Part shown: in pieces, positions 1 through 64,000 of the stretch
Layout: each line of letters begins with the position of its first letter
How positions within the stretch are numbered: position 1 is the first letter of the stretch
Assembly (NCBI GenBank): GCA_017961175.1
Contig: JAGCXV010000003.1
Span: 16,387 to 80,386 of the forward strand
DNA from: Bacteroidales bacterium
GTDB lineage: Bacteria; Bacteroidota; Bacteroidia; Bacteroidales; UBA932
Length of the DNA: 64,000 nt
Reading direction: 5' to 3'
The notes under the pieces: model-generated
Databases searched by the model: none
Seen by the model: the letters and a program-made list of their open reading frames with translations, nothing else
Told to the model about the DNA's origin: nothing
Program-made: the position numbers and the translations under genes

Positions 1-1717
1 ATGGAAAATCAACCGGAACCGATCTTGTTTCAGACTTGTAACGGCCTTCAGAATGAATGTTCTCGATAATCGGCTTGAGATATATCCTGTCCTCTGTGGT
101 CTGCATCTGGCTCTCGAATTGCATAGTTATGCTGCAGTCCGGAGTATATTCATCCATGTTCTTGGCAGTCATATCAACAACCGTGTAGGAATTGTTCTTT
201 TCAAAAACGGCGTAAAGTTTCTCTTTCTCGTCGTATGACTTGTAAAATTCCTTAAGATACATTGACTCTTCTCCGATGGCTTCTATCTTCATTGTGCCCG
301 TTAGCAGACCATCCTCATCAAGTTTAGCCTGAACATTGTACGAGGTCTGGTTCTTTGTCAGGGATGTAAGGTCTATCCATGGCCTGATACTCTGTTCCTT
401 GACAATTTGCCTGGCTTTAGGCACCAGATAAGTATATGGAAAGATATTGACATATCCGGAAGAGAAAGCCGCATCGAGCATCAGGACATCTCCCTTGTCT
501 GATGCAACCTTTAGAATAAAAGTGTCAAACGCATCCAACGCAATGTGGAAATCCTGAAGTTCGCCTCTGGTGCGAAGCTTGACAGTAACCGGCGTAACGG
601 AAAAACCTGCATACTTCAAAGCGCTTCCTACCAGAGCATTTATGTCTGCATTGCTTCCGGAAGATTCTTTGAGGACAGAAGATGCTGACTTTGGAACCAG
701 CCTTATTTTCTTGTTCCATTTAACTTTTTGGGTCACGATATTGCGTATAGCTACAACTTTCTCCAGAAAAGGCTTGTCTGATTTCTTTATAGGATCAACC
801 TCATCCTTGAACTTGCAGCCGGAATTCAGTTCACTGAATATGTCGCTCTCCATTATGCGCTTGTCCACATCTGACCACTGGTAAGCCACTGTCTTGGGAA
901 CTTGGCCCGGCAGACGTAATGCTGCAAGCTCGTATGAAACGGCGCTATAGAACTGGCTGATACAGTAGACATTTCCCTCCGCCTTCAGAGCAGGGATGTT
1001 GACAGCCCTGTAATTGTTCTGGAGTGAATTGTAATCCGCATATTTTCCCGCTCCCAGGACGAGTCTGCTAGTCTCGTATGACTGGTTATAGGAATAGAGT
1101 TTGAGTCCTTGGCTCATAGCATTGAAAACCAGCCATTCCGGATACGTTACCTTAGCTTCCGCACAATTGACCGGAATACTGCCCTGAAAAGTGATGTCAC
1201 CGATATCCCAGTAATGCTTGTTTAGCCTTTCGTATGTTACCTCTATTACTGAACCCACCTTCACGTTTTGGGCTGAAAAACTGATTCTCTTGGCATTCTC
1301 GGAATACTTCTGGTCAAAAATAAACTCCTTTCCCATCTTGGTCTTAACCACCTTGCCGTTTTCCCAATTGTATGTAGTTACCTTGATATCCTGAATCTTC
1401 TCGCTCATCTCCCCGTCGGTACGGTAAATAATTTCAAAGTCTCCGATGTTCTTGGCGGTTTCCTTAAGAACCTTGAATCTGTAACGGTTAATCTTTTTCA
1501 GGAAGAAATCGAATCCTGGAGAAACATATACTGTCCTGGTGAGCTCCTTGTAGATGACAACAGCGGCCGCAGAAGTATCCCGAGGATAAGATGTCATCTT
1601 CACCTCTTCTTCTGACACGGCGTCGAACTTTGGGTTGAACTTGATATCCTGCCCCTTAATGGAAGAAAAAGGAAGGACTGCAAGAAGCAGCACGGCAAAC
1701 AAACAAAACCGTTTCAT
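1..1717 (-). CDS. Secreted DUF3857 / transglutaminase-like / DUF3858-type protein, C-terminal end cut by window edge
   Basis: Not in the ORF track because it runs off the window. Hand translation from the ATG at 1717 is open down to position 2. It starts MKRFCLFAVLLLAVLPFSS (signal peptide). The segment GSNADINALVGSALKYAGF sits where a transglutaminase core would be, but no Cys is present. The family call is from overall resemblance only. Confidence 0.45.
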   Translation of the reverse strand, partial: MKRFCLFAVLLLAVLPFSSIKGQDIKFNPKFDAVSEEEVKMTSYPRDTSAAAVVIYKELTRTVYVSPGFDFFLKKINRYRFKVLKETAKNIGDFEIIYRTDGEMSEKIQDIKVTTYNWENGKVVKTKMGKEFIFDQKYSENAKRISFSAQNVKVGSVIEVTYERLNKHYWDIGDITFQGSIPVNCAEAKVTYPEWLVFNAMSQGLKLYSYNQSYETSRLVLGAGKYADYNSLQNNYRAVNIPALKAEGNVYCISQFYSAVSYELAALRLPGQVPKTVAYQWSDVDKRIMESDIFSELNSGCKFKDEVDPIKKSDKPFLEKVVAIRNIVTQKVKWNKKIRLVPKSASSVLKESSGSNADINALVGSALKYAGFSVTPVTVKLRTRGELQDFHIALDAFDTFILKVASDKGDVLMLDAAFSSGYVNIFPYTYLVPKARQIVKEQSIRPWIDLTSLTKNQTSYNVQAKLDEDGLLTGTMKIEAIGEESMYLKEFYKSYDEKEKLYAVFEKNNSYTVVDMTAKNMDEYTPDCSITMQFESQMQTTEDRIYLKPIIENIHSEGRYKSETRSVPVDFP

Positions 1718-1725
1718 AATTTATA

Positions 1726-2952
1726 TTAATATAACACTTTGTCTATGAAAGGAGTGTGATGGAAATACGGGATGAATCCCAGTTCCATCACTTTTTTCGT
1801 CACGATGAAGGCAGCTTTCTTGCCCACGGTAATGGACCCTGCCACATCCTCGCAACCCATAGCGCATGCGGCGTTAATGGTGCAGGCATTGAAGCTTTCC
1901 TGTGGTGTAAGCCTCATCTTTATGCAGCCCAGAGCCATCACGAACCTCATGTCGCAAGACGGGGAAGATCCTGGATTGCAGTCGGATGCGAGTGCAACAG
2001 GGAGACCTGCCTTCACATAGTCCCTGGCTCTGCCGTATGGCATTCCCAGGAAGAAGGATGCGCCAGGAAGCATCAGCGGTATAGTGTCCGAATTCCTGAG
2101 GACTTCCATTTCCACATCCGTTGTCCTTTCCAAATGGTCCACTGATACAGCGTTGTACTTAACCCCTACCTGCACTCCGCCGGAGACCGCAAGCTCGTTG
2201 GCGTGGATCTTAGGCCTCATCCCATATTGCATTCCAGCCTTTAAAATACGGTCTGTCTGCTCTACGGTAAAGAAACCCTCATCGCAGAAGACATCTACGA
2301 AATCTGCCAGCTTTTCTGAGGCTACAGCGGGTATCATCTCCTTGCAGACAAGGTCTACATATTCCTCCTGCCGTCCGGCATATTCCCTTCCCACTGCGTG
2401 AGCTCCAAGGAAGGTGGATTTTATAGTTACAGGATATTTCTCCCTCAGCTTCTTTATAACGCGGAGCATCTTGAGCTCGTCCTCAGTCCTGAGGCCGTAT
2501 CCGCTCTTGATCTCCATGGTGAGAGTGCCCTTGGATATCATTTCCTCAAGCCTCTGGGATGCCTGAAGGAAGAGTTCTTCCTCGCTTGTATTATGCAGAA
2601 GGTCAGCGGAATTCAGAATTCCGCCACCTCGCTTTGCTATCTCTTCGTAACTCAGGCCGTTTATCTTGTCCACAAACTCCTGCTGGCGGTCTCCGGCATA
2701 TACAATGTGGGTATGCGCATCGCAGAAGGCCGGCAGGAGCATCTTGCCGGAAAGGTCCATCATCTCCGTTCCGGATGAAATCTCTCCCAAAGAATCCATC
2801 GGCCCGAAGGAATCTATCTTTCCGTCACGCACAAGCAGCCAGGCATTGTCCAGGGTCTGGACCCCGTCCATTTCCTTGCCGCAGAGTTTCCTGACTCCCT
2901 GAGGCAAAATGCCTACAATCCGTCCTATGTTTACAAAGAGTCTGTCTTTCAT
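1726..2952 (-). CDS. hutI: Imidazolonepropionase
   Basis: 408 aa amidohydrolase fold with DAHTHIVYAG and HANEL motifs. Last gene of a same-strand hut cluster. Confidence 0.9.
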   Translation of the reverse strand: MKDRLFVNIGRIVGILPQGVRKLCGKEMDGVQTLDNAWLLVRDGKIDSFGPMDSLGEISSGTEMMDLSGKMLLPAFCDAHTHIVYAGDRQQEFVDKINGLSYEEIAKRGGGILNSADLLHNTSEEELFLQASQRLEEMISKGTLTMEIKSGYGLRTEDELKMLRVIKKLREKYPVTIKSTFLGAHAVGREYAGRQEEYVDLVCKEMIPAVASEKLADFVDVFCDEGFFTVEQTDRILKAGMQYGMRPKIHANELAVSGGVQVGVKYNAVSVDHLERTTDVEMEVLRNSDTIPLMLPGASFFLGMPYGRARDYVKAGLPVALASDCNPGSSPSCDMRFVMALGCIKMRLTPQESFNACTINAACAMGCEDVAGSITVGKKAAFIVTKKVMELGFIPYFHHTPFIDKVLY

Positions 2953-2954
2953 AA

Positions 2955-4439
2955 TTACTTTCTCAAGAATTCCACGGACTTTTCCATCAAAGGATGCATA
3001 TACGCATCTTTCTCAAGGAAAGGCACTTCCTTGCGGTAATCAGCCAAAATGCCTTCAATGGCAGGAGAGGAAACGGTGCCGGAAATCCTATGCCTCAGAT
3101 CCAGAGCCTGGGCGGCGTTGAAGAGCTCGATTGCGAGCACCCTTTCCGTGTTCTCCACAACCCTGACAAGTTTGGTAGCTGCATTCGCTCCCATGCTCAC
3201 GTGATCCTCCTGGCCCTGTGAAGACGGGATGGAGTCAGCAGACGCTGGCCAGCACAGTCCCTTGTTCTGGCTCACGATGGATGCGGCCGTGTACTGCGGA
3301 ATCATGAATCCGCTGTTAAGTCCGCTGTCCGGGGCCAGGAACTGAGGAAGCCCCCTCTGTCCTGAAATAAGACGGTATGTCCTTCTTTCAGAGATGTTTG
3401 CAAGTTCACTCATCGCAATTGCAAGGGTGTCCATCGGTATCGCGATAGGCTCTCCGTGGAAGTTTCCTGCGGAGATTATCATATCCTCGTCAGGGAAAAC
3501 GTTAGGATTGTCCGTTGCACTGTTTATCTCGTTGTCTATTACGCTTTCCACATAGTGGATATTGTCCTTGACTGCACCGTGAACCTGCGGAATGCAGCGG
3601 AAAGAGTAAGGATCCTGCACGTGCTTCTTCGGCATGGAAATCAGCTTGCTTCCTTCCAGCAGGCCCATAAACCTTTCTGCAGTCAGTATCTGTCCCTGAT
3701 GTCTTCTAAGCCTGTGAGTCAGAGGATAGAACGGCTCAATCCTTCCGTCATATGCCTCCAGGCTCATAGCCCCTATCCTGTCTGCCCAAAGACTCAGCCT
3801 ATGGCACTGGATAAGAGACCGTACGGCATGAGCGCTCATGAACTGCGTTCCGTTCAGAAGGGCAAGTCCCTCCTTGCTCTGAAGCCTGATAGGCTCCCAT
3901 CCCATAATGCCCAGCACCTCTGCACTTGGCATTGTCTTTCCCTTGTAAACCACCTCTCCGAGTCCAAGCAGAGGAAGAGCCAGATGAGCCAGCGGAGCCA
4001 GGTCTCCGGAAGCCCCCAGAGAGCCCTGCTGATAAATAACCGGCAGGATATCCGCGTTGAACATATCTATCAGCCTCTGCACCGTAACAAGCTGTGCTCC
4101 AGAATGTCCGTAAGACAGGCACTGCACTTTCAGAAGAAGCATCAGCTTCACAATCTCAGGCCTTACCTTCTCTCCAAAGCCGCATGCGTGGCTTACAACC
4201 AGATTGTACTGCAGCTGGCTAAGCTGGTCTTCAGGAATGGTAACATTGCAGAGGGAACCGAAGCCCGTTGTAACTCCATACACCGGCCTTCCTATGTCCT
4301 CCATCTTGCTGTCCAGATACTTGCGGCATTTGATTATCGCCTCCTCAGCCTCCCGGCTAAGGCTCAGCGTCATTTTGTTGTCTATTATTTCCTTGATTCT
4401 CTCCAGGGAGAGATGCTCAAAAGATATCTTGTGTTCCAT
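2955..4439 (-). CDS. hutH: Histidine ammonia-lyase
   Basis: 494 aa. The MIO-forming motif GSLGASGDLAPLAHL is present. Lies 2 nt from hutI. Confidence 0.92.
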   Translation of the reverse strand: MEHKISFEHLSLERIKEIIDNKMTLSLSREAEEAIIKCRKYLDSKMEDIGRPVYGVTTGFGSLCNVTIPEDQLSQLQYNLVVSHACGFGEKVRPEIVKLMLLLKVQCLSYGHSGAQLVTVQRLIDMFNADILPVIYQQGSLGASGDLAPLAHLALPLLGLGEVVYKGKTMPSAEVLGIMGWEPIRLQSKEGLALLNGTQFMSAHAVRSLIQCHRLSLWADRIGAMSLEAYDGRIEPFYPLTHRLRRHQGQILTAERFMGLLEGSKLISMPKKHVQDPYSFRCIPQVHGAVKDNIHYVESVIDNEINSATDNPNVFPDEDMIISAGNFHGEPIAIPMDTLAIAMSELANISERRTYRLISGQRGLPQFLAPDSGLNSGFMIPQYTAASIVSQNKGLCWPASADSIPSSQGQEDHVSMGANAATKLVRVVENTERVLAIELFNAAQALDLRHRISGTVSSPAIEGILADYRKEVPFLEKDAYMHPLMEKSVEFLRK

Positions 4440-4447
4440 AAACCGTT

Positions 4448-6472
4448 TTAATGATTATTCAAAGCTTGTTCTATAATGGAATCATCTGCATGGTTAGGCA
4501 TTGTAACCTTCAGGGATGGAGTGCGGTCCATCTCCCTGCGGATTGCATCCTCGGCACCCTTGTTACGTGCCCAGCTGCGCCTTGCAATTCCGTTGTTGAC
4601 ATCCCAGTGAAGCATTTCCCTGATATGCCTTGCGGAATCATCGGTGCCTTCCACAACCATTCCGAAGCCTCCGTTGATAACTTCTCCCCAGCCTACTCCG
4701 CCACCGTTATGGATTGATACCCAGGTAGCTCCGCGGAAGCCGTCTCCAATTACGTTCTGCACGGCCATATCTGCTGTGAACTGGCTGCCGTCATAAATGT
4801 TGGAAGTCTCGCGGAACGGAGAGTCTGTTCCTGAAACATCGTGATGATCCCTTCCAAGAACTATAGGAGCCTTGATTTCCCCCTTCCTTATGGCTTCGTT
4901 GAACTTGAGGGCGATTGTGGTTCTTCCGATTGCGTCTGCATAAAGGATTCTCGCCTGGGAGCCTACTACAAGGTTATTTCTGCCGGCTTCCTCAATCCAG
5001 TGGATGTTGTCCAGCATCTGCATCTTGATGTCGTCCGTTGCTGTCTTAGACTCTTCCAGAAGAGCCTCTACTGCAAGGGCGTCGCTCTTCGCAAGGTCCT
5101 CAGGATCCTCGCTCATGCAGACCCAGCGGAACGGGCCGAATCCGTAATCAAAATAGAGAGGGCCCATGATATCCTGAACGTAAGAAGGATAACGGAATGT
5201 GCCGTCTGCCTTCATAACGTCTGCCCCGGCCCTTGAAGACTCAAGCAGGAACGCGTTGCCGTAGTCGAAGAAATACATACCCCTGTCGTTAAGGCGGTTG
5301 ATTGCGGCAATCTGCCTTCTCAGCGATGCCTGCACCGCTTCCTTGAACTTCTCAGGCTCTTCCGCCATCATCCTCTGCGATTCCTCAAGAGAATATCCAA
5401 CAGGATAATAGCCTCCTGCCCATGGGTTATGGAGCGATGTCTGGTCAGAGCCAATATCTACCTTAATATTGTCATCGGCGAGCCTTTCCCAGAGGTCAAC
5501 GATGTTGCCTACGTACGCAAGGGAAACTGTTTCCCTGCCTTCAGTGGCTTTCCTTATCCTCTGTATCAGTTCGTCCAGATTGTCGTGGAGCTCATCCACC
5601 CATCCCTGGTCATAGCGCTTTCTTGCCGCCTTTGGATTTATCTCGGCAGTAACACTGACAACGCCAGCGATGTTGCCGGCCTTTGGCTGGGCTCCGCTCA
5701 TTCCGCCCAGTCCTGCGGTAACGAAGAGCATTCCGGCCATATTCTCCCTCGTGCCTTCTATTCCCCTCTTCTTGAGCTGCATACGGGCAGCGTTCATAAC
5801 TGTTATTGTGGTTCCGTGAACGATTCCCTGCGGGCCTATGTACATATAGGAACCGGCCGTCATCTGGCCGTACTGTGATACTCCAAGGGCATTGAATCTC
5901 TCCCAGTCGTCCGGCTTGGAGTAGTTAGGAATCACCATTCCGTTGGTTACGACCACTCTCGGAGCATCCTTGTGGCTCGGGAAAAGCCCCATCGGATGAC
6001 CTGAATACATACTGAGGGTCTGCTCCTCTGTCATTGTAGCAAGATACTGCATTGCAAGCCTGTACTGGGCCCAGTTCTGGAAAATGGCCCCGTTTCCGCC
6101 GTAGATGATAAGTTCGTGAGGATGCTGGGCAACCCTCTCGTCCAGATTGTTCTGGATCATGGCCATAATGGCCGCGGCCTGGCGGCACTTGCAAGGATAC
6201 TCGTCTATCGGCCTTGCATATATCTTGTAATCAGGGCGGAAGCGGTACATATAGATTCTTCCGTAGTCCTTGAGTTCCTTGGCAAACTCAGGTGCCAGGG
6301 TGGCGTGGAACTCCTTCGGGAAATACCTCAGGGCGTTTCTGAGCGCCAGCTTTTTCTGCTCCGGAGTAAGGATGTCCTTGCGCTTGGGAGCATGGTTTAT
6401 GTTCTTGTCATAAGGTTTCGGCTCCGGCAAAACGGATGGTATTCCGGCCAGTATCTCTTCCTTGAATGTCAT
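4448..6472 (-). CDS. hutU: Urocanate hydratase (long Bacteroidota-type form)
   Basis: 674 aa with a GLGGMSGAQP NAD-site motif and urocanase-like sequence throughout. Confidence 0.9.
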   Translation of the reverse strand: MTFKEEILAGIPSVLPEPKPYDKNINHAPKRKDILTPEQKKLALRNALRYFPKEFHATLAPEFAKELKDYGRIYMYRFRPDYKIYARPIDEYPCKCRQAAAIMAMIQNNLDERVAQHPHELIIYGGNGAIFQNWAQYRLAMQYLATMTEEQTLSMYSGHPMGLFPSHKDAPRVVVTNGMVIPNYSKPDDWERFNALGVSQYGQMTAGSYMYIGPQGIVHGTTITVMNAARMQLKKRGIEGTRENMAGMLFVTAGLGGMSGAQPKAGNIAGVVSVTAEINPKAARKRYDQGWVDELHDNLDELIQRIRKATEGRETVSLAYVGNIVDLWERLADDNIKVDIGSDQTSLHNPWAGGYYPVGYSLEESQRMMAEEPEKFKEAVQASLRRQIAAINRLNDRGMYFFDYGNAFLLESSRAGADVMKADGTFRYPSYVQDIMGPLYFDYGFGPFRWVCMSEDPEDLAKSDALAVEALLEESKTATDDIKMQMLDNIHWIEEAGRNNLVVGSQARILYADAIGRTTIALKFNEAIRKGEIKAPIVLGRDHHDVSGTDSPFRETSNIYDGSQFTADMAVQNVIGDGFRGATWVSIHNGGGVGWGEVINGGFGMVVEGTDDSARHIREMLHWDVNNGIARRSWARNKGAEDAIRREMDRTPSLKVTMPNHADDSIIEQALNNH

Positions 6473-6488
6473 AGTATCTTGTTTATAA

Positions 6489-8198
6489 TTAACCCCTTAT
6501 CTTTTCTTCTACTATCTCCAGGATCTTCTTTTCCTCAGCGACAGCCTCAGCCGTGATCCTGTCTGCCTCGTTCATCAGTTCCTCTGCCTTCATCCTGTCT
6601 TTCAGGCCTTCGGCGTTGATGTGGACGTTGAGCCTTGCACCCATTACCGCACCCCTGGCTGCGATTGCGGCAACGCCGGCATCCGAAACGGAGTTAGGAT
6701 TTCCCTCTGATGCCATCGAGGAGGCAACTTCAAATACCTTGAAAGCAGTTTTGAGCGTTCTCAGAGGCACTTGTGTAGCATAAAGGGTAGCGGCTTCCAT
6801 TGCGGCAGCTCTTGCTTCCTTCTCTTCCGGTGTGCCCTTTGGCATTGAGAACACGTCCATTATCTTGTTGAATGCCGCGGTGTCTTCATCCACCAGAGCA
6901 ATCAGCTCGTTCATAAGGGCATTCCCCTTTTCTGCCCAGTCTGAGAACTCCTTCCAGCGGTCATCCCAACCCCTCTTGTGGGAAGACAGGTTTGCCACCA
7001 TCGTGGAAAGGGCTGCTCCCAGAGCTCCCATATATGCGGCAATGCTTCCGCCTCCAGGTGCAGGAGACTCACTTGCCGTCTCCACTGCAAAGTCCTTGCA
7101 GGTCATTCTCACAAGCCTCTCTTTCACAGCCATCTCCTTAGGGTCTTCCATCAGGAATTCTATCACCTTCTCGTGCGGGTTGAACGGCTTGAGGTCGTCC
7201 AGGCTCATGCTCTTTACCGCAATCTTCAGTATCTCGTCTTCGGAGATACCGAGAGATCTCTGCTGTTTCTCCAGATAGAACTTGCCGGCATCTATCAGAA
7301 CTCGCTTCGGCACCAGGCCCACAATCTCGGTTCCGGTAACCTTCAGGCCTCTTGCAGCTGCGGCGCGGCAAACTTCCTCATATGCCTTGTGAAGCGGAGT
7401 TGCCTCTATGTCAGTTATGTTCATGGATACCTGCGCAATGCCGTATTCGTCTATGTACCAGCCGATAGCCTTGCAACCCTTAAGGGTTCCAGGCTGCCAC
7501 AGGTCATTTCCGTTTTCATCCTTGAGCACCTTGCCGGTAAGGCTTCCGCCCTCACGCATCTTCCTTCCCTTCTCCCTGACGTCAAATGCCACGGCCATAG
7601 CCCTTCTTGTAGAAGTTGTATTAAGGTTATAGTTTACTGCGACAAGGAAATTCCTTGCTCCAACGTTGATGGCGCCGCTCTTTGCAACCACATCTGTATA
7701 TGCTCCAGGTCCGAAGTCCGGCATTCTGGCCGGGTCTACAACCTTCTCAGGCAGAGCCTCATACTCGCCGGCACGGCAAACAGCGAGGTTCTTCCTCTCA
7801 GGCTTGAATGCAGCGGCCTCATAGCAGTAGCAAGGTATCTGCTGCTCTTCAAAGATTCTCTTTGCCAAAGCCCTGGCCAGTTCTGCACACTCCTCCAGGG
7901 TAATGCCGGAAACCGGAATCAAAGGCAGCACGTCAGTTGCGCCGGACCTTGGGTGAGCTCCCTTGTGCACCCGCATGTCTATGAGTTCCGCAGCTTTCTT
8001 AACGCCCTGGAACGCAGCCTCTACCACATCCTCCGGACTTCCCACGAAGGTAACCACGGTACGGTTGGTGGCTTCTCCCGGATCCACGTCCAGAACCTTT
8101 ACTCCTTTTATCGCTGCAATCGCAGCAACTATCTTGTCAATAACTTCCCTGTTGCGCCCTTCGCTGAAATTGGGCACACATTCAATTATTCTTTTCAT
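6489..8198 (-). CDS. ftcD: Bifunctional glutamate formimidoyltransferase / formimidoyltetrahydrofolate cyclodeaminase
   Basis: 569 aa. N-terminal ECVPNFSEGR formiminotransferase signature. The C-terminal roughly 200 aa carry the cyclodeaminase motif SPAPGGGSIAAYMGALGAA. Confidence 0.85.
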   Translation of the reverse strand: MKRIIECVPNFSEGRNREVIDKIVAAIAAIKGVKVLDVDPGEATNRTVVTFVGSPEDVVEAAFQGVKKAAELIDMRVHKGAHPRSGATDVLPLIPVSGITLEECAELARALAKRIFEEQQIPCYCYEAAAFKPERKNLAVCRAGEYEALPEKVVDPARMPDFGPGAYTDVVAKSGAINVGARNFLVAVNYNLNTTSTRRAMAVAFDVREKGRKMREGGSLTGKVLKDENGNDLWQPGTLKGCKAIGWYIDEYGIAQVSMNITDIEATPLHKAYEEVCRAAAARGLKVTGTEIVGLVPKRVLIDAGKFYLEKQQRSLGISEDEILKIAVKSMSLDDLKPFNPHEKVIEFLMEDPKEMAVKERLVRMTCKDFAVETASESPAPGGGSIAAYMGALGAALSTMVANLSSHKRGWDDRWKEFSDWAEKGNALMNELIALVDEDTAAFNKIMDVFSMPKGTPEEKEARAAAMEAATLYATQVPLRTLKTAFKVFEVASSMASEGNPNSVSDAGVAAIAARGAVMGARLNVHINAEGLKDRMKAEELMNEADRITAEAVAEEKKILEIVEEKIRG

Positions 8199-8201
8199 AT
8201 T

Positions 8202-8247
8202 AAACCAAAATCAATTAATCGTTTAAAGATACGAATAATTTTGGTTT
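8202..8247 (-). promoter_or_regulatory. 10-bp perfect inverted repeat (AAACCAAAAT / ATTTTGGTTT, 26-nt loop) between the lysO-like stop and the ftcD start
   Basis: Read directly. Arms are at 8202-8211 and 8238-8247. On the minus transcript the 3' arm ends 3 nt before the ftcD ATG. Function unknown (terminator, attenuator or translational element). Confidence 0.3.
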
Positions 8248-9203
8248 TACATTAAAAAGAATGTCAAAAGGAAAGGAACGGCGATATTAATCACGATGCC
8301 GAAGTACAGGACTGCCGGCAGAATGCCGTTTCCTTCGGCTTTAAGGATAATAGGAAGGCTTGTGTCCGTAACCGTCGCCCCGCCGCTGGCAGTTGAGGCA
8401 AACCTTCCGAACACCCTCCCCAACGGCTTGGCGCAAACAATCGTGAAGAGTTCCCTCATAAGGTTTGTCAGAAGGCAGATTGATCCTATGGTTGCGCCCC
8501 AGGCCTTGGTAGTCAATATAGAAGAAAGGGAATAGTATCCCATCGCGGTATTAATGGTTGCACTTTGCTGCAAAGACAGGTCATAGCCCAAAGCCTTGAT
8601 GACCAGATAAGCTGCCACAGAGCCAATCCAGGTTCCTGCAAGCGCAACCAGCGGAAGCCACAAAACACGTCTTGGAACCTTCTTCACCAGGGCAAGGATA
8701 CTGTCCCCCATCCCGATATTTATTCCCACAGACAGCAGCATAGCATACAGAACCCAGTCTGCATAAGACTCAAAGTCAAGAGCATAGAAAGCATCCGGCA
8801 GAATCCTTGTCAGCGCCAGAACCAGTCCCAGCACAAAGCATCCCAGAATGATTGCACTGTCCTTGAACCCGCTTCCCCCGCCTTCGGAAATCGCCTCTTC
8901 CGTGATATCCTGTTCACTCTCAGCAGAGTCTTTGCTTTTTTTACGGTCTATCACATACTTGGTAAAAAGCCAGGTAAAGACAATGCAAGTGCCTGTTCCC
9001 AGCACAAAAAGAATCGCCGAGATAACTCCCGTTGACTTGATCGCCCCGATGATTTCTTCATTCAGCCCCACTCTCACTCCCATGACAAACAGCAGGATGC
9101 AGACGGTTGCCATCACAACGGCTGAAACCCATTTGCCGTTGTGCCCCCGGAGGAACATCCCCACGATTATACCGAATATCAGAAGCCCGAGAGTGATAAG
9201 CAT
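8247..9203 (-). CDS. LysO-family (DUF340) membrane protein, putative basic amino acid exporter
   Basis: 318 aa polytopic membrane protein. Two hydrophobic blocks are separated by a charged linker (RKKSKDSAESEQDITEE). Family assigned by resemblance. Confidence 0.5.
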   Translation of the reverse strand: MLITLGLLIFGIIVGMFLRGHNGKWVSAVVMATVCILLFVMGVRVGLNEEIIGAIKSTGVISAILFVLGTGTCIVFTWLFTKYVIDRKKSKDSAESEQDITEEAISEGGGSGFKDSAIILGCFVLGLVLALTRILPDAFYALDFESYADWVLYAMLLSVGINIGMGDSILALVKKVPRRVLWLPLVALAGTWIGSVAAYLVIKALGYDLSLQQSATINTAMGYYSLSSILTTKAWGATIGSICLLTNLMRELFTIVCAKPLGRVFGRFASTASGGATVTDTSLPIILKAEGNGILPAVLYFGIVINIAVPFLLTFFLM

Positions 9204-9217
9204 ACGCTACAAATATA

Positions 9218-9451
9218 TTAACATTTCTCTACGACAAGTTCCGCCGAGCCCTCCTCCAGGGAATTATACATATCCAAATGAAAGTGGCAGCCCGGCGTTT
9301 CATCAGCCAATGTCCTAAGGTTATTTGCCAAAGACAGCAAACCTTCTCTGTTAGCGGATATAACCACCTGCCTGCCTTCATTCTTGACGGCGATCATAAA
9401 ACCGTCTTCCCATTTTAAATCCATAACCCGATTTTTTTCAAAGATAATCAT
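9218..9451 (-). CDS. Small Imm32-like immunity-family protein
   Basis: 77 aa. The pattern ANREGLLSLANNLRTLA...CHFHLD...EEGSAELVVEK resembles the Imm32 family. No toxin gene is adjacent. Confidence 0.4.
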   Translation of the reverse strand: MIIFEKNRVMDLKWEDGFMIAVKNEGRQVVISANREGLLSLANNLRTLADETPGCHFHLDMYNSLEEGSAELVVEKC

Positions 9452-9500
9452 TATTAAACTTCAAAGCAGTTTTCTTACCTTTATAAAAATTTCAGATGCT

Positions 9501-10376
9501 ATGAGACGCGCGATTTCCTTTCTGTTGCTTGCAACCGCATTGGTTGTCATTTCTTCCTGCCATAAGGAAGTGCTTTTCACACCAGGTACCGGGGCTGTGG
9601 ATTATGCCTGCCAGGGTTATTTTGAAGGCAAGTCATTGAAAGTCTACTACCATATACCGAATGGTAAAATCTCCTCAATGCCCGTACTTTTCGTGATGCA
9701 CGGAATGGACCGTAACGGAGACGATTACCGCGACCAGTGGAAAGACCTGTCAGACAAATACGGATTCATCCTGCTGGTGCCAACCTTCTCCCAAGACCAG
9801 TTCCCGGATGAGTTCTACCAGAGGGGAAATGTAATCGCGGATGATAACAAATACACCCCGGAAGACGAGAGAGTATATGTGCTTATAGATAAGGTCTTTG
9901 AGTTCTTTGTTGCCCACAGCGCCTCCAAGGCGAAGTCCTACAGCATCTACGGCCATTCCGCAGGGGGACAGTTCGTCCATCGCTTCCTTCTTTTCAACAA
10001 GACCCTTCATCTTGACAGGGCCGTTGCCGCCAACGCAGGCTGGTACACCTATCCTTCTGATACGGTTTCATACCCTTATGGAACAAAGGGAAGCAATGCA
10101 GACATCAAATCCTATTACGGCAAAAAGATGATTATCCTGCTCGGCGATGCGGACACACTCAGGAATTCATCTCTCAGGCAAACGCCTGAGACTGATGCAC
10201 AGGGCCTTACAAGACTTGCAAGAGGAAACGCCTTCTTCCGCTTCTGCAGCCAGGATGCAGAAAGGAACGGCTATACTTTCAACTGGAGGAAGGAGTACGT
10301 CAATAATGTAGGCCACTCCAATACCAAGATGGCTCCATTTGCCGCGAAACTGCTATTCGGAGAGCAACACAACTAG
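9501..10376 (+). CDS. Alpha/beta-hydrolase lipoprotein (esterase / depolymerase-like)
   Basis: Start moved to the ATG at 9501, which gives MRRAISFLLLATALVVISSC (signal peptide plus lipobox Cys). GHSAGGQF nucleophile elbow present. Confidence 0.65.
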   Translation: MRRAISFLLLATALVVISSCHKEVLFTPGTGAVDYACQGYFEGKSLKVYYHIPNGKISSMPVLFVMHGMDRNGDDYRDQWKDLSDKYGFILLVPTFSQDQFPDEFYQRGNVIADDNKYTPEDERVYVLIDKVFEFFVAHSASKAKSYSIYGHSAGGQFVHRFLLFNKTLHLDRAVAANAGWYTYPSDTVSYPYGTKGSNADIKSYYGKKMIILLGDADTLRNSSLRQTPETDAQGLTRLARGNAFFRFCSQDAERNGYTFNWRKEYVNNVGHSNTKMAPFAAKLLFGEQHN

Positions 10377-10417
10377 AGATATTATTTATATCTTTACAAT
10401 CTCAAACATTATTAGCT

Positions 10418-10813
10418 ATGGAAGTAATCAATGACCAGAATCAGAACGGCTACTACAACCAGAACCAGTATCAGCAGCCATACCAGAACCCTTATGGCTA
10501 TCAGCAGCCTAACCCGAATCAGGCTCCGCCTTTTCCTAAACCTTCTAACAATCTGGTTTGGGGTATTCTAACAACTATTTTATGCTGCCTTCCATTTGGA
10601 ATAGTTTCCATAGTATTTGCATCCAAAGTAGACTCTCTGTGGTACAGCGGAAGATATCAGGAAGCGAAGGATTCTGCCAGGAAAGCCGCAACCTGGGCAA
10701 TAGTGTCTGCTTCAATTGGCGTACTCTTCTCTATCATATATATCATTTTTGTGATATTGGCTGCCGCTAAGGGAGTTAGCTCCGGCCTTACTGATTATCT
10801 GGATATTTATTAA
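10418..10813 (+). CDS. CD225/dispanin-family membrane protein with Q/N/Y/P-rich N-terminus
   Basis: 131 aa. Motif LCCLPFGIVSIVFASKV plus a second TM helix. The N-terminal roughly 40 aa are almost only Q, N, Y and P. Confidence 0.7.
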   Translation: MEVINDQNQNGYYNQNQYQQPYQNPYGYQQPNPNQAPPFPKPSNNLVWGILTTILCCLPFGIVSIVFASKVDSLWYSGRYQEAKDSARKAATWAIVSASIGVLFSIIYIIFVILAAAKGVSSGLTDYLDIY

Positions 10814-10821
10814 CGGACCTG

Positions 10822-11223
10822 ATGGCCCGTAGGATCCGGAAGATATGGATGTGGATAATCCCTGCCGCGATTGTGGCGGCAGGGGTATTTTATTATTGTG
10901 TAAACCCGTCTGAATCTGAAATTGCTCCGAAATGCCCTATGAAGTATCTGACGGGCTGGCAATGCCCGTCCTGCGGGGGCCAGAGGGCAATACACGCCTT
11001 CCTGCACGGCAGGATCGCAGAGGCCGTATCCTATAATCTTTTCTTTGTTATCGCGATACCGCTTCTTCTGGTTATCGCCTACTCAACGCTGATGATGAAC
11101 AGGCCTAACCCTTCCAGGCTGACAGTTTCCCTATATAACTTTGCCACAAATAAATACACACTGATGACCTATGTGGCACTCTATCTCATCTGGTGGGTTG
11201 TCAGAAATCTGCTCGGAATCTGA
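10822..11223 (+). CDS. DUF2752 membrane protein
   Basis: 133 aa with the CPMKYLTGWQCPSCGGQRA motif typical of DUF2752. Lies 8 nt after the CD225 gene. Confidence 0.7.
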   Translation: MARRIRKIWMWIIPAAIVAAGVFYYCVNPSESEIAPKCPMKYLTGWQCPSCGGQRAIHAFLHGRIAEAVSYNLFFVIAIPLLLVIAYSTLMMNRPNPSRLTVSLYNFATNKYTLMTYVALYLIWWVVRNLLGI

Positions 11224-11224
11224 A

Positions 11225-11662
11225 TTACTCCTGGAAAGGAGCATAGATCATCTTCTCCCCGGCCAGAGTCTTGCGCATGGAAACCAGATTTCCCTCAGTA
11301 AAGTCAAAAAACTCCGTTGTTCCGTCTTCAAATGTGATTGTAACCACATTACGCTTGATGCGGTATGTGCCCTTCTCAGAACTGTTGGACTCCCAGCCCG
11401 GCACGGTCGGAACCTCTCCGTTTGGATTCATATACATAGCCGGATGCGATGGCATATAAGAATTGCGGGTCTTGACAACATCCTTGTCTGTAGTGAATTC
11501 CAGGGTATAGGTAGTGGTTTCTGTTCCGGCATCAGCCACAAACATTTTCTCCACATACTGCCATTTCGTTCCCTTAAGCTTGAGTTTCTTTCCATCCATA
11601 CTCATAAACACCAGAGATGCGCCCATAACGAGCAGCAAAACTATAAATAATCTGTATCTCAT
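11225..11662 (-). CDS. Exported hypothetical protein
   Basis: 145 aa with an N-terminal hydrophobic signal/anchor (LFIVLLLVMGASLVFM). No family recognised. Confidence 0.55.
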   Translation of the reverse strand: MRYRLFIVLLLVMGASLVFMSMDGKKLKLKGTKWQYVEKMFVADAGTETTTYTLEFTTDKDVVKTRNSYMPSHPAMYMNPNGEVPTVPGWESNSSEKGTYRIKRNVVTITFEDGTTEFFDFTEGNLVSMRKTLAGEKMIYAPFQE

Positions 11663-11666
11663 AACC

Positions 11667-12452
11667 TTACATTGTAATTTCAGTTAATCCGTCGAGGCTC
11701 ATGATCAGACCCTCATAATCAGGTTCTGCTGAAAAAGCGGTCACTTCAAATGCCTTGCCTTCATTGAAAACCTTGCCATTGTTCTTCAAAATGCTCCACT
11801 TATAGTATGGGAGACCGTTCTCCTTGTCGATATGCATTATGGTCTTGCCCCAGACTTCGGCAACAGCGTTCTTTTCTGACTTTTCCTTAGTAATGATGTA
11901 TGCAGGACGTCCGAAAATAACCGTATCCCTTACAGTTGTACCCTCTTCTCCCTTATTAATTTTCTGGCCGAATACAGTGTTGCTCATTTGGTCCTTAAGA
12001 TACTTGTAAACAGCATCATCCATGCTATTAAAGCCTGACTTTTCGTTTCTCTTGATGAAAGTTTTCTTCTCATTGCCTATCGTATAGAGAGTACGGGTAG
12101 AGTCGGTAAATACAAAAAGGTTTGTCATGCCACTGCCCTCTGACACGCCGATTACTATGTTTCCCTTGCGGGCGTAGGTTCTTTCCATACTTGCGTTTCC
12201 GACATACATCTTCTCGGTCAGTACGAAATCGTGCTTCCACCATTCGTTGTTATCTTCCTTGGTGGCCTCGGTTTCTGCAGGAGCTTGCTCTTCTGCCTTT
12301 GCAACTTCCTGCTGAGGAGCTTGTTCTTCAGCAATTTCTTCTGTCTTCTGGTCAGTTTCCTGGTCAGTGTTCTGGTTGGCGTTCCCGCCACCGCAAGAGC
12401 TTACCATAAGAAGGCTCGCAATTCCAATCAAAGAATAAAAGATTGTTTTCAT
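11667..12452 (-). CDS. Hypothetical lipoprotein with E/Q/A-rich linker
   Basis: 261 aa. Signal peptide plus lipobox (LLMVSSCGGG), then a low-complexity acidic linker. Confidence 0.6.
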   Translation of the reverse strand: MKTIFYSLIGIASLLMVSSCGGGNANQNTDQETDQKTEEIAEEQAPQQEVAKAEEQAPAETEATKEDNNEWWKHDFVLTEKMYVGNASMERTYARKGNIVIGVSEGSGMTNLFVFTDSTRTLYTIGNEKKTFIKRNEKSGFNSMDDAVYKYLKDQMSNTVFGQKINKGEEGTTVRDTVIFGRPAYIITKEKSEKNAVAEVWGKTIMHIDKENGLPYYKWSILKNNGKVFNEGKAFEVTAFSAEPDYEGLIMSLDGLTEITM

Positions 12453-12468
12453 AATACTGTGTTATATA

Positions 12469-14217
12469 TCATCGATTATTACGTTTTTCACGTCTTTCCT
12501 CACGCTTTTCCTGCCGCTTTTCACGTTTCTGCTCTATGCGCTCCTTAATGCCTTCCTTCTTATCCTTGATGCGCTGGACGACATTTTCCTTTAAGTTCTT
12601 GCCTTTCAGTTTCTGCGCTTCCTTGTAAACCAGAGCGTTCAGGACAGTCTGCTCCACTCCGTTCAAGAGCGTGGAAACTATATACGCCCCATAATTCTTC
12701 ATCGGGTCTCTCTTTGCCCCTATCGTGCAGGAAAACGGCTCTTTCTTGAACTTTCTCGGGTTCTGCCTGTGGATGATGCCTCCCTCCAGCGCACCTATGG
12801 CTTTACCGTGCTTTGCAAGGAAGGCAACCGGTGTCTTTTCAATGTCAACCTCCATCTTCAGATTGTCATACAGAAGGCAGAAGTCTCCCTTGGTGGAAAA
12901 CTTGTTGCCTGAGAATGAGGTCTTCAGACTCTGTATGTTTCCTGTCGCCGATGCACCGAAAAGCGGTTTCAAGAGGCTTCCGAAGTCACCGATATCGACA
13001 TTTTTCACGCTTCCGCTCAAGGTAAATGAACAATTGCCGTCGTTTTTCAGGTGGAGGGTAACTTCTCCGTGCCCCTTCCCCATATGCGGAGTAATATGGA
13101 ATACCGTCGTATGATCTTGTTCATTGGAGAAATCTTTGATTTTAAGCCCCATATCGTGAAAACTAAGCAATCCGGCCGAGCCTTCGGGGCGCCTTATCTC
13201 CATATTGTAATAAGGAAGCCTTATGTCAATGATTCCTATACGGACCGGCAGGGGAATCCTGAGAATAGACTCCTGCGGCATCGGGAACGCCTTCTTCGGC
13301 TGATACCTTGCATCGCGATAGGAAGTGAGCTTGTCTCCTTCTATAATGACACTGTCTATCTGGATATTTTTCTGGAGAACCGTCCGTACAAGATTAACGG
13401 GCGATGTATGTAACTTCTTGGCGCTGAAGTCCGACCAGGTTACAGGAACCTTGCCCCTGGCAGCTGCAAGGTGGGTTTTGTGGATAGTGTTCCTTCCGTG
13501 GAAGCCTTTCAGGAACACGCCTCCAGCATACTCGGTTTCCAAATTGTCCACATCGAGGCGGTAAAGGCTGTCCGCAGAGGTGTAGGCAATCCCTGAAGCA
13601 GAGAGTACATATAGAGAGTCATAATATGCCAACTTCTTGTCTTCCAGATTATAGGAGATGTCAAAAACAGAAAGGTCGATGTCCTTGACAGAAAGATCCA
13701 GCTTGCTGTCTACCTTTCTCAAAATAACGGAAGCGTCATTGACAGACACCTTCTTTACCCCAACATTCCGGACATACTTCACAATGCCGCCCTTTTCGTC
13801 GGAGAGATTTACAATTGAATCCTTTACCGCTTCCTGAACAACTGTATCGGCACGCTGGAGATGAAATGACAGCTCTGGATTGTTAATCGCGATATAATCC
13901 AAATCCGCCTGCCCGTCCTTCCAGATGCGCCAAGGCTTGACCGGCCCGGCCTTAAGGCTTTTGACGGAAGCGGAAATGCCCTTTTGAGGATAGCTGAATC
14001 TCACATCCCGGACTTCCAGTTTCCCGGAAGATAGGCTGAAATCCATTCGGGAGTAATCCAGACTGATGGAAGAAGTGTCGCTGAAATGCTTCCTAATCAT
14101 CCTGTCAGCAGCCCCGGTAATAATGGTATCCGCGTAATTGTCAAATACATAGAACAATGCTGCGGCAACTCCCGCCAATGCGGCCAGCCATACAAGTATT
14201 TTGGAACTGCGAGCCAT
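12469..14217 (-). CDS. N-terminally anchored hypothetical protein (AsmA/DUF748-like?) with K/E/R-rich C-terminal tail
   Basis: 582 aa. One N-terminal TM helix and a beta-rich body. The tail reads KDKKEGIKERIEQKREKRQEKREERREKRNNR. The family guess is weak. Confidence 0.5.
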   Translation of the reverse strand: MARSSKILVWLAALAGVAAALFYVFDNYADTIITGAADRMIRKHFSDTSSISLDYSRMDFSLSSGKLEVRDVRFSYPQKGISASVKSLKAGPVKPWRIWKDGQADLDYIAINNPELSFHLQRADTVVQEAVKDSIVNLSDEKGGIVKYVRNVGVKKVSVNDASVILRKVDSKLDLSVKDIDLSVFDISYNLEDKKLAYYDSLYVLSASGIAYTSADSLYRLDVDNLETEYAGGVFLKGFHGRNTIHKTHLAAARGKVPVTWSDFSAKKLHTSPVNLVRTVLQKNIQIDSVIIEGDKLTSYRDARYQPKKAFPMPQESILRIPLPVRIGIIDIRLPYYNMEIRRPEGSAGLLSFHDMGLKIKDFSNEQDHTTVFHITPHMGKGHGEVTLHLKNDGNCSFTLSGSVKNVDIGDFGSLLKPLFGASATGNIQSLKTSFSGNKFSTKGDFCLLYDNLKMEVDIEKTPVAFLAKHGKAIGALEGGIIHRQNPRKFKKEPFSCTIGAKRDPMKNYGAYIVSTLLNGVEQTVLNALVYKEAQKLKGKNLKENVVQRIKDKKEGIKERIEQKREKRQEKREERREKRNNR

Positions 14218-14292
14218 TTCAGGATAAGGAACAAACTTATTCTCCGTAAAGTTATAAAGAAAACTCCATTTTCATATTAAACGGGAGGTTGT

Positions 14293-14300
14293 TATATTTG
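14293..14300 (+). promoter_or_regulatory. Bacteroidota -7 promoter box TATATTTG upstream of the first C69 dipeptidase
   Basis: Exact TAnnTTTG match 29 nt before the ATG at 14330. The -33 position has TTTC (near match) at 19-nt spacing. Confidence 0.4.
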
Positions 14301-14329
14301 TTGGAAGAAATGATTTATCTGACTGGCTT

Positions 14330-15964
14330 ATGAAAGGTTTCTTATTCTCCCTGAAAGGTCTTTTGGCCGCGATTCTTGTATGCGGCAGTGTTTCCGCCTA
14401 TTCTCAAGTTGTTCCCTATCTTCCTGATGATGAGGACGTAAAGGAAAGCTGTACCTCCATTGTGGTGGGCAGGCTGGCATCTGATGACGGGTCTGTAATG
14501 ACGGCCCATACCTGCGACGCAAACTACAGGACATGGGTAACCATGGAACCCCGGAAGGTGTTTGCCGGAGGAGTGGACGAGATACGATGGGGACTTCTGC
14601 ACACTGAAGAACCGCATGATTTCAGGAATACGGAAGTGAAAGGATCTGTTCCGGCACCTGAAGGAGAAACGTTCCGGTTCCTGAACGTGGCCTACCCTTG
14701 TATGAACGAAAAGCAGCTGGCGATGGGAGAAACCACCACCGACGGAAAGAGGGAACTGGTAAATAAGGAAGGAATGTTCCAGATAGAGGAACTGGAAAGA
14801 ATCGCCCTCCAGAGATGCTCCACCGCACGAGATGCCATCAAGCTAATGGGCAGACTCGCAGAGGAATACGGCTATGGAGACTGGGGAGAGGCCCTGACCG
14901 TGATAGACAAGAAGGAAGCCTGGCTGTTTGAGATATACGGAAGCGGAAAAAGCGGTAAGAAGCCGGGAGCTCTGTGGGCAGCACAGAGAATCCCGGATGA
15001 CCACGTCTGCATAAGCGCCAACGTCCCGAGAATCGGAGTGATAGACTTTAACAATCCGGACAAGTTCATGTATGCCTCTGACATCAGGGAAAGATGCAAG
15101 GAACTGGGCCTGTGGGACGGAAAGTCTCCTTTCAAGTTCTGGCCGATGGTAACCACCTACAAGAGCAATTTCTATTACAGGGAGTACTTCGTTCTGAACG
15201 CCGTGGCTCCGAGCCTTGGACTCAAGTTCGAGGACGAGGAAATGCCTTTCTCCGTTAAGCCGGACGAGAAGATAAGCGCCCAGAGGATGTTCGAGCTTTA
15301 CAGGGAAACCTACGACGGAACTGACTTTGACCAGGTTAAGGACCTCAAGGTAGAGGTAAAAAGAAGAATCCGGAACGCTGACGGAGAGACGATAACGGTA
15401 ACGGACACCACCGCCCCTATCAGCACTTTTATGACAACAGACACCCGTAAGCTGCTCAACGAGCTGAAGCCGGGATGTGCCCCTCAGATAAGGACGATTG
15501 CAGTTATACAGTGCTCATATTCAGAGATAATCAAGCTCAGGGGCTGGCTCCCGGACGAAGTGGGAGGAGTGGCATACTTTGCATTTGACAATCCTGCGCA
15601 GACACCGAGGGTGCCTATCTATGCCGGCCAGACTGAACTCCCTAAGGGATTTAACGTTTGCGGCCAGAAACGCTACCGCAAGGATGCCGCGATATGGCGC
15701 TTCAGGGAAACCAACAGAGTGGCTACGATCGGCTGGGACAGGACCAAGGGACAGATCAGAAAAGCCCTCGCCGAGTATGACAGGATGATATTCGAAGACA
15801 CTCCGGAGCTGGAAAAGAAGGCTGTGGAACTGATAAAGGCAGGAAAGAAAGAAGAGGCTGTTGAACTTCTCAACGGATACTGCAGCCGCCTGAGCGCGTC
15901 CGAGCAGAGAACCTGGGAAGAACTCAGGGAGGAATTCTGGAGTATTTTCGCAAGGAGCCTCTAA
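14330..15964 (+). CDS. Secreted C69-family dipeptidase, copy 1
   Basis: 544 aa. Signal peptide, then the CTSIVVGRLASDDGSVMTAHTCD nucleophile region typical of peptidase C69. Confidence 0.8.
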   Translation: MKGFLFSLKGLLAAILVCGSVSAYSQVVPYLPDDEDVKESCTSIVVGRLASDDGSVMTAHTCDANYRTWVTMEPRKVFAGGVDEIRWGLLHTEEPHDFRNTEVKGSVPAPEGETFRFLNVAYPCMNEKQLAMGETTTDGKRELVNKEGMFQIEELERIALQRCSTARDAIKLMGRLAEEYGYGDWGEALTVIDKKEAWLFEIYGSGKSGKKPGALWAAQRIPDDHVCISANVPRIGVIDFNNPDKFMYASDIRERCKELGLWDGKSPFKFWPMVTTYKSNFYYREYFVLNAVAPSLGLKFEDEEMPFSVKPDEKISAQRMFELYRETYDGTDFDQVKDLKVEVKRRIRNADGETITVTDTTAPISTFMTTDTRKLLNELKPGCAPQIRTIAVIQCSYSEIIKLRGWLPDEVGGVAYFAFDNPAQTPRVPIYAGQTELPKGFNVCGQKRYRKDAAIWRFRETNRVATIGWDRTKGQIRKALAEYDRMIFEDTPELEKKAVELIKAGKKEEAVELLNGYCSRLSASEQRTWEELREEFWSIFARSL

Positions 15965-15973
15965 TCCATCGCG

Positions 15974-17569
15974 ATGAAAAAAGCATTATTTATCACACTA
16001 TTGGCGTTCTTCTCCACCCTGGCCTACGGGCAGGAGAATGCCTGCACATCCATTGTCGTTGGAAAGGGAGCTTCTGACGACGGGTCTGTGATGACAGCTC
16101 ATACCTGTGATTCCAACTTCAGAACCTGGCTCACTATGGAGCCGAGAAAGACATTTGCACCAGGTGCCCGGGATGAAATCCGCTGGGGACTGATGCACAC
16201 GGAAGAGCCGTACGACACAAGAGACGTTGAGGTAAAAGGGTCTATTCCAGCACCTTCCCAGGAAACCTTCCAGTTCATGAACGTGGCCTACCCTTGCATG
16301 AACGAAAAGCAGCTGGCAATCGGAGAAACCACTACGGAAGGCCGCCAGGACCTGCGGCGGGGGGATGCACTGTTCCTTATAGAAGAACTGGAAAGAGTGG
16401 CTCTTCAGCGATGCTCTACGGCAAGGGATGCCATTCGCCTGATGGGAAGCCTGGCAGAAGAATACGGCTTTGCAGACAACGGAGAATGCCTTACCGTCAT
16501 TGACAAGAAAGAAGCCTGGTTCTTTGAGATCTACGGAAGCGGAAAAAGTGGCAGGAAGCCTGGTGCACTGTGGGTTGCTCAAAGGATTCCGGATGATCAC
16601 GTTGGCATCAGCGCCAATGTGCCGAGGATTGGAATCGTGGATTTTAAGGATCCCGATAACTTCATGTGGGGCTCTGACCTCAGGGAAAGATGCAAGGAAC
16701 TTGGGCTATGGGACGGAAAGTCTCCTTTCAAGTTCTACAAGATGGTTTCCGAGGAGGGTGAAAAGGGAAAGAACTTCTCACACAGGGAAGTCTTCGTATT
16801 CAATACACTGGCTCCAAGCCTGGCTCTCAGCATGAGTGACGAGGAGATTCCTTTCAGCATCAAGCCGGAGAAGAAAGTCAGCGCAAGTCAGATGTTCCAA
16901 CTCTACAGGTCTACGTACGAAGGGACTGAATTCGACATGCTCAAGAACCTGAACACGGAAGTCAAGAGATGGATCAGGAACGAAAACGGAGAACTTGTAA
17001 CCGTCTCAGACACAACCTGCCCGGTAAGTCCGTACATGACGAATGCAATGCGCTCCCTGCTCAACAACCTTAAGCCCGGAACAGTTTCATGGGCATATAC
17101 GATTTCTGTGATTCAGTGCTCGTATTCAGAGATAATCAAACTCCGCGACTGGATGCCGGACGAGGTGGGAGGAGTTGCCTACTTTGCCTTCGACATACCA
17201 GCCCTGACTCCGAGAGTGCCTATTTACGCAGGTCAGACCAAACTACCGGCCGGATTTGACGTATGCGGCCAGAAACGCTACCGCAAGGATGCCGCAATAT
17301 GGCGTTTCAGGGAAACCAACCGTCTTGCTGCATTCGGATGGAACAGGACAGCCGAGAGGATGAAAAAAGCCCTCGCCGAGTATGACAGGATAATATTTGA
17401 AGACGCTCCCGAGCTGGAAAAGAAGGCAGTGGAACTGATCAAGTCAGGAAAGAAGGAGGAAGCTATTGAACTCCTCAACGGATACTGCAGCCGCCTGAGC
17501 GCGTCCGAGCAGAAAACCTGGGAAGAACTCAAGGAGGAATTCTGGGGTATTTTCGCAAGAAGTTTGTAA
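15974..17569 (+). CDS. Secreted C69-family dipeptidase, copy 2 (tandem paralogue)
   Basis: 531 aa with signal peptide and ACTSIVVGKGASDDGSVMTAHTCD. Collinear with copy 1 along its whole length. Confidence 0.8.
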   Translation: MKKALFITLLAFFSTLAYGQENACTSIVVGKGASDDGSVMTAHTCDSNFRTWLTMEPRKTFAPGARDEIRWGLMHTEEPYDTRDVEVKGSIPAPSQETFQFMNVAYPCMNEKQLAIGETTTEGRQDLRRGDALFLIEELERVALQRCSTARDAIRLMGSLAEEYGFADNGECLTVIDKKEAWFFEIYGSGKSGRKPGALWVAQRIPDDHVGISANVPRIGIVDFKDPDNFMWGSDLRERCKELGLWDGKSPFKFYKMVSEEGEKGKNFSHREVFVFNTLAPSLALSMSDEEIPFSIKPEKKVSASQMFQLYRSTYEGTEFDMLKNLNTEVKRWIRNENGELVTVSDTTCPVSPYMTNAMRSLLNNLKPGTVSWAYTISVIQCSYSEIIKLRDWMPDEVGGVAYFAFDIPALTPRVPIYAGQTKLPAGFDVCGQKRYRKDAAIWRFRETNRLAAFGWNRTAERMKKALAEYDRIIFEDAPELEKKAVELIKSGKKEEAIELLNGYCSRLSASEQKTWEELKEEFWGIFARSL

Positions 17570-17599
17570 CTTTGAAGCCCGAAAAGACACTCATCTGCG

Positions 17600-18676
17600 A
17601 TGAAATCAGACAACAGAATAAAACTTGTATTGGAGAATGGCCTTGAATTTCAGGGCTATTCTTTTGGGTATCAGAAGAGTGCTGAGGGAGAAGTGGTATT
17701 CAACACCGCAATGGTGGGATACCCTGAAAGCCTCACGGATCCGTCTTATTCCGGGCAGATACTCTGCATTACCTACCCTATTATCGGAAACTACGGAGTA
17801 CCTGAAGACCGGGTGGACGAATATGGAATATCCAAGGTCTTTGAATCTGACAGGATTCACGTCAGGGGACTGGTGATTTCCTGTTACTCGGAGAACTACA
17901 GCCACTGGGATTCTGCCCAGAGCCTGGACCAGTGGATGAAAAGCCATAAGATTCCTGGAATCTACGGAGTTGACACAAGGGAACTTACAAAGGTGCTGAG
18001 GGAAAACGGCGCGATGCTGGGAAGGATAGTGCCTGAGGGAAGCCGCAAGAAAGGACCTGTCGCCGACCCTAATCTGGATAACCAGGTGGATATCGTCTCC
18101 TGCAAGGATGTAAATGTCTACGGGCAGGGAACCAAACGGGTTGTTCTGGTGGATTGCGGAGTAAAGAACAACATACTCAGATGCCTGATAAACAGAAATG
18201 TGGAAGTGATCAGGGTTCCTTGGGACTATGACTTCAACATTCTGGAATGGGACGGCCTGTTCATATCAAACGGCCCGGGAAACCCTGAGCTTTGCACCAA
18301 GGCCGTGGAGCATCTTAAGGTCGCGATGAAGGGAGATAAGCCGATCTTCGGCATCTGCATGGGCAACCAGCTGATGGCAAGGGCCGCCGGAGCGAAGACC
18401 TACAAGCTCAAATACGGACACCGCAGCCACAACCAGCCGGTAAGGATGCTGGGAACTGACTGCTGTTTTGTAACCAGCCAGAACCACGGATTCGCCGTGG
18501 ACGACAGCACGCTGGACAAGGACTGGGAACCACTGTTCGTGAACATGAACGACGGCACCAACGAGGGCATCCGCCACAAGAAGAAACCTTTCTTCTCCGC
18601 CCAGTTCCATCCTGAGGCCACAAGCGGCCCGACAGACACAGAATTTTTGTTTGACCAGTTCATAAACCTCCTGTAA
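17600..18676 (+). CDS. carA: Carbamoyl-phosphate synthase small (glutaminase) subunit
   Basis: 358 aa with the GICMGNQL catalytic Cys motif. Immediately followed by carB. Confidence 0.92.
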   Translation: MKSDNRIKLVLENGLEFQGYSFGYQKSAEGEVVFNTAMVGYPESLTDPSYSGQILCITYPIIGNYGVPEDRVDEYGISKVFESDRIHVRGLVISCYSENYSHWDSAQSLDQWMKSHKIPGIYGVDTRELTKVLRENGAMLGRIVPEGSRKKGPVADPNLDNQVDIVSCKDVNVYGQGTKRVVLVDCGVKNNILRCLINRNVEVIRVPWDYDFNILEWDGLFISNGPGNPELCTKAVEHLKVAMKGDKPIFGICMGNQLMARAAGAKTYKLKYGHRSHNQPVRMLGTDCCFVTSQNHGFAVDDSTLDKDWEPLFVNMNDGTNEGIRHKKKPFFSAQFHPEATSGPTDTEFLFDQFINLL

Positions 18677-21600
18677 ATGAAGTCTATAAAGAAAGTCCTC
18701 ATACTGGGTTCCGGCGCACTTAAAATCGGTGAAGCCGGAGAATTCGACTACTCAGGTTCCCAGGCTCTCAAGGCGATGAAGGAAGAGCACATAAAGACAG
18801 TGCTCATCAACCCGAATATCGCCACCGTGCAGACATCAGAAGGCATCGCGGACAAAATATACTTCTTGCCGGTTACTCCATATTTTGTGGAGAAGGTCAT
18901 TCAGAAAGAGAAGCCGCAGGGCATCCTGCTGTCTTTCGGAGGCCAGACCGCTCTTAACTGCGGAGTCGAGCTCTATCGCCAGGGAATACTGGAAAAATAC
19001 AAGGTACAGGTGCTTGGAACCCCTATCCAAGCCATAATGGACACCGAGGACAGGGAACTGTTCGTAAAGAAACTGGACGAGATTTCCGTCAAAACCATAA
19101 AGAGCCACGCCGTTGAAAATACGGAAGATGCCCTCAAGGCTGCCAACCAGCTGGGCTATCCGGTGATCGTGCGCGCGGCATATGCGCTTGGAGGGCTTGG
19201 CAGCGGATTCTGCAGCAACGATTCGGAGCTCAGGAAACTTACCGCAAAGGCCTTTACCTTCTCGCCTCAGGTGCTGGTGGAAAAATCCCTTAAGGGCTGG
19301 AAAGAAATAGAATACGAGGTGGTCAGAGACCGCTTCGACAACTGCATCACCGTCTGCAACATGGAGAACTTCGACCCTCTGGGAATCCATACCGGAGAGA
19401 GCATCGTTGTGGCTCCAAGCCAGACACTTACAAATCACGAATACTTCCTCCTAAGGGAGCTTTCAATAAAGATAGTAAGGCATATAGGAATAGTTGGAGA
19501 ATGCAACGTGCAGTATGCCTTTGACCCTGAAAGTGAAGACTACAGGGTAATCGAGGTAAACGCCCGCCTCAGCCGTTCTTCCGCCCTGGCATCCAAGGCC
19601 ACCGGCTATCCTCTGGCATTCGTTGCCGCCAAGCTCGGACTGGGCTACGGCCTGTTCGACCTGAAGAATTCCGTAACCAAGACCACACCGGCTTTCTTTG
19701 AGCCTGCACTGGACTATATCGTCTGCAAGATTCCGCGCTGGGACCTGAGCAAGTTCCACGGGGTCAGCCGCCTGATTGGCAGCAGCATGAAGAGCGTGGG
19801 AGAAGTGATGGCTATCGGAAGAAGCTTTGAGGAGGTAATCCAGAAAGGCCTCAGGATGATCGGCCGCGGAGCCCACGGTTTCGTAGGCAACAAGGAGATG
19901 AAGGTGGACGATATAGAGAAGGAGCTCAAGGAACCTACAGACAGCCGTATCTTTGTCATAGCCAAGGCTTTTGAAGCAGGCTACACCGTAGACAAGATCC
20001 ACGATGCAACCAAGATAGACAAGTGGTTCCTGCAGAAACTCTACAACATCCATCTTATCGGAAAGGAACTCTCCCGTCTCAAAGACCTCAGGGATATAGA
20101 CTCCGAGACAATGAAGCGGGCTAAGGCCAGCGGCTTCTCGGATTTCCAGATCGGAAGGCTGGTGCTCAAGGGCAAGACGGACCCGGACAGCTATGCAATC
20201 AAGGTCCGCGAGTACAGGAAGTCCCTTGGCATCCTCCCTGTAGTCAAGCAGATAGACACACTGGCGGCAGAATTCCCGGCAAAGACCAACTACCTCTATC
20301 TCACCTACAACGGAACCGCCAACGACATTAACTACGAGAAAGACCACAAGTCCATAATAGTTCTGGGAAGCGGCGCCTACCGCATCGGAAGCTCGGTGGA
20401 GTTTGACTGGTGCAGCGTAAACTGCCTTGCCACCCTGCGCAAATGCGGCTGGAGGGGAGTCATGATAAACTATAACCCTGAAACCGTTTCCACAGATTAC
20501 GATATGTGCGACCGCCTCTATTTTGACGAGCTCACATACGAGAGGGTTATGGACATATTCGAGATGGAATCTCCTTACGGAGTTGTGGTAAGCGTTGGAG
20601 GCCAGATTCCTAACAACCTGGCAATGAGGCTCAACGATGCCAATGTAAGGATTCTGGGAACCTCCGCCCTGTCCATAGACAACGCTGAAGACCGCCACAA
20701 GTTCTCCGCGATGCTGGACCGTCTGGGAATCAACCAGCCGCGCTGGAGCGAGCTTACCACCCTGGACGACATCCACGCCTTTGTGGACAAGGTTGGCTAT
20801 CCGGTTCTGGTAAGGCCTTCCTACGTCCTCAGCGGCGCCGCAATGAACGTTTGCTCCAACAACCACGAGCTCAAGCAGTTCCTGCAGCTTGCCGCAGACG
20901 TTTCCAAGAAGCATCCGGTTGTTGTAAGTGAATTTATCCAGCACGCAAAGGAGATAGAATTTGACGCCGTAGCCAAGGACGGAGAGATTGTAGCCTACGC
21001 CATCAGCGAGCATATAGAATTTGCCGGAGTCCACTCCGGGGACGCTACAATCCAGTTCCCTCCGCAGAAACTCTACGTGGAGACCGTAAGAAGACTGAAG
21101 AAAATCTCCAGGACCATTGCCAGAGAGCTCAAGATCAGCGGCCCGTTCAACATCCAGTTCATGGCAAAGGACAATGACATACTTGTGATCGAGTGCAACC
21201 TGAGGGCTTCCAGAAGCTTCCCGTTTGTCAGCAAGGTGCTGAAGATTAACTTCATAGAACTTGCCACAAAGGTTATGGCAGGAGAGAAGTTCAAGACCCC
21301 TGACAAGAGCGCGTTCGACCTGGACTACGTGGGAATCAAGGCCCCTCAGTTCTCGTTCTCAAGGCTGCTGAAGGCAGACCCTGTCCTGGGTGTGGATATG
21401 GCTTCAACCGGAGAGGTCGGATGCATCGGTGACGACACTTCCGAAACAGTGCTGAAGTCTATGCTCAGCGTGGGATACATCATCCCTTCAAAGGGCATCC
21501 TGCTTTCCACCGGAGACGGTAAGGAAAAGGCGGAAATGCTGGAAGCCTGCCAGAAACTCAGCCGCAAGGGATATAAGCTCTACGCTACCGGCGGAACTTA

Positions 21601-21892
21601 CAGATATCTTAAAGACAACAACATACAGACAACTCTGGTTTACTGGCCAAGCGAGAAGGGAAAGACTCCGCAGGCTATGGACCTTATACGCCAGAAGAAG
21701 ATAGATATGGTGGTCAACATCCCTAAGAACCTGACCAAGACAGAGCTCGACAACGGCTACAAGGTCCGCCGGGCCGCAGTTGACTTCAATATCCAGCTTC
21801 TGACCAACACCCGCCTTGCAAGCGCTTTCATCAACGCTTTCTGCAACCTGGACATTGACCAGGTCCAGATAAAGAGCTGGGATGAGTATTAA
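18677..21892 (+). CDS. carB: Carbamoyl-phosphate synthase large subunit
   Basis: 1071 aa. Duplicated ATP-grasp halves plus a C-terminal MGS-like domain. The start abuts the carA stop. Confidence 0.95.
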   Translation: MKSIKKVLILGSGALKIGEAGEFDYSGSQALKAMKEEHIKTVLINPNIATVQTSEGIADKIYFLPVTPYFVEKVIQKEKPQGILLSFGGQTALNCGVELYRQGILEKYKVQVLGTPIQAIMDTEDRELFVKKLDEISVKTIKSHAVENTEDALKAANQLGYPVIVRAAYALGGLGSGFCSNDSELRKLTAKAFTFSPQVLVEKSLKGWKEIEYEVVRDRFDNCITVCNMENFDPLGIHTGESIVVAPSQTLTNHEYFLLRELSIKIVRHIGIVGECNVQYAFDPESEDYRVIEVNARLSRSSALASKATGYPLAFVAAKLGLGYGLFDLKNSVTKTTPAFFEPALDYIVCKIPRWDLSKFHGVSRLIGSSMKSVGEVMAIGRSFEEVIQKGLRMIGRGAHGFVGNKEMKVDDIEKELKEPTDSRIFVIAKAFEAGYTVDKIHDATKIDKWFLQKLYNIHLIGKELSRLKDLRDIDSETMKRAKASGFSDFQIGRLVLKGKTDPDSYAIKVREYRKSLGILPVVKQIDTLAAEFPAKTNYLYLTYNGTANDINYEKDHKSIIVLGSGAYRIGSSVEFDWCSVNCLATLRKCGWRGVMINYNPETVSTDYDMCDRLYFDELTYERVMDIFEMESPYGVVVSVGGQIPNNLAMRLNDANVRILGTSALSIDNAEDRHKFSAMLDRLGINQPRWSELTTLDDIHAFVDKVGYPVLVRPSYVLSGAAMNVCSNNHELKQFLQLAADVSKKHPVVVSEFIQHAKEIEFDAVAKDGEIVAYAISEHIEFAGVHSGDATIQFPPQKLYVETVRRLKKISRTIARELKISGPFNIQFMAKDNDILVIECNLRASRSFPFVSKVLKINFIELATKVMAGEKFKTPDKSAFDLDYVGIKAPQFSFSRLLKADPVLGVDMASTGEVGCIGDDTSETVLKSMLSVGYIIPSKGILLSTGDGKEKAEMLEACQKLSRKGYKLYATGGTYRYLKDNNIQTTLVYWPSEKGKTPQAMDLIRQKKIDMVVNIPKNLTKTELDNGYKVRRAAVDFNIQLLTNTRLASAFINAFCNLDIDQVQIKSWDEY

Positions 21893-21910
21893 ACCGAAAA
21901 ACAAGAGATT

Positions 21911-22915
21911 ATGACAACTACAATTCTTCTGATCATTCTAGGCCTGGCGATGATAATCATAGGAGCCCACTTCCTTGTAACAGGTTCCTCAAGGATAGCC
22001 AGCCGTTTCGGAATCTCGGACATTATTATAGGTATGACCATCGTTGCAATCGGCACCAGCGCGCCGGAAATGGTGGTCTCCTTTATGGGAGCCATGAAGG
22101 GCAGCGTCGGACTTTCCGTCGGTAACATCCTGGGATCCAACATCTGCAACATATTGCTCATCATAGGATTGAGTTCCATAATCTACCCTATGACAGTATC
22201 AAGGATTAACGTGAACAGGGACATGCAGTTCATGCTTCTGTCTACAGTCGTGCTGATTCTCGTTTCCCTTGACGCCCAGATAGAAACCCTGACCATAGAC
22301 GACCAGATGACAGGAAACGTAATCTCCAGGACAGAGGGAATCATTCTCCTGCTGTTCTTCCTGGTGTTTATGTTCTACTCCTTCGCCAGCGCAAAAAGGC
22401 ACGAAGAGGCAACCAAAGAGTCAGAAGAGAAAAAAGAGAAAGAAGAGGAAAAGCCGGTTGTCAAGAAGAATTTCCTCCTCTCCCTTGTCATGTTCCTGGG
22501 AGGTCTCGCAGTCCTTATCTGGGGCGGTAACATACTGGTAGACAACGCAACAATACTTGCCAGGGCAAAGGGCGTCTCCGATACCCTCATTGGAGCAACC
22601 ATAGTCGCTATAGGAACCAGCCTTCCTGAACTTGCCGCCAGCGTTATGGCCGCCTGCCAGAAGAAGGTCGGAATCGCGATAGGAAACGTTATCGGATCAA
22701 ATATATTCAACGTCTTCCTGATTCTCGGAGGCTGCGCCACTGTTACCCAGCTGCCGCTGGCCACCGTAAACCACGTTCACTTCATCTTCCTGCTCCTGGC
22801 TACCCTGCTGTTCCTTGTATCGGCGAGGACAAGCTTCAAGATCAGGAGAATAGAAGGATTGATGCTGTTTGTGCTCTACATTCTCTACATAATTGTGACC
22901 ATTTCTTTGGCATAA
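21911..22915 (+). CDS. Ca2+/Na+ antiporter (YrbG/CaCA family)
   Basis: 334 aa. Two alpha-repeat motifs, GNILGSNICNILLIIG and GNVIGSNIFNVFLILG, are separated by a charged loop. Confidence 0.8.
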   Translation: MTTTILLIILGLAMIIIGAHFLVTGSSRIASRFGISDIIIGMTIVAIGTSAPEMVVSFMGAMKGSVGLSVGNILGSNICNILLIIGLSSIIYPMTVSRINVNRDMQFMLLSTVVLILVSLDAQIETLTIDDQMTGNVISRTEGIILLLFFLVFMFYSFASAKRHEEATKESEEKKEKEEEKPVVKKNFLLSLVMFLGGLAVLIWGGNILVDNATILARAKGVSDTLIGATIVAIGTSLPELAASVMAACQKKVGIAIGNVIGSNIFNVFLILGGCATVTQLPLATVNHVHFIFLLLATLLFLVSARTSFKIRRIEGLMLFVLYILYIIVTISLA

Positions 22916-22940
22916 GAGTCCAACAAGACAGCTTTTATGC

Positions 22941-22948
22941 TATATTTG
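22941..22948 (+). promoter_or_regulatory. -7 promoter box TATATTTG upstream of the MarR/Hdr-like operon
   Basis: Exact TAnnTTTG match 47 nt before the ATG at 22996. No good TTTG -33 element at canonical spacing. Confidence 0.35.
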
Positions 22949-22977
22949 TAATCGATTTATAAAGTAAAACCTCTTAC

Positions 22978-22996
22978 TATAATATTTCGTATTATA
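22978..22996. promoter_or_regulatory. 7-bp inverted repeat TATAATA-N5-TATTATA overlapping the MarR start codon (candidate operator)
   Basis: Read directly. It is AT-rich, so it could arise by chance. Confidence 0.2.
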
Positions 22997-23481
22997 TGAT
23001 ACTTAGTAAACAAATCGGGTTTTTCCTTAATCTTGTCCATAACAGGTTCAAGCAGTATGTTGCGGGGATTTTTGAAGAACATGGTTTCAACATCACTCCG
23101 GAGCAATTCCTGGTTATGGACGCACTCTGGGACGAAGGCGTCCTCACCCAGCAGCAGATTGCAGACTATCTGCTAAAAGACAAGAATTCCGTTGTTAAGC
23201 TCGTGGACGGGCTGGAAGACAGGAAACTGGTTCGCAGGACAAGCAACCCTAAAGACCGCCGGCAGAATCTCATTGAGGTAACTGATTATGCATTAAGCAT
23301 AAAAGATAAAGTTACCAAGGTCGCGATGGATGCGGTAGACAAGATCGTCAATGGCATACCAAAGGAAGATATGATGGCGTACATCCGGGTTCTGAGCAAG
23401 ATGGCGGAGAACATGAACAACGACATAGACCTCATGGCCCTTGCCGCAAAGTACCCTACCAACAATAAAGTAAAGGCATAG
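22996..23481 (+). CDS. MarR-family transcriptional regulator
   Basis: 161 aa winged-HTH with the typical ...DRRQNLIEVT... wing region. The stop abuts the next start. Confidence 0.8.
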   Translation: MILSKQIGFFLNLVHNRFKQYVAGIFEEHGFNITPEQFLVMDALWDEGVLTQQQIADYLLKDKNSVVKLVDGLEDRKLVRRTSNPKDRRQNLIEVTDYALSIKDKVTKVAMDAVDKIVNGIPKEDMMAYIRVLSKMAENMNNDIDLMALAAKYPTNNKVKA

Positions 23482-24177
23482 ATGGGAAAGCTATACGACA
23501 GACTGATGAAGGATTACAGACTCCGGGAGGGTCTGAATGCCTGTATAAACTGCGGTACCTGCACTGCCATCTGTCCGGCTGCAGAGTTCTACCGCTACGA
23601 TCCTAGACGAATCGTCGATATCGTTCAGCATCAGGACGATGAACAGATTGAAGAACTGCTCAAGAGCAATACTATCTGGTACTGTGGAGAGTGCATGAGT
23701 TGCGTTACCCGCTGCCCGAGAAGGAATGCTGCCGGATTGGTGATAATGGCTCTGAGAAACTTAGCTATAGAAACGGGCCTGTTCATGGAATCCGAGAAAG
23801 GCCGGCAAATGTATCTTCTTTGCAAAGATCTCAACCACAATGTGCTGAACTATGGTTACTGTGTCTACCCAAGGCTTTTCGGCTACAAGGAGCACCAGGA
23901 AGCCGGCTTGGTATGGGAATGGGTTCATGATAACATCGACGATGTATTTGACCGTCTCGGTGCCAACCTGGACAAGGACGGCCCTGGGGCAATGAGAAAG
24001 ATTCCTCAGAAAGATCTGGATGAGCTGAAGAGGATTTACGATATCACCGGTGCGACCGAGAGGCTGGAGCACGTACGCCAGGCAGGCTTGAAAAAGGCGG
24101 AAGAGCTGGGGCTTACTGAAGAAGAGTATTGCCAGAAGCTATACACCGAGTGCAGTCCTAAACATTTCAACCACTAG
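23482..24177 (+). CDS. HdrC-like 2x[4Fe-4S] protein
   Basis: 231 aa with CINCGTCTAICP and CGECMSCVTRCP motifs. Confidence 0.7.
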   Translation: MGKLYDRLMKDYRLREGLNACINCGTCTAICPAAEFYRYDPRRIVDIVQHQDDEQIEELLKSNTIWYCGECMSCVTRCPRRNAAGLVIMALRNLAIETGLFMESEKGRQMYLLCKDLNHNVLNYGYCVYPRLFGYKEHQEAGLVWEWVHDNIDDVFDRLGANLDKDGPGAMRKIPQKDLDELKRIYDITGATERLEHVRQAGLKKAEELGLTEEEYCQKLYTECSPKHFNH

Positions 24178-24180
24178 AAG

Positions 24181-25245
24181 ATGATTTACGAAGGAAAAAA
24201 GAAAATCTGGGCCGAATACCAGAAAGAGATACCGGAAGACCATTATTTCTATGTAAGGAGCTGTATCAGGCAGTCTTTCTTCCCCGCTTCCGAAGCAACT
24301 TTCCTGGACATAACCAGAAACAAACTGGGAAAGGATATATTCGAGACGGAGCACCACACCACTTGCGGAGGCATTGCTTACCACTCTGACACCATTCCGC
24401 AGGAAACCGTCATGACCATAATAGCCAGGCAGTTTGCCCTGATGCATAAATATGGCTATGAGAACTATGTATGCTCCTGCATCACATCCTTCGGCCTTTA
24501 CTGCGAGACTATGGAGACCTGGAGGGAATTCCCTGAACTTCAGCAGAAGATTGCCGAGAACCTATGGAAAACCTGCCACCTGGAATTTGCAAAGCCGAAG
24601 TTCCTGGTTCACGCCAGCGACCTTGTTTTCAAATACAGGATGCAGATCGCGGCAAAGAGCAAATTTAAGCTGGTGAACAAGAATACCGGAGAACCTCTCA
24701 GGGTTGTGGAGCATATAGGTTGCCACTATTCCAAGATGTTCCCTTCCAAAGGTGTGGGAGGAGCCGAATACCCTTATGTCCTGGTGGGAATGATTGAGGC
24801 CTGGGGAGGTCAGATCGTTGATTATCCGGAAAGGAGGCATTGCTGCGGATTCGGTTTCAGGCAGTATCTGATAAAAAGCAACAGAGGCTATTCGCTTTCC
24901 AACACCCACAAGAAATTCGAAAGTATGGAGCCGTTCAAACCGGACATGATAATCACAAACTGCCCCGGATGCCCTTATTTCCTGGACAGATGGCAGTATG
25001 TCATCGCCGAGACAGAAGGCAAGACCTACGGAGAAAACGGCCATGGAATACCGGTGTTCACCTATGAGGAAGTTGCCGGTCTTGTAATGGGTTACGACCC
25101 TTGGGACCTGGGTCTCCAGACACATCAGGTAAGCGTGGAACCGCTGTTAGACAAAATCGGAATACCATATGATCCAGCAAAGAAATATCTGGGCAAGAAC
25201 GGGAAATATCTCGGCGAGCCCCAAAAACCACAATGTCTGAAGTAA
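24181..25245 (+). CDS. HdrB-like CCG-domain protein
   Basis: 354 aa. C-terminal CCG signature RHCCGFG ... TNCPGCP. The N-terminal copy is degenerate (TTCGG). Confidence 0.7.
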   Translation: MIYEGKKKIWAEYQKEIPEDHYFYVRSCIRQSFFPASEATFLDITRNKLGKDIFETEHHTTCGGIAYHSDTIPQETVMTIIARQFALMHKYGYENYVCSCITSFGLYCETMETWREFPELQQKIAENLWKTCHLEFAKPKFLVHASDLVFKYRMQIAAKSKFKLVNKNTGEPLRVVEHIGCHYSKMFPSKGVGGAEYPYVLVGMIEAWGGQIVDYPERRHCCGFGFRQYLIKSNRGYSLSNTHKKFESMEPFKPDMIITNCPGCPYFLDRWQYVIAETEGKTYGENGHGIPVFTYEEVAGLVMGYDPWDLGLQTHQVSVEPLLDKIGIPYDPAKKYLGKNGKYLGEPQKPQCLK

Positions 25246-25249
25246 AGTT

Positions 25250-26263
25250 ATGAAAAACAACATATTGGTCATAGGAGGCGGACCTGCCGGACTGGAAGCC
25301 TCCGCAGTTTTGTCCCGGATGGGATACAATGTGATTCTGGCAGAAAAGGAAAAACGTCTGGGTGGACACCTTGCCAAATGGGACCGCCTGTTCCCGGACC
25401 AGACTCCGGCAAAGGAAGTTCTGGACGGCCTGCTGGACGGAATCAAGGATGTAAAATGCTTCACCGAGACAGACGTGAACTCCATAAACCTTTTGGATCG
25501 TTCCTTTAACGCCATGCTTTCCAACGGAATAACCATTCTGGCTGATGCAGTGCTTCTGGCTAGCGGATTCGATATGTTCAAAGCGGAAAAGAAGGAAGAA
25601 TACGGCTACGGCATATATGAAGGAGTTATGACCAACGCGGATATGGAGCAAGCTTTCAGGGAAGGCAAGACCTTCTCCCCTGCCCCGAAGGCCATAGGAT
25701 TCGTTCACTGCGTGGGGTCCCGAGACGAGAAAGCCGGCAACCCGGCCTGCTCAAAGGTATGCTGCGCAACGGCTGTAAAACAGGCGATTGAGGCCAAGGA
25801 GCTTTATCCTGATGCCAATGTTTACTGCTTCTATATGGACTTGAGAATGTTCGGCCGCCATTACGAGGACCTTTACCTCAGGGCACAGAAATCCGGCATA
25901 AGGTTCATAAGGGGAAGGGTAAGCGAGGTTTCCGAGACTGCGGAAGGAAGGCTGCTTATAAAAGCGGAAGACACTCTCTCCAGCAGACCGGTTAAAGTAA
26001 CGCTGGACCGCCTGGTTCTGATGGCAGGAATGAGGCCTTCAGAGGCTGGCCACAAAGTGGGCAGACAGCTGAATCTCAGTGTAGAAGAAGACGGATTCTT
26101 CTCTGCAAGGGACGGATTCCTCTCCCTCCAGAAAAGCAAGCTTCCGGGCCTGTTCTATGCTGGAGCCTGCACCGGACCGAAGACTCTCCCGGACACTCTC
26201 CACGAGGCTCGCAGCGCCGCTATGGAAATAGACCGTTACATTAAAGAAAACTTCAGGAAATGA
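25250..26263 (+). CDS. Short HdrA/QmoA-like FAD-dependent FeS flavoprotein
   Basis: 337 aa. VIGGGPAGLEAS dinucleotide fold and the HdrA-type CVGSRDEKAGNPACSKVCC motif. No ferredoxin insert domains. Confidence 0.7.
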   Translation: MKNNILVIGGGPAGLEASAVLSRMGYNVILAEKEKRLGGHLAKWDRLFPDQTPAKEVLDGLLDGIKDVKCFTETDVNSINLLDRSFNAMLSNGITILADAVLLASGFDMFKAEKKEEYGYGIYEGVMTNADMEQAFREGKTFSPAPKAIGFVHCVGSRDEKAGNPACSKVCCATAVKQAIEAKELYPDANVYCFYMDLRMFGRHYEDLYLRAQKSGIRFIRGRVSEVSETAEGRLLIKAEDTLSSRPVKVTLDRLVLMAGMRPSEAGHKVGRQLNLSVEEDGFFSARDGFLSLQKSKLPGLFYAGACTGPKTLPDTLHEARSAAMEIDRYIKENFRK

Positions 26264-26586
26264 TAGACTTCGGCTTTGGCGTCAGTCCAAGTTCGAGGAT
26301 CAACCTCGACAAGGCAGACAAGGAGAAATTCAATGAGCTGGCCATCGCTGAGCCCGATGTAGCCAAGTGCATGGCCTGCGGGAGCTGCTCTGCAAGCTGC
26401 ACGGCCGCCGCATTTGAAGACACAAGTCTCAGGAGAGCTATCCTTTCTCTTCAGAACGGCCTCTGCGATGATGCATCCAAATTACTGAGCCACTGTATGT
26501 TGTGCGGAAAATGCACTATGGTCTGCCCTAGGGGCATAAATACGCGCCACCTCATATTGTCAATCCAAAAAATCTACTCTCTATGA
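26260..26586 (+). CDS. Small ferredoxin-like protein (two Cys clusters)
   Basis: 108 aa with CMACGSCSASC and CMLCGKCTMVCP. ATGA overlaps with both neighbours. Confidence 0.65.
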   Translation: MIDFGFGVSPSSRINLDKADKEKFNELAIAEPDVAKCMACGSCSASCTAAAFEDTSLRRAILSLQNGLCDDASKLLSHCMLCGKCTMVCPRGINTRHLILSIQKIYSL

Positions 26587-28481
26587 TCCATTTACTTTCT
26601 GCCGCAGTGCATCAGATTACACCGGAAGGGATCATAGACAGATACCCTAACAGCTACAATCATTTTGTACTGCCGTTCGTTATAGGAATTACCTTCATCC
26701 TGATATACCTTTTAATAGGCCTGATCAGGATACTCTACCACCTGAGCGGAGAAGACAGGATCAAGCTTCTCAAGTCTCTCTTCAATCCAAAGACCGCATG
26801 GAAGAATATCAAGGATATATTCTGCGACTGCCTGCTGCACACCAAGATATGGAAGAGAAAGCCTCTTCTTGGATATATGCACTCGGCGATCGCCTTCGGA
26901 TGGTTCCTGCTTATCGTGGTGGGACATATCGAGGTATGGCTGTTTGCTCCGAGACATCTTTCCGGACTGACGGAAGGATCGCTGTACTACCCTATCTTCT
27001 ACCGCTTTTTCATCTGGATCAATCCGGCTCACGAAACGCTCAGGGGCTCCCTGTTCTTCTTCATAATGGACTTTCTGCTGCTGTATGTCCTAAGTGGCAT
27101 CGGATTGGCCATGTTCAAGAGAGTCAGGTCCATAGCCCTTGGAATGAGACATACCACCAAGCCTTCACTGGCAGACCGCGTTGCCCTTTACTGCCTGTGG
27201 CTTATCTTCCCTCTCAGACTCCTGGCGGAAGGTTTTACCGCAGACCTCAGCGGCGGAGGATTCCTCACCAGGCCGCTTAACTGGGTGTTCAGGGCTTTCT
27301 TCGGGAACGAGCTGAACTTCCTCCCTACCTGGTGGGCTTATTCCATCGTCCTGGGACTTTTCTTCGCTGCGATGCCGTTCTCCCGTTACATGCACATCCT
27401 GACCGAGCCTCTGCTGATACTTTTCCGCAACGCCGGCCTGAAAGTGCGCCATCCGAGAAAGGGATTCGCGGAGGCGGAAATCTACGCCTGCTCAAGCTGC
27501 GGACTCTGCCTGGATGCCTGCCCAATGAATGTCCAGAAGAAAAACCTCAAATACTCTTCCGTTTATTTCATGCGTTTCTTGCGCAGGCACAACAACAAGA
27601 AAACCAGAGAGATAGCAGACAAGTGCCTGATGTGCGGCAAGTGCTATGCGCTTTGCCCGGTGGGAGTGAATTCCCCTGCCATCAGACGCGCGATCAGGGA
27701 AACCAGGAACAATAAGATTGATTGCGACTACTCATATCTCGACAGCTATGCGGAGAAGTGTTCCGAGAACCCTAAATCCACAGGCAAGATCCTTTACTTT
27801 GCCGGCTGCATGAGCCATCTTACTCCAAGGATCATAAAGTCCGTGGAAACCATCCTCAAGGCCAGCGGACAGGATTACGAGTTCATGGACCGCAACGAGG
27901 GCATCTGCTGCGGCAGGCCTCTGATGCTTGCCGGAAGGACCGATGCCGCCCGCAAGACCATCGAGGCCAACAGTAAGATAATCAAGGACTCCGGATGCAC
28001 CACCCTGCTTCTGTCCTGCCCTATCTGCCTCAAGGTATTCAAGGAAGAATACGCCCTCAAGGGCATTCAGGTAATACATTACACACAGTTTGTTGACAAA
28101 CTCATAAAGGAAGGAAAACTTAAGGTTTCAAAGTCTTCTTCAGCGATAGTATATCACGACCCTTGCGAGCTTGGAAGAGGCTGCGGCATATACGAAGAGC
28201 CTAGGAATGTACTCAAGGCTGTCGCTGAGCTGAAAAAGGCTTCAAAGGAAAGGGACGAGAGCATCTGCTGCGGCTACAGCCTTGGCACCCTGACACTTGA
28301 CGAGAAAGACAAGGCAAAGATCGCCGAGAGTTCAGTAACCAGCCTTATGGCCGAGAATCCGGAACAGATAGTTACAGCCTGCCCTCTTTGCTACAGGGCA
28401 ATAAGGAGCAAGGCCGAAGTTCCTGTCAAGGACTTTGCCGAAATAGTTTGCGAGAATTTGGAAAACAATGATAAAAACTAA
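26583..28481 (+). CDS. Membrane-anchored FeS protein: cytochrome-b-like TM domain fused to an HdrD/DsrK-like module
   Basis: 632 aa. About five N-terminal TM helices carry His residues (YMHSAI, VGHIEV, RYMHIL). These are followed by CSSCGLCLDACP and CLMCGKCYALCP. Two full CCG domains follow (GCMS..ICCGRP..SCPIC and DPCELGR..ICCGYS..ACPLC). Confidence 0.7.
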   Translation: MIHLLSAAVHQITPEGIIDRYPNSYNHFVLPFVIGITFILIYLLIGLIRILYHLSGEDRIKLLKSLFNPKTAWKNIKDIFCDCLLHTKIWKRKPLLGYMHSAIAFGWFLLIVVGHIEVWLFAPRHLSGLTEGSLYYPIFYRFFIWINPAHETLRGSLFFFIMDFLLLYVLSGIGLAMFKRVRSIALGMRHTTKPSLADRVALYCLWLIFPLRLLAEGFTADLSGGGFLTRPLNWVFRAFFGNELNFLPTWWAYSIVLGLFFAAMPFSRYMHILTEPLLILFRNAGLKVRHPRKGFAEAEIYACSSCGLCLDACPMNVQKKNLKYSSVYFMRFLRRHNNKKTREIADKCLMCGKCYALCPVGVNSPAIRRAIRETRNNKIDCDYSYLDSYAEKCSENPKSTGKILYFAGCMSHLTPRIIKSVETILKASGQDYEFMDRNEGICCGRPLMLAGRTDAARKTIEANSKIIKDSGCTTLLLSCPICLKVFKEEYALKGIQVIHYTQFVDKLIKEGKLKVSKSSSAIVYHDPCELGRGCGIYEEPRNVLKAVAELKKASKERDESICCGYSLGTLTLDEKDKAKIAESSVTSLMAENPEQIVTACPLCYRAIRSKAEVPVKDFAEIVCENLENNDKN

Positions 28482-28486
28482 ATTAT

Positions 28487-29773
28487 ATGGAAATCAAACC
28501 GACTAGTTACCGCCTGGAAAACTGCCTGACGCACAGAGTGTTCAAAGACACCGGATGGCTTATGGCAGATCCGGAGGATTCCCGCCCGTCCCTTGTAAGG
28601 GCCATCTATGACAAGAAGCAGATTGAGTTCAAGGATCCGTCTTTCGGAATCTACAGGTTCGCCGACTGGCTGCCTGTAAACCGCTCCCTGAAAGGTTCCT
28701 GCGCTCCGGTTACCTACCGAAGCGAGGGCCTGGCCAGGAAACTGGGCCTTAAGAACCTCTTCATAACCTACAGCGGATGGTGGCCGGAAAAAGGCGCAAC
28801 CATGCGTACGGGCTCCTTCAAGGAAACCGAGGCTTACTCAGTATGCGGAAGGCTTGACGCAGACAACAAGAGGATTCTGGTGGTGGCTTCCGCAGGAAAC
28901 ACCGCAAGGGCTTTCTCCCAGGTTTGCTCGGACAACAACATTCCTCTGGTAATCGCCATCCCTGAAGACAATCTTGACGCGCTTTGGTTCAAGGATAGGC
29001 TAAACGATTGTGTAAAAGTGATTTGCCCGCCTAAGGGAAGCGATTATTTCGACGCTATCGCCCTGGCTGCCAAGCTGAACGCATCCCCTCTCTTCCTGGA
29101 GGAAGGAGGAGCCAAGAATGTGGCAAGAAGAGACGGAATGAGCACGACTGTTCTCTCCGCGGCAGAAGTTATCGGAAAGATTCCTGACGCCTATTTCCAG
29201 GCTGTAGGAAGCGGCACGGGAACCATCGCAGCCTACGAGGCCAATCTCCGCCTTCTGGAAGACGGACGCTTCGGAGATAATCTCATGAAGCTCATACCAT
29301 CCCAGAATGTTCCGTTCACTCCTATGTACGATGCCTGGAAGGCACTCAGCCGCAGCCTTCTGCCAATGGACGAGAACGAGGGCAGGATCAAGGCTCTCCA
29401 GATCAAGGCTTCCGTGCTCAGCAACCGCAAACCGCCGTTCTCCGTCCCTGGAGGCCTCTTCGACGCCCTTATGGCCACCAAGGGAGAATTCCAGAAAGTC
29501 ACAAACGGAGAACTCACCGATGCCTGTGAGATGTTCGCCGAGCTGGAAGGCAGCGATATCCATCCGGCCGCCGGCGTTGCTGTTGTCAGCCTTGCCAAGG
29601 CCCTGAAGGAAGGCCAGATAACCCCGGAGCAGAACATTATGCTGAACGTTACCGGAGGAGGCGAGAAACGCTTCAAGAAAGAATTCAACTATGTTAACGC
29701 AAAAGCTGACCTGATCCTTTCTCCGGAATGCAGTGCAACCGAAGTGATAGACAAGGTTACAGCATTGTTCTAG
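28487..29773 (+). CDS. Cysteate synthase-like PLP enzyme (threonine synthase fold)
   Basis: 428 aa. PLP-lysine context TGSFKETEA, preceded by GWWPEKGA, and ASAGNTARAF. Judged closer to cysteate synthase than to ThrC by eye; not verified. Confidence 0.55.
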   Translation: MEIKPTSYRLENCLTHRVFKDTGWLMADPEDSRPSLVRAIYDKKQIEFKDPSFGIYRFADWLPVNRSLKGSCAPVTYRSEGLARKLGLKNLFITYSGWWPEKGATMRTGSFKETEAYSVCGRLDADNKRILVVASAGNTARAFSQVCSDNNIPLVIAIPEDNLDALWFKDRLNDCVKVICPPKGSDYFDAIALAAKLNASPLFLEEGGAKNVARRDGMSTTVLSAAEVIGKIPDAYFQAVGSGTGTIAAYEANLRLLEDGRFGDNLMKLIPSQNVPFTPMYDAWKALSRSLLPMDENEGRIKALQIKASVLSNRKPPFSVPGGLFDALMATKGEFQKVTNGELTDACEMFAELEGSDIHPAAGVAVVSLAKALKEGQITPEQNIMLNVTGGGEKRFKKEFNYVNAKADLILSPECSATEVIDKVTALF

Positions 29774-29802
29774 TCAACGGCCAGGATCATCAAACAAAAA
29801 AA

Positions 29803-29830
29803 ACGGGGCGGAAAAATCCGTCCCGTTTTT
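29803..29830. terminator. Bidirectional rho-independent terminator
   Basis: ACGGGGCGGA-aaaa-TCCGTCCCGT hairpin (one G-U pair). It is flanked by an A-run on one side and a T-run on the other. Sits between convergent genes. Confidence 0.7.
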
Positions 29831-29848
29831 AATTATTGTGTTACAAAA

Positions 29849-30091
29849 TTATTTCTTGCTGCTGTCTGACTTACTAGCGTCCTTCTTGGAAGCCTCTTTG
29901 TTGTTCTTGTCCTTGCTGCTGTCTTTCTTGGTGTCTGTCTTCTTGTCGGTAGTCTTAACCTTCTCACCGCTCTTATCCTTCTTCTTTGATTTCTCGAAGG
30001 TCTGAGGCTCTGAAACAGAGGTTGAAGCCATAGCGTAAGTTCCGCCGAAGAGGAACAGTGCAGCGCACATCAAAGCAATGATCTTTTTCAT
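29849..30091 (-). CDS. Small secreted K/D/S-rich low-complexity protein
   Basis: 80 aa. Signal peptide MKKIIALMCAALFLFGGTYAMA, then KKKDKSGEKVKTTDKKTDTKKDSSKDKNNKEASKKDASKSDSSKK. Confidence 0.55.
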   Translation of the reverse strand: MKKIIALMCAALFLFGGTYAMASTSVSEPQTFEKSKKKDKSGEKVKTTDKKTDTKKDSSKDKNNKEASKKDASKSDSSKK

Positions 30092-30133
30092 AATGGTGAA
30101 GTTTTTAAAGGGTTAATAAAATTGTTTACGATT

Positions 30134-30165
30134 CAAAAGTAAAAAATAATTTTTACCAATGCAAA
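30134..30165 (-). promoter_or_regulatory. Canonical Bacteroidota promoter TTTG-N20-TACTTTTG for the K-rich small protein
   Basis: On the minus strand, TTTG is the complement of 30162-30165 and TACTTTTG the complement of 30134-30141. Spacing is 20 nt. The promoter is about 43 nt upstream of the ATG. Confidence 0.5.
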
Positions 30166-30192
30166 TTTTGCAAAAATCGGGCCCAAATAAAA

Positions 30193-30217
30193 ACGGATGG
30201 CCGTTTTGGCCATCCGT
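30193..30217 (-). terminator. Rho-independent terminator of the A/E-rich lipoprotein gene
   Basis: Perfect 10-bp stem ACGGATGGCC / GGCCATCCGT with a 5-nt loop, followed on the minus strand by TTTTTATTT. Confidence 0.7.
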
Positions 30218-30243
30218 CAATCTGTAAGGTCAAAAAGTAAAAA

Positions 30244-30546
30244 TTACTTCTTGATAGTCTGGGCAGCGTCCTTTACAGCCTCAACTGCACCCTTAACTGC
30301 CTCTGCACCTTCCTTAACCTCGTTAGCAACTTCCTCTACCTTGTTAGCCTCAGCCTCAACAGCCTGGGCAGCGTCAGCTGCAGCAACAGCAGTAGAATCA
30401 GCAACCTCGTTAGCAACTTCAGTAGCAACCTCAGTTACCTCAGCAGCAGCCTCGGTAGCCTCAGCAGCAGCCTCCTGTGCAGGAGCGTTATTCTTGCATG
30501 CTACGAATGCAAGAGCTGCAACGGCGATAAACAATACCTTCTTCAT
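30244..30546 (-). CDS. Small A/E/V-rich lipoprotein
   Basis: 100 aa. MKKVLFIAVAALAFVAC lipobox, then helical-looking repeats of A/E/V/T (AEVTEVATEVANEVA...). Confidence 0.6.
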   Translation of the reverse strand: MKKVLFIAVAALAFVACKNNAPAQEAAAEATEAAAEVTEVATEVANEVADSTAVAAADAAQAVEAEANKVEEVANEVKEGAEAVKGAVEAVKDAAQTIKK

Positions 30547-30596
30547 GATCTTGAATTTTAAATGTTATTTAATTGCTTTGTTTTCTTTTGGTGGTG

Positions 30597-30604
30597 CAAA
30601 AGTA
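30597..30604 (-). promoter_or_regulatory. -7 box TACTTTTG upstream of the A/E-rich lipoprotein gene
   Basis: Exact TAnnTTTG on the minus strand, about 50 nt before the ATG at 30546. Only a near-match (ATTG) is present at the -33 position. Confidence 0.35.
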
Positions 30605-30836
30605 TAAACGATACCGGACCTGCAATTTCTGATAGCCCGGTTATCAGCACTTTGTAACAAAAATTTAGCAAGACGGCCTGAAAAGCCCCTTCTCGCCATA
30701 GATTTCAGATTGGAAGGAATTAAGATGTAATATCCTTGTAATTTCTAAGGATTTTAGATGAAAAAATTAAGGAATTGAAGAAATATCTCTTATCTTTATG
30801 CCCCGAAACGAATAATGTAAGCATTATCAATTTTTT

Positions 30837-32744
30837 ATGAAAATATCGTCTATTGAGGATTTGAAAAAAATCCGTGAAAGAGCGAGTGTTCACCTTAAGC
30901 CAAGGGAGCAAAGCGACCATCAGGATTCATCTGCAACCTGCGGCCTGAAGAAGGGAACACCCAAAATACAGATCCTGACCTGCGGAGGAACAGGATGCAA
31001 GGCTTCCCAAAGCCATCTTATCGCCGATAATTTCAAGAAACTGATAGCAGAAAACAATCTTGAAGGCAAGGTTGAGGTCATCACGACAGGTTGCTTCGGT
31101 TTCTGCGAAAAAGGCCCGATCGTTAAAATAATTCCTGACAACACTTTCTACACTAAGGTTAAGCCAGAGGATGCGGAAGAGATTTTCACCACGCATATCA
31201 TCGGCGGAAAGAGAGTCAACAGGCTGCTGTATGTGGATCCGAAGCGCAAGACCACCGTTTCCGATTCCAAGCACATGGACTTCTACCGCAAGCAGGTGAG
31301 AATCGCGCTTAGGAACTGCGGACTCATTGATCCTGAGGATATTGTAGAGTACATAGCTCGCGACGGTTACTTCGCGCTTGCTGATTGTCTTCTGAACCGA
31401 AGCCCTAAAGCCGTGATAGATGAAATCAAGAAATCCGGCCTCAGGGGAAGAGGCGGCGGAGGATTCCCTACCGGCCTCAAGTGGGAGATTGCTTCCAAGA
31501 ACCAGTCAAAAGAAAAGTATGTTGTCTGCAATGCGGACGAGGGAGACCCTGGAGCGTTTATGGACCGCTCCATCATGGAGGGAGACCCTAACTCTATCGT
31601 AGAGGCTATGGCCATTTGCGGATATGCAATCGGAGCCACCCACGGCCTGGTTTACATCAGGGCAGAGTATCCTCTTGCTGTTGAGCGCCTTAAGATTGCC
31701 ATCAAGCAGGCAAGGGAACTCGGGCTTCTCGGAAAGAAGATCCTCGGAACTTCATTCTCCTTCGACATCAACATCAGGTACGGTGCCGGCGCATTCGTTT
31801 GCGGAGAAGAGACCGCGCTTATCCACTCTATGGAAGGCAGGAGAGGAGAACCTACCCTCAAGCCGCCTTTCCCTGCAGAAAGCGGATATAACGGCAAGCC
31901 TACCAACGTGAACAATGTCGAGACATTTGCCAACGTTCCTATCATAATCAACAAGGGAGCAGACTGGTTCGCCTCTATAGGCAGCGACCGTTCAAAGGGA
32001 ACCAAGGTGTTCGCCCTTGCCGGTAAAATCAACAATGTAGGCCTTATAGAAGTCCCGATGGGTACAACCTTGAGAGAGGTTATCTTCGATATCGGAGGCG
32101 GAATCAAGGGTGGCAAGCAGTTCAAGGCTGTTCAGACCGGAGGTCCTTCCGGAGGTTGCCTTACCGAAAAGCACCTGGATACCCCTATCGACTTCGACAC
32201 TCTGACCGCTGCCGGCAGTATGATGGGTTCCGGCGGTATGATCGTCATGGACGAGGATAACTGTATGGTTTCAGTTGCCCGTTTCTATCTCGACTTCATC
32301 GTCGGTGAGTCCTGCGGAAAATGCACCCCTTGCCGTATCGGCAACAAGAGGATGCTGGAAATCCTGGACAAGATCATAGCCGGAAACGGAACGATGCAGG
32401 ATCTTGACAAGCTCAAGACTCTTGCCGGAGTTATCAAGGACACAGCGCTTTGCGGACTCGGACAGACTTCCCCTAACCCTGTTCTCTCTACTCTGAGCAA
32501 TTTCTGGGATGAGTATGTGGAGCACGTAAGGGATAAGAAGTGCCGCGCTAAGCAGTGCAAGGCTCTGCTCACCTATGTTATCAATCCTGAGAAGTGTATC
32601 GGCTGCCACGCCTGCGCGATCGGCTGCCCTGCCGGAGCAATCGAAGGCGTTCCTAGAAAGCCTCACGCAATCATCTTCTCCAAGTGCATCAAGTGCGGAA
32701 TGTGCATGTCACGATGCAAGTTCAAAGCAGTATCAGTTGTCTAA
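30837..32744 (+). CDS. hydB: [FeFe]-hydrogenase flavoprotein subunit (NuoF-like, HydB/HndC type)
   Basis: 635 aa. N-terminal thioredoxin-like [2Fe-2S] Cys set, GRGGGGFPTGLKWE FMN site, ESCGKCTPCR, and a C-terminal 2x[4Fe-4S] domain. Confidence 0.85.
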   Translation: MKISSIEDLKKIRERASVHLKPREQSDHQDSSATCGLKKGTPKIQILTCGGTGCKASQSHLIADNFKKLIAENNLEGKVEVITTGCFGFCEKGPIVKIIPDNTFYTKVKPEDAEEIFTTHIIGGKRVNRLLYVDPKRKTTVSDSKHMDFYRKQVRIALRNCGLIDPEDIVEYIARDGYFALADCLLNRSPKAVIDEIKKSGLRGRGGGGFPTGLKWEIASKNQSKEKYVVCNADEGDPGAFMDRSIMEGDPNSIVEAMAICGYAIGATHGLVYIRAEYPLAVERLKIAIKQARELGLLGKKILGTSFSFDINIRYGAGAFVCGEETALIHSMEGRRGEPTLKPPFPAESGYNGKPTNVNNVETFANVPIIINKGADWFASIGSDRSKGTKVFALAGKINNVGLIEVPMGTTLREVIFDIGGGIKGGKQFKAVQTGGPSGGCLTEKHLDTPIDFDTLTAAGSMMGSGGMIVMDEDNCMVSVARFYLDFIVGESCGKCTPCRIGNKRMLEILDKIIAGNGTMQDLDKLKTLAGVIKDTALCGLGQTSPNPVLSTLSNFWDEYVEHVRDKKCRAKQCKALLTYVINPEKCIGCHACAIGCPAGAIEGVPRKPHAIIFSKCIKCGMCMSRCKFKAVSVV

Positions 32745-32755
32745 AACCGCCAGCT

Positions 32756-34519
32756 ATGAAACAGAATATATCACTGATAATAGATAATCATAAAGTCGTT
32801 GTTCCTGAGGGCACAACGATACTGGATGCGGCCAAGAGCATAGGAATCGTCATCCCTACGCTTTGCCACATGAACCTCAAGGGAACCTGCGCAGACAACC
32901 ATCCGGCATCCTGCCGCGTGTGCGTTGTTGAAGTAAAGGGCAGGAGAAACCTTGCCCCTGCCTGCAGCACTGCCTGCACGGAAGGAATGGAGGTCAAGAC
33001 CAGCTCCATCAGGGTGATAAGGGCGCGCAAGACCGTCATCGAGCTCATGCTCAGCGACCATCCTAACGAGTGCCTTACCTGCCCTAAGAGCGGAAAATGC
33101 GAGCTCCAGGCAGTTACCCAGCATCTTTCCATCAACGAGACTCCATACGCAGGAGAACTTTCGCTGAGAAAGAAGGAAATGACCGCCTCCATTATAAGGA
33201 ATATGGACAAGTGCATCTATTGCCGCAGATGCGAGACAATGTGCAATGTCTACCAGACGGTTGGAGCTCTGGGTGCTGTGGGAAGAGGTTTCAACACCAC
33301 GATCGCCCCTTCTTTCAACAGGAATCTCAAGGATACTGACTGCACATATTGCGGCCAGTGCGTTGCAGTCTGCCCTGTTGGTGCTCTCACGGAAAGGACT
33401 TATACAGACCAGCTTATAGACGACCTGGAGAATCCTGAAAAGACCGTTATCGTCCAGACCGCTCCGGCTGTAAGGGTTGCCCTGGGAGAAGAGTTCGGCA
33501 ACGCTCCAGGCAGCATCGTGACCGGCAAACTGGTTGCAGCTCTCAAGGACCTGGGATTCGACTATGTATTCGATACAGACTTCTCAGCAGACGCCACCAT
33601 CATGGAGGAAGGAAGCGAGCTTCTGGAAAGGCTCACCAAGTTCCTTAATGGAGACAAGAGCGTTCCAATTCCTCTTATGACTTCCTGCTGCCCTGCCTGG
33701 GTGAACTTCTACGAGCATAATTTCCCGGATCTTCTCCAGTATCCGTCAACGGCACGTTCTCCTCAGCAGATGTTCGGTGCCATTGCCAAGAACTACTGGG
33801 CAGAGAAGATGAACATTCCACGCGAGAAACTTGTTGTTGTTTCCGTAATGCCTTGCCTTGCAAAGAAATTCGAGTGCCAGAGGCCTGAGTTCTCAACCAA
33901 CGGCAATCCGGATGTGGACTATTCAATCACCACCAGGGAGCTTGCAACCCTCATCCGCAGGGCCAACATCAACTTCGAGACCCTGCCTCATATGGAGTTT
34001 GACAATCCTCTTGGAGAAAGTTCCGGCGCCGCAGCTATCTTCGGCTCTACCGGCGGTGTACTTGAGGCAGCCCTCAGAACCGCATACGAGCTCTACACCA
34101 AGAAACCTCTTCCAAAGATAGACTTTGAGGAAGTTAGAGGTATGGACAGCCTCAGGACCGCAACAATCGATTTCGACGGCTTTGCTCTCAATGTTGCAAT
34201 AGCCTACGGTCTCGGCAACGCCCGCAAGCTTATGGAAGAGATCCGCGCAGGCAAGTGCAAATATCACGTGATTGAGATCATGGCCTGCCCGGGTGGCTGC
34301 ATCGGCGGCGGCGGACAGCCTCTCCATCACGGAGACTTCGAGGTTATCAAGGCCCGCCAGAAGGCAATCTACGAGGAAGACCAGAATATGCCTCTGAGAA
34401 AGAGCCACGAGAACAAGAGTATCATTGAGATGTACGAGAAGTATTTCGGCAAGCCTCTCAGCGAAAAGGCCCACGCCCTTCTCCACACCCATTATTCAGA
34501 CAAAACAATAAAGTACTAG
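32756..34519 (+). CDS. hydA: [FeFe]-hydrogenase catalytic subunit
   Basis: Start placed at the ATG at 32756 (MKQNISLIIDN...), 12 nt after the hydB stop. H-cluster motifs TSCCPAW, MPCLAKKFE and EIMACPGGCIGGGGQP are present. Confidence 0.9.
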   Translation: MKQNISLIIDNHKVVVPEGTTILDAAKSIGIVIPTLCHMNLKGTCADNHPASCRVCVVEVKGRRNLAPACSTACTEGMEVKTSSIRVIRARKTVIELMLSDHPNECLTCPKSGKCELQAVTQHLSINETPYAGELSLRKKEMTASIIRNMDKCIYCRRCETMCNVYQTVGALGAVGRGFNTTIAPSFNRNLKDTDCTYCGQCVAVCPVGALTERTYTDQLIDDLENPEKTVIVQTAPAVRVALGEEFGNAPGSIVTGKLVAALKDLGFDYVFDTDFSADATIMEEGSELLERLTKFLNGDKSVPIPLMTSCCPAWVNFYEHNFPDLLQYPSTARSPQQMFGAIAKNYWAEKMNIPREKLVVVSVMPCLAKKFECQRPEFSTNGNPDVDYSITTRELATLIRRANINFETLPHMEFDNPLGESSGAAAIFGSTGGVLEAALRTAYELYTKKPLPKIDFEEVRGMDSLRTATIDFDGFALNVAIAYGLGNARKLMEEIRAGKCKYHVIEIMACPGGCIGGGGQPLHHGDFEVIKARQKAIYEEDQNMPLRKSHENKSIIEMYEKYFGKPLSEKAHALLHTHYSDKTIKY

Positions 34520-34536
34520 CCTAAAACAGAACAGAC

Positions 34537-35013
34537 ATGGAAAAATTATGCAATAGTGTTGTTGAAAAGATAAGGGCTATCTGCGACAAATTCGGTAACA
34601 AGCCGGGCGAGCTTATCAACATACTTCACGAGTCTCAGCACACTGTAGGCTACCTTCCTATGGAGGTTCAGGCCATCATCGCCGAGAAACTCAACATCCC
34701 TGTCAGCAGGGTTTACGGAGTTGTGACCTTCTATGCGTTCTTCACCATGGTTCCAAAGGGCAAGCATCCTGTTTCCGTTTGCCTTGGAACTGCATGCTAT
34801 GTAAGGGGTTCCGAGAAGATTCTGGAAGAGTTCAAGAGAACTCTGGGCATAGATGTCGGAGAAACCACGGAAGACGGACGCTTCTCCCTGGACTGCCTCA
34901 GGTGCGTCGGCGCCTGCGGCCTTGCTCCTGTTGCAATGGTTGGAGAGAAGGTTTACGGCCATCTCAATCCTGCAGACATCAAGAAGATCATAAAGGATTT
35001 CTCTCAGGACTAG
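34537..35013 (+). CDS. hydC: [FeFe]-hydrogenase NuoE-like [2Fe-2S] subunit
   Basis: 158 aa with the CLGTACYVRG ... CLRCVGACGLAP pattern. Confidence 0.85.
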   Translation: MEKLCNSVVEKIRAICDKFGNKPGELINILHESQHTVGYLPMEVQAIIAEKLNIPVSRVYGVVTFYAFFTMVPKGKHPVSVCLGTACYVRGSEKILEEFKRTLGIDVGETTEDGRFSLDCLRCVGACGLAPVAMVGEKVYGHLNPADIKKIIKDFSQD

Positions 35014-35014
35014 A

Positions 35015-35905
35015 TCAGAAGCGGTATCCGATACCAACTGAGAAGTCTATGTACTTGAAGGCGATAGTCCCTACCTTTGCACTGAGGCAGAAGGACTCTC
35101 GCCTTCCTAATGTAAACAGGGCGCCCGCTTCTGCGGCAACGCCTGAATATGAGCAGTCTGTTACCCTCATCCAGTCTCCGCCGGTATTCTCCCAAAGTAG
35201 TTTTCTTGTGCCGTAACCGGCTCCGGCAAGGAGGCTTACGTTTTCAGCCACCCGGAATATTCCACCGGCTGTAACTCTCATCTTTGTCTTTTCCTGACGT
35301 CCGGACACCCAGACCGGATTACCGGCGGAAGTTCCGTCGCTGAGGCAATCGATGCTTGCGCTTTTTGATTTAAAGTTACTTAAGAAGGACACATAGGCTC
35401 CGGTGCTGCGCCTCAGAAATCCCAGACTCAATCCAAACGACATGTCCGGGACTGGAGATATCTGCGCAAGTGCCAGGAAACCAGTCTTTCCAATATCATA
35501 ATACGGTCTGTCATGATATGGATATCGGCTTGAGAACTGGATGTCTTTAATATTATATTTATATGTCAGCGGAACCGCCTTTGCCGGGGAAAGTTCCTTC
35601 AGTTCATAGCCATAATTATAACGGCGGCGGATACGGTTGAACCTCAATATCTGTTCAGGAGTCAAACCCTCCGGACTCTTCTGCAGGTTGGTGCGGATTC
35701 TACCCACCTCTGCTTTCAGGTCAGACACTTCCTCAGTCGATATCGTCTCTCCACGGCGCAAGGCATCGCGGAGCTCAATGAGTCTGTCGCATACAACCTC
35801 AAAACGGTCGAGCGCCCTGTCCCTGGCATCACGCCGCTGGGCAATGACTGAACTGCAGAGCATTACAAGGCAGACTGCCATAATATGTCTTGCCATCCGC
35901 ATCAT
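35015..35905 (-). CDS. Putative outer-membrane beta-barrel protein with helical N-terminal region
   Basis: 296 aa. Signal peptide, R/E-rich helical segment, then alternating beta-like C-terminal half ending GIGYRF (aromatic terminus). 4-nt overlap with the kinase gene. Confidence 0.45.
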   Translation of the reverse strand: MMRMARHIMAVCLVMLCSSVIAQRRDARDRALDRFEVVCDRLIELRDALRRGETISTEEVSDLKAEVGRIRTNLQKSPEGLTPEQILRFNRIRRRYNYGYELKELSPAKAVPLTYKYNIKDIQFSSRYPYHDRPYYDIGKTGFLALAQISPVPDMSFGLSLGFLRRSTGAYVSFLSNFKSKSASIDCLSDGTSAGNPVWVSGRQEKTKMRVTAGGIFRVAENVSLLAGAGYGTRKLLWENTGGDWMRVTDCSYSGVAAEAGALFTLGRRESFCLSAKVGTIAFKYIDFSVGIGYRF

Positions 35906-36972
35906 TTTCCGCCCTCCTTTTCCTCAAATAGTCCGGTTACGGAATCGAACAGGTCGTCAAGATCCGTTTCGTCTTCTATCACTTCAACCTTTTGGGCCGG
36001 CTCTTGGGTCTTTGCCTTTTCCTTTTCTGCAGTCTTTGCTGGCTCTTTAGGCTTTATAATATCTTGTTTCTCACTGACATCTGTATCCGAAACCTGAATG
36101 TTGGACACTGCCTGGTCCTTTACGGTTACCTCAGCCACAGACTTTGCGGCAGGCTCCTCTGCACCCTTACGGTTAATCAGCAGCAATACTACTACCACCG
36201 CTGCCGCTGCAAGCGCTACTGGCAGGAGCCAGGACATCCCCTTGTCCTTTTTGAGGATTGCTTCTTTCACGTCCGTTACGGACATATATCGCCCGGCAGG
36301 ATTTTTCCTGCAGCAGCGCCTTGCTATCCTGCCATATCGCGGAGTAATCTGCTCAATGACCTTTCCCAGAGAATATATATCGCTTAGGACATCTGCCTTC
36401 TTGCCCTCAAGCAGTTCAGGGGCGGCAAAGGACCTTGTTCCTCCCGATATCTTGAGTTCCGACTGGGAATCCTCTATAGAGAGCCCGAAATCAATGATCT
36501 TGACGTTGTTGCCGTTGTGCGTGACTAATATGTTGGATGGTTTCAGGTCCTGATGGACCATCTGCTTGGAATGAACGCAAATCAGCGCATCGCAGATTTC
36601 CAGAATTAGTTTCCTTGCCAGGTGGGAATCCTTGCGGCATTCATCCTTGACTTCATCCAGGCTCCTGCCATCCACCCATTCCATTTCTATGCAGTTGCCC
36701 AGAGCCGGATGCTCAAAGAAAGAGTATGTCTCGCATATATTGCTGTGGTGCAGAGAAGAGCCCAGGTCAAACTCTTTCTTCAGCAGCCCCTCGTAGAGAG
36801 GAAGCCCTCTGTAATCTGCCTTCAGGGACTTTAGCACGCGGTATTTTCCGTCCCTTTCCACCAGCCATACCTCGGACCATCCGGTGAGAGAACCCCCGAT
36901 CCTCTCGGGCGTTCCCACTCCCCAAGTCTCTTTCACTGAGGACACAAAGAAAAATCCGGATTCATCCACCAT
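35902..36972 (-). CDS. Hanks-type Ser/Thr protein kinase (non-RD), single TM, charged C-terminal tail
   Basis: 356 aa. Motifs: YRVLKSLK (catalytic Lys), HQDLKPSNILV, DFGLS, APELL. TM helix WLLPVALAAAAVVVVLLLI, then about 95 aa of K/E/A/D-rich tail. Confidence 0.8.
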   Translation of the reverse strand: MVDESGFFFVSSVKETWGVGTPERIGGSLTGWSEVWLVERDGKYRVLKSLKADYRGLPLYEGLLKKEFDLGSSLHHSNICETYSFFEHPALGNCIEMEWVDGRSLDEVKDECRKDSHLARKLILEICDALICVHSKQMVHQDLKPSNILVTHNGNNVKIIDFGLSIEDSQSELKISGGTRSFAAPELLEGKKADVLSDIYSLGKVIEQITPRYGRIARRCCRKNPAGRYMSVTDVKEAILKKDKGMSWLLPVALAAAAVVVVLLLINRKGAEEPAAKSVAEVTVKDQAVSNIQVSDTDVSEKQDIIKPKEPAKTAEKEKAKTQEPAQKVEVIEDETDLDDLFDSVTGLFEEKEGGK

Positions 36973-36976
36973 ATCT

Positions 36977-38491
36977 CTACTCTTTTGTTAATACCTCCGT
37001 TCCATTATCAGCAGGATTGACCTCCTGGCCGGATTCATTGAAATAATGATACTCCCCGCTTCCGACCCATAGTTTGGAAAAAGTGCTTTTCTGAGGCCAG
37101 GCCCTAAGGTTCAGTTTCTTGGAAGAACTAACATCCAGTTCTTCAAGCATATTCTGCCAGCACTCCAGTTCTGCCAAAGCAGTACAGCCTTCTGCCTCTA
37201 TGGAAGGGATATCCGTATAGTTGCACTTGAATGTCGTCAGTTTGGTCAGCCCCGACAGGATAGTGCCATTCGTCATATATGAACAGTAGCTGCAGTCTAT
37301 GTATTCTATAGCTGTGCAGTATCCTACATAGTCGTAACCGACTGTATAGCTGCAGTCCAGGTATTTGAGGGCTGTGTTATACCCCAGCCATACAAGAAGA
37401 CCGTCATTCGAATGGCAGTCCAGGTACTCCAGACCGGTGAGCTGGCTGAAATCCGGACGGTGGTCGGGCAGGTTCACATTCAGCAGATAATTTGAACTGC
37501 AGTCCACATACTTGAGACTGCTGCTGTTTCCCAAATCCATGAATTCCAGCTTGTTGAAACTGCAGTACAAGGTCTCCAGCTTAGTGTTTTTCGACAGATC
37601 CAGCCTGACGACCTCCCCTCGCTGAGAATCATCGTGCCCTACCGCCTTCAGGTACTCAAGATTCACAAAATACTCTATACCTTCAAGCGACTTTATCTTC
37701 AGGTCAAATGTATTGATTTCCAGCCGGGTGATCTTTTCTGCCTCTTCCATACTGAGTTTCCCGTTCTTGTCCAGGTCAAACTTGTCCAGGATATAGGCCC
37801 TGAATGCCGCATCCGGAATAGGAACGGAAGCCATCTTGCCTGTCCTGGCTTTCTCCTCCGATGACTTCACTTCTACCTCGCCGCTTGTCACATAAGCCTG
37901 GTATACATACTCCTTGTCATATTCCAGGTTCCTAAGTGTCAGCGAGAACGATCCGTTTCCACGCTCTGTGGCCGGCACCTTGTCCGAGCCGTTGAAATAG
38001 AACCCGCACCCCTGCACATCGTCTCCTTCATAGATGCATCGCAGAGTAAGGACATTCTCGTCCGCCTCAAAGCTCACGCTCACAATCTGCGGGGCTACTA
38101 CCGGTTTCTTTTCTGTCCTGACTTTCTCCGTATTCGAGTGTATTTCTGCCGAACCATTTGATATCCAGGCATAATAAGTGTACTCCGTGTCAAAATCCAG
38201 CCCGGATAGCGTCAGTGAAAACGAGCCGTCCGCCCTTTCGCTCGCTTCCTGCCTTTTCACCACGTCTCCAGCCTCCATAACCACAAATCCGCACGTTCCC
38301 ACCCTGCCCTTGTAAGTGCAGGTCAGGACTATGGAATTCTTGTTTGCCTGAGCGTTCAGGCTCAAAAACTCCGGCATTCCAAGCCCTTCCATACTGGGAT
38401 CGCCAGCGCAGCCACCAGCAAAAAGCGCCACGGCCAGCAAAGCGACTCCAGCTCCCAAAACAGCTATGAAAACCCTCAGTGTCCTAATCAT
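36977..38491 (-). CDS. Leucine-rich-repeat lipoprotein with two Ig/FN3-like repeats and an EF-hand-like loop
   Basis: The ATG at 38491 is preferred over the track's GTG at 38515. It gives MIRTLRVFIAVLGAGVALLAVALFAGGC. There is an internal duplication (see repeat feature), a DLDKNGKLSMEEAE loop, and then Cys-containing BspA-type LRRs. Confidence 0.7.
   Translation of the reverse strand: MIRTLRVFIAVLGAGVALLAVALFAGGCAGDPSMEGLGMPEFLSLNAQANKNSIVLTCTYKGRVGTCGFVVMEAGDVVKRQEASERADGSFSLTLSGLDFDTEYTYYAWISNGSAEIHSNTEKVRTEKKPVVAPQIVSVSFEADENVLTLRCIYEGDDVQGCGFYFNGSDKVPATERGNGSFSLTLRNLEYDKEYVYQAYVTSGEVEVKSSEEKARTGKMASVPIPDAAFRAYILDKFDLDKNGKLSMEEAEKITRLEINTFDLKIKSLEGIEYFVNLEYLKAVGHDDSQRGEVVRLDLSKNTKLETLYCSFNKLEFMDLGNSSSLKYVDCSSNYLLNVNLPDHRPDFSQLTGLEYLDCHSNDGLLVWLGYNTALKYLDCSYTVGYDYVGYCTAIEYIDCSYCSYMTNGTILSGLTKLTTFKCNYTDIPSIEAEGCTALAELECWQNMLEELDVSSSKKLNLRAWPQKSTFSKLWVGSGEYHYFNESGQEVNPADNGTEVLTKE
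37838..38371 (-). repeat. Internal tandem duplication encoding two roughly 85-aa beta-rich domains
   Basis: CTYKGRVGTCGF...DGSFSLTLSGLDFDTEYTYYAW... aligns with CIYEGDDVQGCGF...NGSFSLTLRNLEYDKEYVYQAY... Confidence 0.6.
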
Positions 38492-38510
38492 TTCAACTAT
38501 AAAAATACAA

Positions 38511-38562
38511 AACACTTTTAGAATACTGAAATCATTGAAAAAATCCCGATTCTAAAAGTGTT
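38511..38562 (-). terminator. 14-bp perfect inverted repeat, terminator-like hairpin between the 210-aa gene and the LRR gene
   Basis: AACACTTTTAGAAT at 38511-38524 pairs with ATTCTAAAAGTGTT at 38549-38562 (24-nt loop). It is followed on the minus strand by TTGTATTTTTAT. The stem is AT-rich. Confidence 0.4.
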
Positions 38563-38582
38563 AATTGTAATCTGCCCTATTA

Positions 38583-39215
38583 TTAAGACTTTTCCAGCAC
38601 AGAAAGCCCGTGCACCCTACCTGCCACGTAAGCAGGCAGCACCTGTCCATCGCGATAAATGGCTGCTATATACAGCGGAAATCCCAGCATAAACGCGTCT
38701 ACCTCAAATTCATCCCCATCCTTCAGCTTTGACTTGCCGCTGGAGGTCACTCTAAACCGCTCTCCTCCAAGATACGCAACACGCACCAGCCTGTTCGGAG
38801 CCCATCCCAGCGCCAGATTGTCTCCAGCTTCAAGATCGCAAGACCGGATAAACCTCGTTGATATAAACTCCGAGTCCACTCCGCTATCCTCTTTCAGCCA
38901 GGCGCAGAACTCCCTGAAATCCTTCTTCCCGCAATACTTTGACAGTATGTCCAGCGTATCTGCCCGTGGCACCCTTCTGTCCCCGACATACCCCCACAGC
39001 CTCTTCAGCGTGGATGCCGACAGCAGTTCCCCTATCTCATGCTCTATCACCACCGACAGCGACTCAAAGTCTGTTGTCGTGGCCACTCTTCTGCCATACA
39101 CTTTCTCCACTGATTTCAGCAGAAAGCTTAGCTCAGGAATCTCCTTGCCTGCTTTTCCGGCAATCTCCGCCTTCTTATCACCGATATTTTCTGCTTTCTT
39201 GCTTGTCATATCCAA
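38583..39215 (-). CDS. Hypothetical protein with possible N-terminal HTH-like segment
   Basis: 210 aa. K/E-rich start, then LSASTLKRLWGYVGDRRVPRADTLDILSKYCG (HTH-like by eye), and a beta-rich C-terminus. No family recognised. Confidence 0.5.
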   Translation of the reverse strand: MDMTSKKAENIGDKKAEIAGKAGKEIPELSFLLKSVEKVYGRRVATTTDFESLSVVIEHEIGELLSASTLKRLWGYVGDRRVPRADTLDILSKYCGKKDFREFCAWLKEDSGVDSEFISTRFIRSCDLEAGDNLALGWAPNRLVRVAYLGGERFRVTSSGKSKLKDGDEFEVDAFMLGFPLYIAAIYRDGQVLPAYVAGRVHGLSVLEKS

Positions 39216-39226
39216 TTACAAAGTTA

Positions 39227-39556
39227 CTATCTTTTGTTCATCCTGTGATTCAGATAATAGACAGTTTTCCCCTCTATACGCCCCACTCGCATCGGTTGCT
39301 CAAACCTGCTTTTTGGCTTTGTATACATCGTACCTCCTGATATCGTCCCCGATGAATGTGTTACTCCATTCAGACCATCTATTGTCGATTCCCAAGTATT
39401 CCCCGAGATATGAAGTTCTACGCTTCCTACAGCTGTAGATACCGTATAATCTCCATTAACTCTCGATCTTGAACCTGAACCTGATCCACAGCCATATACC
39501 ACACCGAACAATGCAATTAATGCAACTAATGCAAATAATCTTAAAAACCTTACCAT
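39227..39556 (-). CDS. Small hypothetical lipoprotein
   Basis: Start moved to the ATG at 39556, giving MVRFLRLFALVALIALFGVVYGC (lipobox) followed by GSGSGS. Confidence 0.5.
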   Translation of the reverse strand: MVRFLRLFALVALIALFGVVYGCGSGSGSRSRVNGDYTVSTAVGSVELHISGNTWESTIDGLNGVTHSSGTISGGTMYTKPKSRFEQPMRVGRIEGKTVYYLNHRMNKR

Positions 39557-39615
39557 GTAAAAAAACAAAAAAACTTGATTACATAGATACAATCTTTTGG
39601 TCGATGAAAAAACTA

Positions 39616-40269
39616 CTATCCCTGATTATTTGTTTTCTCCTTTCTTTTCTTTCTACTTTTTGTACTCTTTCTTTTTTCTATTTCTGTTTTTCCGATTACC
39701 CAGAATAGAGCATCCAGCATTTTCATATATCCCATTCCTATAGGCCGATACTTATTCTTGAATGCCGTTAATACAGGGTTATTTTTCAGTTTCTTGTAAG
39801 TATCAGTTATATCTTTATATATAGCAATACATTGCTCAAGACGAGATCCCGATAATCTGCGCTTAAATGATTCATAAACATTAGAATCAAATATTGGATA
39901 ACGTTTATCGTCGATTATATCTGCCATCTTTGAGCAGAATGAGAAATGAAATTTACCCAATGAAGGCTTCATTTCCTTTGTGAGCTGACCTACACTTATT
40001 GTATCAGTTGTATTCTTCAGCGATTCCAACCTGATAAAGTACTCCCTCCTACAATGAACAGGAAGCCGTCTTACTCCATAAAACTTAGAATATAATCTTT
40101 GAAAATCTTCATTAGCGGAAACATCCATTTCATGAAGCATCCCTTTTAGTTGAATATATATCTGAATATTGTTTCTAAAGTCAGCATCGTACTTACTGAA
40201 AACATCCTCAAAGTCCCTATAAAATGTCTCGAATTTCTTTATCGCATCTTTATTAATCATAGTTAACAC
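39616..40269 (-). CDS. Hypothetical cytoplasmic protein, AT-rich gene, basic C-terminal tail
   Basis: 217 aa with no signal peptide. The tail reads EKRKSTKSRKKRKEKTNNQG. No family recognised. Confidence 0.5.
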   Translation of the reverse strand: MLTMINKDAIKKFETFYRDFEDVFSKYDADFRNNIQIYIQLKGMLHEMDVSANEDFQRLYSKFYGVRRLPVHCRREYFIRLESLKNTTDTISVGQLTKEMKPSLGKFHFSFCSKMADIIDDKRYPIFDSNVYESFKRRLSGSRLEQCIAIYKDITDTYKKLKNNPVLTAFKNKYRPIGMGYMKMLDALFWVIGKTEIEKRKSTKSRKKRKEKTNNQG

Positions 40270-40295
40270 ATATTTCAGTTATTTAACCTATGAAA

Positions 40296-42584
40296 CTACT
40301 CTTCTTTATGAATAGTCAATTTACCATCATAATTATCTGTTTTATCTCCAAAAAACCATTGGTCATGATATATATTTTCCGTATAAAAGATAACATTACT
40401 ATCTTTATGTACATAAATATCTACATTATTTGGTGTAGCATTTGTTGGACACGCACAGCATTTAACTAACTTTTTATTTTTACTAATATGAATTGTAGAT
40501 ATATAATTACTGTTAAATGCCAATTCTTTGAGTTCTGCATTGTTACTAAGATCTAAATCACTTAACTGGTTTTTAGAACATATTAATCGGGATAGGGCTA
40601 TATTCGTACTAACATCTAATGAGGATAGTTTGTTAGCCCAACAATCTAAACTATTAAGTGAGCTTAAATTGCTTAGTTTTAGAGATTCTAGATTATTATT
40701 ATGACAGTCAATCTTTAAAATTGTATTAATCCCAGAAAAATCTAACGATGTTAATTGATTATTACTACAATTCAAAGTTATTAGAGCAGTTTGTTTGCTA
40801 ACATCTAATGCTGTGAGTTTGTTATTGCTACAATCCAATGAAGTCAGAAAAGAATTCTTGCTAAAGTCTAATGAAGTAAGTGCGTTGTTAGAACAATTCA
40901 ATGTCTTTAGAGCTATATTATTACTAATGTCCAACGATTGTATACCGCTGGAACTGCAGTCCAAAGAGGTTAAGGCTATATTATTGCTTATATCAAGCAA
41001 GGGAAGGTTGTTAGCACAAAATTTCAAAGTCTTAAGGGCTGTATTATTACTAATATCCCACTGAGGAAGGATACATTGTTCAACACTCAGTTCCTCTAGT
41101 GAAACACAATCACCAATTTCCACTACTACTGGTCGGCAATTGTCAAAAGTCAATTTTTTTAAAGAAACGCAACCTTCAAGATAAATATAAAACACTTTGT
41201 CTGTCTTTGGAGACAACGCGCCACTAAAAGAATCATCAATTATCTCTAATGCCGTACATCCCTTTGCATTAAAGTTCTTCGCTGTAGGAGAAATCTTTAC
41301 TAATGATGTGCATCCACTTACATCGATATATCTAAGATTTTCTAACCATGCCCCATCGTAGGCAACGAAATTACAACCATCAGCAACAACCTCTTTAAGC
41401 TTAGTTAAACCACTCAGATCCAAATTATGTATTGCGTTTCCCGTATTAATTCTTAATACCTCCAAATTTGTAAAATGCTTTATACCTTCAACAGAATAGA
41501 CATTCAAGTTTTGTGGAATAATTATTCGCCTTACCATATCCGCCTCAACAAGACTTATTTTCCCGTCTTTATTAAGATCAAAATGATCTAGACAATATTG
41601 TCTGAATTTATCATCCGGAATTGTTATTCCATCAGATTGAATTAAATTCAAACTGTAAATCTTTGCAGGAGTAATATTTTCCTTGAGAAATTCAAAATGA
41701 TCTCCTTTATCTGAATCAATAAAATAAAAGAACTTATGTTCTCTCCAATTTTCTGGATAATACCAATCATCATAATAATCGGAATAATAAGAAAAATAAT
41801 CTTCTGGGTAATAATAATCTTTCGGAATAAATGCAACATATGTATCTTCTAATAATTTTCCATCTTTTATATTTGCAGAAAAAGATATTTTATTGTAAGT
41901 ATCTTCATCCTCCTCTGATTCAGGCTCCCAAAAAAACGGATCGATCGATCCATCTGTTATAGCTACTTTATCTGCGACATTATTACCCGAGAGAGTAAAA
42001 GTTATCTTTCCGCTATTTTTCTCGTTTGAAATAAGCAAGTCTTTGGGGAATCGTAATATGGCACATATCGGAGATAGCGAGACAGAAACTTTTCCAGTAT
42101 TATCAACTGACCCTCTCCCATATAAAATATCGAAATTGGCCAAATCTTCAATCTTTCCGGTCTGTTCATTAAACCTATAATAATAGTCGCAATAATAGTT
42201 AGAGTGGACCTCTGTCATATTTTTTTCAACAACAGGATATACGACAGAAAAACCAGAAAGACTTGGATAGTCGTCACCCTCGTGTCTTTTATAAACGAAT
42301 TTTGCCGTATGACCATTATTATTGATGTCCCCATCAAGTACAAAGACAAAAGATCGATACCCATTTAAAAACAATACTGAATCCCTAGCTTTCCAAGATG
42401 TTTTCAAGGTTTTATTTAAGTAAGTGTGTTGTGTTTTAGTTTCACCAATATATGAGTCTATTGTAACTTCAATTGTAGACAAATCATATCGTTTTTGAAG
42501 ATTATCACAGTTTTCTTTGCTGCAACTGACTAATGCCATAACTATCAATGTCAGTTGTATTGAACTTATTATAACTTTGTTCAT
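40296..42584 (-). CDS. Large LRR surface lipoprotein (possible fimbrillin-like N-terminal region, BspA-type LRR C-terminal region)
   Basis: 762 aa. Lipobox LVSCSK, a Y/D-rich segment, an FDLNKDGKISLVEAD loop, then about nine 21-aa LRRs. Confidence 0.7.
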   Translation of the reverse strand: MNKVIISSIQLTLIVMALVSCSKENCDNLQKRYDLSTIEVTIDSYIGETKTQHTYLNKTLKTSWKARDSVLFLNGYRSFVFVLDGDINNNGHTAKFVYKRHEGDDYPSLSGFSVVYPVVEKNMTEVHSNYYCDYYYRFNEQTGKIEDLANFDILYGRGSVDNTGKVSVSLSPICAILRFPKDLLISNEKNSGKITFTLSGNNVADKVAITDGSIDPFFWEPESEEDEDTYNKISFSANIKDGKLLEDTYVAFIPKDYYYPEDYFSYYSDYYDDWYYPENWREHKFFYFIDSDKGDHFEFLKENITPAKIYSLNLIQSDGITIPDDKFRQYCLDHFDLNKDGKISLVEADMVRRIIIPQNLNVYSVEGIKHFTNLEVLRINTGNAIHNLDLSGLTKLKEVVADGCNFVAYDGAWLENLRYIDVSGCTSLVKISPTAKNFNAKGCTALEIIDDSFSGALSPKTDKVFYIYLEGCVSLKKLTFDNCRPVVVEIGDCVSLEELSVEQCILPQWDISNNTALKTLKFCANNLPLLDISNNIALTSLDCSSSGIQSLDISNNIALKTLNCSNNALTSLDFSKNSFLTSLDCSNNKLTALDVSKQTALITLNCSNNQLTSLDFSGINTILKIDCHNNNLESLKLSNLSSLNSLDCWANKLSSLDVSTNIALSRLICSKNQLSDLDLSNNAELKELAFNSNYISTIHISKNKKLVKCCACPTNATPNNVDIYVHKDSNVIFYTENIYHDQWFFGDKTDNYDGKLTIHKEE
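40467..41036 (-). repeat. Array of about nine 63-66-nt coding repeats (21-22-aa LRR units)
   Basis: Units include LTSLDCSSSGIQSLDISNNIA, LKTLNCSNNALTSLDFSKNSF and LTSLDCSNNKLTALDVSKQTA. Confidence 0.75.
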
Positions 42585-42601
42585 AATTTCAATTATTAGA
42601 A

Positions 42602-44047
42602 TTAATACGTATCAATATCTTCATCGTCTCTATCCCCTATTACTACAGGGAAACTTTTAATAACCGATATTTCACAGGTAGCAACTTTACCTGAAATCTT
42701 AGCGGTTATAGTAGCACTTCCCTCAGCAATTGCTACACAATGAATATATGGTATTGATTCATTACCATTCTGAAATACGTATGGATTAACTACACGTACG
42801 ACTTCTTCATTGGAAGAGATCCAAGTTACATTCTTATCTGTTGAGTTAACAGGATAGATATGGAGACCTAAATGAAGATCATCTCCTACGAACATAACAG
42901 CTTCAGTATTAGTCATAGCGATAGATGTTATTTCAATTTTCTCATTAACTGTTACTCGGCATGTTGCTGATTTTCCTCCACACGACGCTGTAATATCAAC
43001 ATTACCAGGAGATTTGGCAGAAATATTCCCATTACTTACCTCCGCTACTCCTGTATTGGAAGAAGTCCACGTAACCGTTTTATCAGTGGCATTACTTGGA
43101 TTAATGGTGGCCGTTATTGTTTTAGAATCCCCTTCGGTAAGAGTCAAAGATGTCTGGCTTAGAGTGATGGATGTTACTTCAATAACTTTGGCATTAACCG
43201 TTACTTGACAAGTGGCAGATTTATCTCCACAAGAAGCCGTAATTACTGTATTGCCAGGAGATTTAGCAGAAATATTACCACTGTTGACTTCTGCCACACT
43301 GGTATTAGAAGAAGACCACGTTACCGTTTGATCTGATGCATCTATAGGATTGATTGTTGCGGTTATCGTTTCAGAATCGCCTTCTGTAAGAGCTAGAGAT
43401 GTCTGACTAAGGGTGATGGACACAACAGGAACTATTGCTTTTTCTACAGTAACCTTGCAACTAGCTGTTTTTCCTCCACAGGAAGCAGTAATGGAGGCAA
43501 CGCCTTCTTTTATAGCCGTCACCTTGCCATTGTTGTCCACTGAGGCAATATCTGGTTTAGATGAACCCCAGGCAACGGTTTTGTCTGAGGCGTTGTCCGG
43601 TTTGACAGTTGCTTTAAGAGTCTGAGTTTCACCTACCTTTATTGTTATATCAGTTTGGTCAAGCTCTACAGATGTTACTGCCACTGCTGGTTTCTTGACA
43701 GTTACTTTGCAAGTTGCGCTCTTTCCTCCAGCAGTTGCTGTTATGTTTGAAGTACCTTCGGCCTTGCCTGTGACAAGTCCTGTAGGAGTCACAGTTGCGG
43801 CACTCGCGTTTGAGGATGACCAGGTCACGGACTTGTCGGTTGCATTAGATGGGCTTACAGTAGCTGATAACTGTAAGGTGCTGCCGATTTCAAGATCTGC
43901 AGTTGTCTTGGATAACGAGACGGAAGTAACAGCCACTTTGTCCGGGGTTATCGGACCGCTGGGCTTTCCGTTATCTCCTCCACCACCACAAGAGAAGAAG
44001 ATAAGGGTTAATCCTAAAAGTGATAGTAATGTATATGTCTTTTTCAT
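42602..44047 (-). CDS. Lipoprotein with five tandem bacterial Ig-like (Big_2) domains
   Basis: 481 aa. Lipobox FFSCGGGG. The pattern VTSV.L......L..G.T..L.ATV.P.NA.DK.VTW.SSN..VA.V...G.V.A...G...ITA..GGK.A.C.VTV is repeated. Confidence 0.75.
   Translation of the reverse strand: MKKTYTLLSLLGLTLIFFSCGGGGDNGKPSGPITPDKVAVTSVSLSKTTADLEIGSTLQLSATVSPSNATDKSVTWSSSNASAATVTPTGLVTGKAEGTSNITATAGGKSATCKVTVKKPAVAVTSVELDQTDITIKVGETQTLKATVKPDNASDKTVAWGSSKPDIASVDNNGKVTAIKEGVASITASCGGKTASCKVTVEKAIVPVVSITLSQTSLALTEGDSETITATINPIDASDQTVTWSSSNTSVAEVNSGNISAKSPGNTVITASCGDKSATCQVTVNAKVIEVTSITLSQTSLTLTEGDSKTITATINPSNATDKTVTWTSSNTGVAEVSNGNISAKSPGNVDITASCGGKSATCRVTVNEKIEITSIAMTNTEAVMFVGDDLHLGLHIYPVNSTDKNVTWISSNEEVVRVVNPYVFQNGNESIPYIHCVAIAEGSATITAKISGKVATCEISVIKSFPVVIGDRDDEDIDTY
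42923..43420 (-). repeat. Two adjacent, highly similar 249-nt repeats (Big_2 domains 3 and 4)
   Basis: SITLSQTSLALTEGDSETITATINPIDASDQTVTWSSSNTSVAEVNSGNISAKSPGN... aligns with SITLSQTSLTLTEGDSKTITATINPSNATDKTVTWTSSNTGVAEVSNGNISAKSPGN... Confidence 0.75.
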
Positions 44048-44104
44048 GACATTGTTTATTCTGATTATGTTTTTACGACTAAATAATATGGTTTATTGTA
44101 ATTA

Positions 44105-44455
44105 TTATCGTTTATGATATGCCCAATAGGCTTTACATATTGCTGGAAACGAAGGGCCGAAATTAGTGATGTCTCTAAGTTCTGGAGAAATTACATTAGG
44201 CCGGGCATAACTAGTACTTTTCCATGTATCTTTATTATTATCGATTCTCTCAATAAAATCCATAGCATGCCCCCAAGTCTCTGAGTCCACACTGATGCTT
44301 ACCCCGGTACTTCCTGTGATGCAAATTGCTCCATCAGACATCACGGATACAATAATGTAACTTTCTCCGTTCAAAGTAAAAATAGTCAAAGGTGTATGAT
44401 TGCGCTTCACCCACCTGATTATACGTTCAAAACCAACAGTTTTAAGTCTTTCCAT
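44105..44455 (-). CDS. Hypothetical small cytoplasmic protein, first gene of the AT-rich minus-strand block
   Basis: 116 aa with no signal peptide and no recognised family. Confidence 0.45.
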   Translation of the reverse strand: MERLKTVGFERIIRWVKRNHTPLTIFTLNGESYIIVSVMSDGAICITGSTGVSISVDSETWGHAMDFIERIDNNKDTWKSTSYARPNVISPELRDITNFGPSFPAICKAYWAYHKR

Positions 44456-44620
44456 AATACACGATATTTATAATTTTGAATTTCTAATTATTAATCTACA
44501 CCTTGTTGTTGCTTCTGTCATATATAACCTGCACAAATTTCTCAAACATGCTAAAGGGCATCAAGTTCACTTTGGTTCATTTAATTCGCTAATTTGAATT
44601 GTGCGGTTTTGTCTAATGTT

Positions 44621-44651
44621 TTTGTTTTATTTCCATAATTCATTATATTTG
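44621..44651 (+). promoter_or_regulatory. Canonical Bacteroidota promoter TTTG-N19-TATATTTG for abiEi/abiEii
   Basis: TTTG at 44621-44624 and TATATTTG at 44644-44651, 29 nt before the GTG start at 44681. Confidence 0.5.
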
Positions 44652-44680
44652 CAGAGTTTTAGAAATATAATTAGAATTTA

Positions 44681-45307
44681 GTGGCTAATATATCCTATAT
44701 AGCATTCAGAGAACAGTTTGTAAAGTATGGGTGTTTCAGCATCAACCAGGTCAGAATATGGCAGAGCGGGTTTGAAGAAAACAATTTTACACGCTGGTGC
44801 AGGCAAGGGCTGTTAATTCGCCTTCGCAGAGGGTGGTATGCATTTCCTGAGTGCCGCAAGATTCCTGATTTTGGCAGATATATAGCAGGAAGGATCTACA
44901 AGCCGTCCTATATCAGCCTGCATACAGCCCTGTCTTTTTATGGGATGATTCCGGAATCGGTTGTAAGCATCAACAGTGTATCCACATTGAAGACCACATC
45001 TTTCAGCAACGATTTTGGCGAATACACTTACCAGAGTATCAAGCCTTCTCTGTTTTTTGGATTTGAACTGAAGAAAACAAGTGACGGGAGGTCTATACCC
45101 TTTGCAACTCCGGAGAAAGCCCTGCTGGATTTGCTGTATCTTTATCCGATGTACAAGACAGAGGATGATATGGCGGATTTGAGACTGGACGAAGATTTTA
45201 TGAGGGACGAACTCAATACAAGAAGACTATACGATTATCTTGGGAGATTTGATAGCAAGGCACTGGAATCCAGGGTAATAACACTTTCAAAAGTTTATGG
45301 ATTATGA
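44681..45307 (+). CDS. abiEi: AbiEi-family type IV antitoxin / transcriptional regulator
   Basis: 208 aa with a GTG start. N-terminal wHTH-like region. 4-nt overlap with an AbiEii-type gene. Confidence 0.65.
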   Translation: MANISYIAFREQFVKYGCFSINQVRIWQSGFEENNFTRWCRQGLLIRLRRGWYAFPECRKIPDFGRYIAGRIYKPSYISLHTALSFYGMIPESVVSINSVSTLKTTSFSNDFGEYTYQSIKPSLFFGFELKKTSDGRSIPFATPEKALLDLLYLYPMYKTEDDMADLRLDEDFMRDELNTRRLYDYLGRFDSKALESRVITLSKVYGL

Positions 45308-46086
45308 TTGAAATGGAGATGATAAGAGGCTTTTTCCCTGCCTCGATAAGAGACAATGCTGCTTTTGACAAGCTTATGCTGAAAGAATATATCCAGCTTA
45401 TGATTCTGGACTATTTGTCATCGTCGGAATATGCAAGCAAGCTGTGCTTCATAGGCGGAACCAATCTTAGGCTGGTACTGGGGATTGACAGATTCTCAGA
45501 GGATCTGGACTTTGACTGCAAGAATCTGAGCAAGGAGGAATTTATGCAGATGACAGACGGTATTCTGGCATTTCTCAAGGCCAATGACCTTAATGTAGAG
45601 CCAAGGGATAAGGCAAATCCCAAGTTAACTGCCTTCAGGCGCAATTTGTTTTTCCCGGGACTTCTGTTTGAAATGAACCTTACCGGCCATCGCGATGAAA
45701 GGTTCCTGATAAAAGTTGAAGCACAGGATCAAGGAGTGGCATATACTCCTGTTATCGCCGATGTGAAGGGCTGTGGCTTTTTCTTCCCCTTCCAGGTGCC
45801 ACCAAGGCCAGTTCTGTGCGCTATGAAGCTTTCTGCCCTCCTGACCAGATCCAAAGGAAGAGATTTCTATGACTCGATGTTCCTGCTTTCCCAGACAGAA
45901 CCTGATTACAGCTTCCTAAAAGCAAGAAATGGGGTTTCAGACAAGAAAGAGCTCAAGGCAAAGGTCAAGGAATTACTGGGAAGAATAGACATTGCAAAGA
46001 AGGCAGAAGATTTCAAGCATATTCTTTTCAATTCTTCCGGAAGCGAGAAGATTCTGAGATTCGGGGAGTTTGTTGAAGGGTTGTAG
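45304..46086 (+). CDS. abiEii: AbiEii/AbiGii-family nucleotidyltransferase toxin
   Basis: 260 aa. FIGGTNLRL ... SEDLDFD nucleotidyltransferase-like motifs. Confidence 0.65.
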   Translation: MIEMEMIRGFFPASIRDNAAFDKLMLKEYIQLMILDYLSSSEYASKLCFIGGTNLRLVLGIDRFSEDLDFDCKNLSKEEFMQMTDGILAFLKANDLNVEPRDKANPKLTAFRRNLFFPGLLFEMNLTGHRDERFLIKVEAQDQGVAYTPVIADVKGCGFFFPFQVPPRPVLCAMKLSALLTRSKGRDFYDSMFLLSQTEPDYSFLKARNGVSDKKELKAKVKELLGRIDIAKKAEDFKHILFNSSGSEKILRFGEFVEGL

Positions 46087-46120
46087 ACATTTGGTCAAAG
46101 ATTTTATGTAAGTTTGAAGT

Positions 46121-46765
46121 ATGAAACTTATTATTGCTGCTATTTGTTTTATGTCGATGATGATTGGTCGAGACAACAAGACTGTGGAAGAGCTGTCTAC
46201 ACTGCCGAAAGAGGTTAAACAGGTGATATTGGTGCAGGATCACAAGCTGAGCCTGTGGAACAGGACTGATGGTGAAGAGTGTGGCTGTGATGATTTTTCA
46301 GGCTGGGAGATGGCATTTGAAGTGCCTTGCCATTATGGGAAGAACGGGCTGAGTGCAGACCGTCATGATGGAGACGGGACAACCCCTATCGGGCTGTTCA
46401 AGGTGCTGTATTGCTTTGGAAATGCGCCAGATCCGGGAGCGGGAATGACCTACAGGGAAGTCCAAAGGACATCCTACTGGTCAGGAGAAAAGGAGGATTA
46501 CAATACCTGGGTGGATCTGGAGCCAGGGTCAAGGGAGATGAAAAGAAGCGAATACCTGTACAAGTTCAAGATATCCTATAAGTACGCGATGGCGATAGAT
46601 TTCAACACCAATCCGGTGGTGTGGGGCAAGGGCTTCGCGATATTTATCCACTGCGATTATCTTGACGACCAGACAACTGCAGGCTGCGTGGCGATAGAGG
46701 AAAAGTATATGCTCCGCCTGGTAAAGGAGTGCAAGGACGGCACCTACCTGTGGGTTAGACAGTAG
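46121..46765 (+). CDS. L,D-transpeptidase (YkuD) family protein
   Basis: 214 aa with an N-terminal anchor and the catalytic-type motif IHCDYLDDQTTAGCVAI. Confidence 0.6.
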   Translation: MKLIIAAICFMSMMIGRDNKTVEELSTLPKEVKQVILVQDHKLSLWNRTDGEECGCDDFSGWEMAFEVPCHYGKNGLSADRHDGDGTTPIGLFKVLYCFGNAPDPGAGMTYREVQRTSYWSGEKEDYNTWVDLEPGSREMKRSEYLYKFKISYKYAMAIDFNTNPVVWGKGFAIFIHCDYLDDQTTAGCVAIEEKYMLRLVKECKDGTYLWVRQ

Positions 46766-46800
46766 ATCAGATTACTGTTGTTCTGGTTATAAAACAAAAA

Positions 46801-46835
46801 CAAGCACCCTGGATTTCGGGGTGCTTGTCTTTTTG
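46801..46835. terminator. Bidirectional rho-independent terminator
   Basis: CAAGCACCC-loop-GGGTGCTTG 9-bp stem, with an A-rich run before and TCTTTTT after. Sits between the convergent ldt-like gene and etfA. Confidence 0.7.
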
Positions 46836-46853
46836 ATGGTCAATGGTTGGGAG

Positions 46854-47861
46854 TTACTTCTTCACAACCATCTTGGAGAGCTTTTCGGTAAGCATAGGGA
46901 TGATCTTGTGAACATCACCTACTATACCTACATCGGCGACACCGAAGATAGGAGCGAACTTGTCCTTGTTGATGGCGATGATGAAATCACTCTCTTCCAT
47001 ACCTGCAAGGTGCTGGATGGCACCGGAGATACCGCAAGCCATGTAGAGGGCAGGACGGACGGTCTTACCGGTCTGTCCAACCTGAACCTCGTGAGGCATT
47101 ACGCCGGCGTCTACCATAGCACGTGAAGATGATACCTGGGCACCAATAACGTCTGCCAGAGCCTGGAGCTTGGCAAATCCCTCAGGATTTCCTACTCCAC
47201 GGCCTCCAGAAACGAGGATCTTGGCCTCGGTGATATCTACCTTACCCTTGTTCTCCTTAACGCTCTCTACGAGCTTTACCTTGAACTTGGAAGCGTCGAA
47301 TGTTGGAGCGAAGCTCTCGATGACACCCTGATGGTTCTCATCTCTTGTGCCCTTCTGCATAACGCCTGGACGTACAGTGGACATCTGAGGCCTGTGCTCG
47401 GTACACATAATGGTAGCCATCAGGTTACCGCCGAATGCAGGACGAGTCATCAGGAGCTCTCTTTCCTCAGAGATATCCAGAGCCGTGCAGTCTGCAGTCA
47501 GACCGGTACCAAGCCTTGAAGCCAGCCTAGGACCGAGGTCTCTTCCGATGGTGGTTGCACCAAGGAGCACGATGCTTGGTTTGTATTTGTCGATAGCCTG
47601 GCTCATGGCCTGAGAGTACTGCTCGGTCAGATAGTGCTCAAGTTCAGGAGCATCCATAACGATAACCTTGTCGGCTCCCCATGCCACGAGTTCCTTTGCG
47701 CTTTCAGTATTCTTGTATCCAGGGAAGAAAGCCACAACTTCCTCGCCCAGCTTGTCTGCAAGCACTCTTGCCTTTCCTAAAAGTTCGAGAGCAACAGACT
47801 GGATCTTTCCGTCTCTTTGTTCGGCGAAAACATATACGCCTTTATAGTCTGATTTATTCAT
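46854..47861 (-). CDS. etfA: Electron transfer flavoprotein alpha subunit
   Basis: 335 aa with the [17 protein letters not shown] motif. Confidence 0.9.
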
Positions 47862-47880
47862 ATCTTTCAGTATTAGGCAA

Positions 47881-48663
47881 TTAGATAATAAATTTCTCTT
47901 TCATCTTGGTGATGATAACATCAACAGCCTGCTCTGGCTCGAGTTCGTAAACCTGGCCTGCAGCCTTGGTCTGCTTAGGGAAGGCCTGCTTAACCTTGGT
48001 AGGAGAACCCTTCAGACCGAGTTTGGAAGCGTCAACGTCTATGTTCTGCTCTGTCCAGATCTCAACTTCGCGCTCGAAAGCCTCTACGATGCCTCTAACG
48101 TTCATGTAGCGGGCCTTGTAGCCGGAAGCCAGAACGGTGAACACTGCAGGACCCTCAACCTCGAGAATCTCATAGCCGTCTTCTGTTTCCTTCTTTACGC
48201 GGTAGTTGTTACCACCCTTGTACTCGCAGTCAACAACGTAAGATACCTGAGGCAGGTGAAGATGCTCTGCCATCTCAGGACCTACCTGAGCGGTATCACC
48301 GTCGATAGCCTGGCGGCCGGTGATGATCAGATCGTAAGGGATAGCCCTCATTGCACCTGCCAGAGCGTTGGAGGTTGCAAGAGTGTCGGCGCCAGCGAAA
48401 GCCCTACTGGTCAGAAGGATAGCCCTGTCTGCACCCATAGCGAAAGCCTCTCTGAGCACCAAGTCTGCCTGAGGAGGACCCATAGTGATGACAGTAACGT
48501 TTGCACCGCACTTCTCCTTAAGCTGGAGAGCCAGTTCAAGACCGCCCTTGTCGTCTGGGTTCATGATGGAAGGAACGCCCTCTCTGATAAGAGTGTTCTT
48601 TACCGGATCAATTTTTACAACGGTTGTATCCGGAACTTGTTTTACACAAACTACTATATTCAT
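47881..48663 (-). CDS. etfB: Electron transfer flavoprotein beta subunit
   Basis: 260 aa with the MNIVVCVKQVPDT N-terminus. Confidence 0.9.
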   Translation of the reverse strand: MNIVVCVKQVPDTTVVKIDPVKNTLIREGVPSIMNPDDKGGLELALQLKEKCGANVTVITMGPPQADLVLREAFAMGADRAILLTSRAFAGADTLATSNALAGAMRAIPYDLIITGRQAIDGDTAQVGPEMAEHLHLPQVSYVVDCEYKGGNNYRVKKETEDGYEILEVEGPAVFTVLASGYKARYMNVRGIVEAFEREVEIWTEQNIDVDASKLGLKGSPTKVKQAFPKQTKAAGQVYELEPEQAVDVIITKMKEKFII

Positions 48664-48675
48664 AATCTGATGTTT

Positions 48676-49818
48676 TTACTTTTTGAACAATTTTCCGGCA
48701 ATAACCATTCTCTGAACTTCTGAGGTACCCTCGTAGATCTCGGTGATCTTGGCGTCTCTCATCATTCTCTCGACAGGATATTCCCTTGTGTAACCATAAC
48801 CTCCGTGGAACTGAACTGCCTTGGTAGTCATCTCCATAGCAGTCTCTGCTGCAAAGAGTTTTGCCATAGCTGCGTCTGCGCTGAAAGGCATTCCCTGATC
48901 CTTCTTCCAGGCTGCTGCCCTGACGAGGTATCTGGATGCCTCGATCTTGGTCTGCAGGTCTGCAAGCTGGAACTGGGTATTCTGGAACTGGCTCAGCGAT
49001 TTGCCGAACTGCTTCCTTTCCTTGCAGTACTTAACTGTCTCGTCCATAGCGCCCTGAGCGATACCCAGAGCCTGGGCTGCGATACCTATACGGCCACCGT
49101 CCAGAGTCTTCATTGCAACAGCAAATCCGCCTCCGAGCTTGCCAAGCATGTTAGCCTTTGGAACCCTGCAGTTCTCGAATATCAGCTCGCAGGTAGCACT
49201 GCCCCTGATACCCATCTTGTGCTCCTTCTTTCCGATTGAGAAACCAGGAGTGGTAGCCTCGACGATGAAGGTAGTGATGCCCTTGTTACCCTTGGACTTG
49301 TCTGTCATTGTGGCAATTACGTAAACATCTGCCTCACCTGCGTTGGTGATGAATATCTTGGTTCCGTTAAGGATGTAGTCGTCTCCGTCCTCAACAGCCA
49401 TTGTCTGCTGAGCGGAAGCGTCTGTTCCGGCGTTAGGCTCGGTAAGACCGAAAGCTCCGATCCACTCACCGCTGGCCAGTTTAGGCAGATACTTCTGCTT
49501 CTGCTCCTCGGTTCCATTGTCAAGGATTGCATCCTCGCAAAGGGAAGTGTGGGCGGAAACGATAACGCCTGTAGTAGCGCAAACTCTTGAAAGCTCCTCA
49601 ACAGCAATGGTGTACATTACGTGGTCTCCACCAGCGCCGCCGTAGTTCTTTGGTGTAGGGATACCCAGAACACCAAGCTTTCCGAGCTTCTTGATATTCT
49701 CCGTAGGGAATTTTTCTTCCTCGTCAACTTCTGCAGCGATAGGCTTCACCTCTTTCTCGGCGAACTCCTTTATCATCTGCTGGAAGAGTTTCTGAGATTT
49801 AGTAAGTTCGAAATCCAT
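48676..49818 (-). CDS. bcd: Butyryl-CoA (short-chain acyl-CoA) dehydrogenase
   Basis: 380 aa acyl-CoA dehydrogenase ending ...EIYEGTSEVQRMVIA... It lies directly upstream of etfBA. Confidence 0.85.
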   Translation of the reverse strand: MDFELTKSQKLFQQMIKEFAEKEVKPIAAEVDEEEKFPTENIKKLGKLGVLGIPTPKNYGGAGGDHVMYTIAVEELSRVCATTGVIVSAHTSLCEDAILDNGTEEQKQKYLPKLASGEWIGAFGLTEPNAGTDASAQQTMAVEDGDDYILNGTKIFITNAGEADVYVIATMTDKSKGNKGITTFIVEATTPGFSIGKKEHKMGIRGSATCELIFENCRVPKANMLGKLGGGFAVAMKTLDGGRIGIAAQALGIAQGAMDETVKYCKERKQFGKSLSQFQNTQFQLADLQTKIEASRYLVRAAAWKKDQGMPFSADAAMAKLFAAETAMEMTTKAVQFHGGYGYTREYPVERMMRDAKITEIYEGTSEVQRMVIAGKLFKK

Positions 49819-49828
49819 ATCAATAATA

Positions 49829-50494
49829 TTAAAGTTCTATCTTCTTCAAATCAGGTGAAATGATGAGTGTAGCCTCGGTTGCTGCCTGAACCTGCTCAGG
49901 AGTGAACTCAGGGTTGATTTCAGTCAGGACGATTCCCTCAGGGGTAATGTTCATAACACCCATTTCGGTGATGATCATGTTAACCTGTCCTGCTGCTGTC
50001 AGAGGCAAGTGGCACTTCTTCAGGATCTTAGGGTTGCCCTTTGCAGTGTGCTCCATAGTGAGGATAACTCTGTTGGCACCTACCAGAAGGTCCATGGCAC
50101 CACCCATTCCAGGAGCTCTCTTTCCAGGGATGATCCAGTTTGCAAGGTCTCCCTTCTCGTCAACTTCCAGGGCGCCCAGGAAGGTTACGTTGATGTGGCC
50201 TCCGCGAACCATGCCGAAGCTGGTGGCAGAGTCGAAGGAAGCAGCACCGGCCTCATAGGAGATGTATCCGCCGCCGGCATCGATCCAATGAGGATCCCTT
50301 GTACCGCCGGAAAGTGCAGGGTCAGCTGCCATTCCGAGGCATCCGTTCTCAGACTGGATGGTCACAGTCACTCCCTCAGGGAGATAGTTAGGAATAAGGG
50401 TAGGAAGACCGATACCCAGATTCACAACGTCGCCGTCCTTTACTTCAAGGGCAGCACGCTTAGCAATAAACTCTCTAATTTGCTGTTTATCCAT
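49829..50494 (-). CDS. atoA: CoA-transferase subunit B (butyrate-acetoacetate type)
   Basis: 221 aa with the IQSENGCLGM catalytic Glu motif. Confidence 0.8.
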   Translation of the reverse strand: MDKQQIREFIAKRAALEVKDGDVVNLGIGLPTLIPNYLPEGVTVTIQSENGCLGMAADPALSGGTRDPHWIDAGGGYISYEAGAASFDSATSFGMVRGGHINVTFLGALEVDEKGDLANWIIPGKRAPGMGGAMDLLVGANRVILTMEHTAKGNPKILKKCHLPLTAAGQVNMIITEMGVMNITPEGIVLTEINPEFTPEQVQAATEATLIISPDLKKIEL

Positions 50495-50526
50495 AATCTT
50501 GATATTTAATGAATTAATATTGTTAG

Positions 50527-51315
50527 TTACTTATTGTTCCTTTTAACGAATTCCTCAGCGATGAAGCTTGCCACATCATCCGCATAGGTGTTGGTGCCGA
50601 ATCCGGCATCGTATCCCAGCTCCTTGGCCAGCTCGTGGCTGATACGGGCTCCGCCGCAAACCACAATCATCTTGTCCCTGAGCCCCTCGGCATCCATAAG
50701 CTCGATGAGGTTGGTCAGGTTCTGGATATGCACGTCTTTCTGGGTAACAGTCTGGCTAACAAGAAGCGCGTCGGCCTTGAGCTCTATGGCCCTGGCCAGG
50801 AACTCCTCGTTAGGAACCTGGCTTCCCAGGTTATATGCCTCGATCATCTTGTAACGCTCCAGGCCGTAGTGTCCGGCATATCCCTTCATATTCATGATAG
50901 CGTCGATACCTACGGTATGGGCATCGGTTCCGGTGCTGGCTCCAACCACCACCAGAGGACGGCCGATTTTCTCGCTTATGAACTCGTCGCAAGCCTCCAT
51001 GCTCATTGTCTTGGATTCTACCTTAGGCACGTAGATATCTGCGTAATTAACTGTCATGGTGCTGCTTCCGTAGCAATTGAAGAAGGTGAATCCCGGAGTA
51101 AGCTCCTGGGAGAACACAACCAGAGGATTCTCGAATCCCATCTTCTTCAGCAGCTGCTTTGCAGCCTCGATGGCTTCCGGACCTGCCGGAACAGGGAGGG
51201 TGAAACTCAGCTGCACCTTGCCGTCGTTCATCGTATCTCCGTACGGCTTTACTTTCTTCAGGTCAAGAGTCTTGTCGTAATTCTTGGCCTCCATTGAATA
51301 TAAACCTTCACTCAT
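50527..51315 (-). CDS. kamE: D-lysine 5,6-aminomutase beta subunit (B12-binding)
   Basis: 262 aa. Dimerisation region plus a Rossmann-like B12 domain (VVGASTGTDAHTVG). Follows kamD. Confidence 0.8.
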   Translation of the reverse strand: MSEGLYSMEAKNYDKTLDLKKVKPYGDTMNDGKVQLSFTLPVPAGPEAIEAAKQLLKKMGFENPLVVFSQELTPGFTFFNCYGSSTMTVNYADIYVPKVESKTMSMEACDEFISEKIGRPLVVVGASTGTDAHTVGIDAIMNMKGYAGHYGLERYKMIEAYNLGSQVPNEEFLARAIELKADALLVSQTVTQKDVHIQNLTNLIELMDAEGLRDKMIVVCGGARISHELAKELGYDAGFGTNTYADDVASFIAEEFVKRNNK

Positions 51316-51317
51316 AT

Positions 51318-52877
51318 CTATTTCCTCCCTTTCATCAGTTCAACAAACGGATTCATATAGTTGGCGCCCTTCTCGGTTACGCCGTCAAGTCCCTTACCGC
51401 CGTTCTTAGGACGTTTCACATCGCCGAACTTGCCCTGTTCCAGGGTGTTGAAAAGACCTTCGGAAGTCATTTCCTTAAGCAGGGCGATTGCATTGTCCAG
51501 AACTTCCTTGGCGCGGCTGCGGATGATACCTCCCTCCTTGAACTCAACTTCCTCTCCGATATCGTGGAGATTGTTGAAAATGTAGTTTGCGTTCTCGATG
51601 GAGAGGAAACGGTCGCTCATGAACGGAGTGTGGATTGCCTCGGTCGGCATACCCAGAAGCTGGAGGCCCTGATGAGTCCAGATACCCACGATGTTGAACA
51701 GGGCATCCTGGATATGGCCCCTGAAAATGTTTCCGGTCATGAACTTTGTAGGCGGCATATACTTCAGCGGAGCCTTAGGGAAGATCTCCCTTGTCATCTG
51801 TGCCTGAGCCAGTTCCAGAAGGAATCCGTTCTTGTGCATAGGATCCATCTCGAATGCGTGGCCCAATCCCATCTGCTCCTCAGGCAGTCCGGCAAACAGT
51901 GCCAGCTGCTCGTTTATGAGGTCTGAAGCCAGCACGGTGTGTGCGGCCTCGATTGCATCTGCTGTGGTAAGGTAGTTGTCCTCGCCGGTGTTGATGATAA
52001 CACCTGCAAAGCCGTTGATTATCCTGGAGAAATACTGGTCGATCAGGGTACGCTGCATGTTGATGTCGCGGAAGAGGATTCCGTAAAGGGCATCGTTGAG
52101 CATAACGTCCAGTCCCTCAAGGGCTCCCATAATCGCGATTTCAGGCATGCAAAGTCCTGAGCAGTAGTTGCAAAGGCGGATGTAGCGGTGGAGCTCCTCA
52201 CCTACCTCGTCCAGAGCCTTGCGCATGATGCGGAAGTTCTCCTGGGTGGCGAAGGTTCCGCCGAATCCTTCTGTCGTGGCTCCGTAAGGCACATAGTCCA
52301 GAAGGCTCTGGCCGGTTGTACGGATAACGGCTATGATGTCCGCTCCCTGCCTTGCAGCGGCCTGGGCCTGAACCACATCCTCGTAGATGTTACCCGTAGC
52401 CACAATTACATAGATGTATGGGCGTGCGCGGTCCTCACCGTATTCGGCAACATATTTTTCCCTGCGCAGGCGGTGATTGCGTATCCTCTCGATGGTCGCG
52501 TCAATCACAGGCTGTACGGCAGCCTGAAGCACCGCAGGATCTGTAATGCGGGCTTCCTTGGTGATGTCAAAGCCCTCGTTTGCAATTTTTTCAGCAATCT
52601 GCTGTGGAGTCAGGCCGGTGGCTATCATCGCGTTGGCAATGTAGAACATCACTCCCTGCGACAGCACCCCTTTCTCCTTGAGCTGCTCTACCAGAACGTT
52701 AGGAAGCGGGACGGCACTCTCGTCCACGCCGTCTATGCCCAGGGCGCGGGCGATGGTCCTTTCCGTAGCAACGGTAGTATAGCGCTCCACAAAAGTCTGA
52801 ACCTCGACCGCAACCTTCTCTGCCAGGGATTTGGCCAGGGCGACTTTCTCAAAATCTAAACCTACTTTACTCTGCAT
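51318..52877 (-). CDS. kamD: D-lysine 5,6-aminomutase alpha subunit
   Basis: 519 aa TIM-barrel-type protein. Size and context fit KamD. Confidence 0.8.
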   Translation of the reverse strand: MQSKVGLDFEKVALAKSLAEKVAVEVQTFVERYTTVATERTIARALGIDGVDESAVPLPNVLVEQLKEKGVLSQGVMFYIANAMIATGLTPQQIAEKIANEGFDITKEARITDPAVLQAAVQPVIDATIERIRNHRLRREKYVAEYGEDRARPYIYVIVATGNIYEDVVQAQAAARQGADIIAVIRTTGQSLLDYVPYGATTEGFGGTFATQENFRIMRKALDEVGEELHRYIRLCNYCSGLCMPEIAIMGALEGLDVMLNDALYGILFRDINMQRTLIDQYFSRIINGFAGVIINTGEDNYLTTADAIEAAHTVLASDLINEQLALFAGLPEEQMGLGHAFEMDPMHKNGFLLELAQAQMTREIFPKAPLKYMPPTKFMTGNIFRGHIQDALFNIVGIWTHQGLQLLGMPTEAIHTPFMSDRFLSIENANYIFNNLHDIGEEVEFKEGGIIRSRAKEVLDNAIALLKEMTSEGLFNTLEQGKFGDVKRPKNGGKGLDGVTEKGANYMNPFVELMKGRK

Positions 52878-52906
52878 ATTCAGTCAGTTTGTCGTGAAGT
52901 ACTTAT

Positions 52907-54307
52907 TTAATCTTTGTTTTCGTTCAATATCTTTTCTGCTTCGCCGAGCCATACAGGGTCGATATCCAGACTGCGGGCCACATTTATGGCCTCGTGCGGA
53001 ATCTCTCCCTCGGATGTCTCGATCAGCGTATAATCCATTTTTCCGTCTACAAGACCTCTCACCTTCAGGCGGCGGAAGAAATCTCCAGGCACATTGTAGT
53101 GGGTTGTCATAAGAACGGATATCCTCTTGTCTTTCAATATATTCAAAAGGGCTGTGACCAAAGCCGTACCCTCAATCGGGTTGGTGGTCCTGGCCGGCTC
53201 GTCTATCAGTGCCAGCATCCTGTTCCCGGTGCGCATTCCCTTGAGGACGTTGTCAATCGCCTTGACTTCTCCCGCAAAGGAACTCAGGCCGGAAGAAAGA
53301 TCCTGGTCGTCGCCGATGCAAACCCTTATGTCTTCCTTAATATCTATTGCAGCGCTCTTTGCGGCCACTCCGAACCCGAACTGGAAGAGCAGCTGATTCA
53401 GGGCCGTCATCTTCAGCGCAACGGTCTTTCCGCCCATATTCGCCCCGATAATGGTAACACTCTCAAGGCCGAACTGCAGGTCCACAGGCATGAAAGTCCT
53501 CTTCTTTCCCCCCACAGCCGCCTGAGACTCATACTTGCGGACCACGTAAGGATGGAACATTGCCTTGTACGAGGTTATGGAATCATCGGAGATCTCAGGT
53601 ATGCAAAGCCCCATCATCTTCATCTGCAGGGCTTTGGCAAGCAGGACATCCAGGTCTCCCATAGCATCCATACCGGCCTTGATTTCCGCCAGATGGTTCT
53701 TCAGCAGATGGGAAAGATCCTCCCTGATATCCCTTTCCACAAGCCTCTCCTTTTCCAGAAGCTCCAATAGCCTCGGCGATGTAAGTTTCAGGTCCGGAGA
53801 AAGCCCCTGAAGCTTTCTTATATCTGCCCTTATCCTTCCAAGTTCCTTGGAATAAGCGTCATACACATAGAAGCTCTCTATCTTCATTCCCTCCGGATCC
53901 AGTATGGAAACCACCTGAGCGAGGTCCGGAATCTCCACTGCCAGGCCGAGAGCCTTCACGTCCTTGGCCACGTTTCCGGCCAGAAGCGCCAGGTACTTGA
54001 CCTCGAACAGATCCACATCATCCAGTATCACATCCCTGCCCAGACGGTCCAGCGTTCCGCTGATGTCCCTAAGGCACATAAGCCTGTGCTTCAGCGATGC
54101 CAGGGCTGAAGAAGCCTTTCCGTCCCCGTCCACATAAAGGGTGCGGAAACAGTCTCCAAGCCTCTTCAGGGATGTCTCTATCTCCCCTTTTTCCGTCATG
54201 AACGGAGACTGCAGCAGGCGGCTGCGGCCGTAAGACGACTGCAGCTGAAGCTCATCAACCATGAACCTCAACCCGCAAGGAATATCCAGACACTCTTTAA
54301 GTAACAT
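52907..54307 (-). CDS. MutS-domain-V ATPase inside the kam operon (putative aminomutase reactivase ATPase, KamC-like)
   Basis: 466 aa. Walker A IIGANMGGKT and Walker B LALIDEPARTTNP. No mismatch-recognition N-terminal domain. Confidence 0.6.
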   Translation of the reverse strand: MLLKECLDIPCGLRFMVDELQLQSSYGRSRLLQSPFMTEKGEIETSLKRLGDCFRTLYVDGDGKASSALASLKHRLMCLRDISGTLDRLGRDVILDDVDLFEVKYLALLAGNVAKDVKALGLAVEIPDLAQVVSILDPEGMKIESFYVYDAYSKELGRIRADIRKLQGLSPDLKLTSPRLLELLEKERLVERDIREDLSHLLKNHLAEIKAGMDAMGDLDVLLAKALQMKMMGLCIPEISDDSITSYKAMFHPYVVRKYESQAAVGGKKRTFMPVDLQFGLESVTIIGANMGGKTVALKMTALNQLLFQFGFGVAAKSAAIDIKEDIRVCIGDDQDLSSGLSSFAGEVKAIDNVLKGMRTGNRMLALIDEPARTTNPIEGTALVTALLNILKDKRISVLMTTHYNVPGDFFRRLKVRGLVDGKMDYTLIETSEGEIPHEAINVARSLDIDPVWLGEAEKILNENKD

Positions 54308-54309
54308 TC

Positions 54310-55326
54310 CTAAATACTTTCTCCGTTCTTAACTATATCATATACAGGCACTCCAACGGCCTCATACATTTTCTTGCAAAGCAGATCCGAATCCAGCACG
54401 ATTCCCCGTGGAGAAACCGGATTGACGCATACGGCTATCAGCTTGCTGCGTCTGAGCACCCTGAGCCTTCCCCCTTTCCTGAGAAAGATTCTCCAGTTCT
54501 GCTCATTGACGAATATCTTGGTGAAATCGCTCACCACCAGCTCGATCTCCTTGACTCTCTTCGAGTCTGAGATCAGGCCCAGGAACCTGTCCGTCAAAGC
54601 TCCCGCTACGAAAACCGCCTCGCACCTTCCCGTCAGATCATCCTTTATCTTGTCTATGGCAAGGGAGGATTCAACCTGGAAATCAATGAGATTCCCCTCC
54701 TTGTCCATTCCCCACACACCTTTTTCCCTGCCATCAAAAGCAGAGCGGAACTTTTCCTCTGCCCTTTCCAACCTCACCAGCTCTACTATGAACTTTGTCC
54801 TCCTTACCAGGGTGGCCAAATCAGCGGAATAGGCCGCACCCGTCGTAAGTATCAGGCTTTCACTTATCACGGGCGATGCGCTGCTAAGCCTGGAAAGCGC
54901 TCCGTCCACTATCGTAAGGTCCGGACTGAACTTCTCCACACCCTGAACCCAGCGGGCCAGCCCCTGTGCGGAAGACGGTCCGCTCAGCATCACCTTTCCC
55001 CCTCTCACCACTCGGGCAGTCACTATCCTGCCCAATGAACTCCTCTCGGAAGTAATCTCCAGAAGATCAGCCAGAAGTTGCCTCCTTGCGTAAAAGACTT
55101 CTGAAGTGGAAAATATGGTCCCATCCTTGAGGATTATCTCAGGCTTGGCCGTTCCGGTCACCTGATCCTTGCTCTCCCCGTCTATCCCGATAGAGGTTAC
55201 CGCCACGTGAAAGGATGACGGTAACCTTTCCAGGATATAATTCAAACACACTGTCTTTCCGGTGTTCTTCTCCAGCCCAACTATAGAGAGGCTTTTGAGG
55301 TTTTGTATCTGACCGATGAAAGACAT
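54310..55326 (-). CDS. P-loop-like protein inside the kam operon (putative reactivase partner, KamB-like)
   Basis: 338 aa with N-terminal VGLEKNTGKT. Lies 2 nt upstream of the MutS-like gene. Confidence 0.5.
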   Translation of the reverse strand: MSFIGQIQNLKSLSIVGLEKNTGKTVCLNYILERLPSSFHVAVTSIGIDGESKDQVTGTAKPEIILKDGTIFSTSEVFYARRQLLADLLEITSERSSLGRIVTARVVRGGKVMLSGPSSAQGLARWVQGVEKFSPDLTIVDGALSRLSSASPVISESLILTTGAAYSADLATLVRRTKFIVELVRLERAEEKFRSAFDGREKGVWGMDKEGNLIDFQVESSLAIDKIKDDLTGRCEAVFVAGALTDRFLGLISDSKRVKEIELVVSDFTKIFVNEQNWRIFLRKGGRLRVLRRSKLIAVCVNPVSPRGIVLDSDLLCKKMYEAVGVPVYDIVKNGESI

Positions 55327-55336
55327 TGTGCATCAG

Positions 55337-56677
55337 TTACTTCTTTTTTGCAACCTTCTTTGCTGCAGGCTTCTTTGCCACCGGTTTCTTTGCCTTTGCA
55401 TTCTTGGCGGCAGCAGCAAGCTTTGCACGGTACTTGACAGCCCTGTCTTCCCTTGCAAGGTGGGCAGGCTGGATTGTCATCTGCTTTCCTTCCAGGAGAG
55501 AAACGACACCGTCGCACTCCTTGTTCTCCTTGCAATACTTGCAGTTGCACTTTTCTGCCTTGTAATCTTCAGGCTCAGTGTAGGTTGTAATAACACCCTC
55601 AAAGTTTCTGAGGACAACCTTGCCAGGAGCCTGGGAGATAATGTAGTTAGGCATTACAGGAGTCTTTCCGCCTCCGCCTGGAGCATCCACCACGAAAGTA
55701 GGAACTGCGTAGCCGCTGGTATGGCCCCTGAGGCCCTCGATGATTTCTATACCCTTTGATACAGGAGTACGGAAATGCTCGATACCCATTGAAAGGTCGC
55801 ACTGATAGATGTAGTAAGGCCTTACCCTCATCTTCACCAGCTCGTGAACCAGCTTCTTCATAATGTTCACGCAGTCGTTTACTCCGCGAAGCAGAACGCT
55901 CTGGTTTCCGAGAGGAATACCGGCATCGGCCAGCCTTGCGCAGGCTGCGGAACTCTCCGGAGTAACCTCCTGAGGATGATTGAAGTGGGTGTTGAGCCAG
56001 ATAGGATGGTACTTCTTGAGCATGTTGCAAAGCTCAGGAGTGATTCTCTGAGGGCAAACTACAGGAACACGGCTGCCGATCCTTATGATTTCCACGTGCT
56101 TGATCGCGCGTACCTTCTTGATGATGTACTCCAGCCTCTCGTCAGGAACCATCAGGGCGTCTCCGCCGGAAAGCAGGACGTCCCTTACCTGAGGAGTGTT
56201 CTTGATGTACTCGATAGCCTTCTCCACATTGTCCATGGAAGTAGCGGCGTCTGTCTGGCCGGCGAACCTTCTTCTGGTGCAGTGACGGCAATACATTGAG
56301 CACATGTCTGTTATAAGCAGAAGCACTCTGTCCGGATAACGGTGAGTCAGCCCCGGAACAGGAGAATCGGTATCCTCGTGCAGAGGGTCCAGAAGGTCAG
56401 CGTCTGCACGGTGGGTCTCGTTGATTGTAGGAATGCACTGCTTCCTTACCGGGTCTTCAGGATTGTTTGGATCTATAAGACTCAGGTAATAAGGAGTAAT
56501 GGCCATTCTGATAGTCTTCAGAGACTCTCGGATGCCCTCCTCCTCTTCCTTGGAAAGCTTGATGTATTTCTTCAGCTTCTCCAAAGTCTCGATCCTGTTC
56601 CTTACCTGCCATTTCCAGTCGTTCCACTGGGCGTCGGTAACTTCAGGAAAGAGTTGTTTTCTTCTTGAAACTGCCAT
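55337..56677 (-). CDS. kamA: Lysine 2,3-aminomutase (radical SAM) with A/K-rich C-terminal extension
   Basis: 446 aa with the CSMYCRHCTRRR radical-SAM motif. Ends AKLAAAAKNAKAKKPVAKKPAAKKVAKKK. Confidence 0.88.
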   Translation of the reverse strand: MAVSRRKQLFPEVTDAQWNDWKWQVRNRIETLEKLKKYIKLSKEEEEGIRESLKTIRMAITPYYLSLIDPNNPEDPVRKQCIPTINETHRADADLLDPLHEDTDSPVPGLTHRYPDRVLLLITDMCSMYCRHCTRRRFAGQTDAATSMDNVEKAIEYIKNTPQVRDVLLSGGDALMVPDERLEYIIKKVRAIKHVEIIRIGSRVPVVCPQRITPELCNMLKKYHPIWLNTHFNHPQEVTPESSAACARLADAGIPLGNQSVLLRGVNDCVNIMKKLVHELVKMRVRPYYIYQCDLSMGIEHFRTPVSKGIEIIEGLRGHTSGYAVPTFVVDAPGGGGKTPVMPNYIISQAPGKVVLRNFEGVITTYTEPEDYKAEKCNCKYCKENKECDGVVSLLEGKQMTIQPAHLAREDRAVKYRAKLAAAAKNAKAKKPVAKKPAAKKVAKKK

Positions 56678-56688
56678 AAAACCAGTTA

Positions 56689-57762
56689 TTAAGCGTAAAG
56701 TTCCTCAAAAATCTTTCTCAGTTTCTCGCACTCGCGGAGTTCCTGGAGAGTGATCTCGGCGTGGCCCTTGGTGTAGCCGTTACCGATAATCATGTTAACA
56801 TCTGCTCCGATACCCTCTGCTCCCAGTGCAGCCTTAGTGAAGCTGGTTGCCATTGAGAAGAAGTATACGATACCGTCGTCCTTGGTGCAAAGAACAGAAG
56901 TCATCTCCTGGTCAGGAACATTGACGCAGTTGATGGTAACGTCTGCCAGCTTGCCGTCTGTCAGCTTGCTTACGAGCTCGTTAACCTGAACCGGAGTCAT
57001 TCCGGATACGCTCTCAACTACATCGCAGAAGCCAAGATCCTTGATACGGTTGGTTGACCTTGGGCTGTTGGCAAGACCGATAACCTTACCGGTAACGCCT
57101 ACCCTCTTCTTAGCCTCATAGCAGCAGAGCATACCGCTCTTTCCGCCAGCGCCGAGGATAACGACTGTCTGGCCGCTCTGGCAGAGCTTTGCAGTCTGTG
57201 CAGGAGCGCCGGCAACGTCCAATGCGCTGAGAGCCAGTTTCTCCGGCATATCGTTAGGAATCTTTGCGTAGATACCGCTCTCGAAGAGAATAGCCTTTCC
57301 CTTGATGTCTACCTGGTCTACATCTGCCTTGATGTTGATAATCTCGTCGATGCGAAGAGGAGTCAGTGACAGGGATACCAGAGTAGCGATACGGTCGCCT
57401 TCCTTCAGGTCGATCTTTCCCTTGAGGGCGTCTCCGATCTTCTCTACTGTTCCAAGAAGCATACCTCCGGAACCGGTACGGCGGTTGCGGTGCTTGCCCT
57501 GAAGCTCTACGTTAAGGAACATCTCCTTCTTGATTTCCTCCATTACCTCGGCCTCGTCGTTAGGGTTCTTGGCCTGGGATTTTGCGTAGTTGTGAATATC
57601 GGTGAAAGAAGCTGAATCTATGTTAAGTGTCTGGACATCTATGAGAATCTCGTTATCGTAAATCTCATCCATATTGTTGTCCAACTTGTTTGCCGGCTGA
57701 GGCAGAACGCCAATCGGCTCAATTACACGGTGGGTACCGTAGCGATTTCCATGTTTTTGCAT
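56689..57762 (-). CDS. kdd: L-erythro-3,5-diaminohexanoate dehydrogenase
   Basis: 357 aa. YGTHRVIEP N-terminal motif and GAGGKSG dinucleotide fold. Operon context supports the call. Confidence 0.8.
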   Translation of the reverse strand: MQKHGNRYGTHRVIEPIGVLPQPANKLDNNMDEIYDNEILIDVQTLNIDSASFTDIHNYAKSQAKNPNDEAEVMEEIKKEMFLNVELQGKHRNRRTGSGGMLLGTVEKIGDALKGKIDLKEGDRIATLVSLSLTPLRIDEIINIKADVDQVDIKGKAILFESGIYAKIPNDMPEKLALSALDVAGAPAQTAKLCQSGQTVVILGAGGKSGMLCCYEAKKRVGVTGKVIGLANSPRSTNRIKDLGFCDVVESVSGMTPVQVNELVSKLTDGKLADVTINCVNVPDQEMTSVLCTKDDGIVYFFSMATSFTKAALGAEGIGADVNMIIGNGYTKGHAEITLQELRECEKLRKIFEELYA

Positions 57763-57799
57763 ATTGTTTGTCTTGTTTTAAAAATGTTCAACGATTTAA

Positions 57800-58633
57800 T
57801 TATTTGCGCGGTGCTAGACCGAGTATCTCGCGGGCCTCGTGGCTGTTTGCTATAGGCCTGCCGAGTTCATTTGCCAGGCGGACTACCTTCTCCACCAGGG
57901 CGCCGTTGGACGGAGCCAGAACGCCTCTTGACAGATAGAGGTTATCCTCGAAACCTACCCTGACGTTACCGCCCATGGCGATAGCGGCTGCTGCCATAGG
58001 GAATGCGTGGCGGCCCACTCCGGTAACTGTCCAGGTGCTGCCGGCAGGAATTCCGTTAACCAGCCAGCAGAGGTTGGCAACCGTGGCAGGAGTACATCCT
58101 GGTACGCCCAGCACGAAATTGAACTGCATAGGAGCTCCAGGCACCTCGCCCTTGCGAGCCATAGTGAGGATAGTATCCAGATGACCCATCTCAAAGCACT
58201 CGTACTCAGGCTTTATGCCACGTTCAATCATACGCTTTCCGAATGCTCTCATGGTAGGCATGGTGTTGTCGAATATCTCATCTCCGAAGTTGCAGGTTCC
58301 GCAATCGAGGGTGGCCATTTCAGGCAGAGGATCGGTATCCGTGCTCTGGAGCCTCTCGTCCGGAGTCATTCCTACGGCTCCTCCTGTGGAAGGAATCAGG
58401 ATAACATCCGGGCAAACCTTCAGGATTGCCTCCTCGCACTCCTGGAAGCGGTCTCTGGACTGGGTTGGAGTACCGTCGTCGAACCTTACGTGAAGGTGAA
58501 CGATAGCGGCTCCGGCATCTACTGCGCTCTTTGCCTCGCGTACGATTTCCTCAACTGTGTAAGGAACTGCCGGATTCTGCTTCTTGGTAACCTCAGCACC
58601 GCAGATAGCTGCTGTGATAATCAGTTTATCCAT
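57800..58633 (-). CDS. kce: 3-keto-5-aminohexanoate cleavage enzyme (BKACE/DUF849)
   Basis: 277 aa beginning MDKLIITAAICGAEVTKKQNPAVPYTVEEI...AIVHLHVR. Confidence 0.85.
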   Translation of the reverse strand: MDKLIITAAICGAEVTKKQNPAVPYTVEEIVREAKSAVDAGAAIVHLHVRFDDGTPTQSRDRFQECEEAILKVCPDVILIPSTGGAVGMTPDERLQSTDTDPLPEMATLDCGTCNFGDEIFDNTMPTMRAFGKRMIERGIKPEYECFEMGHLDTILTMARKGEVPGAPMQFNFVLGVPGCTPATVANLCWLVNGIPAGSTWTVTGVGRHAFPMAAAAIAMGGNVRVGFEDNLYLSRGVLAPSNGALVEKVVRLANELGRPIANSHEAREILGLAPRK

Positions 58634-58640
58634 ATCGCAT

Positions 58641-59030
58641 CTATTTCTTTCTCTGGCACTTGGCAGGAACTACGCAAGTTCCGCTGGCCCTGCAGACTAC
58701 TATTGGCTCATCCAGTACGTCAGCTGCAGAATCTGACACGTCCGGTCTAGGAACTATCACCTTGCGGGCCTCGAAGACCATCTTTCTGGAGGTATTTCCA
58801 ACGTGGGTTATCTCTCCTGTAGCCTCGATATAGTCTCCGGCAAATACAGGGGCGATGAACTCTACATTGTCATAAGCCTTGAAAAGGCCCTCGTCTCCGT
58901 CGTTGATAATAAGAAGCTCTGTAGCAACGTCTCCGAAGAGTTTCAGCATGTGGGCTCCGTCAACCAGGCCTCCGCCGTAATGGGCGTCTTCTCCACCCAT
59001 TCTTACTCTGATCAATGATTTTACTGCCAT
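58641..59030 (-). CDS. kal: 3-aminobutyryl-CoA ammonia-lyase (hotdog fold)
   Basis: 129 aa. Size and position between atoD and kce fit Kal. Confidence 0.7.
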
Positions 59031-59031
59031 A

Positions 59032-59706
59032 CTATTCTCTTACTTTCTGAAGGTTGTTGGTAGACTGGTAGATGTGGGAAACAAAAACGTGAGGAGTGAT
59101 AACAGCCTCAGGCTTGATCTCTCCTGCAGGCACAATCTTCTCTGCTTCAACGATTACCACGTCTGCAGCAGCTGCCATCAATGGGTTGAAGTTCTGGGAA
59201 GTTCCTACATAGATGCAGTTACCTCTTTCGTCTGCAACGGTTGCTCCGATAAGGGCTACATCCGCCCTGAGAGGCTTCTCGAGGAGGTAAGTCTTGCCGT
59301 CAACCTCTACAGTTGGCTTTCCCTCAGCGATTACAGTACCCATTCCGGTGGTTGTCAGCACGCCGCCAAGGCCTGCTCCGCCGCAACGGATTCTCTCTGC
59401 CAGGGTTCCCTGTGGGCAGAATTCGATCTCGAGTTCACCTGCGTTCATCTGGGCAGCAGTGTCAGGATTGGTTCCGATATGGGAAACATAGAGTTTCTTG
59501 ATCTTGTGGGCGCCAATCAGATTGCCTACTCCAATCCCCTGATATGCAGTATCGTTGGAGATGAGGGTCAGATCTTTCACATCGCTCTTTGCCAGGGCGT
59601 CGAGGATGTCAAGAGGAGAACCGGCGGAGAGGAAACCTCCCACCATAATTGTCATACCGTCCTTAATCATAGAAACGGCTTCCTGTAATGAAATTCTTTT
59701 ATCCAT
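59032..59706 (-). CDS. atoD: CoA-transferase subunit A
   Basis: 224 aa with the [14 protein letters not shown] motif. First gene of the operon. Confidence 0.8.
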
Positions 59707-59765
59707 AAGAAAACGATTTGAATATTATTTGTTTTGAAATTTGATTTTTTACTTCGTAAACCAAG

Positions 59766-59773
59766 CAAATATA
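59766..59773 (-). promoter_or_regulatory. -7 box TATATTTG upstream of the lysine fermentation operon
   Basis: Exact TAnnTTTG on the minus strand, 60 nt before the atoD ATG. No TTTG at canonical -33 spacing. Confidence 0.3.
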
Positions 59774-59892
59774 ATGAAAAATCTCCAAAAAAAATAACAA
59801 CGATGTTATATTTTTATTTCGCATTTTTTTCTGTAACTTCGCAAGATGCAGGACGGGATGTCCTGGAAAGGAAAATATAAACATTTCACGAT

Positions 59893-60672
59893 ATGGAATT
59901 CAAAAACCTCATCATCCAGCGGGAAGGAAACATCCGCATTGTAAAGATCAACAATCCACAGAGCATGAACGCCCTTAATTCAGAGGTGCTTGCTGAACTG
60001 GACCAGGCGTTTTCAGAGATAGAAACAGATCCTGAAACCAGCGCCGTAATACTGACCGGAGAGGGCCGGGCCTTCGTGGCCGGGGCAGACATCTCCCAGA
60101 TGAGCACCATGAACGCCGCCCAGGGCAAGGATTTCGGAGTACAGGGCTCCAAAGTCTTTCGTAAGATCGAGCTTTTGGGAAAACCTGTAATTGCTGCCAT
60201 CAACGGCTTCGCTCTTGGCGGAGGCTGCGAGCTGGCTCTTTCCTGCGATATCCGCATAGCTTCCTCAAAGGCAAAGATCGGCCAGCCGGAGGTCGGACTG
60301 GGCATTACTCCGGGCTTCTCAGGAACCCAGAGACTTCCTAGGATCGTCGGTGAAGGAAGAGCTAAAGAGCTAATTTACACCGCAAAGGCCATTACCGCCG
60401 ATGAGGCTTTCAGAATCGGTCTGGTCAACAGGGTTGTGGAGCCTGAACAGCTTATGGACGAGGCTATGGCCATGGCCAAGACCATCGCCAAGAATGCCCC
60501 TATTGCCGTAAGACTTAGCAAGGAGGCCATTGGCCGCGGAATGCAGACAGATATAGACACGGCCATCGCCATTGAAAACGACCTGTTTGCCCTCTGCTTC
60601 TCCACCGAGGACCAGAAGGAGGGAATGAAGGCATTCTTCGAGAAGAGGCCTGCAGAATGGAAAAACAAATAA
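59893..60672 (+). CDS. crt: Enoyl-CoA hydratase (crotonase)
   Basis: 259 aa with AAINGFALGGGCELALSCDIRIAS. Confidence 0.85.
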   Translation: MEFKNLIIQREGNIRIVKINNPQSMNALNSEVLAELDQAFSEIETDPETSAVILTGEGRAFVAGADISQMSTMNAAQGKDFGVQGSKVFRKIELLGKPVIAAINGFALGGGCELALSCDIRIASSKAKIGQPEVGLGITPGFSGTQRLPRIVGEGRAKELIYTAKAITADEAFRIGLVNRVVEPEQLMDEAMAMAKTIAKNAPIAVRLSKEAIGRGMQTDIDTAIAIENDLFALCFSTEDQKEGMKAFFEKRPAEWKNK

Positions 60673-60711
60673 CACACATTATAACCATTAACAATTTAAA
60701 ACTTTAGTACA

Positions 60712-61557
60712 ATGTTAGTTGCAGTTGTTGGAAACGGAACAATGGGCCACGGCATAGCACAGGCATTCGCTACCGCAGGTCACGACGTACTCCTTAAGGG
60801 ACGCAGCGAGGCTTCTCTTGCAAGAGCACACAAAGCCATCGAGAAATTCCTCAACAGAAGCGTTGAGAAGGGAAAGATGGAGGCAAGTGTAAAGGACGAG
60901 ATTATCGCCAGAATCAAAGACACCTTCAATTATGAGGACCTCAAGGACGCAGATCTCGTAATCGAGGTTGTTGCCGAGGATATGGCGGTTAAGAAGGAAA
61001 TCTGGGAGACCCTGGATAAGGTCTGCAAGCCTGAGGCCATCCTGGCTTCCAATACTTCATCGCTGAGTATCACAGCTATAGCAGCATTCACCTCACGTCC
61101 TCAGAACGTGATCGGAATGCACTTCTTCAACCCGGTTCCTCTGATGAAGCTGGTTGAGGTTATCAAGGGTCAGCTTACATCCCCTGAGGTTCACGACAAG
61201 GTTGTGGAGATAGCAAAGGCTATCGGCAAGTGCCCAGTATCTGTTAACGAGGCTCCTGGCTTTGTTGTTAACAGAATCCTCATTCCTCTTGTAAACGAGG
61301 GAGTTGGAATACTGGCAGACGGTATCGCTACCAAGGAGGAAATCGATGCCGCAATGATGATGGGCGCCAACCATCCTATGGGCCCTCTGGCTCTGGGAGA
61401 CCTCATCGGTCTGGATGTTTGCCTTGCAATCATGGAAGTTCTCTACAACGAGTTCGGAGACAGCAAGTACCGTCCACATCCTCTGCTTAGGAAGATGGTA
61501 CGCGCAGGCCTTCTCGGCCGCAAGACCGGAAAGGGCTTCTACGATTACACCAAATAG
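60712..61557 (+). CDS. hbd: 3-hydroxybutyryl-CoA dehydrogenase
   Basis: 281 aa with the [18 protein letters not shown] fold and an HCDH-type C-terminal domain. Confidence 0.85.
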
Positions 61558-61577
61558 CCTGCTATTCGCTGTATATA

Positions 61578-61611
61578 AAAAGGATGACCAAAAAATTGGC
61601 CATCCTTTTTT
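61578..61611. terminator. Bidirectional rho-independent terminator
   Basis: AAAAGGATGACC-loop-GGCCATCCTTTT hairpin (one mismatch) between convergent genes. Confidence 0.65.
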
Positions 61612-61629
61612 ATTTATAAACCCACAGGT

Positions 61630-62412
61630 TTAGAAGTCACAATGGTTTGCGGAAGAGTCGAACCAGTGTCCGTTCCACTTCCAATAGAGCTCAGGATCCG
61701 CACCACCGTCAAAATCAATGTTTTCGCCCTCTGCGTGGAAAACCACAAGACCTCTCTGTGCAGTGTACTCAGGAAGGAAATACTCGTCTGTATTGAGCGG
61801 CTTCAGCGTCTTGTCTCCCTTAGGGTCATAGTTCCAGAACATCAGGTTCTGGTATACCCCTATTCCATCGTCACCGTCCCATAGCCTGTGGTAAGCAAGG
61901 CCGATAGCCCAGGTTTCAGGATAGAAGAACTGAAAGGCTTTAAGGCGGAAATTATCTTCGTAGTCCGCATTCTCATAAAAATCCTCTACATAGGAAATGA
62001 AATGATTGGCTTCATCTTCAACGAATTTTCCTTTGGCATTGCCGTTTAAACAAGCTATAATCATCGGCATAGGATAAACCTCGGCGATTGCCTTTAAAAT
62101 AGCCTTCATATCAGGGACATCTGAGGTTTCCTGCCCCGGAACCACGATGCTCAGCTTCCTCCAGGCATTGTTAACCCCGTGTTCCATTACATCCCCATCG
62201 ATCGGATTCTTGCGGATTGTCCCCAAAGGGGTGACTGTCAGGCTGTCTGTGGTGGCATACAGTTTCTCGAGATCCAGCGTGTCTGCAGATGCGGTAACGG
62301 CATTATCCTGGCCGTTATCCACAGCAGCCGGAGCGTTGTTCTTGCAGTAGGAAAACAGCATTGCGGCGCATCCCGCAAACGCTATTAAAAATAGGATTTT
62401 CTTCATAACCAA
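61630..62412 (-). CDS. Hypothetical lipoprotein
   Basis: 260 aa with the LFSYC lipobox. No family recognised. Confidence 0.55.
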   Translation of the reverse strand: MVMKKILFLIAFAGCAAMLFSYCKNNAPAAVDNGQDNAVTASADTLDLEKLYATTDSLTVTPLGTIRKNPIDGDVMEHGVNNAWRKLSIVVPGQETSDVPDMKAILKAIAEVYPMPMIIACLNGNAKGKFVEDEANHFISYVEDFYENADYEDNFRLKAFQFFYPETWAIGLAYHRLWDGDDGIGVYQNLMFWNYDPKGDKTLKPLNTDEYFLPEYTAQRGLVVFHAEGENIDFDGGADPELYWKWNGHWFDSSANHCDF

Positions 62413-62427
62413 GGGTTTATATTAATA

Positions 62428-63783
62428 CTAATTAACATCCAAATCCTTTACGGGAGACATATTCCTTGTCAGGTACATTATCACGCACAGAATTACAAAC
62501 AGAAGAAGAGAGCCTGTCAGAAGAGAGTACACCTGCATCTGCATCATTACGAAGCTGAACATCAGGAAAACTAAAACCAAAGCTCCCAGCAGATAAGCCG
62601 ATTTATGCTTTAGAATTCCCCTGAAGTACCCGGTAAGGGCAAGCGCTGTCATAACCGACGCTATGAGGTATGACAAGCCGAAGGAGAGGAAATCAGAGAA
62701 CGACAGCAGGAGCAGATAGAACAGCACCAGAGACAGACCGATAACGGCATACTGAAGGATATTGATTCTTTTCTTTGTAATGAACTCAACCACAATGGCC
62801 GCCAGGAAAACAAGCAGTATAACCAGTATTCCGTATTTTATGCTCCGCGATGTCTTCTGATATTGGGTTACAGGCTGGATCAAGTCTACTCCGAATGACA
62901 CTCCGTAAGGATTCGTCCTGTTGATTTTCAGCACTTTCCATTGAGCGGAAAAGCCTTTTTCATCAACATTCCTGTCTAAAGGGAGGAAGTCTCCCTTGAA
63001 ACTCGGATTGTTATATGAAGACTTTACCTCCACGGTTGTTGCATCTCCAACCGGATAAAAACTCAGCGAGTTGGACCCCTTTACTGCAAGAAGCGCGCTG
63101 AAAGGAACTTCAACCATACCCTTCTTTAAAGTAATCGGCGAATCCAGAACCTCCGTTCTGATTTCTTTTCTTTTTTTCTTTTTGGCAGGATGCGAATCGT
63201 ACTTGTAATCTGAATAAACATCCTCAACGACACTTTCCGTTATACTTGATGAAGCGCTTTCATTTGGATTCAGCTGATACCTTACAGTATCCAGAGTTAC
63301 ATACAATTGTTCATAAATACCTTTCAAGTCTGAAACAGACATTTCTACGCGGACATTCCTTGTGTCCGGGCCTAATACTTCCGCAGGTATCTTGAAATTA
63401 CCGGAAAACTGGGCTTTTGTGCTATAGACGTTAACGTCATATATGGCGCGGTGAAGGCTTTTGCTGTCCACATCACATTTGACATCCATCACCTCCGGAT
63501 AGAGTTCATTTGTTGTTTCTTTCTTTCTCACCACCAGCGAGTCCTTGCCTTTCGAGGACTTGAGTGTGAGGGAATCAAATGAAATCTTGTCATAAACGAT
63601 AACCGGTCCGGACAAGCACTGGTCCAGGGACCAGGTACTTCCAACCTCGTCAATGGTTTCCTGCATATATTTCTCACGGTCATCAACCTGGAGATCTACA
63701 ATCTGCAGACAGGCCCATAACAGACCCACAAGTACAACAACAATGAGGTACTTGATGAAAGAGTAGTCTTCCTTCGTTTCCAT
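62428..63783 (-). CDS. creD: CreD-family inner membrane protein
   Basis: 451 aa. One N-terminal TM helix, a large extracytoplasmic domain, and a C-terminal cluster of about five TM helices. Size and topology fit CreD. Confidence 0.55.
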   Translation of the reverse strand: METKEDYSFIKYLIVVVLVGLLWACLQIVDLQVDDREKYMQETIDEVGSTWSLDQCLSGPVIVYDKISFDSLTLKSSKGKDSLVVRKKETTNELYPEVMDVKCDVDSKSLHRAIYDVNVYSTKAQFSGNFKIPAEVLGPDTRNVRVEMSVSDLKGIYEQLYVTLDTVRYQLNPNESASSSITESVVEDVYSDYKYDSHPAKKKKRKEIRTEVLDSPITLKKGMVEVPFSALLAVKGSNSLSFYPVGDATTVEVKSSYNNPSFKGDFLPLDRNVDEKGFSAQWKVLKINRTNPYGVSFGVDLIQPVTQYQKTSRSIKYGILVILLVFLAAIVVEFITKKRINILQYAVIGLSLVLFYLLLLSFSDFLSFGLSYLIASVMTALALTGYFRGILKHKSAYLLGALVLVFLMFSFVMMQMQVYSLLTGSLLLFVILCVIMYLTRNMSPVKDLDVN

Positions 63784-63795
63784 ATCTTGTTTTTA

Positions 63796-64000
63796 TTATT
63801 TGTTTTTAAGGTTTAGCGGCTCAAAGATCCGGTTTCCGTCAGTCTGGCGGACAAATGCCTCGGCTGCCTTGCAGCGGTTCTCGATACCGCGGAACACTTC
63901 CATAGGAGTGTGCCACCCTTCAAACAATGGTGGCATATCCTGGCTTACATGGCACCAGCAAGCCTTGTGCTTCTCTTCAACTACAGAAGAAATATCCACA
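63796..64000 (-). CDS. C-terminal fragment of a PIG-L/LmbE-like deacetylase (N-terminus beyond window)
   Basis: The frame is open to the window edge. HKACWCHVSQ ... AEAF resembles the C-terminal end of LmbE-type proteins. Weak call. Confidence 0.3.
   Translation of the reverse strand, partial: VDISSVVEEKHKACWCHVSQDMPPLFEGWHTPMEVFRGIENRCKAAEAFVRQTDGNRIFEPLNLKNK

Follow-up and report, generated by a model that had tools for sequence, protein, structure and literature searches.

The locus considered here raises the question of why a block of Hdr-like redox genes should share one unit with cysteate synthase (CS), an enzyme whose co-substrate is sulfite. It comes from a gut or rumen Bacteroidales bacterium, and the window, that is, the whole stretch of DNA analysed, spans 64 kb. 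The explanation that we favour, tentatively and with somewhat less than even confidence, is that a redox complex and CS are encoded together in a MarR-controlled unit, and that the complex would oxidise reduced sulfur to sulfite for cysteate. The block (genes 2-6) would most likely be a new menaquinone-linked, sHdr-like module of cysteate/sulfonolipid synthesis that supplies sulfite, and it may be the missing sulfite source for cysteate synthase in oxygen-free bacteria.

Seven open reading frames, read from the sequence, occupy positions 22996-29773 on the + strand. Their junctions, from gene 1 to gene 7, are 0, +3, +4, -4, -4 and +5 nt, exactly as an earlier note on this DNA had listed them. 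The features of the unit are as follows.

22941-22948, + strand: Bacteroidetes-type -7 promoter box, TATATTTG, 48 nt 5' of the marR ATG
22961-22982, + strand: palindromic operator-like site, AAAGTAAAACCTCTTACTATAA, half-sites AGTAA / TTACT, presumed MarR binding site
22996-23481, + strand: gene 1, MarR-family regulator, 161 aa (Pfam MarR/MarR_2, E 5e-12)
23482-24177, + strand: gene 2, HdrC-like 2x[4Fe-4S] subunit, 231 aa (Pfam Fer4 dicluster)
24181-25245, + strand: gene 3, HdrB-like CCG protein, 354 aa (PDB HdrB, E 3.5e-28, full length)
25250-26263, + strand: gene 4, short HdrA-type FAD/[4Fe-4S] flavoprotein (sHdrA-like), 337 aa (best PDB match 6tjr)
26260-26586, + strand: gene 5, 2x[4Fe-4S] ferredoxin, 108 aa (Pfam Fer4_8, related families, Fer4 dicluster)
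26583-28481, + strand: gene 6, membrane subunit, 632 aa (five TM helices, 2x[4Fe-4S], two complete CCG domains)
28487-29773, + strand: gene 7, cysteate synthase, 428 aa (NCBIfam TIGR03844)
29799-29830, + strand: intrinsic terminator hairpin followed by a T run (14-pair stem, dG -22.1 kcal/mol, z -6.6)

The TAnnTTTG box and single hairpin terminator claimed earlier were both recovered, as one promoter-like box and one strong terminator. None of 200 shuffles folded as well as the hairpin, which is the sole strong + strand terminator within 22800-30200. Because the box 8-mer shows no enrichment in the 64 kb window (31 found, 33.5 expected), its value lies in its position and in its conservation in orthologous loci, across which its spacing to the palindrome is constant. 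Scored with a position weight matrix made from 30 distinct orthologous sites, the window palindrome received 31.3 bits, and no other site in the 64 kb reached 14 bits. Gene 1 contains a winged-helix domain and no cysteine, and the conserved palindrome directly follows the -7 box at its own promoter, suggesting that the MarR protein binds there. As part of the same tentative explanation, genes 1-7 are predicted to form one transcription unit under a MarR repressor.

Gene 7 is, by sequence, a genuine cysteate synthase with predicted activity. It scored 450.3 bits against TIGR03844 (cutoff 324.9), and residues 3-428 align with residues 4-429 of PDB 9k3c, 'Cysteate synthase' (E 4e-158); its translation contains GWWPEKGA and GSFKETEA. 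The competing assignment as ThrC was rejected, as the best ThrC model reached 63.9 bits, far under its cutoff of 303, so the profile comparison came out for the cysteate synthase proposed in the earlier note. The sulfonolipid (capnine/sulfobacin) pathway consists of cysteate synthase, cysteate acyltransferase (SulA/CFAT/CapB) and ketocapnine reductase, and gene 7 corresponds to its first enzyme. The published descriptions examined name neither a redox complex nor a sulfite source; the two sulfonolipid papers that were searched for the word sulfite never mention it, and therefore no sulfite source is named there. In line with the earlier remark that no Hdr-like complex had been described for cysteate or sulfonolipids, we found no paper making that link. 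Of the sulfonolipid cluster genes, the window carries CS but no CFAT within its 64 kb; in Alistipes finegoldii the sulfonolipid genes are reported as scattered.

Pfam and NCBIfam scans confirmed the redox genes as HdrC-like, HdrB-like, HdrA-like, Fer4 and Fer4+CCG, and genes 2-5 fit the roles first proposed for them. Gene 2, described as HdrC-like with two Cys motifs, has both of them in its translation (CINCGTCTAICP and CGECMSCVTRCP), and Pfam and NCBIfam agree on the type. All eight of its cluster cysteines are invariant in 34 orthologues; it matches PDB HdrC 5odc_C (E 1e-13) and scores 89 bits against the NCBIfam HdrC cutoff of 350. The CCG signature on which gene 3 had been called HdrB-like is present as HCCGFG and NCPGCP, with a Pfam CCG match and an NCBIfam HdrB score of 133 bits against a cutoff of 450. 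In its C-terminal CCG half all five Cys are invariant (C181, C221, C222, C261, C264), and the N-terminal half retains just C28, C62 and C100, plus H59 and H68. This atypical half suggests that the chemistry may differ from that of HdrB. Gene 3 encodes the most conserved protein of the block, with 68-97% identity across loci where CS has 58-89%.

The assignment of gene 4 to the HdrA type, despite its mere 337 aa, is borne out by its motifs (GGGPAG, CVGSRDE and CSKVCC), its length and its match to PDB 6tjr. Residues 4-326 align with this 349-aa protein (E 3e-60), which we take to be sHdrA of Hyphomicrobium denitrificans, and which bears the depositor title 'Fumarate reductase/succinate dehydrogenase flavoprotein domain protein'. 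The match to methanogen HdrA, of about 650 aa, is limited to the core; likewise, only the core of the 770-aa NCBIfam HdrA models is matched, at 250 bits against a cutoff of 1100. C154, C167, C171, C172 and C193 are invariant, and include the four cluster Cys. Gene 5 encodes the expected stand-alone ferredoxin, with a Pfam Fer4 dicluster match and all eight Cys invariant in 32 orthologues.

For gene 6, the five TM helices and two complete CCG domains of the original description stood, while its specific likeness to DsrK and Qmo did not: the NCBIfam scores are weak (QmoC 47 bits, cutoff 300; DsrK 55 bits, cutoff 400), and the closest relatives in sequence and fold are EtfD and HdrDE. Pfam and NCBIfam place a Fer4 domain and two CCG stretches in the protein. 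The best PDB sequence match is M. smegmatis EtfD (9ojn, E 6e-17), and the AlphaFold model (pLDDT 77.4, five long membrane helices) found the same structure as best fold match, with TMq 0.60 and E 2e-19 along the entire chain. His241, a haem ligand in EtfD, has H271 as its counterpart in the alignment; H86, H100, H115 and H271 are conserved, together with 18 cluster Cys (eight + ten). The TM helices, haem-b His, two cubane sites and two CCG domains make up an EtfD/HdrDE-type architecture, and gene 6 is accordingly predicted, from sequence and model, to be an EtfD/HdrDE-like membrane quinone-linked module.

Synteny of the block with CS across relatives, on which the earlier proposal depended, held in part. 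Of 80 species-level CS loci, 42 have gene 6 as the immediate upstream neighbour of CS, and 35 of those 42 contain the whole redox block. Wherever the two are adjacent, CS is the last gene, immediately 3' of gene 6 and on the same strand; this arrangement extends over CS identities down to 58%, different flanks and several unrelated contexts. Mapped on the CS tree, adjacency must have changed at least 9 times, with 'adjacent' inferred for the root. An adjacent block is absent from 37 of the 80 loci, including those of Alistipes, Tidjanibacter, Draconibacterium and Maribellus. Nor is the block restricted to the neighbourhood of CS: among 51 block-centred loci with enough downstream sequence (metagenome loci, not de-replicated), 41 have no CS within 10 kb. 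These CS-free loci represent at least five unrelated flank contexts, and some blocks sit behind genes with housekeeping roles, among them RsgA, pseudouridine synthase and RumA. The block forms a module complete in itself, and one that is very widespread among Bacteroidales. The nearby HydABC genes, once thought possibly relevant, occur in this position only in the four nearest relatives, and we judge their proximity coincidental.

The regulator and its putative operator tie these arrangements together. Orthologues of gene 1, at 45-86% identity, stand in front of arrangements of all three kinds (block+CS, block-only and CS-only), and the promoter box and palindrome precede marR in block+CS loci, in block-only loci and in the marR-CS locus L050. 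Both are weak in the marR-CS loci L029 and L032, and most CS-only loci have no palindrome upstream of CS. The identical palindrome type stands upstream of VOC-CFAT operons in two further loci, L060 and L066. In L060, from a Rikenellaceae MAG, the palindrome is followed in turn by VOC, CFAT, SDR, HdrC, HdrB, HdrA, Fdx, gene 6 and CS, all genes being on one strand with short gaps. Its CFAT scores 543 bits against PDB 7u7h and 539 bits against 28eh, 'Cysteate-C-fatty acyltransferase'. L066 has the palindrome, VOC, a CFAT 93% identical to that of L060, and CS, with no block. Thus the co-occurrence of block, CS and sulfonolipid acyltransferase that the earlier note had suggested looking for does exist, the complete CFAT-block-CS operon being found on one MAG contig only, and together with the shared palindrome it strengthens the predicted link between the block and sulfonolipid synthesis. 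In L029 and L032 the order is marR-FNT-CS, a formate/nitrite-family (FNT) anion channel replacing the block in an otherwise identical context, and in L037 hdrC and hdrB are lost and FNT is present. This substitution suggests that channel and block are alternative suppliers of one small anion.

We postulate a five-protein complex, in which a cytoplasmic sHdr-like core (the HdrC-like protein, the HdrB-like CCG protein and the short HdrA) would join the ferredoxin and the membrane protein, and gene 6 would wire the Fe-S clusters via haem b to menaquinone. Sulfide or sulfane sulfur would be oxidised to sulfite at the HdrB-like site, and electrons would pass from HdrC to the HdrA flavin, the ferredoxin, gene 6 and menaquinone, a pool that in Bacteroidales could drain to fumarate reductase. 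Cysteate synthase would take the sulfite at once, converting O-phosphoserine and sulfite to cysteate for the sulfonolipid head group. With potentials of about -116 mV for HSO3-/HS-, about -74 mV for menaquinone and about +30 mV for fumarate, sulfide oxidation with the menaquinone/fumarate system is calculated to be feasible. The stoichiometry of this complex, its substrate, the direction of electron flow and sulfite as its product are what we infer. The earlier reading of the block as a sulfite-handling partner of CS is partly supported, with the making or handling of sulfite as its conjectural element.

It is conceivable, if unlikely, that the block is instead a general redox module, acting in quinone-linked disulfide/thiol homeostasis or as a respiratory complex on a substrate unrelated to cysteate, and that it adjoins CS through shared neighbourhood ancestry or a convenient shared regulator. 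The CS-free blocks, including those behind housekeeping genes, are consistent with this, as are the absence of the block from about half of the CS loci and the size of the gene 3 family, which at 90% identity falls into 2713 clusters, some of which have thousands of members. The lack of sulfur carriers also fits. The caveat that the window has no sulfur carriers and no acyltransferase holds across its 64 kb, in which there is no TusA, DsrE, LbpA, rhodanese, CFAT or sulfate-assimilation gene and, by Pfam annotation, no LbpA or lipoate-maturation gene. Neither LbpA nor TusA, DsrE or rhodanese was found in the surveyed loci; GcvH-like matches, 45-50% identical to E. coli GcvH and none of them next to the block, turned up in only 3 of about 180 loci, and tblastn with E. 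coli TusA and GlpE queries, a search of low sensitivity, gave no match in any locus. Against a general module stand the unvarying position of adjacent CS despite 58% divergence and different flanks, the block inside the CFAT-SDR-CS operon of L060, the one palindrome common to the block and the L060/L066 sulfonolipid genes, and the anion channel in the block's position in L029/L032.

The synteny and operator evidence applies equally to a second and rather more doubtful alternative, reductive release, in which a complex working in the Hdr direction would cleave an S-S bonded sulfonate (thiosulfate, S-sulfocysteine or S-sulfoglutathione) to a thiol or sulfide plus sulfite for CS. Menaquinol, reduced ferredoxin or both would donate the electrons, and the two flows might be joined at the HdrA flavin. 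CCG proteins of the HdrB/HdrD type reduce S-S bonds, and both five-Cys sites are complete in gene 6; moreover, an HdrA-type flavin and a ferredoxin are the hardware of flavin-based electron bifurcation/confurcation, which could reach the potential of thiosulfate cleavage, about -400 mV. However, menaquinol on its own is much too weakly reducing, and gene 4 is of the short sHdrA type, without the ferredoxin-like domains of bifurcating HdrA. A SulP-family anion transporter adjoins CS in 25 loci and could import the S-S substrate, but the protein scores best as a DauA-like dicarboxylate carrier, under that model's cutoff. No thiosulfate-handling gene (rhodanese, Phs or CysK2-type) was seen.

Sulfite is toxic, and a co-expressed detoxifying redox system would therefore make sense, with the complex removing sulfite or reactive sulfane sulfur via the quinone pool while CS drew its sulfite from another route. 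We regard this as very improbable. It shares the block-CS synteny and accommodates blocks with no CS nearby, but such a complex would compete with CS for sulfite, neither the window nor the loci contain a gene such as CysH, AprAB, Xsc or IslA that would provide sulfite by another route, and the replacement of the block by FNT fits supply better than removal. Hardly to be credited is an ordinary EtfD role for gene 6, with genes 2-5 as accessories and electrons from the window EtfAB (46854-48663), which lies with an acyl-CoA dehydrogenase 17 kb away in a lysine-fermentation cluster (lysine/butyrate fermentation), since, EtfD-like as gene 6 is, it is always found together with HdrCBA and ferredoxin, carries a complete five-Cys site in place of the four-Cys linear cluster of EtfD, and has no adjoining EtfAB in about 130 block-bearing loci by gene-order inspection.

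The favoured reading, a sulfite-supplying sHdr-like module, can be set against the systems that the block resembles. QmoABC and DsrMK(JOP) are likewise quinone-linked and Hdr-related, and act in sulfur metabolism; the block differs in having one HdrA-like gene rather than the two of QmoABC, no HdrC-cytochrome b fusion, and neither AprAB, DsrAB nor DsrC. Methanogenic HdrABC (5odc, 8rvu, 9sfi) has homologues of gene 2 in HdrC, of gene 3 in HdrB and of the gene 4 core in HdrA. However, the NCBIfam scores fall far under the cutoffs, gene 4 has neither the N-terminal nor the ferredoxin domains of HdrA, gene 3 is degenerate in its N-terminal CCG half compared with HdrB, and a partner Mvh or Fdh is missing, as are CoM and CoB. 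Gene 6 shares its architecture with mycobacterial EtfD (Rv0338c/MSMEG_0690; 9ojn) and methanogen HdrDE, but its identity to EtfD is only 16%, it lacks the long disordered C-terminus, and its genetic partner is HdrCBA plus ferredoxin, not ETF. In having five Cys at each of its CCG sites, gene 6 agrees with HdrD/HdrB and departs from EtfD with its four-Cys linear [3Fe-4S] site.

The closest parallel is with the sHdr complexes, which oxidise sulfane sulfur to sulfite (PMC11094781) and occur as type I (shdrC1B1AHC2B2) and type II (shdrC1B1AHB3-etfAB-emo) clusters. The block differs from them in several respects. LbpA and the sulfur transferases TusA, DsrE and rhodanese are described as constant companions of sHdr (PMC11094781), whereas the block is without these and without lipoate-maturation genes; there is no EtfAB in its cluster, as there is in type II; its second Fer4+CCG module forms one chain with a membrane anchor, a fusion that PMC11094781 does not describe for sHdr; and a ferredoxin, gene 5, holds the position of sHdrH. 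The hosts of sHdr are sulfur oxidisers and those of the block fermentative strict anaerobes, and in contrast to the energy-yielding sHdr its role is apparently biosynthetic. The two nevertheless share the C-B-A gene order, followed after a small gene by a second Fer4+CCG module, and a short HdrA (337 aa against 349 aa in 6tjr, aligned over the full length). Type II clusters pass electrons to menaquinone via an EtfD-like EMO (PMC11094781), and the block has an EtfD/EMO-type membrane protein with a predicted menaquinone link. Finally, the reported product of sHdr, sulfite, is exactly the co-substrate of the adjacent cysteate synthase.

All seven same-strand open reading frames described in the earlier note were reproduced by ORF listing, with intergenic junctions, in gene order, of 0, +3, +4, -4, -4 and +5 nt.

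22996-23481, + strand: gene 1, MarR
23482-24177, + strand: gene 2, HdrC-like protein
24181-25245, + strand: gene 3, HdrB-like protein
25250-26263, + strand: gene 4, short HdrA
26260-26586, + strand: gene 5, ferredoxin
26583-28481, + strand: gene 6, EtfD-like membrane protein
28487-29773, + strand: gene 7, cysteate synthase

The motifs quoted for the genes of 22941-29830 were each found in the translations, and the upstream TAnnTTTG box and single terminator hairpin are both present. The box, TATATTTG, lies 48 nt 5' of the first ATG (gene 1), and the hairpin at 29799-29830, with 14 pairs and a T run (dG -22.1 kcal/mol, z -6.6), is the sole strong + strand terminator in 22800-30200.

Gene 7 encodes a cysteate synthase (CS) and not a threonine synthase, as had been suspected, scoring 450 bits against TIGR03844 (cutoff 325) and at most 64 bits against ThrC models, and matching PDB entry 9k3c, 'Cysteate synthase', with an E value of 4e-158. 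Genes 2-6 (the block) reached no named-family cutoff among the curated Hdr, Qmo, Dsr and Tmc families. Gene 1 is a MarR protein without any cysteine, and gene 5 is a 2x[4Fe-4S] ferredoxin. Both CxxCxxCxxxC motifs of the HdrC-like gene 2 are invariant among 34 orthologues. Gene 3 is similar to HdrB over its full length, and all five cysteines of its C-terminal CCG half are invariant, whereas the only invariant residues of the N-terminal half are three cysteines and two histidines, with a single Cys in 'TCxG' and 'C(V/I)TS(F/Y)G' in place of CxxC. The same variant half occurs in five HdrB-like proteins without a name (P0573, P0592, P0594, P0597 and P0688; 30–35% identity), found in a representative-protein search on contigs too short for gene context, suggesting that the variant may mark a separate HdrB subclass. 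In one distant relative (L178, gene 3 homologue 47% identical), a Nitro_FeMo-Co (dinitrogenase cofactor-binding-like) gene at 1935-2306 separates the HdrC-like and HdrB-like genes. The short HdrA encoded by gene 4 has 6tjr as its closest solved structure, aligned end to end (E 3e-60); similarity to methanogen HdrA is confined to the HdrA core. The entry was deposited under a generic flavoprotein name, and we take it to be the 349-aa sHdrA of Hyphomicrobium denitrificans. Gene 6 combines two cubane sites, two complete five-Cys CCG sites and five membrane helices; mycobacterial EtfD (9ojn) is its top match both in sequence and in whole-chain fold (AlphaFold pLDDT 77, TMq 0.60), and its H271 is aligned with the EtfD haem-b ligand His241.

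A scan centred on CS, with one genome per species, yielded 80 Bacteroidales loci with CS at 58–89% identity. Gene 6 lay directly 5' of CS in 42 of them, 35 with the whole block, and was not adjacent in 37; one locus could not be judged. The conserved unit was (marR)-C-B-A-Fdx-gene 6-CS, with flanks that varied (carB/NaCa, carB/RmuC, RumA/MscS, NAGLU and others). On a neighbour-joining CS tree, gene 6-CS adjacency required at least nine changes, with 'adjacent' as the root state. The block was either present or absent immediately 5' of CS in three contexts that were otherwise conserved. In one of these, a formate/nitrite-family (FNT) channel takes the place of the block, giving marR-FNT-CS, while a further locus reads marR-A-Fdx-gene 6-FNT-CS, lacking hdrC and hdrB and keeping the rest of the block:

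L029, 9153-9977: FNT-family channel between marR and CS
L032, 9161-9985: FNT-family channel between marR and CS
L037, 4565-5407: FNT-family channel between gene 6 and CS

A small sulfur anion might enter the cell through this channel. In 25 loci (for example L023, 11328-13064), the direct neighbour of CS is a SulP-family (DauA-like, STAS-domain) anion transporter, of which the window encodes none. A Na/Ca-exchanger (PF01699) also recurs beside the block or CS (in the window and in L171-L176, L183, L064 and L069), in some loci 3 nt 5' of hdrC or directly 5' of CS. At L040, CS is 7 kb from the block.

A metagenome scan with the gene 3 alignment gave 80 loci at 80–99% identity. In this redundant sample, which was not de-replicated, CS was present in 10 of the 51 block loci with room downstream, and the remaining 41 carried (marR)-C-B-A-Fdx-gene 6 alone among unrelated neighbours such as RsgA, met-zincin, Sel1, permease and TonB receptor genes. 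Among very large gene 3 protein clusters, one of 2115 members represents the block alone, one of 3505 members the block with CS, and one of 4929 members (Alistipes sp. in some sources) marR and the block alone. The isolate 'Bacteroidales bacterium WCE2004' has an HdrB orthologue, SKC37734.1. Bacteroidales thus carry the block very commonly as a module in its own right, and only in some lineages is CS attached to it.

Directly after the TAnnTTTG box and 5' of marR lies a conserved operator-like palindrome, presumably the MarR site, with the consensus ATAGTAAAAGnnnTTACTATAA, which recurs in dozens of orthologous loci. Within the 64 kb it occurs once, at 22961-22982, where it scores 31 bits. Box and palindrome precede marR both where the block is followed by CS and where it stands alone, as well as in L050, a marR-CS locus; in L029 and L032 the palindrome is weak. 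Two operons without marR are preceded by it as well. The first, on a Rikenellaceae MAG contig (L060), runs palindrome, VOC/glyoxalase-like gene, cysteate acyltransferase orthologue, SDR, HdrC, HdrB, HdrA, Fdx, gene 6, CS, on a single strand throughout, with gaps between -8 and +15 nt, two of which are overlaps. Its acyltransferase scores 543 and 539 bits against PDB entries 7u7h and 28eh, compared with 231 bits against serine palmitoyltransferase. The second (L066) reads palindrome, VOC, acyltransferase (93% identity with the L060 protein), CS, with the block absent; the operon joining acyltransferase, block and CS comes from one MAG contig, backed by L066. For the HdrB proteins closest to that of L060, the gene context retrieved was NaCa-block-CS-MscS in every case. 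The gene that opens both encodes a 356-aa, two-domain VOC/glyoxalase-like protein (L060, 1908-2978; L066, 7642-8703). In CS-only loci, most of the Alistipes type among them, the palindrome is absent 5' of CS save for a moderate site in L082, and a MarR regulon can therefore not be claimed for the Alistipes-type CS. The palindrome offers a handle for delimiting a sulfonolipid regulon.

The rest of the window encodes other functions, including carAB and a Ser/Thr kinase:

1726-8198, - strand: histidine utilisation cluster (imidazolonepropionase, histidine ammonia-lyase, urocanase, formiminotransferase-cyclodeaminase)
21911-22915: Na/Ca-exchanger family membrane protein (PF01699)
30837-35013: HydB/HydA/HydC [FeFe]-hydrogenase operon, 1 kb downstream of the CS operon
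46854-62412: EtfAB, acyl-CoA dehydrogenase, CoA transferase and lysine fermentation set

The lysine fermentation set looks complete, with lysine 2,3- and 5,6-aminomutases, Kdd, Kce, crotonase and 3-hydroxyacyl-CoA dehydrogenase. HydB, HydA and HydC homologues are found near the block only in its four closest relatives (L004, L087, L088 and L090), and we therefore regard the proximity of the hydrogenase as coincidental. EtfAB was rejected as a partner of gene 6, since none was seen beside the block in about 130 block-bearing loci inspected by gene order. In the interval from CS to the hydrogenase, the - strand encodes two small low-complexity proteins that begin like signal peptides (29849-30091 and 30244-30546), one Lys/Ser/Asp-rich and the other Ala/Glu-rich, with no Pfam family for either. 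A possible acquired island lies at about 40000-46100, where GC falls to 0.32–0.40 from about 0.50 elsewhere; it encodes surface-type proteins of the LRR and Big_2 kinds along with an AbiEii toxin-like gene. As the earlier note had observed, the 64 kb hold no sulfur carrier and no cysteate acyltransferase, and we found no sulfate-assimilation gene or lipoate-binding protein there either. Searching all loci by tblastn for TusA, GlpE and GcvH returned three GcvH-like matches and nothing else.

Our analysis is comparative throughout. It suggests that the block is probably tied to cysteate and sulfonolipid synthesis more strongly than by chance neighbourhood, because the attachment of CS behind gene 6 is persistent, ordered and tightly spaced, because the block is embedded in a sulfonolipid operon in L060, and because the palindrome is held in common. 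The first enzyme of sulfonolipid synthesis requires sulfite, which is toxic and of which little is available in a gut rich in sulfide and free of oxygen. From its likeness to known complexes, we infer that the block functions most like sHdr: it pairs an sHdrA-type protein (gene 4) with an EtfD-like one (gene 6), the enzyme encoded by gene 7 takes sulfite as its co-substrate, and the place of the block can be filled by an anion channel. Oxidation of sulfane sulfur to sulfite is reported for sHdr complexes, of which type II passes electrons to menaquinone via an EtfD-like EMO (PMC11094781). In the most economical model, the block would oxidise sulfide or sulfane sulfur to sulfite and hand the sulfite to CS for sulfonolipid synthesis, and the electrons would enter menaquinone, a pool that Bacteroidales drain through fumarate reductase. 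By textbook potentials, oxidation along this route is feasible. We give the complete model somewhat less than an even chance. More tentatively, strictly anaerobic gut and rumen Bacteroidales may possess a minimal, lipoate-independent, menaquinone-reducing sHdr-type enzyme, a biosynthetic 'assimilatory sulfide oxidase' whose sulfite is passed to CS for sulfonolipids.

That the block serves quinone-linked disulfide or thiol chemistry in general, with no relation to CS, is unlikely; the many loci where it stands alone speak for this reading, and the ordered attachment of CS in others speaks against it. Rather more doubtful is a reductive role, in which the block would release sulfite from thiosulfate or S-sulfonates and so also deliver the co-substrate of gene 7, and a role as a sulfite safety valve appears improbable. 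That gene 6 is an ordinary ETF acceptor, as its EtfD match might suggest, is scarcely credible, given that no ETF partner was seen beside it in the loci inspected.

Full-text literature searches returned no paper joining Hdr-like genes to cysteate synthase, sulfonolipids or Alistipes, in agreement with the earlier note, to which no Hdr-like complex dedicated to cysteate or sulfonolipid synthesis was known, and none describing the block module. The sulfonolipid papers searched for the word never mention sulfite, and their pathway descriptions give no source for it. In the gut, sulfonolipids made by Alistipes, Odoribacter and related bacteria are abundant and have effects on the immune system (PMC11525784). 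If the block supplies sulfite, it would complete the sulfonolipid pathway, place an Hdr/sHdr-type complex in biosynthesis without a lipoate carrier, and, in a dominant gut phylum, tie sulfur assimilation to the menaquinone pool in a new way. The gap in sulfite supply may extend to cysteate-dependent coenzyme M synthesis in methanogens. An assimilatory sulfide oxidase would add both a physiological role and an architecture to those known for Hdr-like complexes, and would answer where anaerobes obtain sulfite for sulfonate biosynthesis. Even with another substrate, the block would be a very widespread respiratory-type module of Bacteroidales, with an HdrB-like protein that spans thousands of sequence clusters.

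Judged on score or composition, the block is none of the known methanogenic HdrABC, Qmo and DsrMK systems. Gene 6 shares the architecture of the EtfD/HdrDE class, but differs in its HdrD-like five-Cys sites and in the lack of an ETF partner beside it in the loci inspected. Although the block is accompanied by no LbpA, TusA or DsrE and its host is no sulfur oxidiser, the system that it would most resemble in its working is sHdr.
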